A DNA stretch of 61,640 nt, counting the filler, from Dugesia japonica (taxonomy: Eukaryota), in assembly GCA_001938525.1 (NCBI GenBank). It is 6 parts of 6 records of this genome, joined end to end, with 100 filler letters (N's around TTAATTAATTAA, not from the genome) between each part and the next. Parts side by side here need not be neighbours in the genome. Positions count along the whole stretch, not along the records: positions 46,223 to 61,640 come from MQRL01594632.1; 5 more parts are not named here. One strand, 5' to 3'. The position numbers were made by a program, and so were the translations under genes. Below, one piece after another: positions 1 through 61,640 of this stretch. Each line of letters begins with the position of its first letter. Positions within the stretch are counted from its first letter, which is position 1. The notes beneath the pieces are model-generated. The model ran no database searches. It was not told where the DNA came from and worked only from the letters and a program-made list of their open reading frames with translations.

Positions 1-926
1 TTACAACAAGAATTGATAAGAGAATTATATTTCTTATATTCTTCATTTTGTTTCAATGATTATTTGATATTTTTATTTGTTTTTATAAATGAATTTCACA
101 TGAAATATATTTATGATATTTCAATCGTCACGACTTTTTCATAAATATTTCATTTAGAAATATAAAATAATAATAATAAAAATAATAATAATTTACAAAT
201 TGTTGAAGCGTGACATTTTTGTGATTTATATATTATTTTATTTTCTGTGTCGATAATTAATGAATTATTTTTATATTTATTTATATTATTATATTGTGAA
301 AAATAAATAACAAAGTAAAATGTAGTAAAGTACAACAAAGTAAATATCGCAAAATTTTTGAAACAAAAATAAATTTACTAATAATTTAATATAAATTTAA
401 TTATATAAATAATTATATAAANACATCAAAAATTGAAAAGTAGGATTTAAAAAAAAAATTTTAAATAATGTTGATATTACATTGAAAATGAACAAATTAT
501 CAATTTAATTAATTATTCAAAATTTTCTGAATATTTTATGATTGATTTAATTGAAAATAATAAATTACCTGACTAACCCAAAAGGAAAATTTTAATTGAA
601 TTACTCCAATGCAACTATATAATGATTTAAGCGTGATTTTGGCCGGTTTTTGACCTTTCACAGGCCTCTCAAGAGTGGTACCAGTGGAACAACGTTACAC
701 TTTATAATCCCTCGCTTACTTTTAATTTGTGTTGATTTAGCTAAATAAATTAATTATTAGATCCTTCGGCTTGCCTCCTTATTTTGTATATAAGCTGCAT
801 GACCTNAATTATTTTCTCTAGTTATCCATTTTAAATATTCTCTATTATTCTTTGTAGTGTCAAAATACGACTGGTAAATCTACAACGATATAGCCGGAAA
901 TCTTCACCAGAGTAGAGAAACACTTC

Positions 927-942
927 AGTAGGTAGATATAAG
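927..942 (+). repeat. Probable left terminus (start of terminal inverted repeat) of Polinton A
   Basis: AGTAGGTAGATATAAG. A near-identical AGTAGGTAGATATGAG starts an insertion at 46080, and Polinton ends begin with AG-rich short repeats. Confidence 0.6.
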
Positions 943-2007
943 TGGACGGGCACAATTTACACCCTCTCCCACGTGGGGGGGATCGGAAATTGAATAAGAT
1001 TGTGGTGGGGTTTTTTTCTAATATTTTTGGAATCAAAAAATTTTTGATCGGATCAGTTTTTTTTATCCTGGGTGTGTGTTTTTATAAATTTTATAATTTT
1101 TGTGTTTGGGTTGCTAAGGAGGTTAATTTAAAGTAGGTCAAGTTAAGTTTGTGTGTGTAAGGAGGAATTTGAACTCGAGGGAGTGTTGGAGATCTTGGAA
1201 ATAATTTTTTTGGAGTTTTTAAGATTTGGTTGTGGTTGGACAAAAATTTNNNNNNNNNNNNNNNNNNNNNNNNNNNNNNNNNNNNNNNNNNNNNNNNNNG
1301 TTAAATATTATCTAAAAAACTTATTAGGCAGGATGGATGGTTTGTACTAGAAGTGTGGTAGCGCACGTGTACAGTCGTATGAGTTATCGTGGGGTGTTTT
1401 TTGGGAGGATGTATATTTGTAGGGGGATATTGGATTTTGTTTGTTGATAGATTGTTGGAAAGGTAGTGTGATGGGGAATATTTTGAATGTCAATTGTGCT
1501 TTAATTTTCGATTGGTTTTGTCGAATTTGATCGGTTGATATTTGTAAGTATTAAAAGTGTGTTAAAAAATTTTCGGGAGGGGGAAAAAGGTATGGGTGGA
1601 AAGAGAATTAATTATCTAATTATATAAAATCTATTTGAAATTTTTCTTGTGGGTGTGTATGACGTAATAATTTTCAAAAATCTTTATTTTGTGTAAAAAT
1701 GCTGTATTTCACATAAAATGATGAATTAGTTGCAAGTAATGGTATTTTTTATAAAAATGATGTATTTTGGAGTATTGTTTGAATATTTTTGGTATTTTTG
1801 AGTAGGAAGGGTTGTTTTTAATATTTTTTGATGGAGACAGAAGGGAGTCTTGTTATTTTTGTAGGAAAATATTTTTAGCGAGAAATTAAAAAATTTTATT
1901 TTGGCGGAAAATTTAAAAAATTTTATTTTCATGGGACATTTAAAAAGTTATTTTTGGATGGTGGGAAATTAAAATTTTTTAAGATTTTATATTTATGTAT
2001 GAGATAG

Positions 2008-2225
2008 AGCAGTCTTGATATTTAACATTGGAAGTTTCTATATTTAGCTTGGTATGGGTCAGTCTTGATATTTTGCATGGACGAGTCTCTATATTTTGCA
2101 TAAGGCAGTCCCTATATTTAGCATGAAATTGGGCAGTCTTGAAATTTGCATGGACGAGTCTCTATATTTAGCATTGGATGGGGCAGACTTGATATTTTGC
2201 AAGGGATGGGGTAGTCTAATATTCA
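2008..2225. repeat. Degenerate tandem repeat, about 9 units of 21-27 nt
   Basis: Recurring (G)CAGTCTTGATATTT(A/T)GCAT(G/T)G upstream of the first Polinton gene. Confidence 0.8.
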
Positions 2226-2367
2226 AGGGCACGTGATTTTCAATGTGTGTGTGTTGCATGTGAGTTGCATCTGAGTTGCATACCTATTACATTTATAAAA
2301 ATTCCCAGGTACGTGATTTTCAGTGTATGCGTGTTTTAAGTTTCTATTATAAAAAATGTACTAAATT

Positions 2368-2510
2368 ATGAGTAAATTAAAGAAAAAACAAGATAGAGAG
2401 ATTAGGAGTGATGCAGTTTATCCAATTGTTGGACCTAGTGGTTGTGGAAAAACTTTGTTTGTATGTCAATTATTGAACTCAAAGTTATTCAAGTCAAAAT
2501 TTGAAAAGAT
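2368..2510 (+). pseudogene. Polinton packaging ATPase (A32/FtsK-like), N-terminal fragment
   Basis: Manual translation MSKLKKKQDREIRSDAVYPIVGPSGCGKTLFVCQLL contains Walker A GPSGCGKT. The rest is deleted. Confidence 0.8.
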
Positions 2511-3402
2511 TTCCAACAAGAGCATATAAAACATATGATATTGATGATTTATGGCAAATGGATCTAATTGAGATGATTCCATATTCAAAAAATTAATAAA
2601 GAGTATAAGTATATTTTGACTTGTATCGATGTATTCAGTAGATTTGCAAGAGCTGTTTCTGTTAAATCAAAATACGCTAATGATATGGAACCAAAAATCA
2701 AATCAATGTTTACAAATGGATATCCAGATACTTAACAAACGGATTTGGTAAAGAATTTTACAATTCCCAGGTGAAACAACTTATAAATCATCTATCCATA
2801 AACCATTATAGTGTATTATCTCAGTATAAAGCTGCAGATATAGAGAGATTTAATCGCACATTGAGAGATGCATTGAAAAAGTACTTTGTACATGTTGGTA
2901 AAAAGACTTGAATAAATGTTTTAGCGAAACTTATTCATAGTTATAATCATTCTGGTTATAAGGGATCAAATGGAGCAAGACCAGTTGATGTAACAAAAAA
3001 TCAATTAAAGTTATAGTTATCGGGAAATCAACCAAAAGCAAATAAAAACCAAAGTATAAAGTTGGCAATCATGTGAAAATCTCGAAAATATCAGATTCAC
3101 CATTTATCAAGAATTTCAATAGTAATTGGAGTGATGAAGTGTTTCAAATAACAAAAAACAACATGAAACAAAATCCGGCCATGTATGTTTTTAAAGATTA
3201 TGAAGATAATATCGTTCAAGGAAAATTCTATGAGCATGAATTACAAGTCATTCCACCACTAGAGATATATAGAAAAGAAACAATAATCAAATCAAAAGGA
3301 TCAGGAAAGAATAAACAATACTATGTAAAGTGGCATGGATACGAAAAACCAAGTTGGATATTAGCATCACAAATAGTCAATCAGGAAGAAAATTTGGATT
3401 AA
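2510..3402 (+). pseudogene. Retroviral-like (rve) Polinton integrase with C-terminal chromodomain, disrupted
   Basis: FPTRAYK..DDLWQMDLIEM, YILTCIDVFSRFAR, IERFNRTLR, FNSNWSDEVF and chromodomain YYVKWHGYEKPSW. Collinear with the ORF at 38506. Confidence 0.9.
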
Positions 3403-3409
3403 ATCAAGT

Positions 3410-4376
3410 AATTTCTATACAATATTACCGAGTAATAGCTGTCCTCTTATTCATCCGGAGAATAATGCTAGTAAATTTGTTGTTGAGCTACAAAATCCAA
3501 TTTATGTGGATGGTAGTTGAGACGTGGTCATGATGGACTTCATTTTTCTATATTCCCCGTTTCCGGTATATAGCAAGTCGAAAATTGAATACATGACTGC
3601 AAATAATATATTGAATAAAATAACTGTAATAATAAATATAAAGGAAAAAACACTTGTTGATCAAAATAAAAATTTTGAAATATTTGNNNNNNNNNNNNNN
3701 NNNNNNNNNNNNNNNNNNNNNNNNNNNNNNNNNNNNNNNNNNNNNNNNNNNNNTTTAAATCTAACAAATTAACAAAAAAGTTCGGTCATATCTATACAAA
3801 CTTTACAAATGATGACACAGTACAAAATGTAAAAATATAAGTAGCTTATACAGTGGTGAATTATCATTCTTTTCTGTTTAAAGATGATATATAAATATCA
3901 TAATTTGACGGAAAATTGTACTCAAATATTTAAGAAATGTTTTATAAATTCGGATAAATAGTTTGAATTTGAGCTACAAGATAACTTCAAAAAAGTTTTA
4001 TTTGATAATGTCTTGACAAGAACATGGAGATTAGACAAACAACAATATTCGCCTGCAGATATGAAGGGAGGCGAGTTCAAAGCTATTACCAAATCGAAAA
4101 AAATTGAAGTTACATAAGCAAATGTTCATCTTTAGTAATCTTGTTGAATCTATAATTGTAGGTGATGTTAGTAAATCTTTTTTGAAATCAAGATGGATAG
4201 AAAAGCATGAAATTGATGAAGTAGTACAAATAATAATTGATAATCCAATGTATTTAGCTATTGCAACATCATGTATAAACAATATAGAATTTAAAATACG
4301 CGATGATAACGGAAAAATAATCAAGTTTCCAAAAAATTCAAAAACTCATTTAACTTTACATTTTAGAAAACTAGTA
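3410..4376 (+). pseudogene. Polinton minor capsid protein (penton), disrupted
   Basis: N-terminal FYTILPSNSCP..PENNASKFVVELQNPI. C-terminal FIFSNLVESIIVGD...PMYLAI..INNIEFKIRDDNG..THLTLHFRK. Confidence 0.8.
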
Positions 4377-4817
4377 ATGAATCCTGATATTTTTTCAATG
4401 TATGGTACTAGTCAAGCCGGTGGAGAACTACCTTAATTTCTTGGAAAACAGTATGAATCCAGTTGGTTACAAACAATATGTAAATTTGCTTTGCCGATTC
4501 TTAAACGTATTGGTTCTTTTGGTAAGAAAAAAACTCTGAATGTACTAGCTAATAATGATAAAATACTGCCAACATTGAAATCTAATGCATTAGCTGAGCT
4601 TGAAATGTTGTCATCATTACTTAGCAAAGTTACCAGTATGATTTCAAAAGTAGCAAACATATTACCACAAATTATAACTAAAAAAATACCACCTGAAATA
4701 ACAAATATGCTATCAAATCAAGTCACGACACCACAAAATAGTAGAAAACGTAAGAAATCTCATGGANCACTTATAAACAAACGAATGAGAGGTCATGGAA
4801 CCATATTTGAAAAATGA
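4377..4817 (+). pseudogene. Polinton core / membrane-active virion protein between penton and major capsid
   Basis: MNPDIFSMYGTSQAGGELP*FLGKQY..WLQTICKFALPILK with a basic C-terminus. Syntenic with 40619-41071. Confidence 0.6.
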
Positions 4818-6031
4818 TGTGCGGTAAAACTGATTTATGTATTTTTGATCGACCATCTCTACAAGCTGTAATTGAAAATGGTAGTTTTGAAAATGTCTTT
4901 CCTATGAATTCAATTTCTGAATCACAAAGTGACGTAGAGATTTTTATAAATGGATCTCAAACAGAATATTTGGATTTAAATGATACTTTATTGTATATTT
5001 AAGTGAAGGTGGTTGATAAGTCTAGTAAAGATTTGACTGGCACTCATGATGCAGTTCCGAGTAATTATATGCTACATACTGTTTTCAAAGATGTAATTCT
5101 TTCATTTAATAATTTCAAAATTGAAGGTGTAAATGGATCTTATCTTCACATAGCATTAATTGAAACTATAATAAATTATAATGGTGATAGTAAAAATATA
5201 TGTCTTGCAGCAATTGGATATGGATCAGAAGCAGATAGAAAAAATGTCTATTAAAATATCAAAACAATTGGCTCTATGCGGTTCATTGCAACTCAATTTC
5301 ATGGATCAATCAAAATACCTTATTCCTGGTGTTAATGTTCATATTCGGATGAAACGATCATCTGGTAAGATTTGTTTAGAATCCGCAGCTAATGAACCTA
5401 AATATGTATTACTAAATGCAAAATTAATGGTTAGATGTGTACGAGTTGAAACCTTAGAACTAGCTGCTCGTCAAATGGGACTAAAAAAGCAAAATGCTGT
5501 TTAACCAATAAAAACCAAAGAAGTCGTTGTATTTGCAATTAGTAAAGATAGTTCATCGTTTTATAAGGAATACATCTGTGGTGATCGTCGATTACCTAGC
5601 TTTATTCTGGTTACATTTTAAAGTGGAGAACATTATAATGGTAGCTTAAAAAAAGCTTGAATTCAACATTTCAAATTCTAGATGCCGTTTCTGTTTTCTT
5701 GACAAAAACCCTGATTATCGAGAAATATTTACTCAAGATTTTACAAATGGTAATTATACCACAACATGTATGCAATCTATAGTACGAAATATGGGATATT
5801 TGGATAAGAATATGAATTGTGGAATAACACTTCAGGANNNNNNNNNNNNNNNNNNNNNNNNNNNNNNNNNNNNNNNNNNNNNNNNNNNNNNNNNNNNNNN
5901 NNNNNNNNNNNNNNNNNNNNNNNNNNNNNNNNNNNNNNNNNNNNNNNNNNNNNNNNNNNNNNNNNNNNNTAATTTATGGAGTATTTGAAAAAGAAATTTA
6001 GATTAAAGAAAACGGAACAGTATTAGTGTAA
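4814..6031 (+). pseudogene. Polinton major capsid protein (double jelly roll), multiple stops
   Basis: KTDLCIFDRPSLQAVIENG..P...EIFINGSQTEYLDLNDTLLY, FMDQSKYLIPGVNVHIRM, RRLPSFILV, and C-terminal YGVFEKEI. Confidence 0.85.
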
Positions 6032-6061
6032 ACAATATTTTGTGTAATTGGTACATGTTAT

Positions 6062-6385
6062 TTTGATAGTACTATTCAGATTGATTGGATTGCATCAAAG
6101 TTACTTGAATCAGCATGGTTAGGTGTTTATGCGTTAGATAAACTTCCGAATTATATTCCAGTAAAAAATGCCTTAATTGTCAATACTCATACATCAAATC
6201 TATGTGGAGATCATTGGATAGCTGCTTACAACAAACCTGCTCAAACACTGGTATTCGATCCATTAGCATTTTATTATTCATCAATGTTGATGTCACACTT
6301 ATCGAAAATATCAAAACTAATAGTCTACAATAAAATCCAATGTCAAGACCCATTTACAACTACGTGTGATCAGCACTGTTTATAA
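6062..6385 (+). pseudogene. Adenain-like cysteine maturation protease
   Basis: Manual translation WLGVYALDKLP...LIVNTHTSNLCGDHWIA...VFDPLA...YNKIQCQDPFTTTCDQHC has the His/Asp/Gln/Cys order of adenain-type proteases. It is absent from the ORF track. Confidence 0.85.
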
Positions 6386-7099
6386 TGGTTGAAAAAACAA
6401 CATTGTACTTGAAAATATTTATTTGTTCTTGTAAAAAATAAATGTATTTTATTGAAANNNNNNNNNNNNNNNNNNNNNNNNNNNNNNNNNNNNNNNNNNN
6501 NNNNNNNNNNNNNNNNNNNNNNNNNNNNNNNNNNNNNNNNNNNNNNNNNNNNNNTTTTAATATTATTTTGACACGTTTTATTATCAAAAAATTAAAATTA
6601 ATTTAAAATACCACAACGTAATATATCTTTATTTTTTGAAAATTGATTTAAAATACTGCAACGTAATATGTCCGCAATATTTTAAAATACACACATACTC
6701 GAATTTGATTGGTTAGATTTGAAAATCTTGGTAAAAGTTATTATTATTCATCACAATTTCAAATTATTTTTAGAAAAACAAGTAAACAGTTCAAAAGAGC
6801 TTAAAGTAATTTATTACTATTACTAACATTATTAACTTTTATTTTTAGAATTATCATGAATTCATATAAACAAAATGGAAGAAGATTTAATTTCAATTAT
6901 GAATGCTGTAAGATTGTTATAAATTATTATTCATTAATTAATTATGTAATTTAGAATTTTGACGAAATGAGACATACGGTGAAGGATCTCGTATGATCGT
7001 GAACGGAGATTCACATTAGTTTTTTTGATTTTACTTTGTTTGTAAATATTTCTTTTATAAGTTATATTTTAATAAAAAAAACTATTATGCTAATTTATT

Positions 7100-7400
7100 A
7101 TGAAGAACAAATATGCTATATTCCAAAACCATGTTCTATGTTATGCTCGATGCTATGATATTATGAAGAAATGCTCTATGTTATGAATAAATGCTTTATG
7201 TTATTAAGAAGAAATGCTCTATATTTTTTTTAAATGAAAATGTTCTGAGAAAATTGCATCACCAATATGTTGTATTTCGGAAAATTGCATCGTCAATGAG
7301 ATTTTGTTTTAAAACTAACATCTCTAATGTGAATTTTTTTTAAAAATTACCACTCTTATATATCTTTTATGGAAAATATCATAGCCAATATATTTTATAA
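7100..7400. repeat. Short degenerate tandem repeats inside Polinton A
   Basis: Repeated ATGCTCTATGTTATG(AA), then AAAATTGCATC-like units. Confidence 0.55.
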
Positions 7401-7581
7401 AAAGAAATTTCATTAAAAGCATTATGTTATTATTAAAATTATTATATTATTATTAAATTATTAAATTATTTTAGGACATTGCAAATTATACAACCATTAA
7501 GCTAGTGCGAATCACAGTGGTGAGTGCCATAGTATCATGGAAGAATACTATGCCTAACAATTTTATGGAAAAAAATATTTT

Positions 7582-7986
7582 GTGTGTCCTAATTGTAAGG
7601 TATTAGGTTTAGTTGACTACTTGAGGTTTTATAGGACACATAAGAAACACTTATCTTGTTTTAGTAAAAGTAAAAAGAATATATTAAAATCAATATTAGA
7701 TAGGCAGATAGATAGTGAGTTTCATGAAGCACCAGTAAATAAGAGAATTAAGATGAAAGAAATAACAGTTAAGGATGAACCAGTTGAAATAGTTGTTATC
7801 GAAGATAATGTTGAAGAAATAATAATCCGGGATGAACCAGTTGAAAATATTGAATATGTTGTTGAAGAAACATCAAATATTGTACAAGAAGATGTAATCA
7901 ATATTGAATCTTATGATTGGAGCAGTTTTGAAATACTTGATGAACTTGATGAAGAAGATATCGTGTTACATGAACTCATCGATATG
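7582..7986 (+). CDS. Acidic protein with N-terminal Cys/His cluster; may be the 5' part of the pPolB gene or a separate gene
   Basis: Open frame CPNC...H..H..C followed by an E/D-rich tract, directly upstream of the pPolB remnants. It runs into an N gap. Confidence 0.4.
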
Positions 7987-8129
7987 NNNNNNNNNNNNNN
8001 NNNNNNNNNNNNNNNNNNNNNNNNNNNNNNNNNNNNNNNNNNNNNNNNNNNNNNNNNNNNNNNNNNNNNNNNNNNNNNNNNNNNNNNNNNNATACTGTGG
8101 ATGAGGGAGTTATTATAGAATTGTATTTG

Positions 8130-9544
8130 TATCGCTGTCATATGATACTTAAAATAAATGTATCAAAATGGAATTGTCGTGAAATAATGTTACCAGAAGC
8201 TATAGTAAACAAATTNTTTCAGACAATAGAAGAAATGAAGTTAAGTNAAAATTCAATTTGGGATACATGTAGAGTTCAAAAGATTAACAACAACTACTGA
8301 TGGAGAAGAATTTGAGTTTAAACCTGTGGAATATCAAATAGAGCCGTTGCATTAACTGATAATTTTCTTGAAGATGGGATCAACCAACTGAATGAGAAAA
8401 TAACCATAAGAAGCAAACTAGGCTCCAATTGAATGTTGAACAGAATACTGGAAATTAATTTTAAGATCACAAAGATTGCAGATATTTGTAGACTTTCTGG
8501 AAAAGGTTATATTCCAACGCCGGAAGATTTAAAAAGGAAAGAAGCAATTGTAAACATCAAGAACGATGATAATCACTATTTTATTTACAGTATTCTTGCT
8601 ATTAAGTTGGAAAAAGGAATAAAAACCGCATAACATTATATAAAAAATACATATCGGAGCTTATTTTTGATGAAGAGGATATGCCGATGAAACTGTTTGA
8701 TTTACCAAGGTTTGAGAAGAATAATCCAGGACTATCCATCAATGTTCTATCATGGAATCAAGAATCANTGGAGAATGAAGAAGATAAAGTAATCATGAAA
8801 CTTCCAAATTCGGACATAATACACCGATCAAAAGTAATAGATGGAGAGAAATTATATCTGTTATTACTGGAAAATAACAACAGATTTCATTTCACCGCAG
8901 TAATGAATCTAAATTGCCTAATGAACGGGGATAATAAAAGACAGGGTGTTTGTATTCAATCGGCATGGTGTCCTAACTGTCTCAATGGATTCAAAAATGA
9001 AGTAGCATATAAAAAGCATGAACCAATTTGTGAAAAGATCCAGGCAGGTATCACAATGTATACGATGCCATCGGAGAAGTACTTGATTTTTAAGAATTGT
9101 TCGAAAACTATAACACCACCTTTTGTGANATATGCGGACTTTGAGTCGGTTTTACCTACAGACGAAAAGCATTTCCAGAAAAAATTACCCGTTTTGGCTG
9201 GTTTGTTGTTGGTAAATAATTTTATCAACGAAACAAAATACAGAAAATTTATTGGAGATGACTGTGTGTATAAGTTTTTAAAAGCTGTGGAGATAATAAG
9301 CAAAAACATTGTGTTTCCTTATTTTGAAACAGAAGGAAAAAAGAAAATTATAATAACATTGGAACAAGATAAAGAATTCAAAGCTGCCAAAATGTGTTAT
9401 TTATGTAAGAAGGAAATAAGAGATCCCGTTCGTGACCATGACCATTTTACATTGAAATATAGAGGAGGAACATGTAATCAATGCAATTTAAGTATAAAAT
9501 TGCATTTTCAACTACCAGTGGTCTTTCATAATTTACGAGGATAT
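8130..9544 (+). pseudogene. Protein-primed DNA polymerase B of Polinton A, N-terminal half
   Basis: GYIPTP..KEAIVNIKNDDN (vOTU-like region), YADFES (ExoI), CYLC..VRDHDHFT.KYRG..CNQCN (endonuclease VII-like insert) and VVFHNLRGY (ExoII). Confidence 0.9.
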
Positions 9545-9644
9545 NNNNNNNNNNNNNNNNNNNNNNNNNNNNNNNNNNNNNNNNNNNNTTAATTAATTAA
9601 NNNNNNNNNNNNNNNNNNNNNNNNNNNNNNNNNNNNNNNNNNNN
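9545..9644. other. Artificial scaffold linker; the TTAATTAATTAA core recurs at 18906, 27450, 37622 and 46167
   Basis: 44 N + TTAATTAATTAA (stops in all six frames) + 44 N, with the same structure at five places. Confidence 0.97.
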
Positions 9645-10287
9645 TTTCGTATAAATATCTAAGAAAAGTAAATTATTGAAATATTATTTTACTTTCTCAA
9701 ACTTTTCAGACATTTTCGTTAAGCTATTTGATTTCAACTCAATAATAATAATAATTAATAATAATAATGATAATAATAACTAAGAATGATAATCATAATA
9801 ATAGTTGAACATGTGAATTTTAAAAACTTTTTATTTTATATTCTAAAAATCGAAGCTTTATTTTAAAATATTTTCGTAAAATAATTAATTTTTATCCTGC
9901 CAAGATTTATACGTATTTGTCATAATTTCATAATGATTTCAATAAACGTTTCACATCATATGGTAATTAGAAATGAAATAAATTTATTAATAATAATATT
10001 CCGTGTAAAATTTCTAATTTAGTGATTAGTTTTGTTGTTTTTCTTTTCCAGCAAACCTGATAAACCACAACAAATAAACAGAGGATCTTTTTAATCTTTC
10101 AAGGTTTACTAAACTAACAAAGCGAAATTACGGACACCCCATCAACACATGTTTAATACTACAAACATGAATTAGTCATCATTATTAACACGTGCCACGA
10201 AAAAAAAATAACGTGCTTTACATTGATTTATTAAAATGATTAATTTGAAAGAAAAATACGAATTTTCTATTAGAAATCAAATTTTAC

Positions 10288-10778
10288 CATATTGAAAAGT
10301 TTCTTCTGGCCATTATAACCGTCTTTATTTGGTCGTTCGTGAAGTGATTTGATTAAATCGAAAAACTCTTCGAGAACCACAATCCGACGAATTATACCAA
10401 GATTTTTAGCTGACGACTGAAAGATTTTCAATTTTTTTTATTTAATTAATAATCGAGTGATTAATTAAATTTTACCGAAAATGTTTTTTTTGTCCATAAG
10501 TGAATTTTATCGACATTTTTCGAACGAAATCTCCATTCAGCTGGTTCCCAATTAATATGAGTATCACCCAAAGAAAATCCACGTAATTGTTTAGGTAATT
10601 CCCGGGAAATATCCGCTAGTAATAGTTTTTCAATATACTCTCGACGTTTTTCATCAGTGAAACATTTTGAATTACTATGTGGTCCAAACTCTTTGAAAAT
10701 CGATGAATCGAATTCCGTTCTGAAATCATTTTGATTTGGTAAATTTGTTTTTGTTGAAAATAAATTCGAATTCAGCAT
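10288..10778 (-). CDS. Host gene, NOL4/NOL4L-like, two exons (10778-10476 and 10416-10288)
   Basis: A 59-nt GT..AG intron joins FGPHSNSKCFTDEKRREYIEKLL...AEWRFRSK to RRIVVLEEFFDLIKSLHE...YNGQKKLFNM, which resembles NOL4 RRVAVVEDFFDIIYSMH...HAGQKRTY. A GT donor follows exon 2. Confidence 0.55.
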
Positions 10779-13700
10779 TTGAATTGTCTAAAAATAATTT
10801 GAAATTTTTTTATTTCCAATAGATTCTTTGAAAGAATTGTTTATTTATTTTTTTTTTTTAGAAATTTGGCAATAGAAATTTTTTTTGGGAAATAAAATTG
10901 AATTATAAGCGGAGACGATTTTATAGTGGCCCGGTGAATGATGGCTCAAGTGAATCCAATGATGTATCACAGCGATTCCACCATCAGTAGAAGGATTAAA
11001 AACAAAAAGCAGAGTATGTATATAATGATAGCTGGAATGAAGGAGAATTCGTATTAGTAGATAGCTGCGATAGTCCGGTAATTATATGGGCAGTAAGAGC
11101 TGGTGTCTAGTGTAGTTGGTGAAGCGGCCGCTTGCTAATGAGTCGAGGCGTGGGACAACCCAGTAGTGGCGATAGCTGGTAAAATGTGGAGGTGTGCATA
11201 TCCTGATTTCCAATTTGTGTCATTCTCACGTTACTAGAAACAACCACACACACTGCCGACGGCAATTAACACTATGCATATCAATTCTACTCTTTCTCTC
11301 TCAGTAGTGTTTGTGTGTTTCATTGGAAATATAATCAAGCGCATGCCTACAAAAGAGCATGCTAATTCGGCCTCTAGACGCCATAGTATTGTAACTGATC
11401 TGTCGCAAGTTATACCGCATCTTCCGCTGCCGGACTAGCTCCTCCTACCACACCATGTCCGCCAGTTAGTCCAAAGCTTACTGTAGATCATCAAATCGCC
11501 GCCTAGTCAGCTCCCCAAGGATCAAACCGACAGATTGCCTGCAGGCATTGACGACCATGCCCGGTCGCTCTCGTTGTTTATTACTATTACACACTACTCT
11601 GTGCCGCACGATCGATGATTCCCGCTAATTTGAAATGCACTAATACAGTCGCAGTTTGGACTCTTCAGTGACAGTCGCCAAGCTAGCTGGCCTGGGACCA
11701 CCGACGCCACCTCTTCCCCCATTTCTCTCTGCACTGTTTTCTGACTAATACCTAATACCGGCCTTAGCAACGCAGTTCTGTTTTCACAAGATCGATTTGT
11801 ACAATAGGAGTTACTACCAGCCAGTAGTAATAGCGTGCTATTGCCCATTCTATTGATCACAATCCTCTGCCCGCTTTTCTCATTATGAATAGCTCAGGTT
11901 TGACTTCAGCAATAAATTTACAATGTTATTTTCATTGATATAAAATTATTAATTATAAATAAGTATCCTCACTCAGTTCTACCTGCAAATGAAGTCTGGC
12001 ATCAATATTTAATATGTGATATTAAAATCATCTGATAATATATCAACTATACGAACACCGGATAAAGCTGGTGCCAAGAGAGGAAGCATTCAGTACCACC
12101 ATGCGAATTGCCATTTAAGCGGTCAAATGATAATGGACTATTGATAAATCTATTACAATTTATCAAGTTTTCAACACTTAGTAAATATATATATTAAATT
12201 ACTGTATAGTATTTAATGATGGCAAATAAAGACTTCATATTATTTTACGTAAATAAATGGCAAAAAAGCTAATATAAAAATCAACTTAATCAATAAAATT
12301 TCATTTTATTATATCTATTTAACTTAAAAGGTAAATAAATTTAGCAAAAAAAANTTTTTTAGGATAATTTCAGAAAATAAATATAAATATATAATTTATT
12401 AAATGTGATTCATTAGTTGATTTTATGATTTTTTTAATTAATATAGTCAATGGAATTTTTTATAATTTACGAAAAAAAATTATTGTATTAAAATTATAAA
12501 ATACTGATAAATAAATTCAACAAAATTAAACATTAAAATCTAATAAAATTCAAATTACAAAATAAATAATAAAAGCACTTACTCGTATTAAATGCTGCAA
12601 TGGAATAATAATAATAATAAATAGAGCAATCCAAATGAGACTGTATTTATGTATGCTTACAACACTCAATTCCCACCACGCGACGTTTGCGCTAGTACAC
12701 AGTTCAAATACAGCGCAGATACTATAGTTCTAGCCTAGAGCGGAAAGCATGTATTCATAATCAACAGGTACTGCTTACCAGTGAATGAGAGTGTGTTAAA
12801 CTGTGTGTGCGTATTGATAGTAGAGGCGATCAGCACTACTCGACTGAAGCGATTAGAGGCTGCAGTTTAGCACCGAGCACACGATAACATATATTGACAG
12901 TGTTATTGTAACCATGAGAGCGGCGCTTCAACCTCCGGTTTTCATATAAATTGTAAAGCCTTGAATGATCTAGGTAGCGATTACCGGGTCGCACCCAACG
13001 AAAATAGAATATGATAATTAATACAAAACAGCCAAGTGTGTTTCAATTGTAATGATCACATTGTTCAGCTTTAACTAGTAGGACTTTATTTCAGTTTGTT
13101 CGGGCCGTGATTGAATCAGTCAATTTGATGCAGTAATATAGAGTTCAACTAATATTTCATTGAAAAATTTCATAATTTGATTGTTTGAATATATGAAATG
13201 AAATAAATTGAAAATTATATCAGAATATTTCATTTTCCAATAATTTTCAATTCAGATTTTAGTTTTACATTCTTTCTTAATAGAAATCTTAACAAATAGA
13301 AAATTACACTATATGAGTCAAATTTTTCAATAATATTCGTGAAATTTAAAAATAAAATAAATTCTTATTTCATTTTGTTAAGCAATAAATTTTTATTTAA
13401 TAAATGCATTTTTGTCAGTAGTATATATTTTGAAATTTATATTTTGTAAAAAATAGATTTTTATTTGAAAAANNNNNNNNNNNNNNNNNNNNNNNNNNNN
13501 NNNNNNNNNNNNNNNNNNNNNNNNNNNNNNNNNNNNNNNNNNNNNNNNNNNNNNNNNNNNNNNNNNNNNNNNNNNNNNNNNNNNNNNNNNNNNNNNNNNN
13601 NNNNNNNNNNNNNNNNNNNNNNNNNNNNNNNNNNNNNNNNNNNNNNAATATTATTATTTTGTCTGGTTGCGTTCGATATCCCCTTGATTCTAGGATAATT

Positions 13701-15349
13701 CTTATGTGAAACATCATTTCCCCAGCTTTTATATCCTTTTTAAAAATTCTATTTTTTACATGAGATTCTATCGATGATATATTGCCTGGTTGATTCTTTT
13801 TGCTTGATGTAATTGTATGTTTCTCATAGTTCTTTCGTTGAAAATATTACCTCTTCAAATTTCCAGATATGAGTATAATATGAAAAATCGTTTTGTTTGC
13901 CTACCTCTGCACTCCTATATAATTTGTTGTTCCATTTCCATTGCGAGTTGTTTTCCACGTAGTATATCAACAGGTTATGATGATTATGGTACATTCCTGG
14001 TGTCTTATGATAATTTCATTGTATTTCTTCCCGGCTGAGCGGTTTTTATTCTAATAAATGGAACTACATTATTCGTCCTTCAATTGGTTGTCGATTTATC
14101 AANNNNNNNNNNNNNNNNNNNNNNNNNNNNNNNNNNNNNATTATGGTATTGTTTGGCTTGACTGAATAGTGGTACTAATATTACTTTATTTTTTGCAATT
14201 TCTTTCCGATAAACTATTGTCTTATTTCATTTGTATCTGCTATTGGTTCTGGTCCTTGTTACTCGGTTTTGTCTGTGTATTCCATAACCATTTGTTTGTT
14301 TACCCAACAATCTTGTCCCTTTATCTTACCCAAGCATGTTGGTAATATAATTATCAAATTATGTAATATTTATTGGTCGTGATGACGCATGATTCTTGAC
14401 AGTTCCATTGCTTGAGTTGACACTAGCAACAGTAGTATTATTATTTGAATGTCTTCATAAATTGTTATAAGTAGGAATTTTTTTTCCACAATTATCTTAA
14501 TTTATTTCACCACTAAGCAAGAGAAGAGACTTTTTCCCATTCCTTATTGTTATCCTCATGAATTCTAATATACTTATTCCGTTGGTGTCCTGTTTATTTT
14601 CGTCTTATTTTTGATTTTTTCACTTCGTGTTATTATCGCATGGACTATCTGCTCCTAGTTTTCTCTAAATCTGCCTATTAATTTCTTAGTCATTTTCCAG
14701 AAATTTTTGTTTATCTGTTCTTCCTTATTAATTTTNCTTTGTTATAACCTCTTTGTCTAGGTCATATTTATTTGGTACTTTTTTGCCTGATTATGGTGCA
14801 GATTTCTAAAAATTTAATTCCTATCTTGTTTTCCACCACTTGTCTTTTTGACATTCAGTGTCCTTTCTGAATTCTTTCCGTTGTAGATAACATTCGAAAA
14901 TTTCTTCATTTCCTCATAAGATTAGGATTTGCGGTTTCAGGAATTCTTTTATCCGTTTTTAACTGGACTAACGTTCGATAAAATGCTTCAATATTTTGTT
15001 GACTCGAATTTCAAAATCAGAGTATTCATTCTACAAAGAATTTTATGCTGATCAACACTAACATGGTTAAAATCGCCAAAACTTATCCACGGACAAATAA
15101 ATGGGAAAAATTACTTAATATTTGTTGCTCTCCCGGATAATTACTTGATTCTCCGATGAAAATTAATATTGGTTGCTTTGCCAAGGAAGATTAAAATTCA
15201 AAGTCAACACACAAAGTCATCATATGAAATTGAAATTCATAACATTGCTATAATTCAAATTTGAATTAACAGCAAATATACAATTTTATCTAAAAGCGCA
15301 TATTGGAAATATGATTAAATTCATTTTTCTTTAAGTATGTCTACAAGAA

Positions 15350-15670
15350 TCATGAGGCCCATCCAAGATTAACCTTAACAAAAAAACACCAGGATCGAAT
15401 TGAAAAGATTACAAAGAGAAGTAAAGGAGCTCAAAGATACGATGGGAATTAACGAAAGTAAGATAACGATAGACCCAGTGTAAACTGCCAAAGAGAGCTC
15501 ACACTTATCATGAATAGCAGAATGCTCGCCAAAATCGTCAAGTCCTATGCTGACAGTGAAGTTGCCTTGCTAGTGAACGTGAAAACTCTATGGACGGAAT
15601 ATCGAATGAAAAAGAGCACGAATTCAGACTGTAGGATAACGAAAGAGATGATTTTAGGATCTCCGTGAAA
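15350..15670 (+). pseudogene. Decayed paralogue of the coiled-coil gene at 24293-24616
   Basis: RELTLIMNSRMLAKIVKSYADSEVALLVNVKTLWTEYRM aligns by eye with KELSLQQANRLMTDVIKTYANREISMFATLRTLWLNYRL. Confidence 0.6.
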
Positions 15671-16119
15671 TGTGTGATGTGTCATTATAAATAAACATGT
15701 ATTTAACGTTTGTGAATTCGACTTAATTACATCAGCTAGTAAAATAATGAAAATAAAGAAGAATCTTTTTGAATTAACAGAATCTAATGAAATCTAAGCA
15801 GTACAAACATCCATCAATCGGGATACAACATAGTCCTGCATGGATTAAGGAGTAGAGGATTGACTCGCGAAGTGTCGACAAATTTCTACCAGCATCGGAG
15901 TATCTACCCTTAGAAGACATAAACTGATTGTAAGGATGAATTAGACCAGGAACCGAAAAAACAAAATGATATAAAAAACCTCGAGGCTCAACAATAGGAA
16001 TTATTATTATTAATAAGTATTAAGGTTGTAAGAATTATTCATAGATTTAAATATCTGAGAAATCTTTCTTTAATTTTTAGATATATAATATTAAATTTAT
16101 TTTTAAAACATATCTAAAA

Positions 16120-16350
16120 TAAAATATTTCATAAAATTAAATCGACATTTTTAATTTATTTTATGAAAGTATTATGTAAATTAGAATATTTCATAAGATT
16201 AAAAAATCGATATTTTTCAAATATTTTATTAAATTTTTATGTAAAATGAAATATTTCATAAAATTAAAATGTCGATATTTTTTATTTTATGAAATTTTTA
16301 TGTAAAGTAGGATATTTCATAAAATGAAAATTCGATATTTTTTAATTATT
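16120..16350. repeat. AT-rich tandem repeat, about 60-65-bp unit, about 4 copies
   Basis: Recurring ATATTTCATAAAATTAAA..TCGATATTTTT...TATGTAAA. Confidence 0.7.
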
Positions 16351-16546
16351 TTGTTNNAAATTTTCTCAGATTATTTGTTTGAATACTATGAATTATTCTT
16401 GATATTATTTTTATTTTAATCAAAAACACTTGTAATAATAAATACAATTTATGGAGAGTTGTGAGGTTTTGAATTTAACTAATAAAAGTTATTATTTATT
16501 CTTATATTTTCATTTAGAAGTTTAAACCTTCTTTTAATAATTATTC

Positions 16547-17655
16547 ATGTCATTGCCAAAGAAGAGAAGGATTATAGATGAAAAATAGGAAAATCTAAAT
16601 TTTGTGACAATTTCTGTAATACAATGTCTATTTTGTATGCGGTGCATTTCTGTTTTAAAAGAATAACATTTACACAGGCACTATGATGCCGTGCACAAAG
16701 AGCAGTATGGAACAATCACTGAAAAAATCTGCGATGAAAATGTTCGACATCTAAAGGCATCAATTGGAAAGCAACGAAACCTTTTCAAGAATATGGGCAA
16801 ATCTAGCGAAGAATCGTTAAGAGCAACCTTTTTCATCAGTGAGATGATAACAGAATTGTCACTATCATTCACTGAAGGAAAACAAGATTATTTTCTGAAA
16901 GCCAGTAAAATTATTTCTCATTATAAAAGAAAGTTGTTTCATTGGATAGGTTAGTCTGCAAATACTGTTACCAGTAGAATTGCCGAATTAGTCAATAGTG
17001 TTTATCAGCAACTGATTCATATTGCAAAAAGATTTGACATATAGTCAATTGCTCTTGATGAAAGTACATGCATAACCGATACCTCTCACTGGGCAGTATT
17101 GATTTGAGGAGTTGATAAAGCTCTAAATGTAACAGAAGAATTTCCTAACTCTTCTTCAAAGGCACAACAACACGGTGTGACATCTTCCATGAAAAATAAA
17201 TATGCTTTGATAATTCGGGATTAACTTGGGATAAACTTGTGTCTGTAGCAACTGATGGAGTTGTTGAATAAATGATAGAGAAACTGGAACATATTAATGT
17301 GACAGGCACTTTGACAACAGTACATTTCATAATTCATAAAGAAGTACTATATTGAAAATGTTTAAATATGGATGAAGTTATGGACGTTCTCAGTCACAGA
17401 CAATTAAATTACTTTCTGTCTACCTTAGACAGTGAGTATAGTGAATTACTGTATCACACTGAAGTTAGATAGTTAGTAGGGGAAATGATCTGAATAGGTA
17501 TTTTGCTTTGAGACAAGACATAGCGCTCTTCATGGTAATGAAGGACAGAGATGTTCCTTAGCTTGCTCACTCAGCATTTATATCTCGTTTAGCGTTTTTA
17601 ACCGATATTACATTGCACCTGAACGAACTGAATTTCAAATGCAAGCTCTTGCTAT
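16547..17655 (+). mobile_element. hAT transposase remnant (Buster group; SPIN/GTF2IRD2-like)
   Basis: MSLPKKRRI, CLFC...HLHRHY...H zinc finger, LSANTVTSRIAEL, SIALDEST..TDTS, KGTTT, LTWDKLVSVATDG, LLYHTEVR, LAFLTDIT.HLNELN. Many stops. Confidence 0.9.
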
Positions 17656-17679
17656 GAGAAAACCAGCTTGGTTCACACT

Positions 17680-17995
17680 GATTTACTATAACGATTGGTA
17701 TACTGTATTACATTAGTTTTCTGTACTCATTTGTTTACTATACTCACTAGCTTTATTTTGTCTACTTGTTTATTGTATCACATTGATTTCTGTAATCATT
17801 GGCGTTACTATGTTCAATTATTTACTGTAATAGATTAGCATTTCTGTATCCATTTGCTTACTATATTCATTGACTCTACTGTGCCCATTAGTTTACTGTA
17901 ACACACATCGGTTTTCTGAATTTATTGGTTTATTGTGCCAATTGGTTTACTATATAACTGGATTTACTGTATCACGCTGGCTTACTGTGTCCATT
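17680..17995. repeat. Degenerate minisatellite
   Basis: Repeated (T)GGTTTACTGTA(T/C)NCAT-like units of about 17-20 nt. Confidence 0.65.
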
Positions 17996-18439
17996 TGTTA
18001 ATGAATTAACTTAGTGGCTTGACGAAATTGTTATATAACTTAATAAATAACTATGCTAATTGATTTTCATGGATTTAGTGGCAGAATAAAATTAATTATG
18101 ATAGTAGACTATAAATTCATTTTGACCCTCAGTAAACACTAGACTTAGCTTAGTGTTTATTTTAATGAAAATAGTCACTATTAGTTATACATTTATGGCT
18201 AATGGAGAAAATTAAGTATATTCAATAGATTAAGTGACTGTATTGATTGACTTGAACAATTAGATCAAGATATACAAGATTTAAGTAGAATACAGGAATG
18301 AATTGAATGTATCAGTTCAATATGTTTAAAGGGTTCATAGAATGTACTAGGTTTATTGATTGCATTGAATTCATTTGGTTAATTATTGTATTTGGTTTAA
18401 TGATTTGTATATGTCTAGATCAGCGTTTCCCAATTTTTT

Positions 18440-18861
18440 TTCATGGTTTTTTTGGTTTTTGATAATAATTCTATATTTCGACTTTGTCTTCTTCAGGAAT
18501 TGACTTTTTGATTCATTCAATATTTATTTTTAACTTTCTTTGAATTAATTTATCTTTACTAAGTTTTAATTGGTAAATTTTAATTTTTAAAACTTTTAAT
18601 TTAATTATTTAATTATTATAAATCACATTGATTTAAGGATTGTTTTCTTTATTTAGTAATTCTTCATGTTTTTTTCTATGAAGTGTAAAAATGTAGCCTG
18701 TTCCCAGTGTTTTCCATTTTAAGTGATATTGTTCTGGTGAAATTTTATGTTTGTGTTGAAAGTGTTTGAAGACTTCACTTTCTTTTGGTTTCGGATGTTC
18801 CTTAATTCTTGTTCGGATGGTTCTGCATGTTTCACCTATATATGTTTCTTGACAAATGGTG
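18440..18861 (-). mobile_element. 3' end of a Penelope-like retroelement (GIY-YIG endonuclease C-terminus plus pLTR)
   Basis: Minus-strand translation TICQETYIGETCRTIRTRIKEH..KESEVFKHF, followed by a hammerhead-containing tail. Related fragments lie near 24655-24900, 27835-27960, 30110-30450, 35020-35360 and 36120-36290. Confidence 0.85.
18467..18501 (-). ncRNA. Minimal type I hammerhead ribozyme (Penelope-associated)
   Basis: AATTC-CTGAAGA-A-GAC aaa GTC-GAA-ATAT-A-GAATT: stem I AATTC/GAATT, CUGANGA and GAAA boxes, palindromic stem III, AUA triplet. Confidence 0.75.
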
Positions 18862-21333
18862 NNNNNNNNNNNNNNNNNNNNNNNNNNNNNNNNNNNNNNN
18901 NNNNNTTAATTAATTAANNNNNNNNNNNNNNNNNNNNNNNNNNNNNNNNNNNNNNNNNNNNGCTAAAAAACAGTTTTCTAGCAATATCTCTGCTCCAATT
19001 AATCCTGAAATTAAGGGGTAAGAAAAACTGTAAAGGATATGTATCAGGCTATCCGATTTTTGACATTAGAAAATGATGCCATCATCCAGTGGGTCGTCAC
19101 GAAGATTTTAAGATCGATCCAATAGTATCCTAGAATTAAAAAATAAGATAAAGAACAAAAACTCACCTGATGATCCAAAAATAGCTGCCAACAGAATTAC
19201 AGAAAAATCTGCAAAATTCCAGAACAGTAACACCACCACTAATAGAAATGGGTAATTTCAAATTAAAAATAATCAACCAACAAAAACGAAGTCGGGTTGC
19301 ATTGAAAAAACATATAAAAGACAACCGAATTTTGGTGATAAAAACAACATTTTTACTACGTTTTGCTTGTAATATTGCATCATATCATATAAAAGAAAAA
19401 GAAAACCAAACTCCTTACGGAAAATTATTTAATCTAGTACGGTAAGATCACCATTTTTACTCAACGAATTCTACTCATTTGAAATTCTAGAGAAGAAATA
19501 TTCTACTAATTACGGAAGAAGACTGGATAGGAGAAATAACCAGCTACGTGTAATTGAAACTTTTTCGCATTTTCTTATTTAAATCCTACCGTTGCAGAAA
19601 TTCTTAGCTTGCTAGTAAGTATTGTTTTGTTATTTTACGTTGTTAAATGATTATGTATTACAATAACAATAAATCTGTCTATGGTTTAATTTATGCGATG
19701 TGGTATTAAAATAAAATTAATTAATTAATTGTACTCAAGACGAATACATCAAATAAACAACTTTATACATTCCAATAAATTAAAATTGACNNNNNNNNNN
19801 NNNNNNNNNNNNNNNNNNNNNNNNNNNNNNNNNNNNNNNNNNNNNNNNNNNNNNNNNNNNNNNNNNNNNNNNNNNNNNNNNNNNNNNNNNNNNNNNNNNN
19901 NNNNNNNNNNNNNNNTCTCCTTGTGTGCATTAATCTGGAGAAAGTAGTCACAGTAAAAGTAGCTAATGTTCATTGACCCCCCATTGGCATACAGGTGAAT
20001 CAATTTGGAATGAATGAGTCAGCCTAGGGTGTGTGTACATTTTAACCGCATGCTAATCTATAATTAGATCAATAATACGCGAGTCAGGACAAATTGTAAA
20101 ATTCACATAATGATTTCTCCAACTGTCTGGAATAATTCGATACTGTTATGATATTTGGAAATTGTACTACCATCCTATGGATATTTCAAGACACATTTAC
20201 CAAACAGTTAATTATCTAAGAAAATTTCGGATATTGAATCGTCACAAATCAGCAATTATCAGACTGTCTAGTGCAGAAAGCGGTACAACTCCTCCAAACA
20301 TGCTATTTAATCCCGACAACCCGATTTAGGATGGACTAACTTATGATCTCTACTCTAGCAGTGTGAATCGGAAATATTTACTTACAGTTATATCGAACGG
20401 GCATCGTGCCGTTACCAACAGGAAAGTCTTGTGATTTTGTTTCCTTCTATCCACTGCATCAAATTTAGTGTTTCCGTCGATTATGTAAACAGCAAGTGTT
20501 CTCGAATCAAACGTCGTTTTTGTAACAATATAATTGTTTTAATCATTATTGATATCATAATTCCTTTGATTCGCTGATAATGCTATGAGTATATTTTTTA
20601 TGAGTGTTATAATCAAGATCTGTTTTTCTTACCATTAAAAAATGCAGCAACCTTATGTTGGGTTTTAATTTTCTTTTAAGGTTTAACTGATAATTACCAG
20701 GTAACGACGAATCATAGGTTTATTATCATTACGNNNNNNNNNNNNNNNNNNNNNNNNNNNNNNNNNNNNNNNNNNNNNNNNNNNNNNNNNNNNNNNNNNN
20801 NNNNNNNNNNNNNNNNNNNNNNNNNNNNNNNNNNNNNNNNNNNNNNNNNNNNNNNNNNNNNNNNNNNNNNNNNNNNNNNNNNNNNNNNNNNNNNNNNNNN
20901 NNNNNNNNNNNNNNNNNNNNNNNNNNNNNNNNNNTACTACCAATGCAATTGTTATTATACTTGTTATTAGCTATCGATATTTCCTATCATAATTGCCAAC
21001 TATTGTTATTATTAGCATTATAGTTCTCCGGATTGATTTAAGTATTGTTATTAACTGTGTTAATTATCATCAAGAGTCAATACTGTGAAGCGAATTACGA
21101 TTATCGTCAATATTCCTGCATATCGCTAATTCTTAATAAAGATATTCTCACTGTCAACAATTTTGCTATACCATGTAGCAACTCCAACGCTGGGTAATAC
21201 ATTGCAGTAAGTAAGGCTCACTCCTAAGGAAGTATGACCGTTCGTTTTATTTTTTTTAAACTGAACTTAGCTATAAATCGATAAGCCCATAATTATGTGG
21301 AGTAAACCCAAGTTTAATTTCGTATTATTTAGA

Positions 21334-24300
21334 ATATGCCGAGTGAATTAAGGAAGGTCCTGAGGATCATCCCGAAGCGGTGAGAGCGTACGCGTCTCCG
21401 ACAGCTTATAGGCCACTCTTTATTTCCTGAGTTAATAGAACACCCCGACGAAACTGATCTACAATCTTTCGTCGAGCTATTCCCGTTGTCAACGAACATT
21501 CATACAGAGGAGGAAACGCATTCGTTTTGATAAAATTTTATAATCGAAATAAAACGTAGACTTGTTCAATCGTTAACTTAAAATTTTATAAATGATTATA
21601 TTAACCTTTTGGATTGAAGTCAAATTTCTATTGCAGAATGGAGTCCATATGGGAACGGGTAATTGATCAAAGAACCCGCCATATAATTTTTAGGGGCCAC
21701 CATAACCCTCACAATCGTGATGTGGGCATCTTGGTGGATCATTCGAATTTACCACCCGTGGAAGCCACCGTCTCTCGATTACGTGACTTCGGCGAGCGGC
21801 TTAATTATCAACAGTGGAATGGGCCAGTGCGTACTCACGCCACGCCTTTTAATTACCAACCTCCGGCCCCAACCCCAATCGTGCAAGCCTTTATCACAAA
21901 TTTACTCTGGGTGTTCCGGAACCCACCGGGGTTGAAGACTCTGAAAACACGGCTCCCGTGTCTGACGTAACCACTAACTAATAGTGTTTCTATTATTTGA
22001 TGTTTAATCTAATAAATAAATACGTGTCTCTAGTTAGTAATAATCGGTTTCACTCTTGTCATTATTTTAATAAAGGAAAATTTCTTGTAAGGTTAATAAG
22101 ATTTTCTTTTTTTTTGTACTTCAGTAATTTCAATGATGAGACCTTTAGTAAATAATCTCTATTTTGCAGTGCATTTCTCTCTGAATCGTCCTTCCACTCC
22201 TACTAAGAAGATAAGAGACACCAGCGAGGACCAAGAAATCACTTGGGACCTCTATCGCCTGGCAAAGTGACGCTGGGAGTCCGAGATAGCCNNCGCCAAA
22301 AGTAAGGTGAGCCGGTATAAAAGAAAATGTCTAGCCTTTAAGGCAGAAGCGGAAGGTTCACACAAACAGGAAAGAGTCTGGAAGGCTCAATTGGAATCTT
22401 TCACGGAGATTATTCGGTCCTACCAAGACCCAGAGAATAAACTGGTCCAGGATATTCACAAGTTGAAAACTGCAATGCCCCTCGAACCATTGATGGTCGA
22501 CAAGGGTACTCAGGCTCCGAGGGCTTAATATCTGCCATTGCATAAATAAATGTTCTGATATTAAAATTTATATTATTTCTATTGTTTTGCTTAGTTAATT
22601 GGCCTATTTGTCACCGAACGAATAAACTAATGTTATATCTTGTTAAGTGTCGCGAATCACGTTCCCAAACAGGGTAAGAAGATATCACCGAATTATGCGA
22701 CGACTCTTAGTCGAGCGACAACTTAAGCGAAAAACCGACCAAGCACTTCTGAAACACCTTAATCAGAGAGATCGATTAATAAAAAGGCTGGACTTAATAG
22801 TCAAACGACAGAGCAGTTTGGCCGAGCAAACTAAGGCCCTTGCCCAAGTAACCCATTTACTATTGCAGCGCAAGATCGATTTTTTAAAACAATATATTGC
22901 AGATCTCTCCCGTCAGTTAGGAAACCCTACATGGGTCCAATGGGATGACAATGACGATTCGGCGTCATTCAATTTCTTATCAACCGATCCAGTCAATGGT
23001 TAGATCCGGGGGCATTGGATCTGATGTAATTATTATATAAAATAAAATGTCTAGTTTAACTTTTTCTCACCTTTAATAAATTCGTGGTAATAGGGAAAAT
23101 AGCGAACCCAAATCCAAAGGCTTGTGGGCGCGCACCTCCCATTAAGCGAGAGGTCAACCACCATAAGCTGAATAACTAACCTAGGGGCGTTAGGTTAAAT
23201 TCTTGAAAGGGTCCCCTGAGGGCTGTTCTTCCCCAGCCAAATTTTTCTTCATCCTACTCGGGTGGAACCCCAACACTGATGTAAATCGAAATAATTTCAT
23301 AATTAGATAATTTAATGATTTTAACAAATTTTAATAATTGAATCTTTAATAATTGAATAATAAGGACATCTTCTGAGAGTTCCGGATGATGGAGGACGAG
23401 AAAAGGACGAGTTTCCAGTTGCCATCTTCTCTGGAATGCGGACGAATCTATATTAGGCCACAGGCCGAAGAAACGGAACGGATTATAATCTCTATTTTTA
23501 TGTATTTAAATTATGTTTATTGATTGAATCGGAGAAAATATGTAATTTTATATAATCAGAAATATGACCGAATATTATCGACCAGATATCCCTCTCGTGT
23601 TGACCAAGGAAGATGAGGTGGGAACATTTTGGATTCCATGGAGATGCGCAGTGGAGCTGCTGAACGAACAAAGAGCCAAGTATGAGAAAGAAAAGACTGG
23701 CTCGNTATGCAAAGGCGGGAGATTAGTGGAAAGATTCCGGAGTATAANACAACAACTGATCGATGCTCAGGCTGCTCAGCAGCTCTCCCAACAGGAGAAT
23801 GTGGAGCTCCATCGAGGAATGAATCTAATTAAAGAAAATACAGCCAAATTAATTGAGCCGAGTCTTGTTGGGTCAATTCGAGGATCAGGTTCTGTTGCTG
23901 GCACCCGAGGATGTCGCAGGGCCGGAAAGTCATCAGCTTCTTATTATAGTGAAATGGGAGTCTCTATCGGGAAATAGCGAATAAATGTTGAGTGTGTCGG
24001 AATTTTGTTTTTATTTTTGCGTTCAAAGTTAATGAAATACCAATTTAAAGTGATATGTACATCACGTTATTGTTTTCGATGGTGGGCTACAGAGGCGGCA
24101 AATATTAAGTTGTTAATGAGTAGAGTTTTGATCTCGTTGTTCTTCTATTTTTATTTTTTTTTTAAAAAAACTGAGTGGAAATGAAAAGAGAAAACCTCGA
24201 GTGAAAGTTACATGGGAATTAAATATCATTATTGGTAAAGATGAAATTCTTATTTGATTTATAAAATGTTTGAAAATCGATTGTCAATTTTAGTGTCGAA

Positions 24301-24616
24301 AATTAATGAGGATCAGATAAAAAACAAGGAATTGGCCGCATGACAGAAACGATGGGCTGAAGAACGTCGCGAGCTACGGAACGAAATCCTGAAGCTGAAG
24401 GAGCAGGTGATGAAGTCATCGGCTAAGTTTACCCAAATTAAAGAAAAGGAGTTGTCCCTTCAGCAAGCTAACCGGCTTATGACAGACGTAATTAAGACGT
24501 ACGCCAATCGGGAGATTTCTATGTTCGCCACCTTACGAACACTATGGCTGAATTATAGACTCGTGCCTGAGGATTCGAGCGAGCCTAACAACACCGTGTA
24601 TTTAGACGCAGAATAG
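21334..24616 (+). other. Cluster of about 5 small, GC-richer, co-oriented unknown genes or pseudogenes
   Basis: ORFs 21614-21970, 22307-22528, 22647-23003, 23564-23977 and 24407-24616. The first four are closely followed by AATAAA, and several look coiled-coil. Confidence 0.45.
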
Positions 24617-24795
24617 TCAATGGGAAAAAGAAAAACTTGTAAATATTTAAATGAAAGTAATTGATATCAATATGGTTTTACCATTGCAATTATTGCGAGA
24701 ATAATTGTTGGAAATAACCATTGATCGTTTTACAGAATTCATTTAAAATAAAAGCTTCGATCAAAATTCTTGTTTTTTTATTGATATTTGATAAC

Positions 24796-24830
24796 AATTT
24801 GTTATTTCGACCTTGTCTTCGTCAGGAATT
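24796..24830 (-). ncRNA. Hammerhead ribozyme copy, slightly degenerate
   Basis: Minus strand reads AATTC-CTGACGA-AGACAAGGTC-GAAA-TAAC-AAATT. Confidence 0.6.
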
Positions 24831-24859
24831 AACTTTTAAAAAAATTGACTTTAAAAGTC

Positions 24860-24894
24860 AATTCCTGACGAAGACAAGGTCGAAATATCGAATT
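24860..24894 (+). ncRNA. Minimal type I hammerhead ribozyme
   Basis: AATTC-CTGACGA-A-GAC aag GTC-GAA-ATAT-C-GAATT, with an AUC cleavage triplet and intact stems I and II. Confidence 0.8.
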
Positions 24895-25443
24895 TAATGA
24901 ATCAATATGGTTGTGTTGAATTATGATGGTGTTTGATATAGTAAAATCATAATGTTATCATAAGTAAAGTCGACGATACAGTAAATTGTTAAAATGGAAA
25001 TCGAGTTACATAAAGAGTGAAACAGATTTTTGTTTAAAATAAAATCCTAAAAACCCAACAGATTTAAAATATCAAGATTTAATTTATAACTAAATTGTTG
25101 ATTAAGTTGCATAAGTTTTAGCTCAAAAATCTGTGTTGAGTTGGCGTTGTTCAAATTAAAAATACTGAATAAAATATCTCCTGGGGCAATTGCAAAAGAT
25201 CTAATCATAAATTTGAGTTAATAAGTTATGGAGCTCCCAAAGTTTTAGGTCGAGTTGTTAAGGATTCCAAGAGTTTCGCCGGGTGCAATAAATTACATCA
25301 ATAGAATCAACACTCAGATGCAACAGGAATTGTAATATTAGAGAATGAAGACAACGAACAATAAACGGGTTAATTTTATGTGATCAATTTTTAGGAAACA
25401 AACATCAAAACGCATGAATTTATCAATTAAGTGAAGCACTTAC

Positions 25444-25700
25444 TCGTATTTCAAATTTAACAACTCTATTTGATTTGATAAATTTTCATTTTCATTTTCT
25501 AATTTATTAATTTTTTCCAAATCAATCTTTATTAATTTATCTTTATGATCAATAAATTTACGAAAATCTAAAATTTCTTCTTTCAATATATCGATTGAAA
25601 CTTTTTGTTTAGCTATTATCTCTTGTAAAGCATTTTTATCTTTTTTTAATAACTTAATTGTTTCCTCAAATGTTTCATTTTCAATTGTTTTTTCTATTAC
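25444..25700 (-). CDS. Probable host exon of a coiled-coil protein
   Basis: Acceptor (ttcag), a stop-free 257-nt frame VIEKTIENETFEETIKLL...LSNQIELLNLKY, and a GTAAGT donor. Confidence 0.5.
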
Positions 25701-28700
25701 CTGAATTTAATAAGATATTTGATATACAAGAATTATCAATAAATGATTTTAATTGAAATTTTTATAATGATTTTTACAAGTGATAAAATAATACAATCAA
25801 TATGTTTATCTATTAAAATAGAGTTGACACAATATTGAAAATCATGAAAAGTTCAAACCATGGGAGCATTACTATCAGCAAAAGTTCAAGCATTCAAATT
25901 TGAACTTATCGATATAAATTCTAGAACTATTGCATGTTTAGTAATCGAGGTCAATATTAATGAAAAGTATTGATAATAGAAAGCCTTGAAGAACTCCACT
26001 ATCGACAGCAATAGAATAAGAACAGTAACTAACAAACATAACAATTTTTCGTGAATTCCAGTAAAATGATAACTAACAAGCGTGTCAAAACATCTGCAGT
26101 TCTAAATTTACAATTGCAGAAACGTATAGGATGAATATTTTTTAATTGACGGTAGGACACTGAGAGTTAGAGTTAATAACAATAACAGAGAGTTAGAACA
26201 ATATTTAAATTTTTGTAAGAAAGATGAATAGATTTAAGACTGACTATACTACATTAAAATTTGTATAACCATTTTGAAAATGAAATATAATGATATGATT
26301 AGATCTTTTTTATGAGTGTAATTCGTAAATGATAGAATAATTAGTATATAATATGGTTTTATCGAGGAATCTCAACTTTACTTCATAATTTCATTGAAAA
26401 AAAGGCTGTAAGTCGTTGCTAAATTATCCATTTCGTTTCCATAAATAGTGAAAATAATTGAATTAATTCAAAAAATTAATAATTAATAAAATACACTTGA
26501 CAGATTTTAAATTCTAAATAATAAAACAAAATTTTTTCGAAGGCTAAATTATTTTAATACTGACGAAACATATCGGCCATAATAATCAATATAAAATGTA
26601 TTAAAATTATTTAGGAAATGATGATTTCGATGATTTATAAATATGGTTTCATTTTAAACTCCTAACATCTCCCCTTTTTAAAATCTTTAATTTTCTCTAT
26701 ATAATTTATCATCACTGATTTTGCGTCATAATCTCTTAAACTTCTGATTGGAAAGTCAAACTTAATGCTGCAAAGAATGTGAATTCAGTTTGAAAATTGA
26801 TTCGTTATTCGTTTTTAATGATAAATAATAATCAATAATCTTAGAAGCAAAATTTATCATTTAGAACTTGAATAAAATTTAAATTGAAAGAAATTGTTTA
26901 TATCGTGTTTTAGTTCTTTGAATAATCTTATACTTTAGATATGTACAATAAAGACCATTTTAATCTGATCATGAAAAAAATTTACCGGATAAGAGTAGAG
27001 CTTTGGGAGTTTAGAGAAACTTTTAGTTGATGGCAAAAAAAAGCATTTAGTCATCGTTTTGACATGAGTAATTACGGGCCAAAGAAACGTAACTTAAAAA
27101 CAATATTTTTTCTTTTCTATCTAATAAATATAGTTTTGGTGTCTATCATTATTAATTATTAATGACAGATGGGCAGATTGAGTCGTGATTATGAACAAAT
27201 AGCGAATGGTGGAATAAGTTTGATGTGAATAAACTAATAGATGTTGAATATGGCAGCGTAAAATTTCGTGTTTTGGTTATGTATGACCAGTTTAATAATT
27301 TAGTATAAACTGAGCAAGATTTTAAAGTTTTTTATAATATCAGAGTGCAAGACGCGATACCACAAAGTCGCGCTGAACCCAGGAAAAGAAGGGCATGTTA
27401 CAGAGNNNNNNNNNNNNNNNNNNNNNNNNNNNNNNNNNNNNNNNNNNNNTTAATTAATTAANNNNNNNNNNNNNNNNNNNNNNNNNNNNNNNNNNNNNNN
27501 NNNNNAATAATAATAATAATATTTAGTATAAAAATCCACGCGTATTTATTTATAAACAAAAAATACATGATAAGAAAACTAGTACCATAGTAATTCTTGT
27601 GAACAAAAGGTTTAATTTTTTAATTTAAATTGTTTTAAATAAAATTTTTGCGAGACTGANNNNNNNNNNNNNNNNNNNNNNNNNNNNNNNNNNNNNNNNN
27701 NNNNNNNNNNNNNNNNNNNNNNNNNNNNNNNNNNNNNNNNNNNNNNNNNNNNNNNNNNNNNNNNNNNNNNNNNNNNNNNNNNNNNNNNNNNNNNNNNNNN
27801 NNNNNNNNNNNNNNNNNNNNNNNNNNNAATAGAAACAGCATCGATCAAAATTTGATCGAAAATTAACAAATTTTGATCAAAGCTTTTATTTTAATGAATT
27901 CTGTAAAGCGATCAATGATTAATTGTCCAACAATTATTCTCGCAATAATTGCAATTGTAAAATAAAATAAATATGAAATATGTTTAAATATTTTGATAAA
28001 TAACCACTAGAAATGTATCAAATACATATTAAATTGTCTATTTACATGTAATTAAAAGATTTACAATGATTTCTTAAACTATTAAGAATGTAGAAATGAA
28101 AAGATGTTCAAACGAAACAATATAATTTGTCGATTAATCGGCGGAAATATCAATTCCAATGTAGTTATCATAAATCCAGAATTCATGTAAAAAAATTTAT
28201 ATTTTCTTTTATTTTTTTGATTAAGAGGATAAAATTTCCAGGAAAAAAACAAAATACTAAACTATTTGTTATTAATAAAACTAATTAAAATTAAACTAAA
28301 TTAAATTAATCCTTACAAAAAAATTTTATTTTAATTTTTTAAAAAATTTCTATTTTCAGTAAAAAGAAGGAAAATTCTTTATCGAATTAACAAAAAATAC
28401 TTGTTAATAATAAACTGATTTACATTAATTTAATTTTTCAATAATTTTAAATACATTAAAACATTAGAAAAAGTAATTTTCTGATATCAATTTATGTATA
28501 AATTTGAGAATCTGACTGTTGATTTATTAATAATTAATTTATTAATAATTCATAACATTCTAATTAAACATGACAAATTCTATTTAATTTTTTTGTTCAA
28601 ATTTTTGTTTAAATGAATATAGTAATATTATAAGTTATTAGTATAAATCTACTGTGATATTTGATTTTATTTAATATNNNNNNNNNNNNNNNNNNNNNNN

Positions 28701-29730
28701 NNNNNNNNNNNNNNNNNNNNNNNNNNNNAAAATAGTAAATATTCATAGATGTAATAAAGATTTTAGTAAATTTGTAAAAAATGATTTTAATTTCCCTATT
28801 TTAATAATTGTTCAATTTATGTAAAATGGTTAATGACTTTAAATTAAATTTTGACTAAGGACTCGATCGACATTTTCGACTTCTAGAGACATCTGTTTGT
28901 GCATATACTAAACTAGATATTTTCTTTTCCCGCAATCCTCATTTCGTATATGAGAATAGTGAGGATTAAAAATATGCCGATCATACGACGTAGCCCGTAT
29001 TCCTGTGTAGTTTTCCAGGTGTGTTTGTGTTTTTTTTTGTACCCGCCGAAATTTTATATTTCAGAAATATGCTCGACTGCTAAAATAGGTTGTTGACCCC
29101 TGGTATAGATGAATATTCGTTAGGATTAATTATGATTTAAAACGTTTGATTAAGAATATTATGTTCAAAGTTTAAAATATTATAACTAAGTTGATTAAAA
29201 CTTCTTTATAATTATTAAAACATTTTATTTAAACAAAAAACAATTACGAATTTAAGTTGTAATCAGATTTATTTTTCATGCATTATCTCAGCATATATGT
29301 GTTCATTTTAAATATTTAAAATATTTTGTGTGGTGTATTTAAAATTTGATATTTACAAAGTCTAACGGTATTATTGCCATTGTTTTCAGTTGATAAGTAT
29401 TTAATAATAATGAAATTTGTTACAAAAACTGCCCATGCTAACTAGAAACTTGAATATACGTTATTTTGTTTGTGATAGTTGTATATAATTTGGTAAGATT
29501 TATGACAATATTTGAGATGAATTATAATTAATGACAACCGTATTGTGATGCATTTGTCAAATCAAAGCTAAAACCGCTGTATTAAAAAATAAATGTCATA
29601 ACTTGTTTCAATTGATTTAATATATAAACTTTTAATATAAATCTTTTCTTACAGAAATAATTCCCTTGTTTCCTTTTACACTAAAAAGCGTTTCATTCTG
29701 CTACCCAAAATGCAGTAGCACCGAAGAATT

Positions 29731-30062
29731 ATGCTACCGAAAAAACTTGATGCGCATAACTGTTTCAAGTCACGTTTTAATGGAATGAACATTAAAATTG
29801 CAATAAAAGAAAAGAAAGCTGACAAAAGAAAAGAGAAGTCCAGAGTTGCTGCCCAAATTCGTCGAAATAAAGAAAGTCAAACGTTAATATTATTGCAAAA
29901 TGCCTTACCCATAGGTTTACCAAGTCCAAATCAAATGTTGGAAAAGTCAATTGTCATTAGAATTGCAGGACAAACTTTGTTTCTTTTAAAAAATCTAGAC
30001 CAAGGTAAATATNNNNNNNNNNNNNNNNNNNNNNNNNNNNNNNNNNNNNNNNNNNNNNNNNN

Positions 30063-30108
<46 letters not shown>

Positions 30109-31964
30109 TCATTAAAATAAAAGCTTCGATCAAATTCATTTTGTTTTTGATAATATTTTGAATTTTCGAATTAGTTTTCGTCAGGAATTGACTTTTTTGA
30201 TTTATTCAAGATTTATGTTTACCATGGAAATATTTTTTTGAATTAATTCAATTAATTTAAATTTAATTATTTAATAATTATAAATTACATTGATTTTAGG
30301 AATATCTTCTTTAATTAGTAATTCTTCATCTTTTTTTCTGATCCTAGTGTTTTCCATGTTATGTGATGTTGTTCTAGAAATTTTATGTTTGTGTTGAAAG
30401 TCTTTGAAGGCTTCACTTTCTTTTTGTTCTTTATGTTCATCTCATCTGAAAAACGATCAATGGTTACGTCCAATAATTATTCTCGCAATAATTGTAANNN
30501 NNNNNNNNNNNNNNNNNNNNNNNNNNNNNNNNNNNNNNNNNNNNNNNNNNNNNNNNNNNNNNNNNNNNNNNNNNNNNNNNNNNNNNNNNNNNNNNNNNNN
30601 NNNNNNNNNNNNNNNNNNNNNNNNNNNNNNNNNNNNNNNNNNNNNNNNNNNNNNNNNNNNNNNNNNNNNNNNNNNNNNNNNNNNNNNNNNNNATTTACTT
30701 AAAATAAACGTTTTGTCTATTTATTTATAATTTATTTAGAATCATATGAAGTATTATTTTGTCTGATTATAATATATCCGTATCACAGCTAGAATTACTT
30801 AAAAATATCATTCACAAAAGATAGAAATAGCAATTTATTCTTATTGTTAAGAAACAAATAAGAATTATGATTTATTATGTACGTATGTATCATTAGGAAG
30901 ATTGTGTGCATTCTCCAGAGATATTTTGATGGAAATAAATGGATATATGTGTAAATACATATAACCGGATAAATATTACAAGAATTTGGCAAGTGTTTTA
31001 CAATTTAATTTCTCCGTCATTTTCTCTTTATACTAATTTACAATTCTATTTTCTGAATTTTTTATTTCATCTTAAAATTATTGATTTTAGAATACGTTTA
31101 ATTTCTTAAACTAAATGAATGAAACCACTGATTTCTTATAACTTATACATAGAACCTTGACTTTCATTTGTGTTACATTTCATAGCTAACGTTATTTTAT
31201 TAAATACAGATTTTGTCATATAGCTATTCAGAGCTGATAACAATCGGTGACCACAAGCTATGTTGAAACCAGTTTTATTAAAGAATTNNNNNNNNNNNNN
31301 NNNNNNNNNNNNNNNNNNNNNNNNNNNNNNNNNNNNNNNNNNNNNNNNNNNNNNNNNNNNNNNNNNNNNNNNNNNNNNNNNNNNNNNNNNNNNNNNNNNN
31401 NNNNNNNNNNNNNNNNNNNNNNNNNNNNNNNNNNNNNNNNNNNNNNNNNNNNNNNNNNNNNNNNNNNNNNNNTTATTATATTTTTATTTTTCAGTTCTCG
31501 GAATGAATGATTGGTTAACGGTGCCCTTAATTAGTTCAAATTTTCTGGCGTTTTTTACAGATAATATAGGCCAAATTGTTTATGCTAGTCCTAATATCCA
31601 NNNNNNNNNNNNNNNNNNNNNNNNNNNNNNNNNNNNNNNNNNNNNNNNNNNNNNNNNNNNNNNNNNNNNNNNNNNNNNNNNNNNNNNNNNNNNNNNNNNN
31701 NNNNNNNNNNNNNNNNNNNNNNNNNNNNNNNNNNNNNNNNNNNNNNNNNNNNNNNNNNNNNNNNNNNNNNNNNNNNNNNNNNNNNNNNNNNNNNNNNNNN
31801 NNNNNNNNNNNNNNNNNTATTTTTATTTTCCAGTTCTCGGAATGAATGATTGGTTAACGGTGCCATTAATTAGTTCAAATTTTCTGGCGTTTTTTACAGA
31901 TAATATAGGCCAAATTGTTTATGCTAGTCCTAATATCCAATCAGTTTTGGAACACCACCACTGG
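29731..31964 (+). CDS. Class I bHLH-PAS transcription factor (HIF-alpha/Sim/Trachealess-like), partial; exons 29731-30004 and 31834-31964
   Basis: bHLH RKEKSRVAAQIRRNKESQTLILLQNALPI...LEKSIVIRI ends at CAAG|gtaaat. A phase-compatible PAS-A-like exon FLAFFTDNIGQIVYASPNIQSVL ends at TGG|gttaga. Confidence 0.8.
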
Positions 31965-33320
31965 GTTAGAATTTTTATATTTTACTATTTTTGTTATTTA
32001 ATTAATTTGAAGAATTGAAATTTGACAATTAATTAATCATAGAAGTACTAAAGAAAAGAACTTAAAATAAAATGAAGTATATTTATGTCAAATATTCAAT
32101 GTATTTTGTTGCCGTTCTTTTATTTCTATTTTTTATTTTTTGTAGAAAATGGGAAAATAAATATGGTCTGAGAATCGATGCCAGTTATCTTGGTTTGAAT
32201 GGATAATTAAATATTCATTTCAAATAAGCCAATACATTAAATACAATATTTGATATTATATTTTTTAAAAAATATGTAGATTCATTATCCGATTTATCTG
32301 ATTCTTTTGTTCAATAAATTAAACAATAAATTTTTGAATCAATTTATAAAGGTTTTTTCATAAATTACTACTTTAACTCCAGTTTCTGTTTCGTGTTGGC
32401 ATTGGACGGCCAATATTATGCACTAGTAAATACTAACAATTTTTTTCAGATTTTCCTGATTGCTCAAGCTTGAATTTAATATCTTGTTGAAAAATCTATT
32501 CCGGATGATCTTTATATATGAGCTTTATCTATAAATAATTGCCAGTGATAGTCTCATTGTGTTCTATGACTAGATAAATCCTTACTCAGAAAGCAGTGAG
32601 GTTTTGATTCCAATTAGTGGAATTGTTTTTTTTAATTAGGTGTTCGCTACCAATTAGATTACCAGGCGAAAAAATTGGGATTAAATAAATGCCGCGGTAA
32701 TTTCATACGATTCATTTTTATTCTCCATTGTTTCTGAAAAATTCATAGATTAGAGTAATCTTAGTAATCATGTTTATAGATTTTTGCAAATTTGCCTTTC
32801 AATGTAATCTCTCATTTAGGTTAATCATTACGATGTCAACTATTCTCCAATAGCGTTTTTTTCATGCTTCTTAGCTTTATTTTATTTAATTAGAAAATAC
32901 CAAATTTAAAATGCAAACGTTTTAATTGTTGAAGTATTTTTTAAAAATTGTACGATTTAATAAGTGAATTTTGTTAAAAGAAATTCTGGGCCAAAATCTT
33001 GTTAATAGGAATTTTTAAAAATTCAATTACTATTTAAAAATTGTATTTTCATTATTAATTTTAATTAACTATGACTTAGGTTCAATACGTACTTGTTTTT
33101 TTTAATATCTGCTACTCNNNNNNNNNNNNNNNNNNNNNNNNNNNNNNNNNNNNNNNNNNNNNNNNNNNNNNNNNNNNNNNNNNNNNNNNNNNNNNNNNNN
33201 NNNNNNNNNNNNNNNNNNNNNNNNNNNNNNNNNNNNNNNNNNNNNNNNNNNNNNNNNNNNNNNNNNNNNNNNNNNNNNNNNNNNNNNNNNNNNNNNNNNN
33301 NNNNNNNNNNNNNNNNNNNN

Positions 33321-33386
<66 letters not shown>
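33321..33386. repeat. (ATT)n microsatellite; others at 30063-30108, 60724-60862 and 61075-61098
   Basis: Seen directly, mostly adjacent to assembly gaps. Confidence 0.95.
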
Positions 33387-36300
33387 GTTCTCACAAAGTG
33401 GCATTTGAAACAAAACTCTACGGTTCTTGGAGATCCCTCGCGTATTGTGAAAATTGTTGAATTAGTAAATATTTAGAGAGAGCATAATGAAATCTAAATT
33501 TGTGTAATCGTTGAAATTATTTTATTTATTTTACAATTGGCCAATTTTATTAGCGCCTTTACATAATATTTCAGATTTTATTTAAGCATTTTGGAATTTT
33601 ATAAATTCAAAACAAATTTATGAAAATGGATTTTAATTATAAAATATACAAAATTAATTCATTCATTATATTTAATTTAAAATATACGTTTTGATATTAC
33701 TCAGAAAATAAATTCGTTTGTTAAATATTGTTCTATCATGATTTTAAAAATTAAAATAAAAATGAAATTTTAAGATTAATTTAAGATTTATTTTTTACAG
33801 AAAACGAATATCTGTAATAAATATTCCTAGGAAAACAAACTCTTTCAAAACTTAGATTTATCTAATTTTGGGATTAATTATTATTTATTTTCGACAATTA
33901 AAAAACTTAATTTCCATTTTTATCTTGCAAATGGGAATTTTTTAAATCAGTTTTTCAAACGATGTCTGATACTTTTTAATTAATGAATTGTTAATATCCG
34001 TCAAATTGTTTCTAATGTATTTCAGAACAATCAATTCAATAATAGCTTGATAATCAATAAATTAAAGGATTTTACGCTTAAAAGTACACTTAAGAAAATC
34101 TTAGTGATTATAATAAAATGTTTATTACCATTGAAAAGTTTTTTTCAATTAAATTTTTTTTAAATCTATTATTTTATTAAAAATAGCTTTTTAAAAGAAA
34201 CTTTAAATTTAAACAAAACTAGATAAGTTTACAAATCCTGAAAAATGAGAAAGATTTTCAATTACACTCATTTTTCGAGTCATTAAAATATTTGACTAGG
34301 AGATTCGAATTAAAAATTGAAGAGAAGATTTAAATTAAATTAAATTAAATTCATTTGTTTTTTTTATTTAATCTTAAATTATTCTGAACCACAAAATAAA
34401 ATTTCGAGAAATGTTTTCCATATTTCAGTCTGTAAAACCTTGAAATAATTTTTTTTTTAAAAATTTATCTTGTCTTTATTTTGTTGTTTCGTTGATCCAT
34501 GCTGTACCAATTTATGAATGGAATATTTTGAATTTTTTTTTTGTAAATAAAATATTTATTAAAAAAAATTACGAATGCAATTTAAAATGTTTTTTAAATA
34601 ATGAATTTTAATAATAAATTGGAAATTTTGATTCTTTCGATAACTTAAAACTTTCACTGAGCTTTTTAACTACCAAATTTGTTCTTTTGCCACCTCTATT
34701 TAAACAACTTATTCTTTTTATTAAATTCATTTAAAAAAAAAAGTTTCAATAAATACTGAATGAGTAAATACCAAAAGTAATTTAAAATTTAAACATTTCT
34801 TACAAAAAAAAACATTGATATTTACAAAAAATTTCAATAATTAATTCTTCATCTTACAGAAATTAAAATCAATTAAAAAGTTTATCCGCTAAAAATACCT
34901 CACAACAATAAAAGTATTTATATTAACATTAAAGCCTAAAGAATTTTTTAATTCGTTACTATTCAAAGATAATTTTTCTTGATTTTTAATATATACTATA
35001 AAATTGATAATAATTAATCAATACAATGTTTCAATTACAATTATTGCGAGAATAATTATTGAATTTAACCATTGATTGCATTTTTAAAGTTTCAATAAAT
35101 TAAAAAGCTTAAATCAGAATGATGTTTTTCACCGGAAGAAACATGAAGAAATACTAATTAATAAAGAAAGCTGAAATGAATGTAATTTATAATAATTAAA
35201 ATAAATTATCTTATTAAAATTCAATTAAATAAAATAAATACTAAAGTTATTTATATTTCTTTAGTAACTTGAATAAATCAAAAAGTAAATCCCTGAAGAA
35301 AACTATCGTCAAAAATACGAATTACTAACAATTACTAACTAAAAGATAAACATCATTTTGACCTAAGCGTTTCAATTTATGAAAATATAACATTAATCTA
35401 AAATATGCGAAATAATTATAATATTTTGCTATTGATCATAATTTGTAAAATCAGTTGAAATTGATGATGTAATCACTATTTACTCATCAAAACAATGTAA
35501 TATTTTTGCTAGAAGTATTTAAAATAAAGATTTAATTTTACTACAATAAAATGGCATTCTTTTAACATAAGGTTGTAATAAAAAATATAATATTTCCAGT
35601 CAAATTTTATTTATCTTTGAAAAGGCGGTCAAAGAAATTTTCGGTAATATAAACAGTTTTAAAAATCGGTTTTCGTGAAGACAAAATGCATTTCTGTTTT
35701 TCTTCACCCGTTGATACCACCTGTTCCGATTTCTTCTAAACAAAACTTTTTAAACATATGCCTTTGTGATGTTTGTTTTATTTAGATAAATATATAAATG
35801 TTTAAGGAAATTACAAATTTTCTTAAAGTTATCAATTTTTGATAAAAAAGAAAGTATTAAAATAAAATAGAATTATTTCGTTTATTATCGATTAAATTTT
35901 TCACGAATTCCAATTAATAAAATTAATGAAACTGAAATACCAAATAAACAAAATTCATTAATTAGAAAATTGCTTATGTCAANNNNNNNNNNNNNNNNNN
36001 NNNNNNNNNNNNNNNNNNNNNNNNNNNNNNNNATTAAATTTTTCACTATATCCAATTAATAAAATTAATGAAACTGAAATACCAAATGAACAAAATTCAT
36101 TAATTAAAAAATTGCTTATGTCAATTCCTGAAGAAGACAAAGTCGAAAATTAAAAATACTATTAAGAACTAAAAAAATAGGAAAAAAAAGAAAACAGTAT
36201 TTTGATCGAAGCTTTTAATTTAATGAAATCTCAAATACGATCAATGGTTAATTCCAATAATTATTCTCTCAATAATTGTAATTATAAAACCAAAATTATT

Positions 36301-36791
36301 CGTTGAAATTTATTGTAAGCAGTAGATTACTTATATTGATAACATTTGTAATATTTTATTGTAATTAATAAATTGCTTATTTATTTAAATTATTATGTTT
36401 GTAAAGTGAAGATGAGTTGAAGGTTCTTGTAAATTTATTATAATTTTAAATATTTAATNNNNNNNNNNNNNNNNNNNNNNNNNNNNNNNNNNNNNNNNNN
36501 NNNNNNNNNNNNNNNNNNNNNNNNNNNNNNNNNNNNNNNNNNNNNNNNNNNNNNNNNNNNNNNNNNNNNNNNNNNNNNNNNNNNNNNNNNNNNNNNNNAA
36601 GTTAATTTTTAAAAGTTTTGGCTCTATATTAACATATGTATTTATTTTGAGTAACATTTGTTTTGTTTTAAATAAATTATGTATAAATGTTGTGATTTTT
36701 TAAAACAAATACAAATTTATTCTTATCGTAAACCTCGTGTTCGTTTGATTGGGTAAATCCATACAATATATTACGTTTTATTAATTTATAG

Positions 36792-37110
36792 CAGCGCGGT
36801 GTCAAACAGAAATTTGATTGTATGAACAAGCGTCATTTTAGAAATTTTCATTCGCCACATTAAAAGAAATTTTATAAAAATATGTTTTATTATAAATTTT
36901 ATGTTTCAATAAAATAACATTAAAAAATACGAAAATTATTTATTGTGATGTTTGGCAATATTTTTCTTGCACCACGCCTCGTAAATCTGGTGTAAACCCA
37001 ATGTTAGCTGCATATTTCTATTCTGCCTACAAATTTTCATTACTAATATTGGATCGGTATTTGGATTTTATGAAAGTTACAGCTGAAAAAGTAGATTGAC
37101 ACATAAGTAC
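36792..37110 (-). mobile_element. hAT (Charlie/Buster-type) 3' end remnant
   Basis: Minus strand encodes QSTFSAVTFIKSKYRSNISNENL...PDL..VVQEKYCQTSQ*, the hAT dimerisation C-terminus. A TIR-like CAGCGCGGTGTCAAAC lies at 36792. Confidence 0.7.
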
Positions 37111-38002
37111 AATAAGTACTTATGGGTACAAATAAAATCTTATTCAACAATGCTAGGTGAATTTTACAGTATACAAAATATAATTAAAAATAGGTTTATG
37201 AGTCTAAATATTTGGATAGAATTCAAATAAAACTGTGATTACAAAATTCATTAATCAAACTTTTTTTAATTAAATGTAATAATTAAATGTAAAATGTCAT
37301 TGTGAGGAAATGTATGTTTCTTGAATGTTTTAAGTGTTTTTATTTTTTTTGAATAATTATTTGTTAATTTATAAATTTTAGAAACTTTGTTTAAATAATA
37401 TTTACGGGAGACTTTTAAAAACTGAGTGAAATTTGTAAGTATTCTTTAGGAAATTTATTTATTTTTAGTAAAAAGCAATACGTAAGGTTTATAGTTTTTT
37501 TATTAATTAATAATTGTGTAACGAATAGTATTTTTGTATAATTATTTTCTAGATTAAAAATTTGTAACATTTTAATANNNNNNNNNNNNNNNNNNNNNNN
37601 NNNNNNNNNNNNNNNNNNNNNTTAATTAATTAANNNNNNNNNNNNNNNNNNNNNNNNNNNNNNNNNNNNNNNNNNNNGATATCTTTTCATTGACTTTACA
37701 CAACAATGTAATGATAATGAAAGAGTTAAAACAGATATATTTAATCCCAATAGAGTCAACAAATTGACGAATAAAAATAAAAATGCAACAATGAAAAAAT
37801 TTCAAATAGTTATATTAAAGTAACAACAAATGAAACGACAAAGGATGTCAAAACGAAAAACAATGTCTAAACAAAAAGAAATTTTGAAACAAAAAACAAA
37901 AAAAATAACAAAACCAGATATTAAGAAGGTTATGATAATGCTGTAGAAAAACAAAAGATGGATTCGTCTATAAACAAATTTAAAAGGAAATTCGGTGTTA
38001 AC

Positions 38003-38500
38003 AATGCAGCGAATTGAACGAAGTATTCCATATTTTGAAGCACTTCTTAACTCTAAAGCAGATAGATGGAAATTATTACAGAGTTTCCCATCATTTGTTT
38101 TTAATGACTTTCTTGAAGTATTACATAACATAGTTTTAGGTAAGTTTGATACAGGTTCATATAAGAAAAAGTTGAAAAAATATAGAAACACATTAATAGA
38201 TATGGTTAATGTACGTAGTGTCAATGCAAAAAGAAAAATTTTGATGAAACGTTTTCCACTTGATGTTATTGATTACGGGAAAAACAAGAGAAAAAGCAAG
38301 GAGAGTTTCAAAGGATCAAGACGAATTCATCAAATTGGTAGTGGTAAATTAAATTAGGAAGGAAGTGGATTTGTATGGGCTGCATTATTACCATTTGCCG
38401 CTTGGATAGCAAAAGCTATCGGTAGTGGAGTCGCTGCTAGTGCTGCAAGTTATGGTGTTAAGAAAATTATTGAAAAAGTTGATAAACCACAGCAAGGATA
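38003..38500 (+). pseudogene. Polinton basic core protein
   Basis: EVLHNIVLG...KKKLKKYR..L...KRKIL, then after one stop EGSGFVWAALLPFAAWIAKAIGSG (GxG-F motif followed by an amphipathic helix). Confidence 0.6.
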
Positions 38501-38505
38501 AATAA

Positions 38506-39630
38506 ATGGTGAGTTTTTGCTTTTTTTTCATTATGGGTACAACGCAATCTTTACCAAAGTTTTATTCTAATATTCGTACAACTTGTTGTGTTTTAGATGA
38601 AGATAGAAACGATATAGTTCAATCTAGAAGACCCAGCAGGATTTGGCAGCATTTCAAAAACTGCAAAAGCAGCGAAAACAAGCAAAAAAAAGCAGAAAAG
38701 TGGTTAAAAGATCAAATAGCCTACAGTCTCAACAAACCGATAAAAAAGAGATTCCCAACGAAGAAATATCGGGCTAATGGTATCAATGCAATTTGGCAAA
38801 TAGATTTAATGGAAATGATACCTTATTCAAAGATCAACAAAGGCAATAAATATATTTTAACATGTGTTGATATTTTTAGTCGATTTGCTCGTGCAGTACC
38901 AGTTAAGATAAAAAATGCAAAGGATTTGTCAGAGGCAATAAAAATAATATTGAACGATTCACAACCAAAACATGTTCAAACAGATTTAGGAAAGGAACTT
39001 TACAATTCTAGTGTGAAAGCAATTTTGAATAAGCATAATATTAATCACTATTCTGTTTTCAGTCAGTATAAAGTTGCTCTCGTTGAACGATTTAATCGAA
39101 CATTAAGAACAAAGCTTTCAAAATATTGCACTTATTGCGGCAATAAAGTTTGGATAAATGTCTTACCAAAGCTCATTCAATCCTATAACTATAGTCAACA
39201 TCGTGGTCTAAATGGACATCGACCAGTTGATGTAACTGATCACTTGAATTTTTGGTTACATAATGAAATTAAGACGGTGAAGACGAAGCCAAAGTATAAT
39301 ATTGGTGACTTTGTTCGAATAAGCAATATCAGTCAAACTCCATTCACTAAGAATTTCGACCAAAACTGGAGTGATGAAGTCTTCCAAATAACAGGAATTA
39401 ATACAAAGCAAATGCCTGTAATGTATGAAATAAGTTGTATGAAATAATGTTGATCATGAAGTTATTCAAGGAAAGTTCTATGAACGAGATTTGCAAGTTC
39501 TACCACGTGAACCAATTATGTATCGTATGGAGAAAATTATTCGTAAAAAAGGCAATCAAGTGTTGGTCAAGTGGTATGGATATTCAAAACCTAGTTGGGT
39601 AGCTGCATCAAATATAAACAAAACAGAATA
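38506..39630 (+). pseudogene. Polinton rve integrase with chromodomain, frameshift near 39435
   Basis: DDE triad WQIDLMEM / QTDLGKE / VERFNRTLR, then NWSDEVF and the frameshifted chromodomain YRMEKII..VLVKWYGYSKPSW. Confidence 0.95.
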
Positions 39631-39634
39631 GAAC

Positions 39635-40620
39635 ATGTCTGAAAAAATGAAATCATTTTATATGATATTACCAAGCAATAGTTGTCCAAACACTCGTCCA
39701 AATAATTCTGCAAATAAATTTGACAGTCGACTATGAAAATGCAATCAATTTACGTGGAGAATGGGATGCTCTAATGACTGATATTCTTCTAGTATATTGT
39801 CCACAAACCATAAAACAAGGAACATACATTGAGTATCAACCATGTGAAAGAAGAAAACATAAGATGGAATTAAAAAAAATAAATTTGTTTTCACCCCACC
39901 TTTTCCTGAAATAAGCAATGTCATTTATCAAGCAAAAAATTTATTATAGAGACAACAAAAAAGATTGAAATAACCTTCAAAACAATGTCAGACGCATGGT
40001 TGTGGGGTATTAATAGAATAGAAGTTCGTGGTGATAGTAGTTTAACATTTTATGTAACACATACTACTGATAATTCTGTCGATATCGATGTAGTTATTTG
40101 GGAGGATAAAAGAAATAAAATATTTATATTTGAAAAAGACGTACATTTGAATAATACAAATGAGATTGTTGAATATTTTAAGACGAATTGCTCAAAACAG
40201 TCAATGTAGTATGAAATCTGTTTTCATGCAAACTTCAAGATACTGTTTTCACAGCAAAAACAACAGCAAAAATGACAATTACACTTGAATTAAAAGATTC
40301 AACTTTCAGCCGAATAGAAATAGTGAACGAGTAATGAAACTAAATTCCGCTTTCAATCACATATATATCTACTCAAGCATTGTTGCTCCAATCATGGTTG
40401 GATCGGAAAAAGTTCCTCTTTTGAGATGTACATAAATAGATACATCAAAATACAAACGTGGTGATGTTGTTCTTTTAACAATTAATCATCCTATGTATCT
40501 ACCTGTTTCTACAACATGTATAAACAAAATTGAAGTCAACATTAGAGATGATAGTGGAGAATTGTTGAATTTCTTTTACGGTGNAAAGACAATAATCACA
40601 TTACATTTAAAAAAAGAAAT
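39635..40620 (+). pseudogene. Polinton minor capsid (penton), disrupted
   Basis: SFYMILPSNSCP..PNNSANK; IYIYSSIVAPIMVG..VPLLR...PMYLPV..INKIEVNIRDDSG..ITLHLK. Confidence 0.85.
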
Positions 40621-41071
40621 GATTGATCGTAACATTATTCATATGTACAGTCGTCCACAACAAGGTGAGGATCTTACGTTTTTCAGAGGAAAACAATACG
40701 GTGGAAATTGAAAATCTGTTTTTGGTCGATATGCACTTCCAATCCTAAACGAATTAGGAATTCCTATTGCCAAATTAGCAGGTAAAGCGCTGTGGAATGC
40801 TGGTAGAAATGTGATCGAGAAAAAAACAAAAGTGAAAGATGCATTAATCAGTAGTGCTAAAGAGGTTTTACCTGAAATAAAAAGACATTCAAAAAATGCA
40901 ATTCACGAATCAACAAATCTATTAGGTGGTGATTATGATGACAATGATCAACAGAGAGGAAACGGTTTACTAAATGGTAATGTATTCATTCGTCGACGAC
41001 AACGACGAAAACAAATAAAAAAACCCAGTATAAACAAACATGGAAAACGTCTAAAAACAATCTTTTCATAA
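40619..41071 (+). pseudogene. Polinton core / membrane-active protein
   Basis: MY..PQQGEDLTFFRGKQYGGN*KSVFGRYALPIL with a basic C-terminus. Syntenic with 4377-4817. Confidence 0.6.
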
Positions 41072-41780
41072 TGGACATTACAGGTAAAACAGAATTTGAT
41101 CTTTTCTCATCAGCACCACCGTAAGTTGTCTAGTCAATTTGATGAACAAAGTCGAATGAGACAAAATTCAAGAAAATTATTTTATGAATACATATTTGGT
41201 GAGAAATTACAAAAAAATGAAAAAATATTTGGTGAGAAAATACGAAACAATGAATGTTTCCTTTTGGTATTTTATTACTACTTTATTAATTTTATTTACT
41301 TTTAAGAAATTTCCATAGTATGGTTACATACCACGGTTAAAGTGATTTAGCAAATTACACAGTAAAAACTTCAAACTCAAAATAAATAATTTTGTTATTT
41401 TTTATTATTAGAAAATGGAAACAACAAGCTCATTTTCCTCTTCCTTTTCACTCTCCTCTTGCACCCGCTCATTTTCGTTTTCATGGGAGCCTTTGGGATT
41501 TTCAACATGATTTTTTATATCATTTATATCTAATATTTTTAATTTTTCTTTCAAGCTAATTTCTTTATTGTAATTTTCATTAAACCTTTTCGGTTTTTGT
41601 TTTTGATGGGTCCTTTTAATCTTGTAAAATATTCATATATATGTTTAAAACAATTACAATTTTTATGATCTTTAATAAACAACTCTAAATTATTTTTATC
41701 TTGAAAAAAATTAATAATTGTTTGTTTATAAGTGTTAGAAAGCACCATTTTATATAAGTAAAAGATTTTATCTTAACAAA

Positions 41781-42092
41781 ATGTCTTCTGCATCAGAACA
41801 AGAACTAATTGATTTGGTTAATTAAAATAAATCTAAATCTGTAAATATTAATGGAAAAAACTATTGGATTGGTAAACAAGTTAGAAAAGAAATTAAAAAA
41901 ATGGGTAAAAAACATGAAGGTGGCTTTTCTTTCATTGCTGCAATACCAGATATAATTGCTAGTTTAGCTTCTACAGCCGGAATTAAAACTAAATTATCAA
42001 ATTTAAGAATTAAAGATTTTGAATCTGATCTTATTTTATTGATGATAAAATTAATCATTATGAAACGATTTATAAAAGATGGTCAAGGCTAG
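41781..42092 (+). pseudogene. Decayed homologue of the 51691-52134 core protein (Polinton family C)
   Basis: INGKNYWIGKQV...EGGFSFIAAIPDIIASLASTAG versus IDGKNYWISKKV...SGGFAFLAAIPAIIGALAGTAG. Confidence 0.8.
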
Positions 42093-42199
42093 ATACTTCA
42101 ATAAGATTAACAGAAATATTTATTGGAACAATTGATGTAATAACTGTAAATATATTAATATCTTTAGGAACTTTTGGAATTGGACCAAGTTTAATTTAA

Positions 42200-43190
42200 G
42201 ATTTGATATGGCGAAATTCAAAGGAAATGTACACTTCATCTGTATGTGGAATTATTCTTTTTTACTTCTGTTGGATATTTTGTTAATAATTCTTTGAAAA
42301 ATAAATGATTGTCATAACCAGATGCATTGTGAAAATAGAATGGTATAAATAATTCTTTAATAGATTTATGTTGTAATATACAATTTAAATGAATATACAA
42401 TAATCTTTAGAATAATCATGATTAAAACATTCTTTTTGATGATTAATTAATAAATCTTTACTGTGGTAAGAATTCATACAACATAAACACAAATGGTTTT
42501 TATTTTTATTAGTATTTGCAAAAACACTAACATTTCTACATAAAACATAATGCCCTTTGAAAAATAATAAATTACATCTATTTATTTCTGTTTTAGGATT
42601 ACTATCTTAATGAGAAATATAAACTGGATAGATTTTGGCTTTTTCAGTTACTTAAAATCATTTACTTTAAAATCATTTAATTTTTCAAATATTTTTACAT
42701 TATCAATGCTTGTGAGAAAATTCATTTGGTGTGGTCCGTTGGATTTTATTTTTAATTCGTTTAAATAAGGAATATAATTTGAAACTCTAGTTGGATCTCG
42801 TAATACATGTTTATGAGCTAAAATCGAATATAAAAAACAAAAATCATCTTTATTTTTAATATTAATTACACCTGGTTTAATAAATGGTAAATTTTTATAT
42901 GACGACCTAACTATTGATTGATATTTTGAAAGTTCAATTTTAAAATGTACAATACAATCCAAATTCCATCCACTTTCATTTTGATCTTCATCTTCAATAT
43001 ATCTTTATAGTTGATTTATTAACTCGTCCACAATAATTTTTACATCACTTTTGATAGTAATTTTTTCATAACTTGAATATGAATTAAATACTCTTTCTTC
43101 ATCTTCTTTAGTATAATTACAATTTACATTCAATCGTAACATTAACTTTTTCGAATAATCGAAATAAAGTAATGGTATTTTTGAATATTT
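42200..43190 (-). pseudogene. pPolB fragment of family C
   Basis: ESGWNLD, YKNLPFIKPGVINIKNKDDFCFLYSILAHK and LFIPFYFHNASGYDNHLFF are close matches to ORF 54164-56620. Confidence 0.9.
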
Positions 43191-43244
43191 GATGTACTTT
43201 TGGTTATTTCTTCAGTATTTTTGAACAGGTAAGGGTTGTTTTTT

Positions 43245-43465
43245 AACCATGTATTATTTACATTGCAACCATGTATTATTACATAGTAACCCTGTTTTAT
43301 AGAATTTATGAGTATATTATTTGCATAGTTAACTTGTATTATTTATATAGCAACCATGTTTTATATGGTTTATGCGTATATAATTTGCATTGTTACATTG
43401 TATTATTTACATAACGACCATGTATTATATGTTTTATGAGTATATTATTTACATATCAACCGTGT
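43245..43465. repeat. Degenerate tandem repeat, about 21-nt unit
   Basis: Recurring AACCATGTATTATTTACAT(A/T)G. Confidence 0.7.
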
Positions 43466-45380
43466 AATAAGAGGTCACCATGCAAAATGTATGTTAATTA
43501 TATTAGTTATCATAAATTAATTTATTTAAAATATTGTTTTTTTTGTTTACTTAGTATTATAACAAAAACGTATTTATTTACTCATAAAAAAAGAAAACAA
43601 TTATCCAATAAAACACTTATTAATATAACATTTATTAATTAAACATGTTTTTATGATATTCTTCAGTCATCTTCAAAATCCTTTCTTTTAAGACTTCATA
43701 ATGGTTCTAGTTTTCATTGAAAAGAAAACCTGCATGAAGTTATATGATGAAATTGTTCATTATTGCTTTTTCTGCAATAAATGCTTAAATTATTCAATCA
43801 TCATCAACAGCATATATTCATGCAGTAAATCTGAAAACTTTTCATGTAATATCTCCAACGCTAATTCTAAAAAATAATTAAATTAAACAATAATAAATTA
43901 AACTTTTACCATAATAATTTTCATAATTCTTGTCTTCAGTTTCAAAATAACTACTATCGTTACCATCATCATGATATGTATCTGCCATCTTTTCATCTTC
44001 AATATTTGTTTCTTCATTTATTTCTTCATTAATATTGATTTTTCCGTTATCATTAGCTTCCATTATATTTTCTATTTCTTCATGGTTAATGACATTTTTA
44101 AGCTCTTCCTCTTCTTAGACAGTGTTTTCAAAAAACAAAATTTCACAAGTATTTATTTTGTAAAAGGTGAATTTATTTTAAAAGAACAGTTTTATTTTTT
44201 TATAAACTCAATAACCAATCATTTCAATTATAGTTAATAATTACCAATAGGAACTCACAAATAACGAGTATGTGTGTATCGCAACTACTATAAAAGCAAA
44301 GTTTTACATATTAATAATCACTTTTACAACTCAAAAATGCAAGAAAATCAACTCACTAAAGAAAACGTCTCAACAATAACTGTGGAACTTATAAAAATTA
44401 CAGATTTCCATAATTACAAGTTGTTCTTTTTGAAGACTCCGATTATCTATGACTTTAAAGTAATTAGTTTTTTTTATTCCATTATAAATTATTAGTTTAG
44501 AAACCAGTTTCAATAAATAAACCAAATTTAGTTTGCTTCTATCTGGAATTCATGAGAAGGATAAAAGTTACTGGAAGTCATGTTTACAAGATTAAGTAGA
44601 TAAATTGAGGTCATTGAGGTTATTCATATATGTTTTACAGAAAGGACGAGAACCAATATGAAGACAATATTCAATATATAATTCAAGTGGAGATTAAAGG
44701 TTTCAAGAAGTCCATTAATTCAGTAGGAGTCATTTTAAAACTTAAAAATATTGCAAAGACGATCTAAATTTATTTACTTGATGTTTGCTTAATGTTTACT
44801 CGATGTTTTTTTATTGAAATAAATATTTATGAAACAAAATATTGTTACTTTTATTTTAGTTTAAACAAAAACATAAATTAATAAAAAACCTTAATAAATA
44901 AAACTAAATAAAAAAAACAAAGNNNNNNNNNNNNNNNNNNNNNNNNNNNNNNNNNNNNNNNNNNNNNNNNNNNNNNNNNNNNNNNNNNNNNNNNNNNNNN
45001 NNNNNNNNNNNNNNNNNNNNNNNNNNNNNNNNNNNNNNNNNNNNNNNNNNNNNNNNNNNNNCTCATTGACAATGCAGTCTGGAAGCATTGGTTTTCGTTC
45101 TTCATCAAGCCTATTTCTTTTCTCCATTATATCTAGAAGCATTCCTAAATTACAAAATTAATAAAAAAGTCAAACCTCGTTTGCTAAATTGTTCTTCTAT
45201 TATTTTCATATTTGTAGAATTCATTTTTAAAAAATTGGAAGAAATAATAATGAGATGCATTATATATATGCATAATAAAAAACCACAATATATTAATTAT
45301 TTGAAATCTAAATGTCTAAATTTAAATTGGTATATTTTGTACTTGATTTGTAAACGTTTTGCATCCGTGTTGCGAATTTT

Positions 45381-45536
45381 CTAAATTTTATCAAGCAAAT
45401 TAAACAAATCTGAAGTAATGTTATTCACATATCCTTGGAAATACATATTTTTAAGTCCAAGTATCACTAGTTTTCCTGTTGAGAACACATTTACACATAC
45501 AGGGTCATATTTTACAAGTCTTAGAGCAGGAAATAA
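45381..45536 (-). pseudogene. TATA-binding-protein-like C-terminal fragment
   Basis: Manual translation LFPALRLVKYDPVCVNVFSTGKLVILGLK...* resembles TBP repeat 2 (ELFPGL...LIFxSGKVVLTGAK). Confidence 0.6.
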
Positions 45537-45544
45537 CTAATAAG

Positions 45545-46079
45545 GTACATTCGAAGATGTTTTTCCTATGAATTCAATTTTTGAATCACAAAGCGATATA
45601 GAGTTTTTTTATAAATGGATCTCAAACAGAACTTTTGGATTTCAATGATATTTTATTGTATATTAAAGTAAAGGTAGATGATAAGAATGGCAAAGATTTG
45701 ACTGATACAGATGATTCGGTTCCTAGTAAATATATGTTGCATACACTTTTTAAGGATGTTATTCTTTCGTTTAATAATTTCAAAATTGAAGATGGAAATG
45801 GATCTTATCTTCACGAAGCAATAATTGCAACTATAATAAATTATAATGGTGATAGTAAGAATATATTTCTTGCAGCAATATGATATGGATCAGAAGCAGA
45901 TAGGAAAATGTCTATTGCAAAATCAAAACAATTATCACTATGCTGTTCATTGTAACTTGATTTCATGGATCAACCAAAATACCTTATTCCCGGTGTCAAT
46001 GGTCATATTTGATTGAAGCGAACCGATGCTAACATTTGTTTGGAATCTGCACCCAATGCAACTAAATATGTATTACTAG
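45545..46079 (+). pseudogene. Second Polinton major capsid fragment (family A)
   Basis: Nucleotide sequence closely tracks about 4880-5415. It is interrupted at 46080 by a new terminus. Confidence 0.9.
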
Positions 46080-46122
46080 AGTAGGTAGATATGAGCGCAC
46101 CAAACCGGGGCCCCTCGAGAGG
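46080..46122 (+). mobile_element. Probable terminus of another Polinton inserted into the capsid gene
   Basis: AGTAGGTAGATATGAG starts exactly where capsid homology stops and matches 927-942 at 15 of 16 positions. Confidence 0.6.
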
Positions 46123-46239
46123 NNNNNNNNNNNNNNNNNNNNNNNNNNNNNNNNNNNNNNNNNNNNTTAATTAATTAANNNNNNNNNNNNNNNNNNNNNN
46201 NNNNNNNNNNNNNNNNNNNNNNAAAATAAAAACCGACCC

Positions 46240-47523
46240 CCCCTGGGTTTTGAACCAAGTAAATTACCAAAATAAGAAGGGTAAAACCCCAACAGTATCT
46301 CTATTTCAATAACATTAGTAATCTTTGGTATTGGGGTTTCTTTTTTTAAAAAATTAATACTTGATGAGACAATTTCAATTTTATTTCCCATTACTTCAGC
46401 GCTGGAAATATTAAGTTTTTGTTTATCTATTAATATATTAATTTTATCTACATCAGTTGAGAAAGAAAAAAAATGACTCGCACTTTTAACTTTTAGAGTA
46501 CCTTTAATTACAACCCAAAAAACTCCCTTAAAAACTCCAGTTATAGTAATTTTTAAGGAGTCTTCAACATACCAATAATAATTTTTTTTTCCAAATGAAT
46601 CTAGAATTATTATTAATAATCCATTTATTCTTATAAATTCAACATTAGTAATATTTGCATCAGGATAATTTTTAAAAGAATAACATAGAAGTTTTGTATT
46701 AAAAATTAAAAAACAAATATTAAATTTAATTTTTGTTTATTATGAAATAACTTTTCTATTTCTTTATATGGGAAATAATTATAAATTAATAATTTCAATT
46801 TATATAAAACATGTTCAGCTTTATTTTTTTTAAATTGTTGAATTAAATTATTAACTTTTTCANCATCNCTAGGNTGAAACCCATATTTTATATCACGAAA
46901 TTCGAGAAGTATAGGATTAAGTTTTTCTTCAAAATCTTTAATTTTTTTCTTAAGATTTTCAATAAAATATAAATTATCTAGATAAGTTTTCTTACTTAAA
47001 TTCTCACGTAAAATATTAATTTTATTTAATAATAACTTAATTTCCCCACTAAAATTTTCATTAAAAATTTCATTTAATTTAAATAATAAATCACTTTTTT
47101 TAAATGGTAAAACTGTTAATTTTAAATTTTCAATATCTGAATTTATTTTATTAAATGTTTCCTGATTACAGTTTTTTGTTAAATTTTTAATTTTATCATT
47201 NNNNNNNNNNNNNNNNNNNNNNNNNNNNNNNNNNNNNNNNNNNNNNNNNNNNNNNNNNNNNNNNNNNNNNNNNNNNNNNNNNNNNNNNNNNNNNNNNNNN
47301 NNNNNNNNNNNNNNNNNNNNNNNNNNNNNNNNNNNNNNNNNNNNNNNNNNNNNNNNNNNNNNNNNNNNNNNNNNNNNNNNNNNNNNNNNNNNNNNNNNNN
47401 NNNNNNNNNNNNNNNNNNAAATTTACTTTCATTTTTAGATTCTGAAATTCTAATTTTAGAATCAACATGTTTTATTAATTGTGAATTATTTACAGTGAAT
47501 AAACTTTCTCCAAATTTATTCAT
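46240..47523 (-). CDS. Hypothetical element C gene or genes beginning MNKFG; gapped and low quality
   Basis: ATG in TAAATG context and long minus-strand coding-like stretches broken by Ns and probable errors. Confidence 0.4.
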
Positions 47524-47575
47524 TTATTATAAATAAATTATACCCACGAAGTGGGTTTGTTATTACCTTAATATT

Positions 47576-47639
47576 TTAGATTTTAATGTGTCACATCCAG
47601 TACGATTAATCGTATTGGGAATGACACATTAAAATCTAA
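47576..47639. repeat. Intergenic palindrome, copy 1
   Basis: Perfect 18-bp arms TTAGATTTTAATGTGTCA / TGACACATTAAAATCTAA around the core TACGATTAATCGTA. Confidence 0.95.
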
Positions 47640-47655
47640 CATTTAACATTAATAA

Positions 47656-48084
47656 ATGTCTAATTATAATTTATTGGATTTCTTAGAAACTTTTGGAATT
47701 AATACAACTACAAATTTTGATTTATATTCCATAGCAGATTTTTTAGATCTTGATTTAGAGATTTGTATGAAAGATGAAATACCTAATTTAGCAGAAGGTA
47801 AACCTTCCCATTATATCTTTAATTATCAAAATGAAAATCAAAAAGGAACTCATTGGGTTTGTTATACTCAAGGATATTATTTTGATTCTTTTGGATTAAA
47901 ACCTTTGGAAAATATTGAGAAATATGTCAGTAAATATAATGATATTCAAGTTCAACATTTCGGTACAAATATTTGTGGGATTTTATGTATTTATTTTTTG
48001 TATAAGATTAACGAACGAAGTGAGTTTGGGGAAATAATTTTAGAGATGAAAAAATTGTATGATTTATTAATTCCTAAGATGTAA
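47656..48084 (+). CDS. Adenain-like cysteine protease, intact (142 aa)
   Basis: IFNYQ...GTHWVCY..YYFDSFG..P...YNDIQVQ...ICGILC. Confidence 0.9.
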   Translation: MSNYNLLDFLETFGINTTTNFDLYSIADFLDLDLEICMKDEIPNLAEGKPSHYIFNYQNENQKGTHWVCYTQGYYFDSFGLKPLENIEKYVSKYNDIQVQHFGTNICGILCIYFLYKINERSEFGEIILEMKKLYDLLIPKM

Positions 48085-48136
48085 ATGTGTAATTCCAAGT
48101 ACGATTAATCGTTTTTGGAGTGACACATTTACATCT
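48077..48136. repeat. Intergenic palindrome, copy 2
   Basis: AGATGTAAATGTGT..ACGATTAATCGT..ACACATTTACATCT. It overlaps the protease stop codon. Confidence 0.95.
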
Positions 48137-48186
48137 AAATATTTGAGATTTAACAAACCCACTACGCGGGTATAATTTTTATAATT

Positions 48187-48879
48187 TTATAATCTATATT
48201 TACGTAAATGAACTAAAATCGAAATCATCTCCTGGTTAAAATCAATTGTATTAAAATTCTCATCAACAACATTAAATCTTAAACTATCAATATATTTTGT
48301 ATTAATCTTAGAATAAATTGGAAATGATGGTTTTTCTATAATTTTAAATCCAAAAGGAACAGTATTTATTGGAAATGAATATAATAAATTTATTTGACTT
48401 GAATCAGCTTTTGAAGATTTTACATAATTTCCTTTAACNNNNNNNNNNNNNNNNNNNNNNNNNNNNNNNNNNNNNNNNNNNNNNNNNNNNNNNNNNNNNN
48501 NNNNNNNNNNNNNNNNNNNNNNNNNNNNNNNNNNNNNNNNNNNNNNNNNNNNNNNNNNNNNNNNNNNNTGAAAAAAGGATTTATCATCAAATGTTAATGT
48601 ATTTGTTATCTTCATGTAACATTTTGTTGTAGATGTATCTGCCGAAACTTCAATTCCATATTTTTCTAATTTAGCTGATATTTCTTTTATTTCATAAGCT
48701 CCAGGTTCAATTAAATCTTTTATATTAAATTTATTATTCAAATTTGTAATGTTAAAAATAATATTGTAACATGTAAAACAAATTAATCCTAATTCATATT
48801 CCGAATCTAATTCTAAAGGGAATTTTAAATCTAATTTTAAATCTTCTTCTTTTCCAACTATTAAGAATTGATGACTCAT
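48187..48879 (-). CDS. Minor capsid protein (penton)
   Basis: PLELDSEYELGL..F..YN.I.NI..NNKF, PGAYEI, LYSF..VPFGFKIIEKP..PIY..I..L...VDEN...IDFN.E.I...HLR. Confidence 0.85.
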   Translation of the reverse strand: MSHQFLIVGKEEDLKLDLKFPLELDSEYELGLICFTCYNIIFNITNLNNKFNIKDLIEPGAYEIKEISAKLEKYGIEVSADTSTTKCYMKITNTLTFDDKSFFXXXXXXXXXXXXXXXXXXXXXXXXXXXXXXXXXXXXXXXXXXXXVKGNYVKSSKADSSQINLLYSFPINTVPFGFKIIEKPSFPIYSKINTKYIDSLRFNVVDENFNTIDFNQEMISILVHLRKYRL

Positions 48880-48938
48880 TTTATATAAAAATAATTTAGG
48901 AAGCGAAGTTTCCTTTTGAGACCCTTTGGGGTTACTAC

Positions 48939-48990
48939 TTTAATGTGTCAATCCCAGTACGATTAATCGTATTGGAGATGACACACTAAA
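48939..48990. repeat. Intergenic palindrome, copy 3
   Basis: TTTAATGTGTCA..TACGATTAATCGTA..TGACACACTAAA. Confidence 0.95.
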
Positions 48991-49075
48991 ATGTAAAATA
49001 TTGAAAAATGTAAAATTTTGAAAAATGTAAAATTTTGAAAAATGTAAAATTTGAAAAATGTGAAATATTGAAAAA
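48988..49075. repeat. 16-17-bp tandem repeat, 5 copies
   Basis: AAAAATGTAAAAT(T/A)TTG units between palindrome 3 and a short hairpin. Confidence 0.9.
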
Positions 49076-49095
49076 CGACCGAGCATGTCGTTTTT

Positions 49096-50151
49096 TTATT
49101 TATCCCTCAGATAAAGTTTTTTAAGAGTTGTTTCAACCATTTTAATATTTGATGAGATCTTATAAAATGAAAACATACTGTTTAATACAATTGGATATTT
49201 ATCTACTAACCTATCAAATTTCATTAATCTTTGAATGTGTCTTATTGAATAATTAATTTTTCTTTCTTTTAAAGAATTTAAAAATTCTGAATTATTGTTT
49301 GATTTATATTTTAATGTTATTAATAATTCACCTAATTTTGATTTATATTTTAATGTTATTAATAATTCACCTAATTTTGAATAACCTATTAATGTCATTT
49401 TAGAAGATTTTACTATTACATCATTCCAACGAAAAATTTCATCTATTATTTGATTTTTATTAAGTGAGTTAAAATCCTTTTTAACAATGAAAACTGTTAA
49501 ACTTTTTTCTTCAGGATTATTTTCTGTTGCATTAAGAGATCTAAAAAAATCTTTTTCTTCTAATGGTTTCACAATTTTATTTTTAGGTTCTGGTTCTGAT
49601 TCTGATTCTGATTCTGATTGTGATTCTGATTCTGATTGTGATTGTGATTCTGATTCTGGTTCTGATTCTGATTCTGATTCTAGATTTTCAATAATTTTTA
49701 ATATTGACCCACTAGTTGAAGGTTTTGGATTTTCACTAATTTTTAATATTGACCCACTAGTTGAAGGTTTTGGATTTTCATTTTTTAATATTGATGCACT
49801 AGTTGAAGGTTTTGGATTTTCACTACTTTTTAATATTGATCCACTAGTTGAAGGTTTTAATATTGATCCATCATTTTTATTAGGATATTTAACAAGTTTA
49901 TTTTGAGTTTCATTTTTAGGAATCCAAATATGTTTTACTGGTTCAGGATTCTTTAGATTTTTATTAAAATTATCAATAGCTTCATTTACTCTACATTTAT
50001 TTTTTAACATGTAATTTACAACCTCTTTTACAGGTATTGTACTTTCTAATACAGATGTAAAATAATCTTTATCATCATTAAATTTAACCAAAAGTTCTAA
50101 ACTTGATACAACCCGCTCTAAATCATTACTAAGCATTAAAAGGTGCTGCAT
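49096..50151 (-). CDS. Hypothetical protein with KPSTSGSILK repeats, an (SE)n tract and a possible helix-turn-helix (DUF3102-like) C-terminus
   Basis: Intact 351-aa ORF with a TATAAAATG start; GELL..LK....F......YSIRHIQRLM pattern. Confidence 0.7.
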   Translation of the reverse strand: MQHLLMLSNDLERVVSSLELLVKFNDDKDYFTSVLESTIPVKEVVNYMLKNKCRVNEAIDNFNKNLKNPEPVKHIWIPKNETQNKLVKYPNKNDGSILKPSTSGSILKSSENPKPSTSASILKNENPKPSTSGSILKISENPKPSTSGSILKIIENLESESESEPESESQSQSESESQSESESESEPEPKNKIVKPLEEKDFFRSLNATENNPEEKSLTVFIVKKDFNSLNKNQIIDEIFRWNDVIVKSSKMTLIGYSKLGELLITLKYKSKLGELLITLKYKSNNNSEFLNSLKERKINYSIRHIQRLMKFDRLVDKYPIVLNSMFSFYKISSNIKMVETTLKKLYLRDK

Positions 50152-50185
50152 TTTATAAAGATGTCGGTTTAATAGTGTGCAAATA

Positions 50186-50250
50186 TTTAGATGTAAGTGT
50201 GTAATTCCAAAACGATTAATCGTACTGGAAATTACACACTTACATCTAAA
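50186..50250. repeat. Intergenic palindrome, copy 4
   Basis: 21-bp arms TTTAGATGTAAGTGTGTAATT / AATTACACACTTACATCTAAA around ACGATTAATCGT. Confidence 0.95.
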
Positions 50251-50284
50251 ATCTAAAATCTAAAAAACGACATGCATGTCGTAT

Positions 50285-51670
50285 TTATTTAGGGAAATAT
50301 TTACTCTTATATTTATCATAAATTTTATTAGAAATTAACCCCATAAATTTTAATTTTTTACAAGTTTTTTTAATATCATTTTCCAAATTATCATGACCTG
50401 ATTTTACAGCTGAAATTAATAATGTTAACTTTTCAAATAAACCTACTGGTCCAAGAGCACTACCAGTTTTTGGTTTTGGGGGTTGTAGTTGGGTTTGTAG
50501 TTGGGTTTGTAGTAGTGATTTTAAATAATTACAATATTCATTACTATCAGCTGTTTTTACTACATCTTTTAAATATAATTTGATAAACTTTTTACTTTCA
50601 TCATCAATTCCAAGTTCATTAAAGTTCCCCATAATTATATCTACAAATTCATCTGAATAATCATGAATTTTATTATTAATTGAAAAACATTTTTTACCCC
50701 CAAAGTTAAAGAAAATTATTTGTATATTTGAATTTTTATATGTTATTGAATTATATATTTTACCACTAGTACTCATTTTTACCATTTCTATAGTGGGGGT
50801 TATTTCTTCTGTTAATCTATTATTAATTATTAAATTTTCAGGTTTAAATGTGGTTGTATCTTTATCATTTAAAATTTTTATAAGTGTATCTCTCAATTCT
50901 ATTTCTGCTTGTGATTTTGGTTCTGATTTGGGTTCTGATTTTGGTTGTGATTTTGGTTCTACATCTGTTTCAAATTCTGTTGATACTTCATCATTAGTTG
51001 ATACTTCTGTTGTTGATGGTGGATTATCACTTTTTCTAGAAGCCTCTTTGAATATTTTTCTTTTGGGTTTCTCCTTAACAATTACTTTTCTAAATTTATT
51101 TTTTAATTTAATAACATAATCAGAATTAGTTGGAGCTGGTGTAATAAATTTATTTAAATAAACCTCAACATCTTCAGGTGTTTCTTTTCCATCTATATTT
51201 CCTAAAATTATTCTAAAAATTCCATCAGTATAAGGAATGACTTCTGATTTAAATAAGAAACTTTTATTNCCATNTTNTTACCAAATAAAATAAATTTTAT
51301 TTTGTTTTAAAGTTATTTCCATAAAACTTTTTATTTTATCAATCGCAGTAACATTTAATCTTGAAAATGTTGGAATAATTGTTTGAGTTAATTTACCAGT
51401 TGCATTAACATTTTCAATTGAATAATCTGGAATAAATGGTATTACTTTTTCATTTAAAAAGAATTTAGTTAAATCTCTAGTTTCTAATATTTGTGATTTC
51501 ACTGAAATGTTATTAATTGCAGAAATTGTTGGTTGTTGTAAAAATGATAATTGACTTTGTAATTCTCTGAATTCAATAACATTACCACAGAAAAAATTAT
51601 TATAATTTTCTTGAGATTTTACTAAAGCTCTTAATTCTCGAATTCTTTCTTCAACTTGTTTTGTATTCAT
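50285..51670 (-). CDS. Conserved Polinton hypothetical protein, probably one gene of about 460 codons
   Basis: ORFs 51278-51670 and 50285-50896 share a frame. The only stop I see (51278-51280) sits beside N calls. The C-terminal LFEKLTLLISAVKSGH..ENDI...L..MGLI pattern is typical of a conserved Maverick protein. Confidence 0.7.
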
Positions 51671-51690
51671 GCTTTGTGTTGGTTATTTTC

Positions 51691-52134
51691 TTAAGTAGTT
51701 TTATAGGGATTTAAATAAAGTCCATCACCTTGTTGAATTATTTGAATTCCATCTTTAAAGTTTCTAGTTAAATCTTTCATGTTAGGATCAATATTTTTAA
51801 AGTATTTATGAATTGCAGAACCTTGATATGGGTTGAGATAAATACCAGAACCAACTCCTTTGGAAGCTTCGCTTCCTAAAAGTGCAGCTTCTCTTGAACT
51901 TTTTACGGTACTTGCAATTCCTGATGCGATTCCGGCTGTTCCAGCGAGGGCACCGATAATTGCCGGGATTGCGGCCAGGAATGCAAATCCCCCAGAAGTA
52001 CTATTACTTTGACGAGATTTGGCTTCATTTTTAACTTTTTTACTAATCCAATAATTTTTTCCATCTATTCGTACCGTTCTACATTTATCAGAATTTATTA
52101 ATTTTGTTAAAGATTCTTCTGTAATATTACTCAT
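51691..52134 (-). CDS. Core / membrane-active virion protein, likely a protease substrate
   Basis: GG|FAFLAAIPAIIGALAGTAGIASGIA hydrophobic helix and repeated GxG(I/L)YLNPY motifs. Confidence 0.7.
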   Translation of the reverse strand: MSNITEESLTKLINSDKCRTVRIDGKNYWISKKVKNEAKSRQSNSTSGGFAFLAAIPAIIGALAGTAGIASGIASTVKSSREAALLGSEASKGVGSGIYLNPYQGSAIHKYFKNIDPNMKDLTRNFKDGIQIIQQGDGLYLNPYKTT

Positions 52135-52213
52135 TTTCTATAATAAAAATTTTACTACAAATTAAATAAACATGGTAAATTATTTCTCTCTTCAATAATT
52201 TTATTTATTAAAT

Positions 52214-55200
52214 CTAATCTAAAATGCCATTCATTACATTTTCACATTTATATTTATTTCCATGGGGCCATCCCCGAATTCCATTATCTTCTAATATTAA
52301 TTTATCACTGTAAGCATTTAACCCAACTTTCTTTTGTTCAGTTAATTGTATTTCATGAAATTTTGATTTCAATGTATAATTTGTCCCATAAAATGTTTTA
52401 CTTCTATTTTTTAAAACTTCATTATAATCTTTTATTGAAAATTTATTTGAACTTTGGAGACCTTTATTTCTTGATGCAAATTTAGTTTCACTACTTGTTG
52501 ATGGTGTTGTAGTAGCAGTAGTAGTAGAAGTAGCAGTAGTACTAGGAGTAGTAGTAGTATAATTATAAGCATAATTTTTAGGTCTTATAAAATCAGCTTG
52601 AATTATTTCTACATTGGGTAATTCATCCTTCATTTGGAAAAGTTGGTTTCCAAGTAAACTTTCAAATTTTTTTAAATTTTCTTTACCTTTTATCTCAATA
52701 AATATTGAATCTGTATTTTTTATTATTAGTGGAAATCCACAATTGAAGGATCCATCTTCAGTTTCAATATCATAAACATCTTCATAACCTTCTCTTAAAA
52801 ATCTAACACTTTGCACATTGGTTTCAATCTCTTCTTTAGATTCTATAATTTTAAAATCTTCTGTGATAATTGAATTCTCGCTTTCACTACAATAATATGC
52901 TTTAGCTAAAGATATTTTATCTGGAAATGTTTTATTTAATTCATTAATTTTTATATCTGGATTTATTAATTTGTTGTGAAGTAATTTTGTTTCAGATGTT
53001 AAATCTATTGGTTTTATTTCTTCACCTTTATCATTTAATAATGAATGATCTTCTGTTACATCTACGATTCCCATTTTAGTTCTTACTCTATAAATCTTTT
53101 TATTTGTTGTGTGCTTAATTACTTTCTTTAATTTTACCCAATTACTCTTTGTCCATATTTCATAATTTTCTGGATAAGAATAATATTTCTCATCATAATT
53201 ATTTCTCTCATAATTTTGATTGATTTCTGAAATCTTTTTTATTTCAACTTTATTACCCCTCTTTAGGATTATTGGTGTGTCGGCTGTTACAGAATCAGTA
53301 TAGAGCAATTTATAATTTTCCCGTCCAATTAATGGATCTAATTGATTATATACAAAATTATACATTATAAATTTTGAATGTTCTAAAATTGTGAATCCAA
53401 TATAAGGAAATTTATTGTAATATAAAATTGATTTTGTCATGTGCATTGCTGCTACAGTTGCTTCATTTGAACCATTTGGTGAAAATATTTTACTGGACTT
53501 AAATGTTAGTTTTGATGCAAACTTTTGATAATCTCTATCAGTGTCTACAATTTCAACATCACATCGATTTCTAATATTTTCATGGGTTTTTCCATAATAA
53601 GCATTTAACATTAATTTATAAATATGATCACCTGATGCATCATTATTTGCTTTTGCTTCATTTCTCAATTCTATTAATTTTAATACATATTCTTTAAGCC
53701 AAGTACTCACTTTAATTTTTATCTTTTTATGAATCTTTGTTATTTTCATTCCTAGATTAAGATATAATTCTAATGTTGATCCAAGGGTTACATAATTCTT
53801 TTTATCAAATTGATTTAGAATTAATTTAGTATTATCTTTCCCTAATTTTCTATCAAAACTTTTTTGATAATTACTTAACATATGTTCTTGAATATTTACT
53901 TTTTCTGGACATAATGGAAAGTATTTAGTTTTCTCATGAATCTCAGGTGGATATTCTAAATCAACTTCATAAACAAAATTATAATTATCTCCTGGTTTTT
54001 CATAAGTTAAATCTTCACATTCTTCCATTTCACCTGTTGGAAGTGGCATTGTCATACAAGATGCATAAAGTGAATTTACATCAGCATATTTTATAAATCT
54101 ATCATCAAATGCATCTTCTGGAATATTTTTTCCTTCCTTTATTAATTTAAGGAAATCTTCAGCTTATGCTTTATTTATTTGTCTATAAGGTTCAAAACTA
54201 TCATGGAAGAATACTTGTCTTTCACTTAATTCAGAAGATACCCCTCCTCTAATTCCAGATTCAATTGTTAAACAATTATTATAAGTTTCTGGTTTTATAT
54301 ATTTTAATCTTACCCCTGTCTTATAATTACAAACTTCCCAAGCATATCCTGGCATTGAATATGAATAAGCTGGATCTAGTTTAAAAAATCCATTCATACA
54401 TTTATTTCTAAATTCTTGAATATAATCTGCTAGAATTAAAACATCAAGCTTCATGTAGTGTAACATGTATTCATACATATTATTGAAACTTAAATAATCT
54501 ATTAAAAATTTATCATGTTCATCATTAGTTATTTCTTTTTGTTTTAAAGTATTAAAGAAATCTTTTCTAGTTGGTGGTTTTGGTGATTTTAATAATTTCT
54601 CAACTTCTTGAATATTGAGACCTTTAACATATTCATAGGGGAATAAAGCTTTTTTAGGTCTTAATCTAAATGAATTTAAGATTGGATGATTATGAGATTG
54701 ATTTAATAAATCACCCATTTTTTCTACTGGAGTAAATGGAATTAATCTGTTGGAATCAAGAAATCTAATATTTCCAAAATGGAATGATATGTAATTTTCT
54801 GAACTATGAGGAATTATTTTTTTTACTTTTCCTGGAAATTTTGTCAATAATTCTATGAAAAATAAATGAGCATCATATCCTGATAAATTATGAAAATAAA
54901 ATGGAATAAATAAATTTTCACCAGAAGATTTATCATTTAAATTACATTCTCTACAAGTCCATCCGCGAAATCTTCCATTAAAATGATTATGATCAATTAC
55001 TGGATCTTTAACTTTTTTATCACAATATCTACATTTAATAAGTTCATTGAATGGAGGGGGATTTCCTTCATAATATTTTTTTAATTTATTATTTTTAATA
55101 TAATTTATTTTTTCATTCATCTCATCTAAAAACTTAAACATTTGCTTATGAGTATCTTCACTTGAAAATTCATAGTATTTACTTTCTAACAAACTTGGAT

Positions 55201-56620
55201 AAGAAGACTTCACATAAATTCCTAATGCCAAAGTTCTTTGTTTTTTAGTAATTGTATTATTCCAAGCTTCAAAATCCCCAACTATGAAAAATGGAACTTT
55301 ATTTTTCTGATAAAATTTATTGAATTTATAATATTCTTCTTTTGGAAATTTAATATTATTTGGTTTGTGATGAATACAAAGATTTTGATGTTTCTTTAAT
55401 ACTGCTTCACTTGAATAACAATTCATACATCTGAGACATAAATGATTTTGATGTCCACTTGTTGTAAAGAAAACATTAACATCTCTACATAAAACATAAT
55501 GATCTTTGTAAATTAATAAATTACATTTCCTTTCATCTGGTGAAGGTTTTGGATTGAAATGTGAAATATATAATGGTTCAAGTTTTTTAGTTGAGTTTAC
55601 TGAAAAAACATTTACTTGAAATCCATTCTTATCTTCAAATTTTTTAACATCAGAAATATGTAATGGAAAATGTAATCCATCATATTTTAATTCACTTAAA
55701 TATTCAATATAATTATTTACTCTTGTTGAATTATTCACTACATATTTATGAGCTAGGATTGAATACAAGAAACATTTATCATCCAGATTTTTAATGTTAA
55801 TTACTCCTGGTTTTTTAAATGGTAACTTTTTAAATGTTGCTCCAACCAATGATTGATATTTATGTAACTCAATTTTATAATCAACAATATTTTCAAATGA
55901 CCATCCTGATCCTTCTCTATCTACATCTTGAATATAATTTTCCAATTCTGTAAACATTTCATTTACAATTTTTGTTATTTCAGTTTGAAAAAGAATTCTA
56001 TTATTATTAGAATAAGAATCAAATTCTTTTTCAACAAGTTCATTATTAATCGTTTTTCTATATCTACCTTTTACTGTCATGTTTACAATAATTTTTTTAG
56101 TATAGTTAAAATATTTAGTAACTATTTCTTGTACTTCATTTTTATATATTTTAATATCTTGAATTATTTCTGGAGTTGTTTCTTCAACTTTTTTTATCAT
56201 TTCTACTTTACTATCCTTATAATGTTCAATTTGATAATTTGTATACATCCTTAAAATATCTCTAATTTCAGGATCATATAAAATTGCTTCATCTTGTGGT
56301 AATTCATTAAATGCATCTATATTTAATTTTTGTTTGTGGGAATCAGAATTATAATGTGATCTTGCAAGACTTTGATATTTAAATTTTTTATTACAGGGTG
56401 AACAATGTAAAGGAAAAATTGATGAGTTTCCCCATGATGTAGAATCTAAATGATTTTGTAAACCTATTTGTGTATTGAATAATTTATTACATCCAACTTT
56501 TGGACATTTTATTCTTGTTGATGGGGGTGCACAAATTCTTGAATTCTCATGACCTCTTAAACCTGCTTTATTTTTAAAAATCTTATTACAGTGATCACAT
56601 TTAGGTGCTGAAGTTGTCAT
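52214..56620 (-). CDS. polB: Protein-primed family B DNA polymerase (about 1468 codons) with zinc fingers, vOTU-like domain, EndoVII-like insert and an intein; one in-frame TAA at 54164-54166
   Basis: The two ORFs share a frame, and the gap reads AEDFLK...KYADVNSLYASC (motif A). Also GDFEA, FHNLSGYD, FLDS, Y..LDV, GIRGG, KLMLNAYYGK (motif B), YTD/TDS (motif C) and PKNY. Confidence 0.95.
52715..53293 (-). mobile_element. Mini-intein (193 aa) in pPolB motif C
   Basis: YTD | SVTADTPII ... VDVTEDHSLL (block B, TxxH) ... VYDIETEDGSFNCG (block F) PLIIKN | TDSIF. Excision restores YTDTDSIF. Confidence 0.95.
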
Positions 56621-56749
56621 TTTTCTAGAGAGTTAATTTAATCACGTAGTTATTTTTATTTTTTGATTTAGATTTATGATTATTTTATAATTTTTATTTT
56701 GGATTTTATTTTATAATTTAAAAACCCCATTCCGGAATTGGGAGATTTT

Positions 56750-57045
56750 ACACCACTACTACTACTACATTTTTTTACTACTACTACTACTCTTTTTTTA
56801 CTACTACTACTCTTTTTTACTACTCTTTTTTTGCGATTTTGCGATTTTACATTGTCTTCCCTAGGGACGACATTTTTATTTTACTACTTTTTTTACTACA
56901 TTTATTTTTACTACTTTAAGGTTTATAAATAATGTGTCTTCCCTAGGGACGACATTTTAACATTTTGGATTTGGATTTAGGATTTAGGATTTTGGTATTT
57001 GACATTTGACATCTGACATCTGACATTTTGACATTTTCAGATTTT
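56750..57045. repeat. (ACT)n-rich repeats, two copies of a 20-bp near-palindrome and short tandem repeats; probable subterminal region of element C
   Basis: CTACTACTAC tracts, TGTCTTCCCTAGGGACGACA near 56853 and 56936, and (TTTAGGA)/(TGACAT) runs. Confidence 0.7.
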
Positions 57046-57138
57046 TTAATATTTATCTCAATATTCTACATTAATATCTTATTTTCATCATTTTATTTTA
57101 GTAAATTTATTCGAAATATCGAATTCATAAATCTCCCA

Positions 57139-57251
57139 AGTAATAGTATATTTGAGGTTGCAGATTTGCGCCCGGCCGAAGATTGCCGAACCGTAAGGTG
57201 AGGTAATCGAAGGGTGGGTGCTTGATCTGCAACCTCAAATATACTATTACT
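57139..57251. repeat. 113-bp foldback element with perfect 27-bp arms
   Basis: AGTAATAGTATATTTGAGGTTGCAGAT / ATCTGCAACCTCAAATATACTATTACT enclosing nested GC-rich stems. Confidence 0.9.
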
Positions 57252-59199
57252 ATCATTGAATATAAATTAATTAATTTACTAACAAGAATCGGTTACAGCA
57301 TTATAACAATCTGGCTCAATGAAATAAATATAAAATAACAGTAAAATTAGTTTCTAAATAAATATTTATTAATTTATTAAAATGAAAGTTAAAAGCAAAA
57401 TAAATGTGTATTGTAATAGAAATATTTTATTTTCAGTAAAGAATATTTTTCAATATAAATTTCTTTGAAACGTTTATTGCATCTTTCAATTTCCGTATTT
57501 ATTCTAGTAGAATAGAATGTCAAGAACTACAATATATTGTTAAATATGAAGCATTCATACTACAGATTCATTATTCGGTTTTAATACATGTACATGTCAG
57601 TCTAAATACATATGCTCAGGGTAGTATAAATATACATGCCTAAAGGTATTTAATTATAGGTATTTCAAGAATAAGACAATAATTAATTTTTTTATAAGTT
57701 AATTAGTTTAAATAAATTAATTATAATTGTCATGCATTGTTTAAGTAACAGTCTTGTTTTCCGTCCAAACCATTACATTATCTTCTTTGCCGTACAACAA
57801 TCCAACAGAACGAATCCAGTTTGAGTAGCTCTAACTAGGCTAAGCTCGATTATCAGTATGTACATCTCTGGTAGCAGTGCTTCCGACTGTTCACATCTGG
57901 CCATATTTGAACACCACTACAAGTGTTTTAAAAACAATCAGTCATCATCGTCAATAATTGACTAAAATCAGATCCGAAAAATAGTAAGGAATTCCAAAGT
58001 AACTTATTCAATACATGACATTTTTTATATTATTTAGCACATATTAGACATTTTTGACACACTTTTTACCATATTAATGTAACCTTTAAATATAAAACCT
58101 TTAAAGAAATAAATATAACTTTTAAATTCCTTTCAGCAAGGAATGCCGGAAAAGAAAGATACCAAAGTGTTTCACAGGTGAACAGGTGAACAAAAAGCGA
58201 AACAAAGTACTGGGCAAAAATTATAGAATGAACGAAAAAAATGCAGAATACCAGGAAGATAAGACACGGCAAGCTTAGAGAACTACCCAAATAGGCAGGC
58301 TCCGCTAGATGGGGTGATAGTCGAAGCCATCAACGAAGTAATGTGACTATGATACCCCTTGAGAACGAGAGGGGTGAATTGGATCAGTAAGTGGCAGAGA
58401 AGTATATAAATTTTTGTAGAGAGCAAGCTTTCGGACAAATGAAGAAAGAGACAAGGGTGCAATAGAAGTAATTGCAGATGTGACAGGGACGATAATACAC
58501 CCAACATCACATTTAAGATGGTTGGACAGGTTTTCAAGTGTCTTTTAGATACAAGAGCCAGGAAAAACGTGAAGAGTTGGAATATAGCAAAGAAGTTAAA
58601 AGACAAAGAGATTGTCAATTGTGAGAAAAAGCCTGAGAGGCGCAAATATAGTAAGCTGCAGACAATAGGTATAGTGACGATATAAGTAAAAATGGAAGAC
58701 ATTATGGAGAAGGTTAAATATATTATAGTCAGATTAGCGACCCTAAATATTATCGAGAGGTTTGAATTACAAAGGCAGTTCAGATTTGTGTTACGAAGGG
58801 ACCGCCGAGAAGGTACAACAAGCGGAGAAGAGGGGAGCAGAGAAGAGCATATATGCATTTTAGAAGCAAAATTTCGTAGACGTGTTAGCCATAGATAGGG
58901 TGAGGGTAGAGTTAGTTAGTAACATCATTTATGGCTGAATTTATGGTTGACAACTAGAATATCAGACGGACACACCTGGCAAAACATGTGATCAGAACGA
59001 CAAGCAATTTAATATGTCAGATCATTCAGACAAGCGATGAATTTGGAAGCAAAAGTTAAGGTGACCATCACAAATCTATACGAGAACAAAATCATAAGAG
59101 AATGCAGATTCCGATAGAATATGTCAATTATCTAAATCTGGAAGAAGGACAAACATGAGGTAAGATTATGTTTGGATTTCAGGCAAATTAATGTGGGTT

Positions 59200-59880
59200 C
59201 TTAGATTTAAAAGATTTGGTAAATAGTAACAAGTGTAAATGTAAATAATTAATAGAAGAAATTATTGGATTGGGACAGAGTTTAAAAAAGAAATAAAAAC
59301 TAGAATATAAAATAATACAAATGAAGGTGGTTTTGATTTTCTTGCTGCTTATCTTGCTATAACTGCTGGTTTGTCTGAAGCAGCATGAGTAGCTATTGAA
59401 ATAGCTTCTACAATTAGTAACTTTAGAGAAGAAAATAAAAAACCAAAAGAAATAGAATTGGTGGATATTCAAAAACTAAATTTAACATCTGATAAAACAG
59501 CTTATGAGAAATAGCATCTGATAAAAAGTTTTTGATAATAGTAATAATACTAATTACTCGTTAACCACAGAATTTCGCTCGTCACATAGCTTAGGTGTCT
59601 ATCTTAATCCATACAAAGGATTTGCTTTACATAAATATTTCAAGAATGGTTTAGGAATAGAAGCACATGTTATAAAGACTAGTTTATAACTCAAATAAGA
59701 TATTGAAAAATTAAAAGAACAAGTAACCAAGGGCTTATCATTGGGTTCATCACAGGGTTCAAAGAAATCTTCCACCAAGAAAGCTAAACATAATAAGCTT
59801 GTTTTGTAAGCTCTAGCAATAACAAAAAAAATTAAAAAAGGAGTAAAAAAAACAAAGCAAGGAGATGGGTAAAATTTGAG
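59200..59880 (+). pseudogene. Heavily decayed third copy of the family C core protein gene
   Basis: NEGGFDFLAAYLAITAG..A..IASTI, GVYLNPYKG.ALHKYFKN and KQGDG all match 51691-52134. Confidence 0.7.
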
Positions 59881-60723
59881 ATCTTTTCTGGGAAAAAGAA
59901 TTTTGAAGCACAAACTGAAACAAAAACTGAAGATGAAGATGAAACAGAAATGTAACCTTTTTAAATTTTACATGTTAAATAAATAAATAAACTCGAACCT
60001 CGCTTCACTCGGTTTTTTAAATAAAATAATTGAATATGATCCAGACAATTGAATAGACGATAAAGGAAAAGTACTTTAAGAATAGATTGCAGCTCATAGC
60101 AGATTTAGCAATTTATTAGTTAAACAAACCACAAATTCTATTTCTTTTTTAAAATTACAAACTAATAAACTCTTCAAAGGCAGATAACTCTAAGAGAATT
60201 TGAAGAAACTTAACGAAAAACACTGGAACATGGGAATAATATAATACGAAGTAGTGAACTCCTTCTTTATTTAGAAATGCGTAAAGTTATATATAAAAAA
60301 ACACCAACCAGGCTCAGTCGACACTGTCCACGTTTTAAATACTAACGACACCTAGTGTAGCTTAACCAAAATATTATTATACTTTAATAATTAATAAAAG
60401 CACAAACGTTTATAATACTTAAACAACACTTTTGTTTAATTCATCTTTTTTTAATCTTCTTATTTTCCCTTAGATTGGAAATTAGGGAAATTATGCTAAA
60501 ATTTGATAAATAAATTTGTTTTAATTCTATATTGTTAGTTTAATTGACATCTTAAACATTCAAAAATAAAATAAAATAACAGTAGTTCTTTTCTACTATT
60601 CCAAAAATGATTAGAAAACATAACAAAATAAAGCAGTAACTACAATGAAATTTATCAATGAAAATTTTAACAAAATAATACAAAACTAAATATTCTCAAT
60701 GAACTTCAAGCATGATCAAAAGA

Positions 60724-60783
<60 letters not shown>

Positions 60784-61375
60784 ATTATTATTATNNNNNN
60801 NNNNNNNNNNNNNNNNNNNNNNNNNNNNNNNNNNNNNNNNNNNNTATTATTATTATTATTATTGTTACCTCTGTCCGAAAATTTGGTATACATTTGGATT
60901 TTTGACATAAGTGTGTTCACTTGAGACTATAAATATTGCAGAGTCAGCGTTAAAATAAACTCTTTATTGTGTGTATATATTGGATATTTCGAAATACATC
61001 GTATTGGTTAATTGTTTTTTAGTAAGTCTATACCATATTTCCCGACAGAGGTATAATGTTTTTAATATTAATACTAATAATAATAATAATAATAATAANN
61101 NNNNNNNNNNNNNNNNNNNNNNNNNNNNNNNNNNNNNNNNNNNNNNNNNNNNNNNNNNNNNNNNNNNNNNNNNNNNNNNNNNNNNNNNNNNNNNNNNNNN
61201 NNNNNNNNNNNNNNNNNNNNNNNNNNNNNNNNNNNNNNNNNNNNNNNNNNNNNNNNNNNNNNNNNNNNNNNNNNNNNNNNNNNNNTTAATTACTTGATAA
61301 TCAAATTTTGATTCCCAAATTTTTGAAAATTTCTAAAAATAAAAAACATTATTTTTAAAAGTAAAATTAACTCTT

Positions 61376-61640
61376 AGTAGATAGATAGTGGCGGTCTGGC
61401 GCACACACATTCAGTAACCCCTCCCCCCGCCGCCGTGACGTAACGAAACGAAACATAATCCTAATGTATTTAGTCGACGATTTGAAATTGCACACTTATT
61501 AAGTAATATTATGTAACTGCGCCAGTATTTTTTTATGTGTATTTACTCGAGAAAAATTATTTGCATACAAATTATGTGATAGATTAATTTCGTCGCCGGG
61601 AAAATTTACGTAATAGGATTAAGTGGTTTGATTTTTTAAT
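61376..61640 (+). mobile_element. Possible start of another Polinton terminal inverted repeat
   Basis: AGTAGATAGATAG followed by a GC-rich patch, like the termini at 927 and 46080. Confidence 0.4.

Follow-up and report, generated by a model that had tools for sequence, protein, structure and literature searches.

The window analyzed here, the whole 61,640-nt stretch, consists of six contigs joined by linkers, a composition that the first-pass annotation had not stated. Our subject, element C, begins at a contig edge at position 46223 (after the linker at 46123 to 46222); its major capsid, ATPase, and integrase genes would lie, with its far end, beyond the sequenced part, and profiles for the capsid, ATPase, and integrase had no match within the sequenced 10.8 kb of C. 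The end that was sequenced likely lies near position 57055, where there are an AG start and AGTAGT runs and where the summed depth of DNA-run contigs drops from >1000 to ~40. Subterminal repeat arrays at 56730 to 57058 contain the AGTAGT runs together with two copies of the palindrome CCCTAGGG, five of TGACA, and five of GGATT. The element is integrated, adjoining single-copy DNA. At an identity of at least 85%, 17,158 and 18,551 contigs from two DNA runs match positions 51280 to 58200, most of them at 90 to 95%; part of these matches is flanking repeat, but the depth inside C is still far above single-copy depth. C belongs to a multicopy family with many diverged copies, many of which are old and broken. 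The genes seen in C encode a DNA polymerase B of the protein-primed type (pPolB), a penton, a protease, and a core-like protein. With its pPolB, protease, and minor capsid gene, its integration, and its high copy number, C is a broken copy of a multicopy Maverick/Polinton family.

From the contig edge inward, a K/N/E/L-rich open reading frame (ORF) spans an assembly gap on the minus strand (46706 to 47523; start TAATAAATG). The adenain-type maturation protease (47656 to 48084, plus strand; PF00770, E = 0.006; profile, E = 5e-28) is the sole gene of C on the strand opposite to the others. It matches 12 of 19 related loci, and in the protease tree C is placed without starred support. The penton, or minor capsid protein (48187 to 48879, minus strand, with a 130-N gap inside; profile, E = 1e-23), matches 7 of the 19, and its structure model is poor (pLDDT 33.5); the gene233 profile was disregarded, having drifted onto pentons. 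Most of the relatives that these two proteins match carry a retroviral-type integrase, and two related loci, L171 and L177, derive from giant-virus genome bins. Farther along the minus strand lie a 351-aa ORF with Ser/Glu repeats (49096 to 50151) and a 130-aa ORF (51278 to 51670), both without a family match, and between them an open frame (50285 to 51277) with a weak profile match (E = 1e-4) to a gene conserved in seven related Mavericks. The 5' part of this frame is ambiguous, with single Ns at 51270 to 51279, and the frame may form one gene with the 130-aa ORF. The core-protein-like gene (51691 to 52134, minus strand; E = 2.5e-4 with a profile of four related core genes) has LYLNPY repeats and a hydrophobic stretch that we take to be pX/mu-like; its product had no homologue among 121 candidates and no database match. 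None of eight window proteins, those of C included, matched a collection of 15 billion proteins; PHROGs likewise matched none of eight, and there was no match to C in phage and plasmid collections or, with single C proteins as queries, in the viral collection.

According to the first-pass annotation, the penton, protease, and core proteins of C differ in type from those of Polintons A and B. The penton and protease do differ, but their type is that of ordinary integrase-bearing relatives. A decayed pair of C-type core and pPolB genes is also found at 41781 to 43166, adjoining Polinton B. The genes are indeed intronless as read from the DNA, but this is uninformative, since Mavericks normally are; intact vertebrate Mavericks are described as lacking introns in the part of PMC8097293 available to us.

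The pPolB gene (52214 to 56620, minus strand, 1,468 codons) encodes N-terminal C2H2 fingers and an EndoVII-like HNH insert that is common to the insect proteins P0123 and P0225. It is broken by an in-frame TAA at 54164 to 54166, not stated previously, and contigs of two DNA runs show no differences in the region of this stop. Its nearest relatives are about 39 to 41% identical. In the polymerase tree, C is not nested among named insect Mavericks but falls in a separate subclade of 11 entries (support 100) that stands apart and contains all five intein-bearing polymerases of C's class; this subclade may therefore meet giant viruses more often.

A 193-aa mini-intein (52715 to 53293, minus strand; TIGR01445, E = 7e-13) sits in motif C of the polymerase (YTD / S...KN / TDS). 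Its model has the Hint fold (pLDDT 94.5), its best PDB sequence match is the Nanoarchaeum PolB split intein NEQ068, and it has the residues of a class 1 intein, namely Ser1, the block B His (in TEDH), the block F Asp, a terminal Asn, and Thr at +1; like several relatives, it has Lys at the penultimate position. It lacks a homing endonuclease and is predicted, from sequence and model, to splice itself from the polymerase. The insertion is in frame, and empty alleles exist: in the host of C, each DNA run yields one contig from which a net 579 nt, no more and no fewer, is missing at the intein. Among viral fold matches, 9 of the top 10 bear the names of giant viruses that infect protists (such as Pithovirus, Megavirus, Marseillevirus, HaV01, and Klosneuvirus); the 50 viral fold matches listed include no poxvirus name. 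The C-terminal signature of the intein recurs in 20 contigs of the viral collection, 18 of which are giant-virus bins.

The five Polinton inteins all fall in one clade (support 100/99 and 100/91), which is nested among giant-virus PolB inteins. As judged from these sequences, the intein descends from giant-virus PolB inteins, and it is very likely that an ancestor of the polymerase lineage was once in the same cell as a giant virus. The original label, an NCLDV-type PolB intein, is thus sound as to reality and ancestry, but the nearest inteins sit in other Polintons, the closest being in P0002, which is a Polinton polymerase but belongs to another class (66% across the splicing blocks). All four full relatives that were aligned (P0002, P0023, P0037, and P0051) keep the LAGLIDADG domain. 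Intein presence is patchy, requiring at least four changes on the polymerase tree (a first tree, rooted on a very long branch, was used only to count changes), and the intein is absent from all 120 best extein matches, the two nearest included. Filled and empty alleles coexist in the P0051 cluster (136 members, on contigs of up to 1 Mb), where 7 of the 15 members listed are filled (1537 to 1539 aa), 5 are empty, and 3 are fragments that were left unscored. Before the intein site, the empty alleles are 98 to 99% alike for three of the five and 94 to 95% for two; after it, filled and empty alleles are 91 to 93% alike. The nested clade, the patchiness, and the coexisting alleles together suggest that a giant virus likely donated the intein once and that it then spread among Polintons. 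It is likely a record of old giant-virus contact rather than of present dependence.

Four imperfect palindromes of ~60 bp, with stems of about 26 to 30 bp and a 4-nt loop, lie between the genes of C. H1 (47577 to 47638) separates a pair of divergent starts, whose ATGs are 54 and 18 nt away; H2 (48077 to 48138) is placed between convergent stops, its left arm containing the protease stop codon; H3 (48935 to 48994) and H4 (50185 to 50250) are at tandem junctions. They are exceptionally stable (z, −6.8 to −10.4; none of 200 shuffles was as stable in each of six folds) and share an invariant 15-nt apex, making them a sequence-conserved repeat; the exact apex occurs four times in the 61.6 kb, always between genes and within 2.7 kb of C. 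Both-side changes are found at 6 of 26 stem pairs, and the strand favored by G-U pairing does not follow the transcribed strand. The first-pass annotation had reported long hairpins downstream of stop codons, and all four are real, with three of them 0 to 102 nt past a stop. However, H1 follows no stop, the hairpins are conserved in sequence, and several genes go without: pPolB, the core gene, and the 130-aa ORF are followed by no palindrome. Palindromes mark 4 of 7 junctions, all in one 2.7-kb cluster. As a family of repeats, they are absent in all 19 relatives. In none of the four genes ending at a palindrome does AATAAA occur ahead of the hairpin's far end (a stem does contain one ATTAAA), whereas pPolB, which has no hairpin, does have AATAAA.

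Smaller hairpins are also present. A GC hairpin beside H1 (47542 to 47556) has an inverted copy after the penton stop (48157 to 48171), a hairpin flanked by A/T tracts comes immediately after the stop of the 351-aa ORF (49070 to 49096), and another with a T tract directly follows the stop at 50285 (50267 to 50282). In all, three stops are followed by a small hairpin with a T tract (8 sites versus 1.8 ± 1.4 expected, with strands separate), an arrangement resembling the terminators of yeast cytoplasmic elements (PMC6211774). We also asked whether the protease gene had recently been inverted between H1 and H2: the arms of each hairpin match each other and not the other hairpin, so no recent inversion is indicated. 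When the viral collection was searched with the palindrome pattern, a single contig matched; it looked unrelated, and we took the match as chance.

The gene starts of C had been likened to poxvirus late promoters of the TA(A)AATG type. This sequence is enriched, at four of eight starts (P = 0.013 versus all ATGs of C), as is AAATG, at seven of eight (P = 0.0005), but strict TAAATG is found at two (P = 0.18), and relatives without an intein often have A-rich starts too. Nineteen such relatives have TA(A)AATG at 24 of 194 starts and AAATG at 75 of 194; in the eight AT-rich ones, the figures are 16 of 82 (P = 0.07 versus C) and 35 of 82 (P = 0.02 versus C). The starts of C are more uniformly A-rich than those of controls (P = 0.01 to 0.07). 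TCTA, the promoter motif of Mavirus, occurs within 25 nt of two of the eight. The start contexts of C are largely generic.

Over the part of C outside positions 46875 to 51269, no transcripts were found in two RNA runs; RNA peaks at 55074 to 55113 were partial poly(T) matches, an artefact. Such silence fits host silencing and helper dependence equally. In a planarian, loss of a nuclear PIWI protein de-represses Polintons as a group, with a gain of H3K4me3 and with a giant virus not involved, according to the portion of PMC8532177 consulted.

The explanation that we favor, and consider reasonably probable, is that C is a broken multicopy Maverick whose intein came once from a giant virus and spread by homing and which is transcribed by RNA polymerase II, silenced by the host, and free of any helper. 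A full-length intein with a LAGLIDADG endonuclease would have cut a Polinton polymerase gene at its still empty motif-C site and been copied into the cut while giant-virus and Polinton genomes shared one cell. It would then have passed between Polinton lineages, even across two deeply different polymerase classes, and lost its endonuclease in the lineage of C, where the mini-intein would persist because it would splice out after translation and precise loss is presumably rare. Transcription of the C family would likely be the work of host RNA polymerase II, and its silence likely that of the host as well. There is about an even chance that the four palindromes arose by duplication from a single cis-acting site, one that is recognized through its stem and through the sequence of the invariant apex and that punctuates transcription, in either orientation, where genes are tightly packed. 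We counted against this explanation the separate subclade of C, the absent transcripts, the lack of palindromes in relatives, and the missing AATAAA at palindrome genes, as well as the small T-tract hairpins, the A-rich starts, and the giant-virus bins behind L171 and L177.

The earlier proposal, that C is an integrated virophage-like parasite that stays silent until a cytoplasmic giant virus infects and that may protect its host through the particles then released, we regard as unlikely, although if true it would extend provirophage defense to animals. Transcripts would be started by the helper's RNA polymerase at initiators of the TAAA(T) type and cut at the hairpins by the helper's machinery for 3' ends. 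The ancestry of the intein, its concentration in C's polymerase subclade, and the giant-virus bins sharing its signature are in keeping with this, but the intein reached C through other Polintons, its relatives include no poxvirus, and many C copies are old and broken. The long stems with 4-nt loops, after three of four junction stops, and the both-side changes would suit such processing, but arm-to-arm copying within a palindrome also yields both-side changes. As far as the accessible part of PMC6723459 describes them, Mavirus and Sputnik have promoters and hairpins in common with their helpers and are silent without them, C having given no reads in the two RNA runs; however, the Mavirus motif precedes all genes, versus TAAATG before two of eight in C. 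Moreover, giant-virus contigs with related inteins have TAAATG at just 9.7% of 651 ORF starts. The hairpin 3' signal of Mimivirus is not conserved in sequence (PMC4402537), whereas the C hairpins are, with one lacking a preceding stop and three to four genes lacking a hairpin. C therefore has neither a helper promoter before most or all genes nor a nonconserved 3' hairpin at most gene ends. The three signals lead to protist giant viruses, to Mimiviridae, and to Poxviridae, which are different groups and not one helper, and the entomopoxvirus precedent is co-occurrence in occlusion bodies (PMC11296320), not demonstrated dependence. Present helper dependence or an antiviral role is not supported. 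We give the same low probability to a variant in which the subclade of C comprises Mavericks that replicate in giant-virus factories, acquired the intein there, and use the helper's hairpin and TAAA signals; on this reading, a large arsenal of provirophage-like elements, directed at a giant virus not yet known, would be stored in an animal's genome.

Somewhat less probable still is that C relies on or is boosted by a nuclear large DNA virus, or transcription or replication factors encoded in its missing part, the palindromes being DNA sites (origin, enhancer, or resolvase substrate) comparable to baculovirus homologous regions. The invariant apex, the orientation-independent placement, and a G-U-favored strand independent of the transcribed one suit a candidate DNA-binding site, and adintovirus virions are reported from insect cell cultures in the consulted part of PMC8502044; however, no gene for such a factor was seen in the 10.8 kb of C, and the palindromes are confined to one cluster. 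That the palindromes have no part in the biology of C, being fold-back repeats of the host inserted by accident between the genes in this one copy, with the coincidence of signals due to chance, is very improbable, given that all exact apex matches in the window lie between genes of C, that the protease stop codon lies inside H2, and that no target-site duplication was found.

Among the closest known systems are animal Mavericks with the divergent "Beta" pPolB (adintoviruses), a label that we apply to C from the published definition and not from comparison with named references. As portrayed in the sections of PMC8502044 and PMC8097293 available to us, these resemble C in having a pPolB, an adenain protease, a penton, and a core-like gene and in being intronless, integrated, and mostly decayed; the penton and protease of C match Maverick-type loci (L163 to L179). 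C differs from them in its motif-C intein, its separate polymerase subclade, and its four repeated intergenic palindromes. Giant-virus PolB motif-C inteins (Mimivirus, HaV01, and giant-virus bins; PMC5784728, in part) have the same insertion site, Ser1, and Asn-Thr junction, and one group of them has the GFP-L C-terminal signature of C's intein, which differs in its own Polinton clade and in its host, the protein-primed polymerase of an animal-integrated element. The eukaryotic inteins listed in that survey come from giant viruses, from plastids, and from nuclear genes, the latter in fungi and protists; its main text contains neither "Polinton" nor "animal." In the literature, we found no description of an intein in a Polinton polymerase, although the sequence files of PMC8502044 may hold intein-bearing polymerases. 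Here, the genome of an animal harbors many copies of an intein within a protein-primed polymerase, and the clade of this intein is specific to Polintons, has members that bear an endonuclease, and includes filled as well as empty alleles. At the molecular level, this testifies to an encounter of Polinton with giant-virus DNA; it also supplies a traceable marker of gene traffic among Polintons and opens to testing the question of whether a large DNA virus is required by any Maverick of animals.

The entomopoxvirus Polinton-like viruses found in occlusion bodies (AHEV_PLV1/2, CBEV_PLV1, and Ca_PLV1; PMC11296320), to which C is likened by description and not by sequence comparison, have a protease and a mu-like core gene, with PolB in two; one lineage is a divergent Maverick branch, and one is integrated in an insect. 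The main text of that paper does not contain "intein," "promoter," or "TAAATG." Mavirus resembles C in its pPolB and integration and Sputnik in its hairpins after genes, but both have a known helper and a protist host (PMC6723459, in part), and the structural genes of C, unlike theirs, match Maverick-type loci. The yeast cytoplasmic elements pGKL1/2, which are Polinton derived (PMC11071308), share with C TAAAN initiators and a stem-loop with a U tract near stops (PMC6211774) but differ in having their own RNA polymerase and capping enzyme, in having no capsid genes, and in not being integrated at high copy.

Element C, which is Maverick-like and carries an intein as its novel trait, runs from 46223, the edge of the last contig in the window (six contigs with 100-nt linkers between them), to about 57055. 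Inward from its outer end, the minus strand carries pPolB, the protein-primed DNA polymerase B (56620-52214), a core-like gene with a pX/mu-like stretch, two ORFs that flank unresolved bases, a 351-aa ORF, and the penton gene, after which come a protease gene on the plus strand and, innermost, a coiled-coil-like ORF. Neither a major capsid nor an ATPase gene was found in the sequenced part (46223 to ~57055). The pPolB frame comprises 1,468 codons with a single in-frame TAA at 54164-54166. Covering contigs from two DNA runs of different studies, one of which may itself be the assembly source, run over this stop with 0 differences at single-copy depth, and the break in this copy is therefore genuine.

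The intein (53293-52715; 193 aa) is inserted in polymerase motif C. It matches TIGR01445 (E = 7e-13) and the NEQ068 split intein, its splicing residues are invariant across the alignment, and it lacks a homing endonuclease. With a model built from a 35-row alignment (pLDDT 94.5), Foldseek retrieved inteins from the PDB; the viral matches were headed by PolB inteins from protist giant viruses, and none of the 50 viral rows bore a poxvirus name. The first-pass annotation had called this an NCLDV-type PolB intein; the intein is real and giant-virus PolB inteins lead its viral fold matches, but its nearest relative (66%) lies in P0002, a Polinton polymerase of a different class. The best 120 of 1,075 intein matches comprised 104 RNA-primed family B polymerases, 11 topoisomerase II proteins, and 5 Polinton-type pPolBs. 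Four giant-virus-type polymerases (P0001, P0003, P0008, and P0011) hold two or three inteins apiece.

An intein tree was built from 148 columns of 89 of the 220 extracted inteins plus that of element C, taking all Polinton inteins, all those with the C-terminal GFP-L residues (the GFP signature), and top-scoring others, and excluding the truncated P0086. In this tree, whose bootstrap was not fully settled, the five Polinton inteins came out as a single clade (100/99). That clade was linked with the GFP-signature group (95/93), deep within the PolB motif-C inteins. With 22 further GFP-signature inteins from fetched loci, the Polinton clade was kept (100/91) and lay inside the GFP-signature group (99/92). 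Giant-virus bins supply 18 of the 20 contigs bearing the signature in the viral collection. The intein thus likely records past contact with a giant virus. The available part of PMC11071308 suggests intein invasions as the source of endonuclease inserts in Polinton pPolBs and names no splicing domain there; that of PMC10748475 gave 0 matches to the word "intein." A literature search pairing inteins with Polintons or Mavericks showed no Polinton-polymerase intein by title or abstract start among the papers listed, subscription papers and Repbase being outside its scope.

None of the best 120 of 2,257 extein matches carries the intein, nor does any of 19 related loci. On a 41-row polymerase tree, from which four loci with broken or short frames were omitted, its presence and absence require at least four changes; the five polymerases of this class that contain an intein all sit in one 11-row subclade (support 100), and the remaining 30 rows include a named insect protein, P0225. 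The P0051 cluster (136 members) holds both filled and empty alleles. C-exteins are 97-100% identical among alleles of the same state and 91-93% between filled and empty ones, a pattern that would arise if neighbouring sequence moves along with the intein. In Dugesia japonica, each DNA run yields one contig that lacks 589 nt and has 10 other letters in their place, a net difference of 579 nt that equals the intein length. Contig depth over the intein matches that over the exteins, and most copies therefore carry it.

Contigs matching 51280-58200 at 85% or more numbered 18,551 and 17,158 in the two DNA runs, a share of them from the flanking repeat after 57500, and the majority matched at 90-95%. 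Summed contig depth, which is no copy number, was about 1,000-21,000 in 23 of 25 bins of the element in each run and dropped to about 40 at 57055; single-copy contigs have a depth of 10-20. Our reading is a family of tens to hundreds of diverged copies. In each run, one contig passes straight from sequence ahead of the core gene into the terminal region (52152-56964), skipping the whole polymerase, and is likely an internally deleted family member. The terminal region (56730-57050) holds arrays of TGACA (five), GGATT (five), and CCCTAGGG (two), and a single ACGTG 25 nt ahead of the polymerase start. Host factors may bind at these motifs; 56730-57050 contains neither an AP-1 nor an E2F consensus. 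Just outside the element, 57139-57252 is a short single-copy, MITE-like insert with inverted ends of ~28 bp around a folded, GC-rich centre.

We consider it reasonably probable that element C is one copy of a multi-copy Maverick/Polinton, bearing a giant-virus-derived mini-intein, transcribed by host Pol II, silenced by the host, and needing no helper. That it depends on a cytoplasmic giant virus, as first proposed, is unlikely; the intein does not show present dependence. Dependence would agree with the lack of AATAAA before the hairpin's far end in all four hairpin-ending genes, although chance alone predicts that signal in only 45% of 150-nt stretches. Sampling ~6% of RNA run X12 and ~25% of X16, with no host control gene for comparison, gave 35 and 62 reads on 51280-58200, of which 34 and 62 were partial matches only and none matched at 99% or more. 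The main RNA peak there was ruled out as a transcript, its reads being poly(T) matches. Silence without infection was thus not refuted, but it is expected with or without a helper, because PIWI silences Polintons as a class in planarians and their de-repression there involves no helper, according to the accessible part of PMC8532177.

Four palindromes of ~60 bp (H1-H4; fold z, −6.8 to −10.4) share an invariant 15-nt apex whose only exact matches in the window are these four; both-side changes occur at 6 of 26 stem pairs over the four copies, and a small GC hairpin lies near each. Described initially as hairpins downstream of stops, they fit in part: H2 lies between convergent stops and H3 and H4 at tandem junctions, but H1 lies between divergent starts, and pPolB, the core gene, and ORF 51670 have none. 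The invariant apex also differs from the Mimivirus hairpin signal, described as lacking sequence conservation (PMC4402537). One palindrome scan found a repeated family in 0 of 19 related loci and one or two unrelated palindromes in 6. Another inverted repeat, with a long loop, lies close to the contig edge (46279-46345) and is unrelated to H1-H4. A near-perfect long hairpin at 24810-24880, with its arm again at 18447 and 30135, is a dispersed repeat.

The proposed poxvirus-like start context fared similarly. TA(A)AATG occurs at 4 of 8 starts and AAATG at 7 of 8, but TAAATG, which contains the vaccinia initiator TAAAT (PMC6211774), at only 2 of 8; intein-free relatives use such contexts too, but less often (TA(A)AATG at 24 and AAATG at 75 of 194 starts, mis-called starts included). 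TA(T/G)A3-4ATG, a motif picked after the fact, fits five starts. TAAAATG stands at 5 of 15 starts in related locus L172, and TAAATG at 9.7% of 651 starts in giant-virus contigs fetched with the intein.

The structural genes do differ from those of Polintons A and B, with no BLAST similarity between the penton and their penton pieces and 27% identity to the A protease, but the type is common to related loci: the penton matches 7 of 19 and the protease 12 of 19, and 13 of 19 have an rve integrase. Element C is intronless, but so are intact vertebrate Mavericks (PMC8097293). Directly after B's structural genes, 41781-43166 holds a decayed C-type core gene (plus strand) and polymerase (minus strand), 49% identical to C, and the type is therefore old in this genome. 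A C-type core gene remnant (78% over 18 aa) lies at 59594-59647, 2.5 kb past the element's end. Major-capsid fragments of A (4941-5414) and B (45606-46078) are 83-87% identical. L172 (1-16394), a Maverick-type locus that is nearly complete, encodes ATPase, penton, capsid, pPolB, and protease; the part fetched gave no integrase match. A frame at 29719-30120 resembles the beginning of a host bHLH-PAS gene. Two Polinton-type loci with pPolB and integrase, L171 and L177, lie within giant-virus genome bins, reflecting either association or binning error.

Follow-up and report, generated by a model that had tools for sequence, protein, structure and literature searches.

A Polinton DNA polymerase with a predicted mini-intein in its catalytic motif, from a Dugesia japonica assembly

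The closest described counterparts of the locus reported here are the site-III (Pol-c) inteins of Nucleocytoviricota, including that of mimivirus PolB, which in the available text of PMC549080 and PMC5784728 occupy the same position in motif C, have a homologous splicing domain, use Ser1, a terminal Asn and Thr+1, and commonly end in Lys-Asn. Archaeal Pol-c inteins and cysteine-independent Ser1 inteins (N. equitans split Pol, Mvu-M7 Pol-3 and PolB16) have in common with it the Lys-His of motif NX, the block B His and the Ser1/Thr+1 pair, as far as the available part of PMC10189870 goes. Virus-borne inteins have likewise entered eukaryotic nuclear DNA in other lineages: the accessible sections of PMC10710043 report viral-like PolB inteins from Klebsormidium, Tetrabaena and Honda, where they lie on nuclear scaffolds, and include inteins of Anaeramoeba. 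In Polintons, nuclease-type domains (HNH and VSR) are inserted in a similar manner into protein-primed polymerases (pPolBs) (bioRxiv 2023.08.22.554363; PMC11071308); the available part of PMC11071308 suggests that these insertions result from intein invasions, and that of the preprint describes the HNH and VSR domains with no mention of an intein. A 2018 survey (PMC5784728, available text) places eukaryotic inteins in fungi, algae, some protists and large DNA viruses, and the accessible text of a 2021 review (PMC8529194) gives inteins as absent from metazoan genomes and builds a case for intein inhibitors on that absence.

Here we analyse a stretch of 61,640 nucleotides from the Dugesia japonica assembly GCA_001938525.1 (the window; all positions count along it). 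The reading that we hold with good confidence is that a Polinton in the window carries, in the catalytic motif of its polymerase, a mini-intein that is predicted to self-splice, that likely comes from a homing-endonuclease family spreading among Polintons and that is now a multicopy, heritable part of a likely animal genome.

The insert and its splicing residues

The host gene is a Polinton protein-primed family B polymerase (52214–56620, minus strand; from translation, profiles and homologs) with N-terminal C2H2 fingers, an EndoVII/HNH domain and one in-frame stop. Translation of 52715–53293 on the same strand gives 193 stop-free residues (SVTADTPII...GFPLIIKN) between ...KLLYTD and TDSIFI..., bearing out the first-pass annotation, which had described a stop-free insert of this length splitting YTD^TDS. 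The EndoVII/HNH domain is separate from the splicing domain at motif C; a Thr-rich low-complexity insert in the C-terminal region of the polymerase (52505–52560, minus strand) differs in length among copies.

The insert is more than a chance match because it passes the cut-off of the NCBIfam family TIGR01445 (intein_Nterm), scoring 49.4 bits where the threshold is 24.5 (E = 6.9 × 10−13), in a profile check of the kind proposed at the outset; Pfam Intein_splicing matches it at E = 0.0015, under the family cut-off. Among PDB sequences it is best matched by NEQ068, the split Pol intein of N. equitans (E = 1.4 × 10−5), and two protein searches returned 1,075 and 1,647 proteins matching the intein at E ≤ 0.001. 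An AlphaFold2 model built on a 36-row alignment is nearly all beta strand (pLDDT 94.8, pTM 0.89). The HINT fold is supported by sequence rather than by superposition. As in class 1 inteins generally, the insert interrupts in frame a conserved motif that stands empty in relatives (xxDTDS with no insert in 119 of the 120 closest polymerases listed). Sequence comparison thus supports its identification as a canonical class 1 mini-intein at motif C (site III, or Pol-c) of a Polinton polymerase, with splicing predicted. We rejected an RNA intron, as the insert is stop-free and in frame, its ends are not GT-AG and it has intein motifs, and also a Hedgehog HINT or BIL domain, as the insert interrupts DTDS, Thr+1 is present and no Hint family match appears among those listed.

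The residues expected of a class 1 intein are found in order along the minus strand. Upstream of the insert the N-extein ends in Y-T-D (53294–53302). Ser1 (53291–53293) is the nucleophile, followed by motif NX, Lys60-His61 (53111–53116), which aligns with the IKH motif of N. equitans. Motif NX, a His with Lys or Arg before it, is reported in the available text of PMC10189870 to occur only in Ser1 inteins, and splicing depended on it in the three inteins tested there; K60-H61 accordingly groups the insert with the cysteine-independent Ser1 inteins. Block B (N3) is T-E-D-H, residues 80–83 (53045–53056), with Thr80 and His83 in place; block F is V-Y-D (52769–52777) within VYDIET, residues 173–178, and includes Asp175 (Asp F:4); block G ends in Lys192-Asn193 (52715–52720); and the C-extein starts with T-D-S (52706–52714), which supplies the Thr+1 nucleophile and the second catalytic Asp. 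Positions S1, H61, D82, H83, D175 and N193 are invariant across the 36 rows of alignment A2. TEDH, VYDIET, the Lys-Asn end and Thr+1 were all found as first claimed.

Size and domain content set the insert apart from a homing intein. Only residues 1–119 and 147–193 align by BLASTP with the intein of P0002, a protein-primed polymerase, and a linker of ~43 residues (52844–52972, minus strand) stands where full-length relatives (337–354 aa) have a middle of ~200 residues with the LAGLIDADG domain; for this reason we class the insert as a mini-intein. Family profile searches gave no LAGLIDADG match in the 193 residues, in line with the first-pass claim, so that the window intein is not a homing (maxi) form, and the endonuclease has probably been lost in its lineage.

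The block F His and the penultimate block G His are both missing (the latter is K192); these are assisting residues and not universal in class 1, and inteins without His G:6 are mentioned in the available text of PMC4031507. From 226 stored proteins we extracted 200 site inteins (26 held no extractable one), 169 of which belong to RNA-primed PolBs, a label assigned from motif and Pfam, with few rows named (moumouvirus P0108, ChoanoV1 P0181, Chloropicon P0183). Both histidines are missing in 133 of the 169, which makes their loss a family trait. A Lys-Asn end is found in 132 of the 169, and decay was rejected on that count as the origin of the penultimate Lys; the first-pass annotation was right that the Lys is there, and its description of this residue as unusual does not hold.

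Under the four-step class 1 scheme (PMC4031507, available text), Ser1, aided by His61 of motif NX and by Thr80 and His83 of block B, would form an ester with the N-extein Asp, to judge from the conserved residues. Thr+1 would take over the N-extein, Asn193 would cyclise, and YTDTDS would be rebuilt. Before splicing, 193 residues would separate the two catalytic Asp, and replication of intact family members would therefore depend on splicing.

Relatives at the same site and routes of transfer

The window polymerase has no PF03175 match in Pfam and would for that reason belong to the Beta class under the Alpha/Beta split of polymerases given by Starrett et al. (PMC8502044, available text). Several of its 1,327 homologs have PF03175 or PF02945, and the only three named matches among the best 120 are from animal genomes (leafhopper, spider and coral). 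Protein-primed polymerases with an intein at the same D^TDS site number five among the 120 intein matches listed (P0002, P0023, P0037, P0051 and P0086). Endonuclease-containing versions, which the first-pass annotation had suggested seeking, are present in four of these five clusters, with a LAGLIDADG_3 match above cut-off in P0002, P0023, P0037 and P0051. P0086 ends inside its intein and its contig continues as a separate ORF; a sixth carrier may be P0267, a fragment of 140 aa whose junction reads YTD.

The window intein is 67% identical to that of P0002 over 148 splicing columns, compared with 52% for its best RNA-primed relative, and P0002 is its sister in both trees (99/95 and 99/97). The P0002 polymerase is of the PF03175 class (E = 9 × 10−32), and BLASTP at E ≤ 10 finds no match between it and the window palm region. 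Both polymerase classes therefore harbour this one intein lineage, a distribution that suggests lateral spread. An 81-row intein tree was built on the 148 splicing columns after near-duplicates were dropped; the other PolB inteins, 104 of them distinct, were limited to 32 rows at most, and those of topoisomerases to 9 of 16. In this tree the five protein-primed inteins and the window form one starred group (99/99), nested among RNA-primed PolB (giant-virus-type) and topoisomerase II inteins. A mixture model on 31 rows kept the group, unstarred, at 80/94, and an AU test did not reject the placement of P0002 outside the other inteins (P = 0.288). These comparisons point to spread of the intein between Polintons rather than a one-off transfer from a giant virus. 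The giant-virus link would lie deeper than the protein-primed group, and at that AU value transfer could have run in either direction. Of what had been proposed, the relation to giant-virus-type PolB inteins stands; the nearest relatives and the immediate group are other protein-primed inteins (67% against 52%) rather than NCLDV Pol-c inteins.

Resemblance to viral inteins is nevertheless what would speak for a single transfer, fairly recent and direct, into the window Polinton lineage from a giant virus present in co-infection. Most homologs are in RNA-primed PolBs (the 169 of 200 above), 41 of the 79 best viral loci bear GVMAG names (manual count), and the C-terminal signature FNxGFPLIxKN is common to the window intein and 36 RNA-primed PolB inteins, with up to 62% identity over the last 42 columns. 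We disfavour such a transfer as highly unlikely, given that the best RNA-primed relative is more distant than the Polinton-type intein, that the protein-primed inteins form one group in both trees, and that the base composition of the intein (GC 0.252) is like that of the polymerase gene (0.245–0.263). The mimivirus PolB intein starts with SVTGDTPII; so does that of moumouvirus P0108, which is 50% identical to the window intein over 147 columns. Affinity is split along the window intein: its N-terminal part is slightly nearer to topoisomerase II inteins (mean 52%) and its last 42 columns are nearer to the FNxGF RNA-primed PolB set (mean 48% versus 30%), which may reflect a mosaic or noise.

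Members of the same intein lineage also occur in other proteins. Type II topoisomerases carry it at DxD^TDG (20 of the 200 extracted, including P0048, P0057, P0084 and P0094); this context resembles D^TDS, and a non-allelic jump between host proteins is possible on that likeness. P0183, annotated by NCBI as the DNA polymerase delta catalytic subunit of Chloropicon primus, has a 342-aa site-III intein of the same family. Viral contigs searched with a single intein or with P0051 as query yielded nothing confirmed; with alignment A3, 568 of 601 stretches matched and 79 loci were kept. A junction pattern for protein-primed hosts, which is blind to YGD or SSD junctions such as those of P0037 and P0023, found no viral stretches. 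In metagenomes the same pattern found 11, namely one P0086 record, one archaeal-looking PolB intein and nine by chance; the archaeal-looking PolB (L080:5316–9017) has a 440-aa intein at VYSD^TDS.

Filled and empty sites are interspersed. In an extein tree of 48 of 125 segments plus the window, the five filled exteins fall within one starred 11-row group together with six empty ones; the pattern takes five changes, at least four of them forced by starred branches, and repeated gain and one gain with several losses would each fit it. Among the 15 listed members of the P0051 cluster (136 members, 40 read), seven are filled, six are empty and two stop short of the site. The empty members are near-identical to P0051 upstream, diverge from ~7 residues before the site and have several differences after it, a pattern that would be expected of co-conversion or target escape. 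Several empty alleles of this cluster (P0130, P0132–P0134, P0136 and P0137) vary within the catalytic motif itself (YTDCDS, YFDTDA, YGDTDA). Such variants fit what target escape from a homing nuclease would predict, and filled and empty alleles within one 90% cluster make homing and escape testable.

In the history that we propose, protein-primed polymerases acquired, on one or a few occasions, a site-III intein of giant-virus type that carried a LAGLIDADG nuclease, and LAGLIDADG forms invaded empty DTDS sites by homing in polymerases of the two classes. The nuclease would then have been lost in the window lineage, and the intein would have multiplied as a passenger as the element was amplified. 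More broadly, we lean slightly towards the view that a homing intein clade of the Polintons' own acts as a gene drive at the polymerase active site, jumping between two deep classes and selecting resistant empty alleles; that amplification has made a splicing-competent mini-intein heritable and highly repeated in animal genomes, as the first natural intein in Metazoa; and that splicing gates replication of the element.

The carrier element, its copies and its host

Contigs from DNA runs that match the ~5-kb gene stretch number 15,130, 15,073 and 14,780 in three studies of one organism (A) and 4,113 in a second (B), most of them at 82–95% identity. In run X1, depth is 25,979, 6,433 and 28,450 in the intein bins and 5,046 and 9,443 in the flanks (summed contig depth, which is not copy number); the intein is covered as deeply as its flanks, and exact contig pieces have a depth of 10–15. 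The DNA runs show many divergent intein-bearing variants. The studies of organism A date from 2014, 2015 and 2025, and their coverage profiles are nearly alike. Among the common differences listed within the intein, 7 of 11 are synonymous compared with 19% expected (P = 0.0014, or 0.02 at an expectation of 30%), and 12 of 32 are so in the exteins, with counts taken from the best-supported rows (40 of 721 and 40 of 76); the excess in the intein is a weak sign of selection on the protein. Raw RNA reads matched 0, 16 and 0 times in X12, X13 and X16 (6–25% of each run read); the 16 are partial, less than 95% alike and off the intein, and are no test of expression.

The in-frame stop, which the first-pass annotation had missed, lies upstream of the intein at 54164–54166 (minus strand). 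Contig pieces with no differences cross it in two studies (X1, 54041–54228, depth 14.7; X2, 54045–54228, depth 10.1), on which ground we rejected an assembly error. The window copy is therefore dead as a polymerase, and because it makes no full polymerase, the dependence on splicing claimed in the first-pass annotation would apply to the family and does not apply to this copy.

Empty alleles had been suggested as a target among genomic copies, and one was found at low depth. A joint from 52704 to 53294 occurs in one contig each of X1, X2 and X5 (depths 16.3, 7.2 and 10.6) and is absent from X10. In X2 ten letters sit between the two sides and T-D-C follows the site; with those ten letters the skip is exactly 579 bases, that is, a precise empty allele. 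Given the low likeness threshold, it may come from a more distant family.

The empty allele in the same organism, the stop in the window copy and the missing block F and G histidines are what a splicing-dead relic would lead one to expect, one that has lost its assisting histidines and nuclease and has spread only in non-autonomous copies borrowing polymerase from empty relatives. We consider such a relic unlikely. The nucleophiles, the NX His and the block B His are all intact; the loss of both histidines is the majority state in viral replicative PolBs, which presumably need splicing; differences within the intein lean synonymous; and the empty allele has about single-copy depth, whereas the intein bins are thousands deep. 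A mini-intein predicted to splice remains our preferred reading.

As in a Polinton/Maverick (adintovirus), the window element has a protein-primed PolB. Beside the polymerase are a small basic ORF with GGFAFLAAIPAIIGA (51691–52134, minus strand), without a family match, which we take to be adenovirus pX-like, and AGT triplet repeats just upstream of the polymerase (56755–56815, minus strand), a probable element end region if, as we assume, such repeats are a Polinton end motif; no second end matching them was found in the window. Across an N gap from the polymerase contig lie an adenain-like cysteine protease gene (47656–48084, plus strand; Peptidase_C5 E = 0.0057, under cut-off) and a probable penton or minor capsid gene (48187–48879, minus strand), presumed so from its motif only and without a family match. 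Among the ORFs scanned in the window, none matched a Pfam capsid family or a packaging ATPase family. An rve integrase (38506–39447, plus strand; E = 7.7 × 10−10) is several gaps away from the polymerase and probably belongs to another fragment. The scaffold is gappy (33 N runs), and integrase, ATPase and second end are for that reason not tied to the window copy.

Four related imperfect palindromes of 60–72 nt (73–88% self-complementary) are intergenic in the element, at 47568–47639, 48067–48138, 48925–48996 and 50178–50249; they share a TACGATTAATCGT-like core and are possible promoter, enhancer or origin repeats. More decayed polymerase fragments of the same class lie at 42257–43166 (minus strand, 49% identity) and 8535–9544 (plus strand, 26%), neither of which reaches motif C, and the integrase above, a chromodomain-like piece (3046–3399) and a protease-like piece (6032–6382), all on the plus strand, are pieces of other Polintons. 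Decayed Polintons are clustered in the window. Five pads of 44 N, TTAATTAATTAA and 44 N (9545–9644, 18862–18961, 27406–27505, 37578–37677 and 46123–46222) are an assembly spacer, and joins across them are scaffold-level only.

The single host-like gene piece that we identified in the window is a divergent exon of HIF-alpha-type bHLH (29770–30005, plus strand) with a GT donor at its end (Pfam E = 2.1 × 10−7). Its PDB matches are HIF-1alpha and EPAS1, and its Atlas leads stand at 0.83; it is tied to the intein only across N gaps. To our knowledge, HIF-alpha is animal-specific. An N-free stretch (51278–60794) extends ~4 kb beyond the polymerase start, and no intact element genes occur in that part.

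The many gaps in the scaffold leave some room for an element of a non-animal eukaryote, or of a free virus, co-sequenced with the sample, in which case no animal genome would hold the intein; scaffolds of algae and protists are known to carry viral-like PolB inteins (PMC10710043, available text) and adintovirus contaminants are documented (PMC8502044, available text). We give this source scarcely any credence. Thousands of divergent variants recur with nearly the same profile in the three studies and in a second organism, the stop of the window copy recurs at single-copy depth in two studies, the N-free stretch passes well beyond the polymerase start with no intact element genes there, the same scaffold has the HIF-alpha exon and further decayed Polintons, and the named polymerases among the 120 closest listed are those of leafhopper, spider and coral. 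We infer an animal host and a germline location for the element. The first-pass claim of entry into an animal germline is in this respect supported as to a repeated, integrated family, with animal host and germline location as the inferred part; its description of an intein in an animal assembly needs the qualification that the carrier is a selfish element, of which the intein is a passenger, and not a host gene.

Comparison with known systems

The window intein belongs with the site-III PolB inteins of class 1 that use Ser1 and Thr+1; we found no report of one in this class of host or in this host kingdom. As first claimed, the literature searched (including the available text of PMC12220804, PMC3671162, PMC5718144 and PMC13768754, with subscription journals, Repbase and InBase outside its scope) gave no report of a splicing intein in a Polinton polymerase or an animal genome; such entries may be present in the tables of inteins that accompany PMC5784728 and PMC10710043. 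An intein in many integrated copies of an animal Polinton would qualify the rule of metazoan absence in the available text of PMC8529194 and name a route of entry. It would also give direct sequence support to the intein invasion of Polinton polymerases suggested in the available part of PMC11071308. The intein would mark past DNA contact between giant-virus-type and Polinton replicases, and protein engineering may find a use for a compact Ser1/Thr+1 intein whose source element has a likely animal host.

Set against the mimivirus-type Pol-c inteins, the carrier here is the protein-primed polymerase of a Polinton, integrated and highly repeated, and the window lineage is without the endonuclease. 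The window intein differs from the N. equitans type of Ser1 intein in being contiguous and not split, in having two cysteines that are not at a junction (C135 and C185) and in belonging to a eukaryotic element. The hosts of the inteins in the available text of PMC10710043 are algae and protists, whereas here a likely animal host has a Polinton whose protein-primed polymerase is the carrier. The HNH and VSR insertions of other Polinton pPolBs are described, in the available text on them, with no splicing domain, whereas the window polymerase has what its sequence indicates to be a complete HINT splicing domain within motif C.
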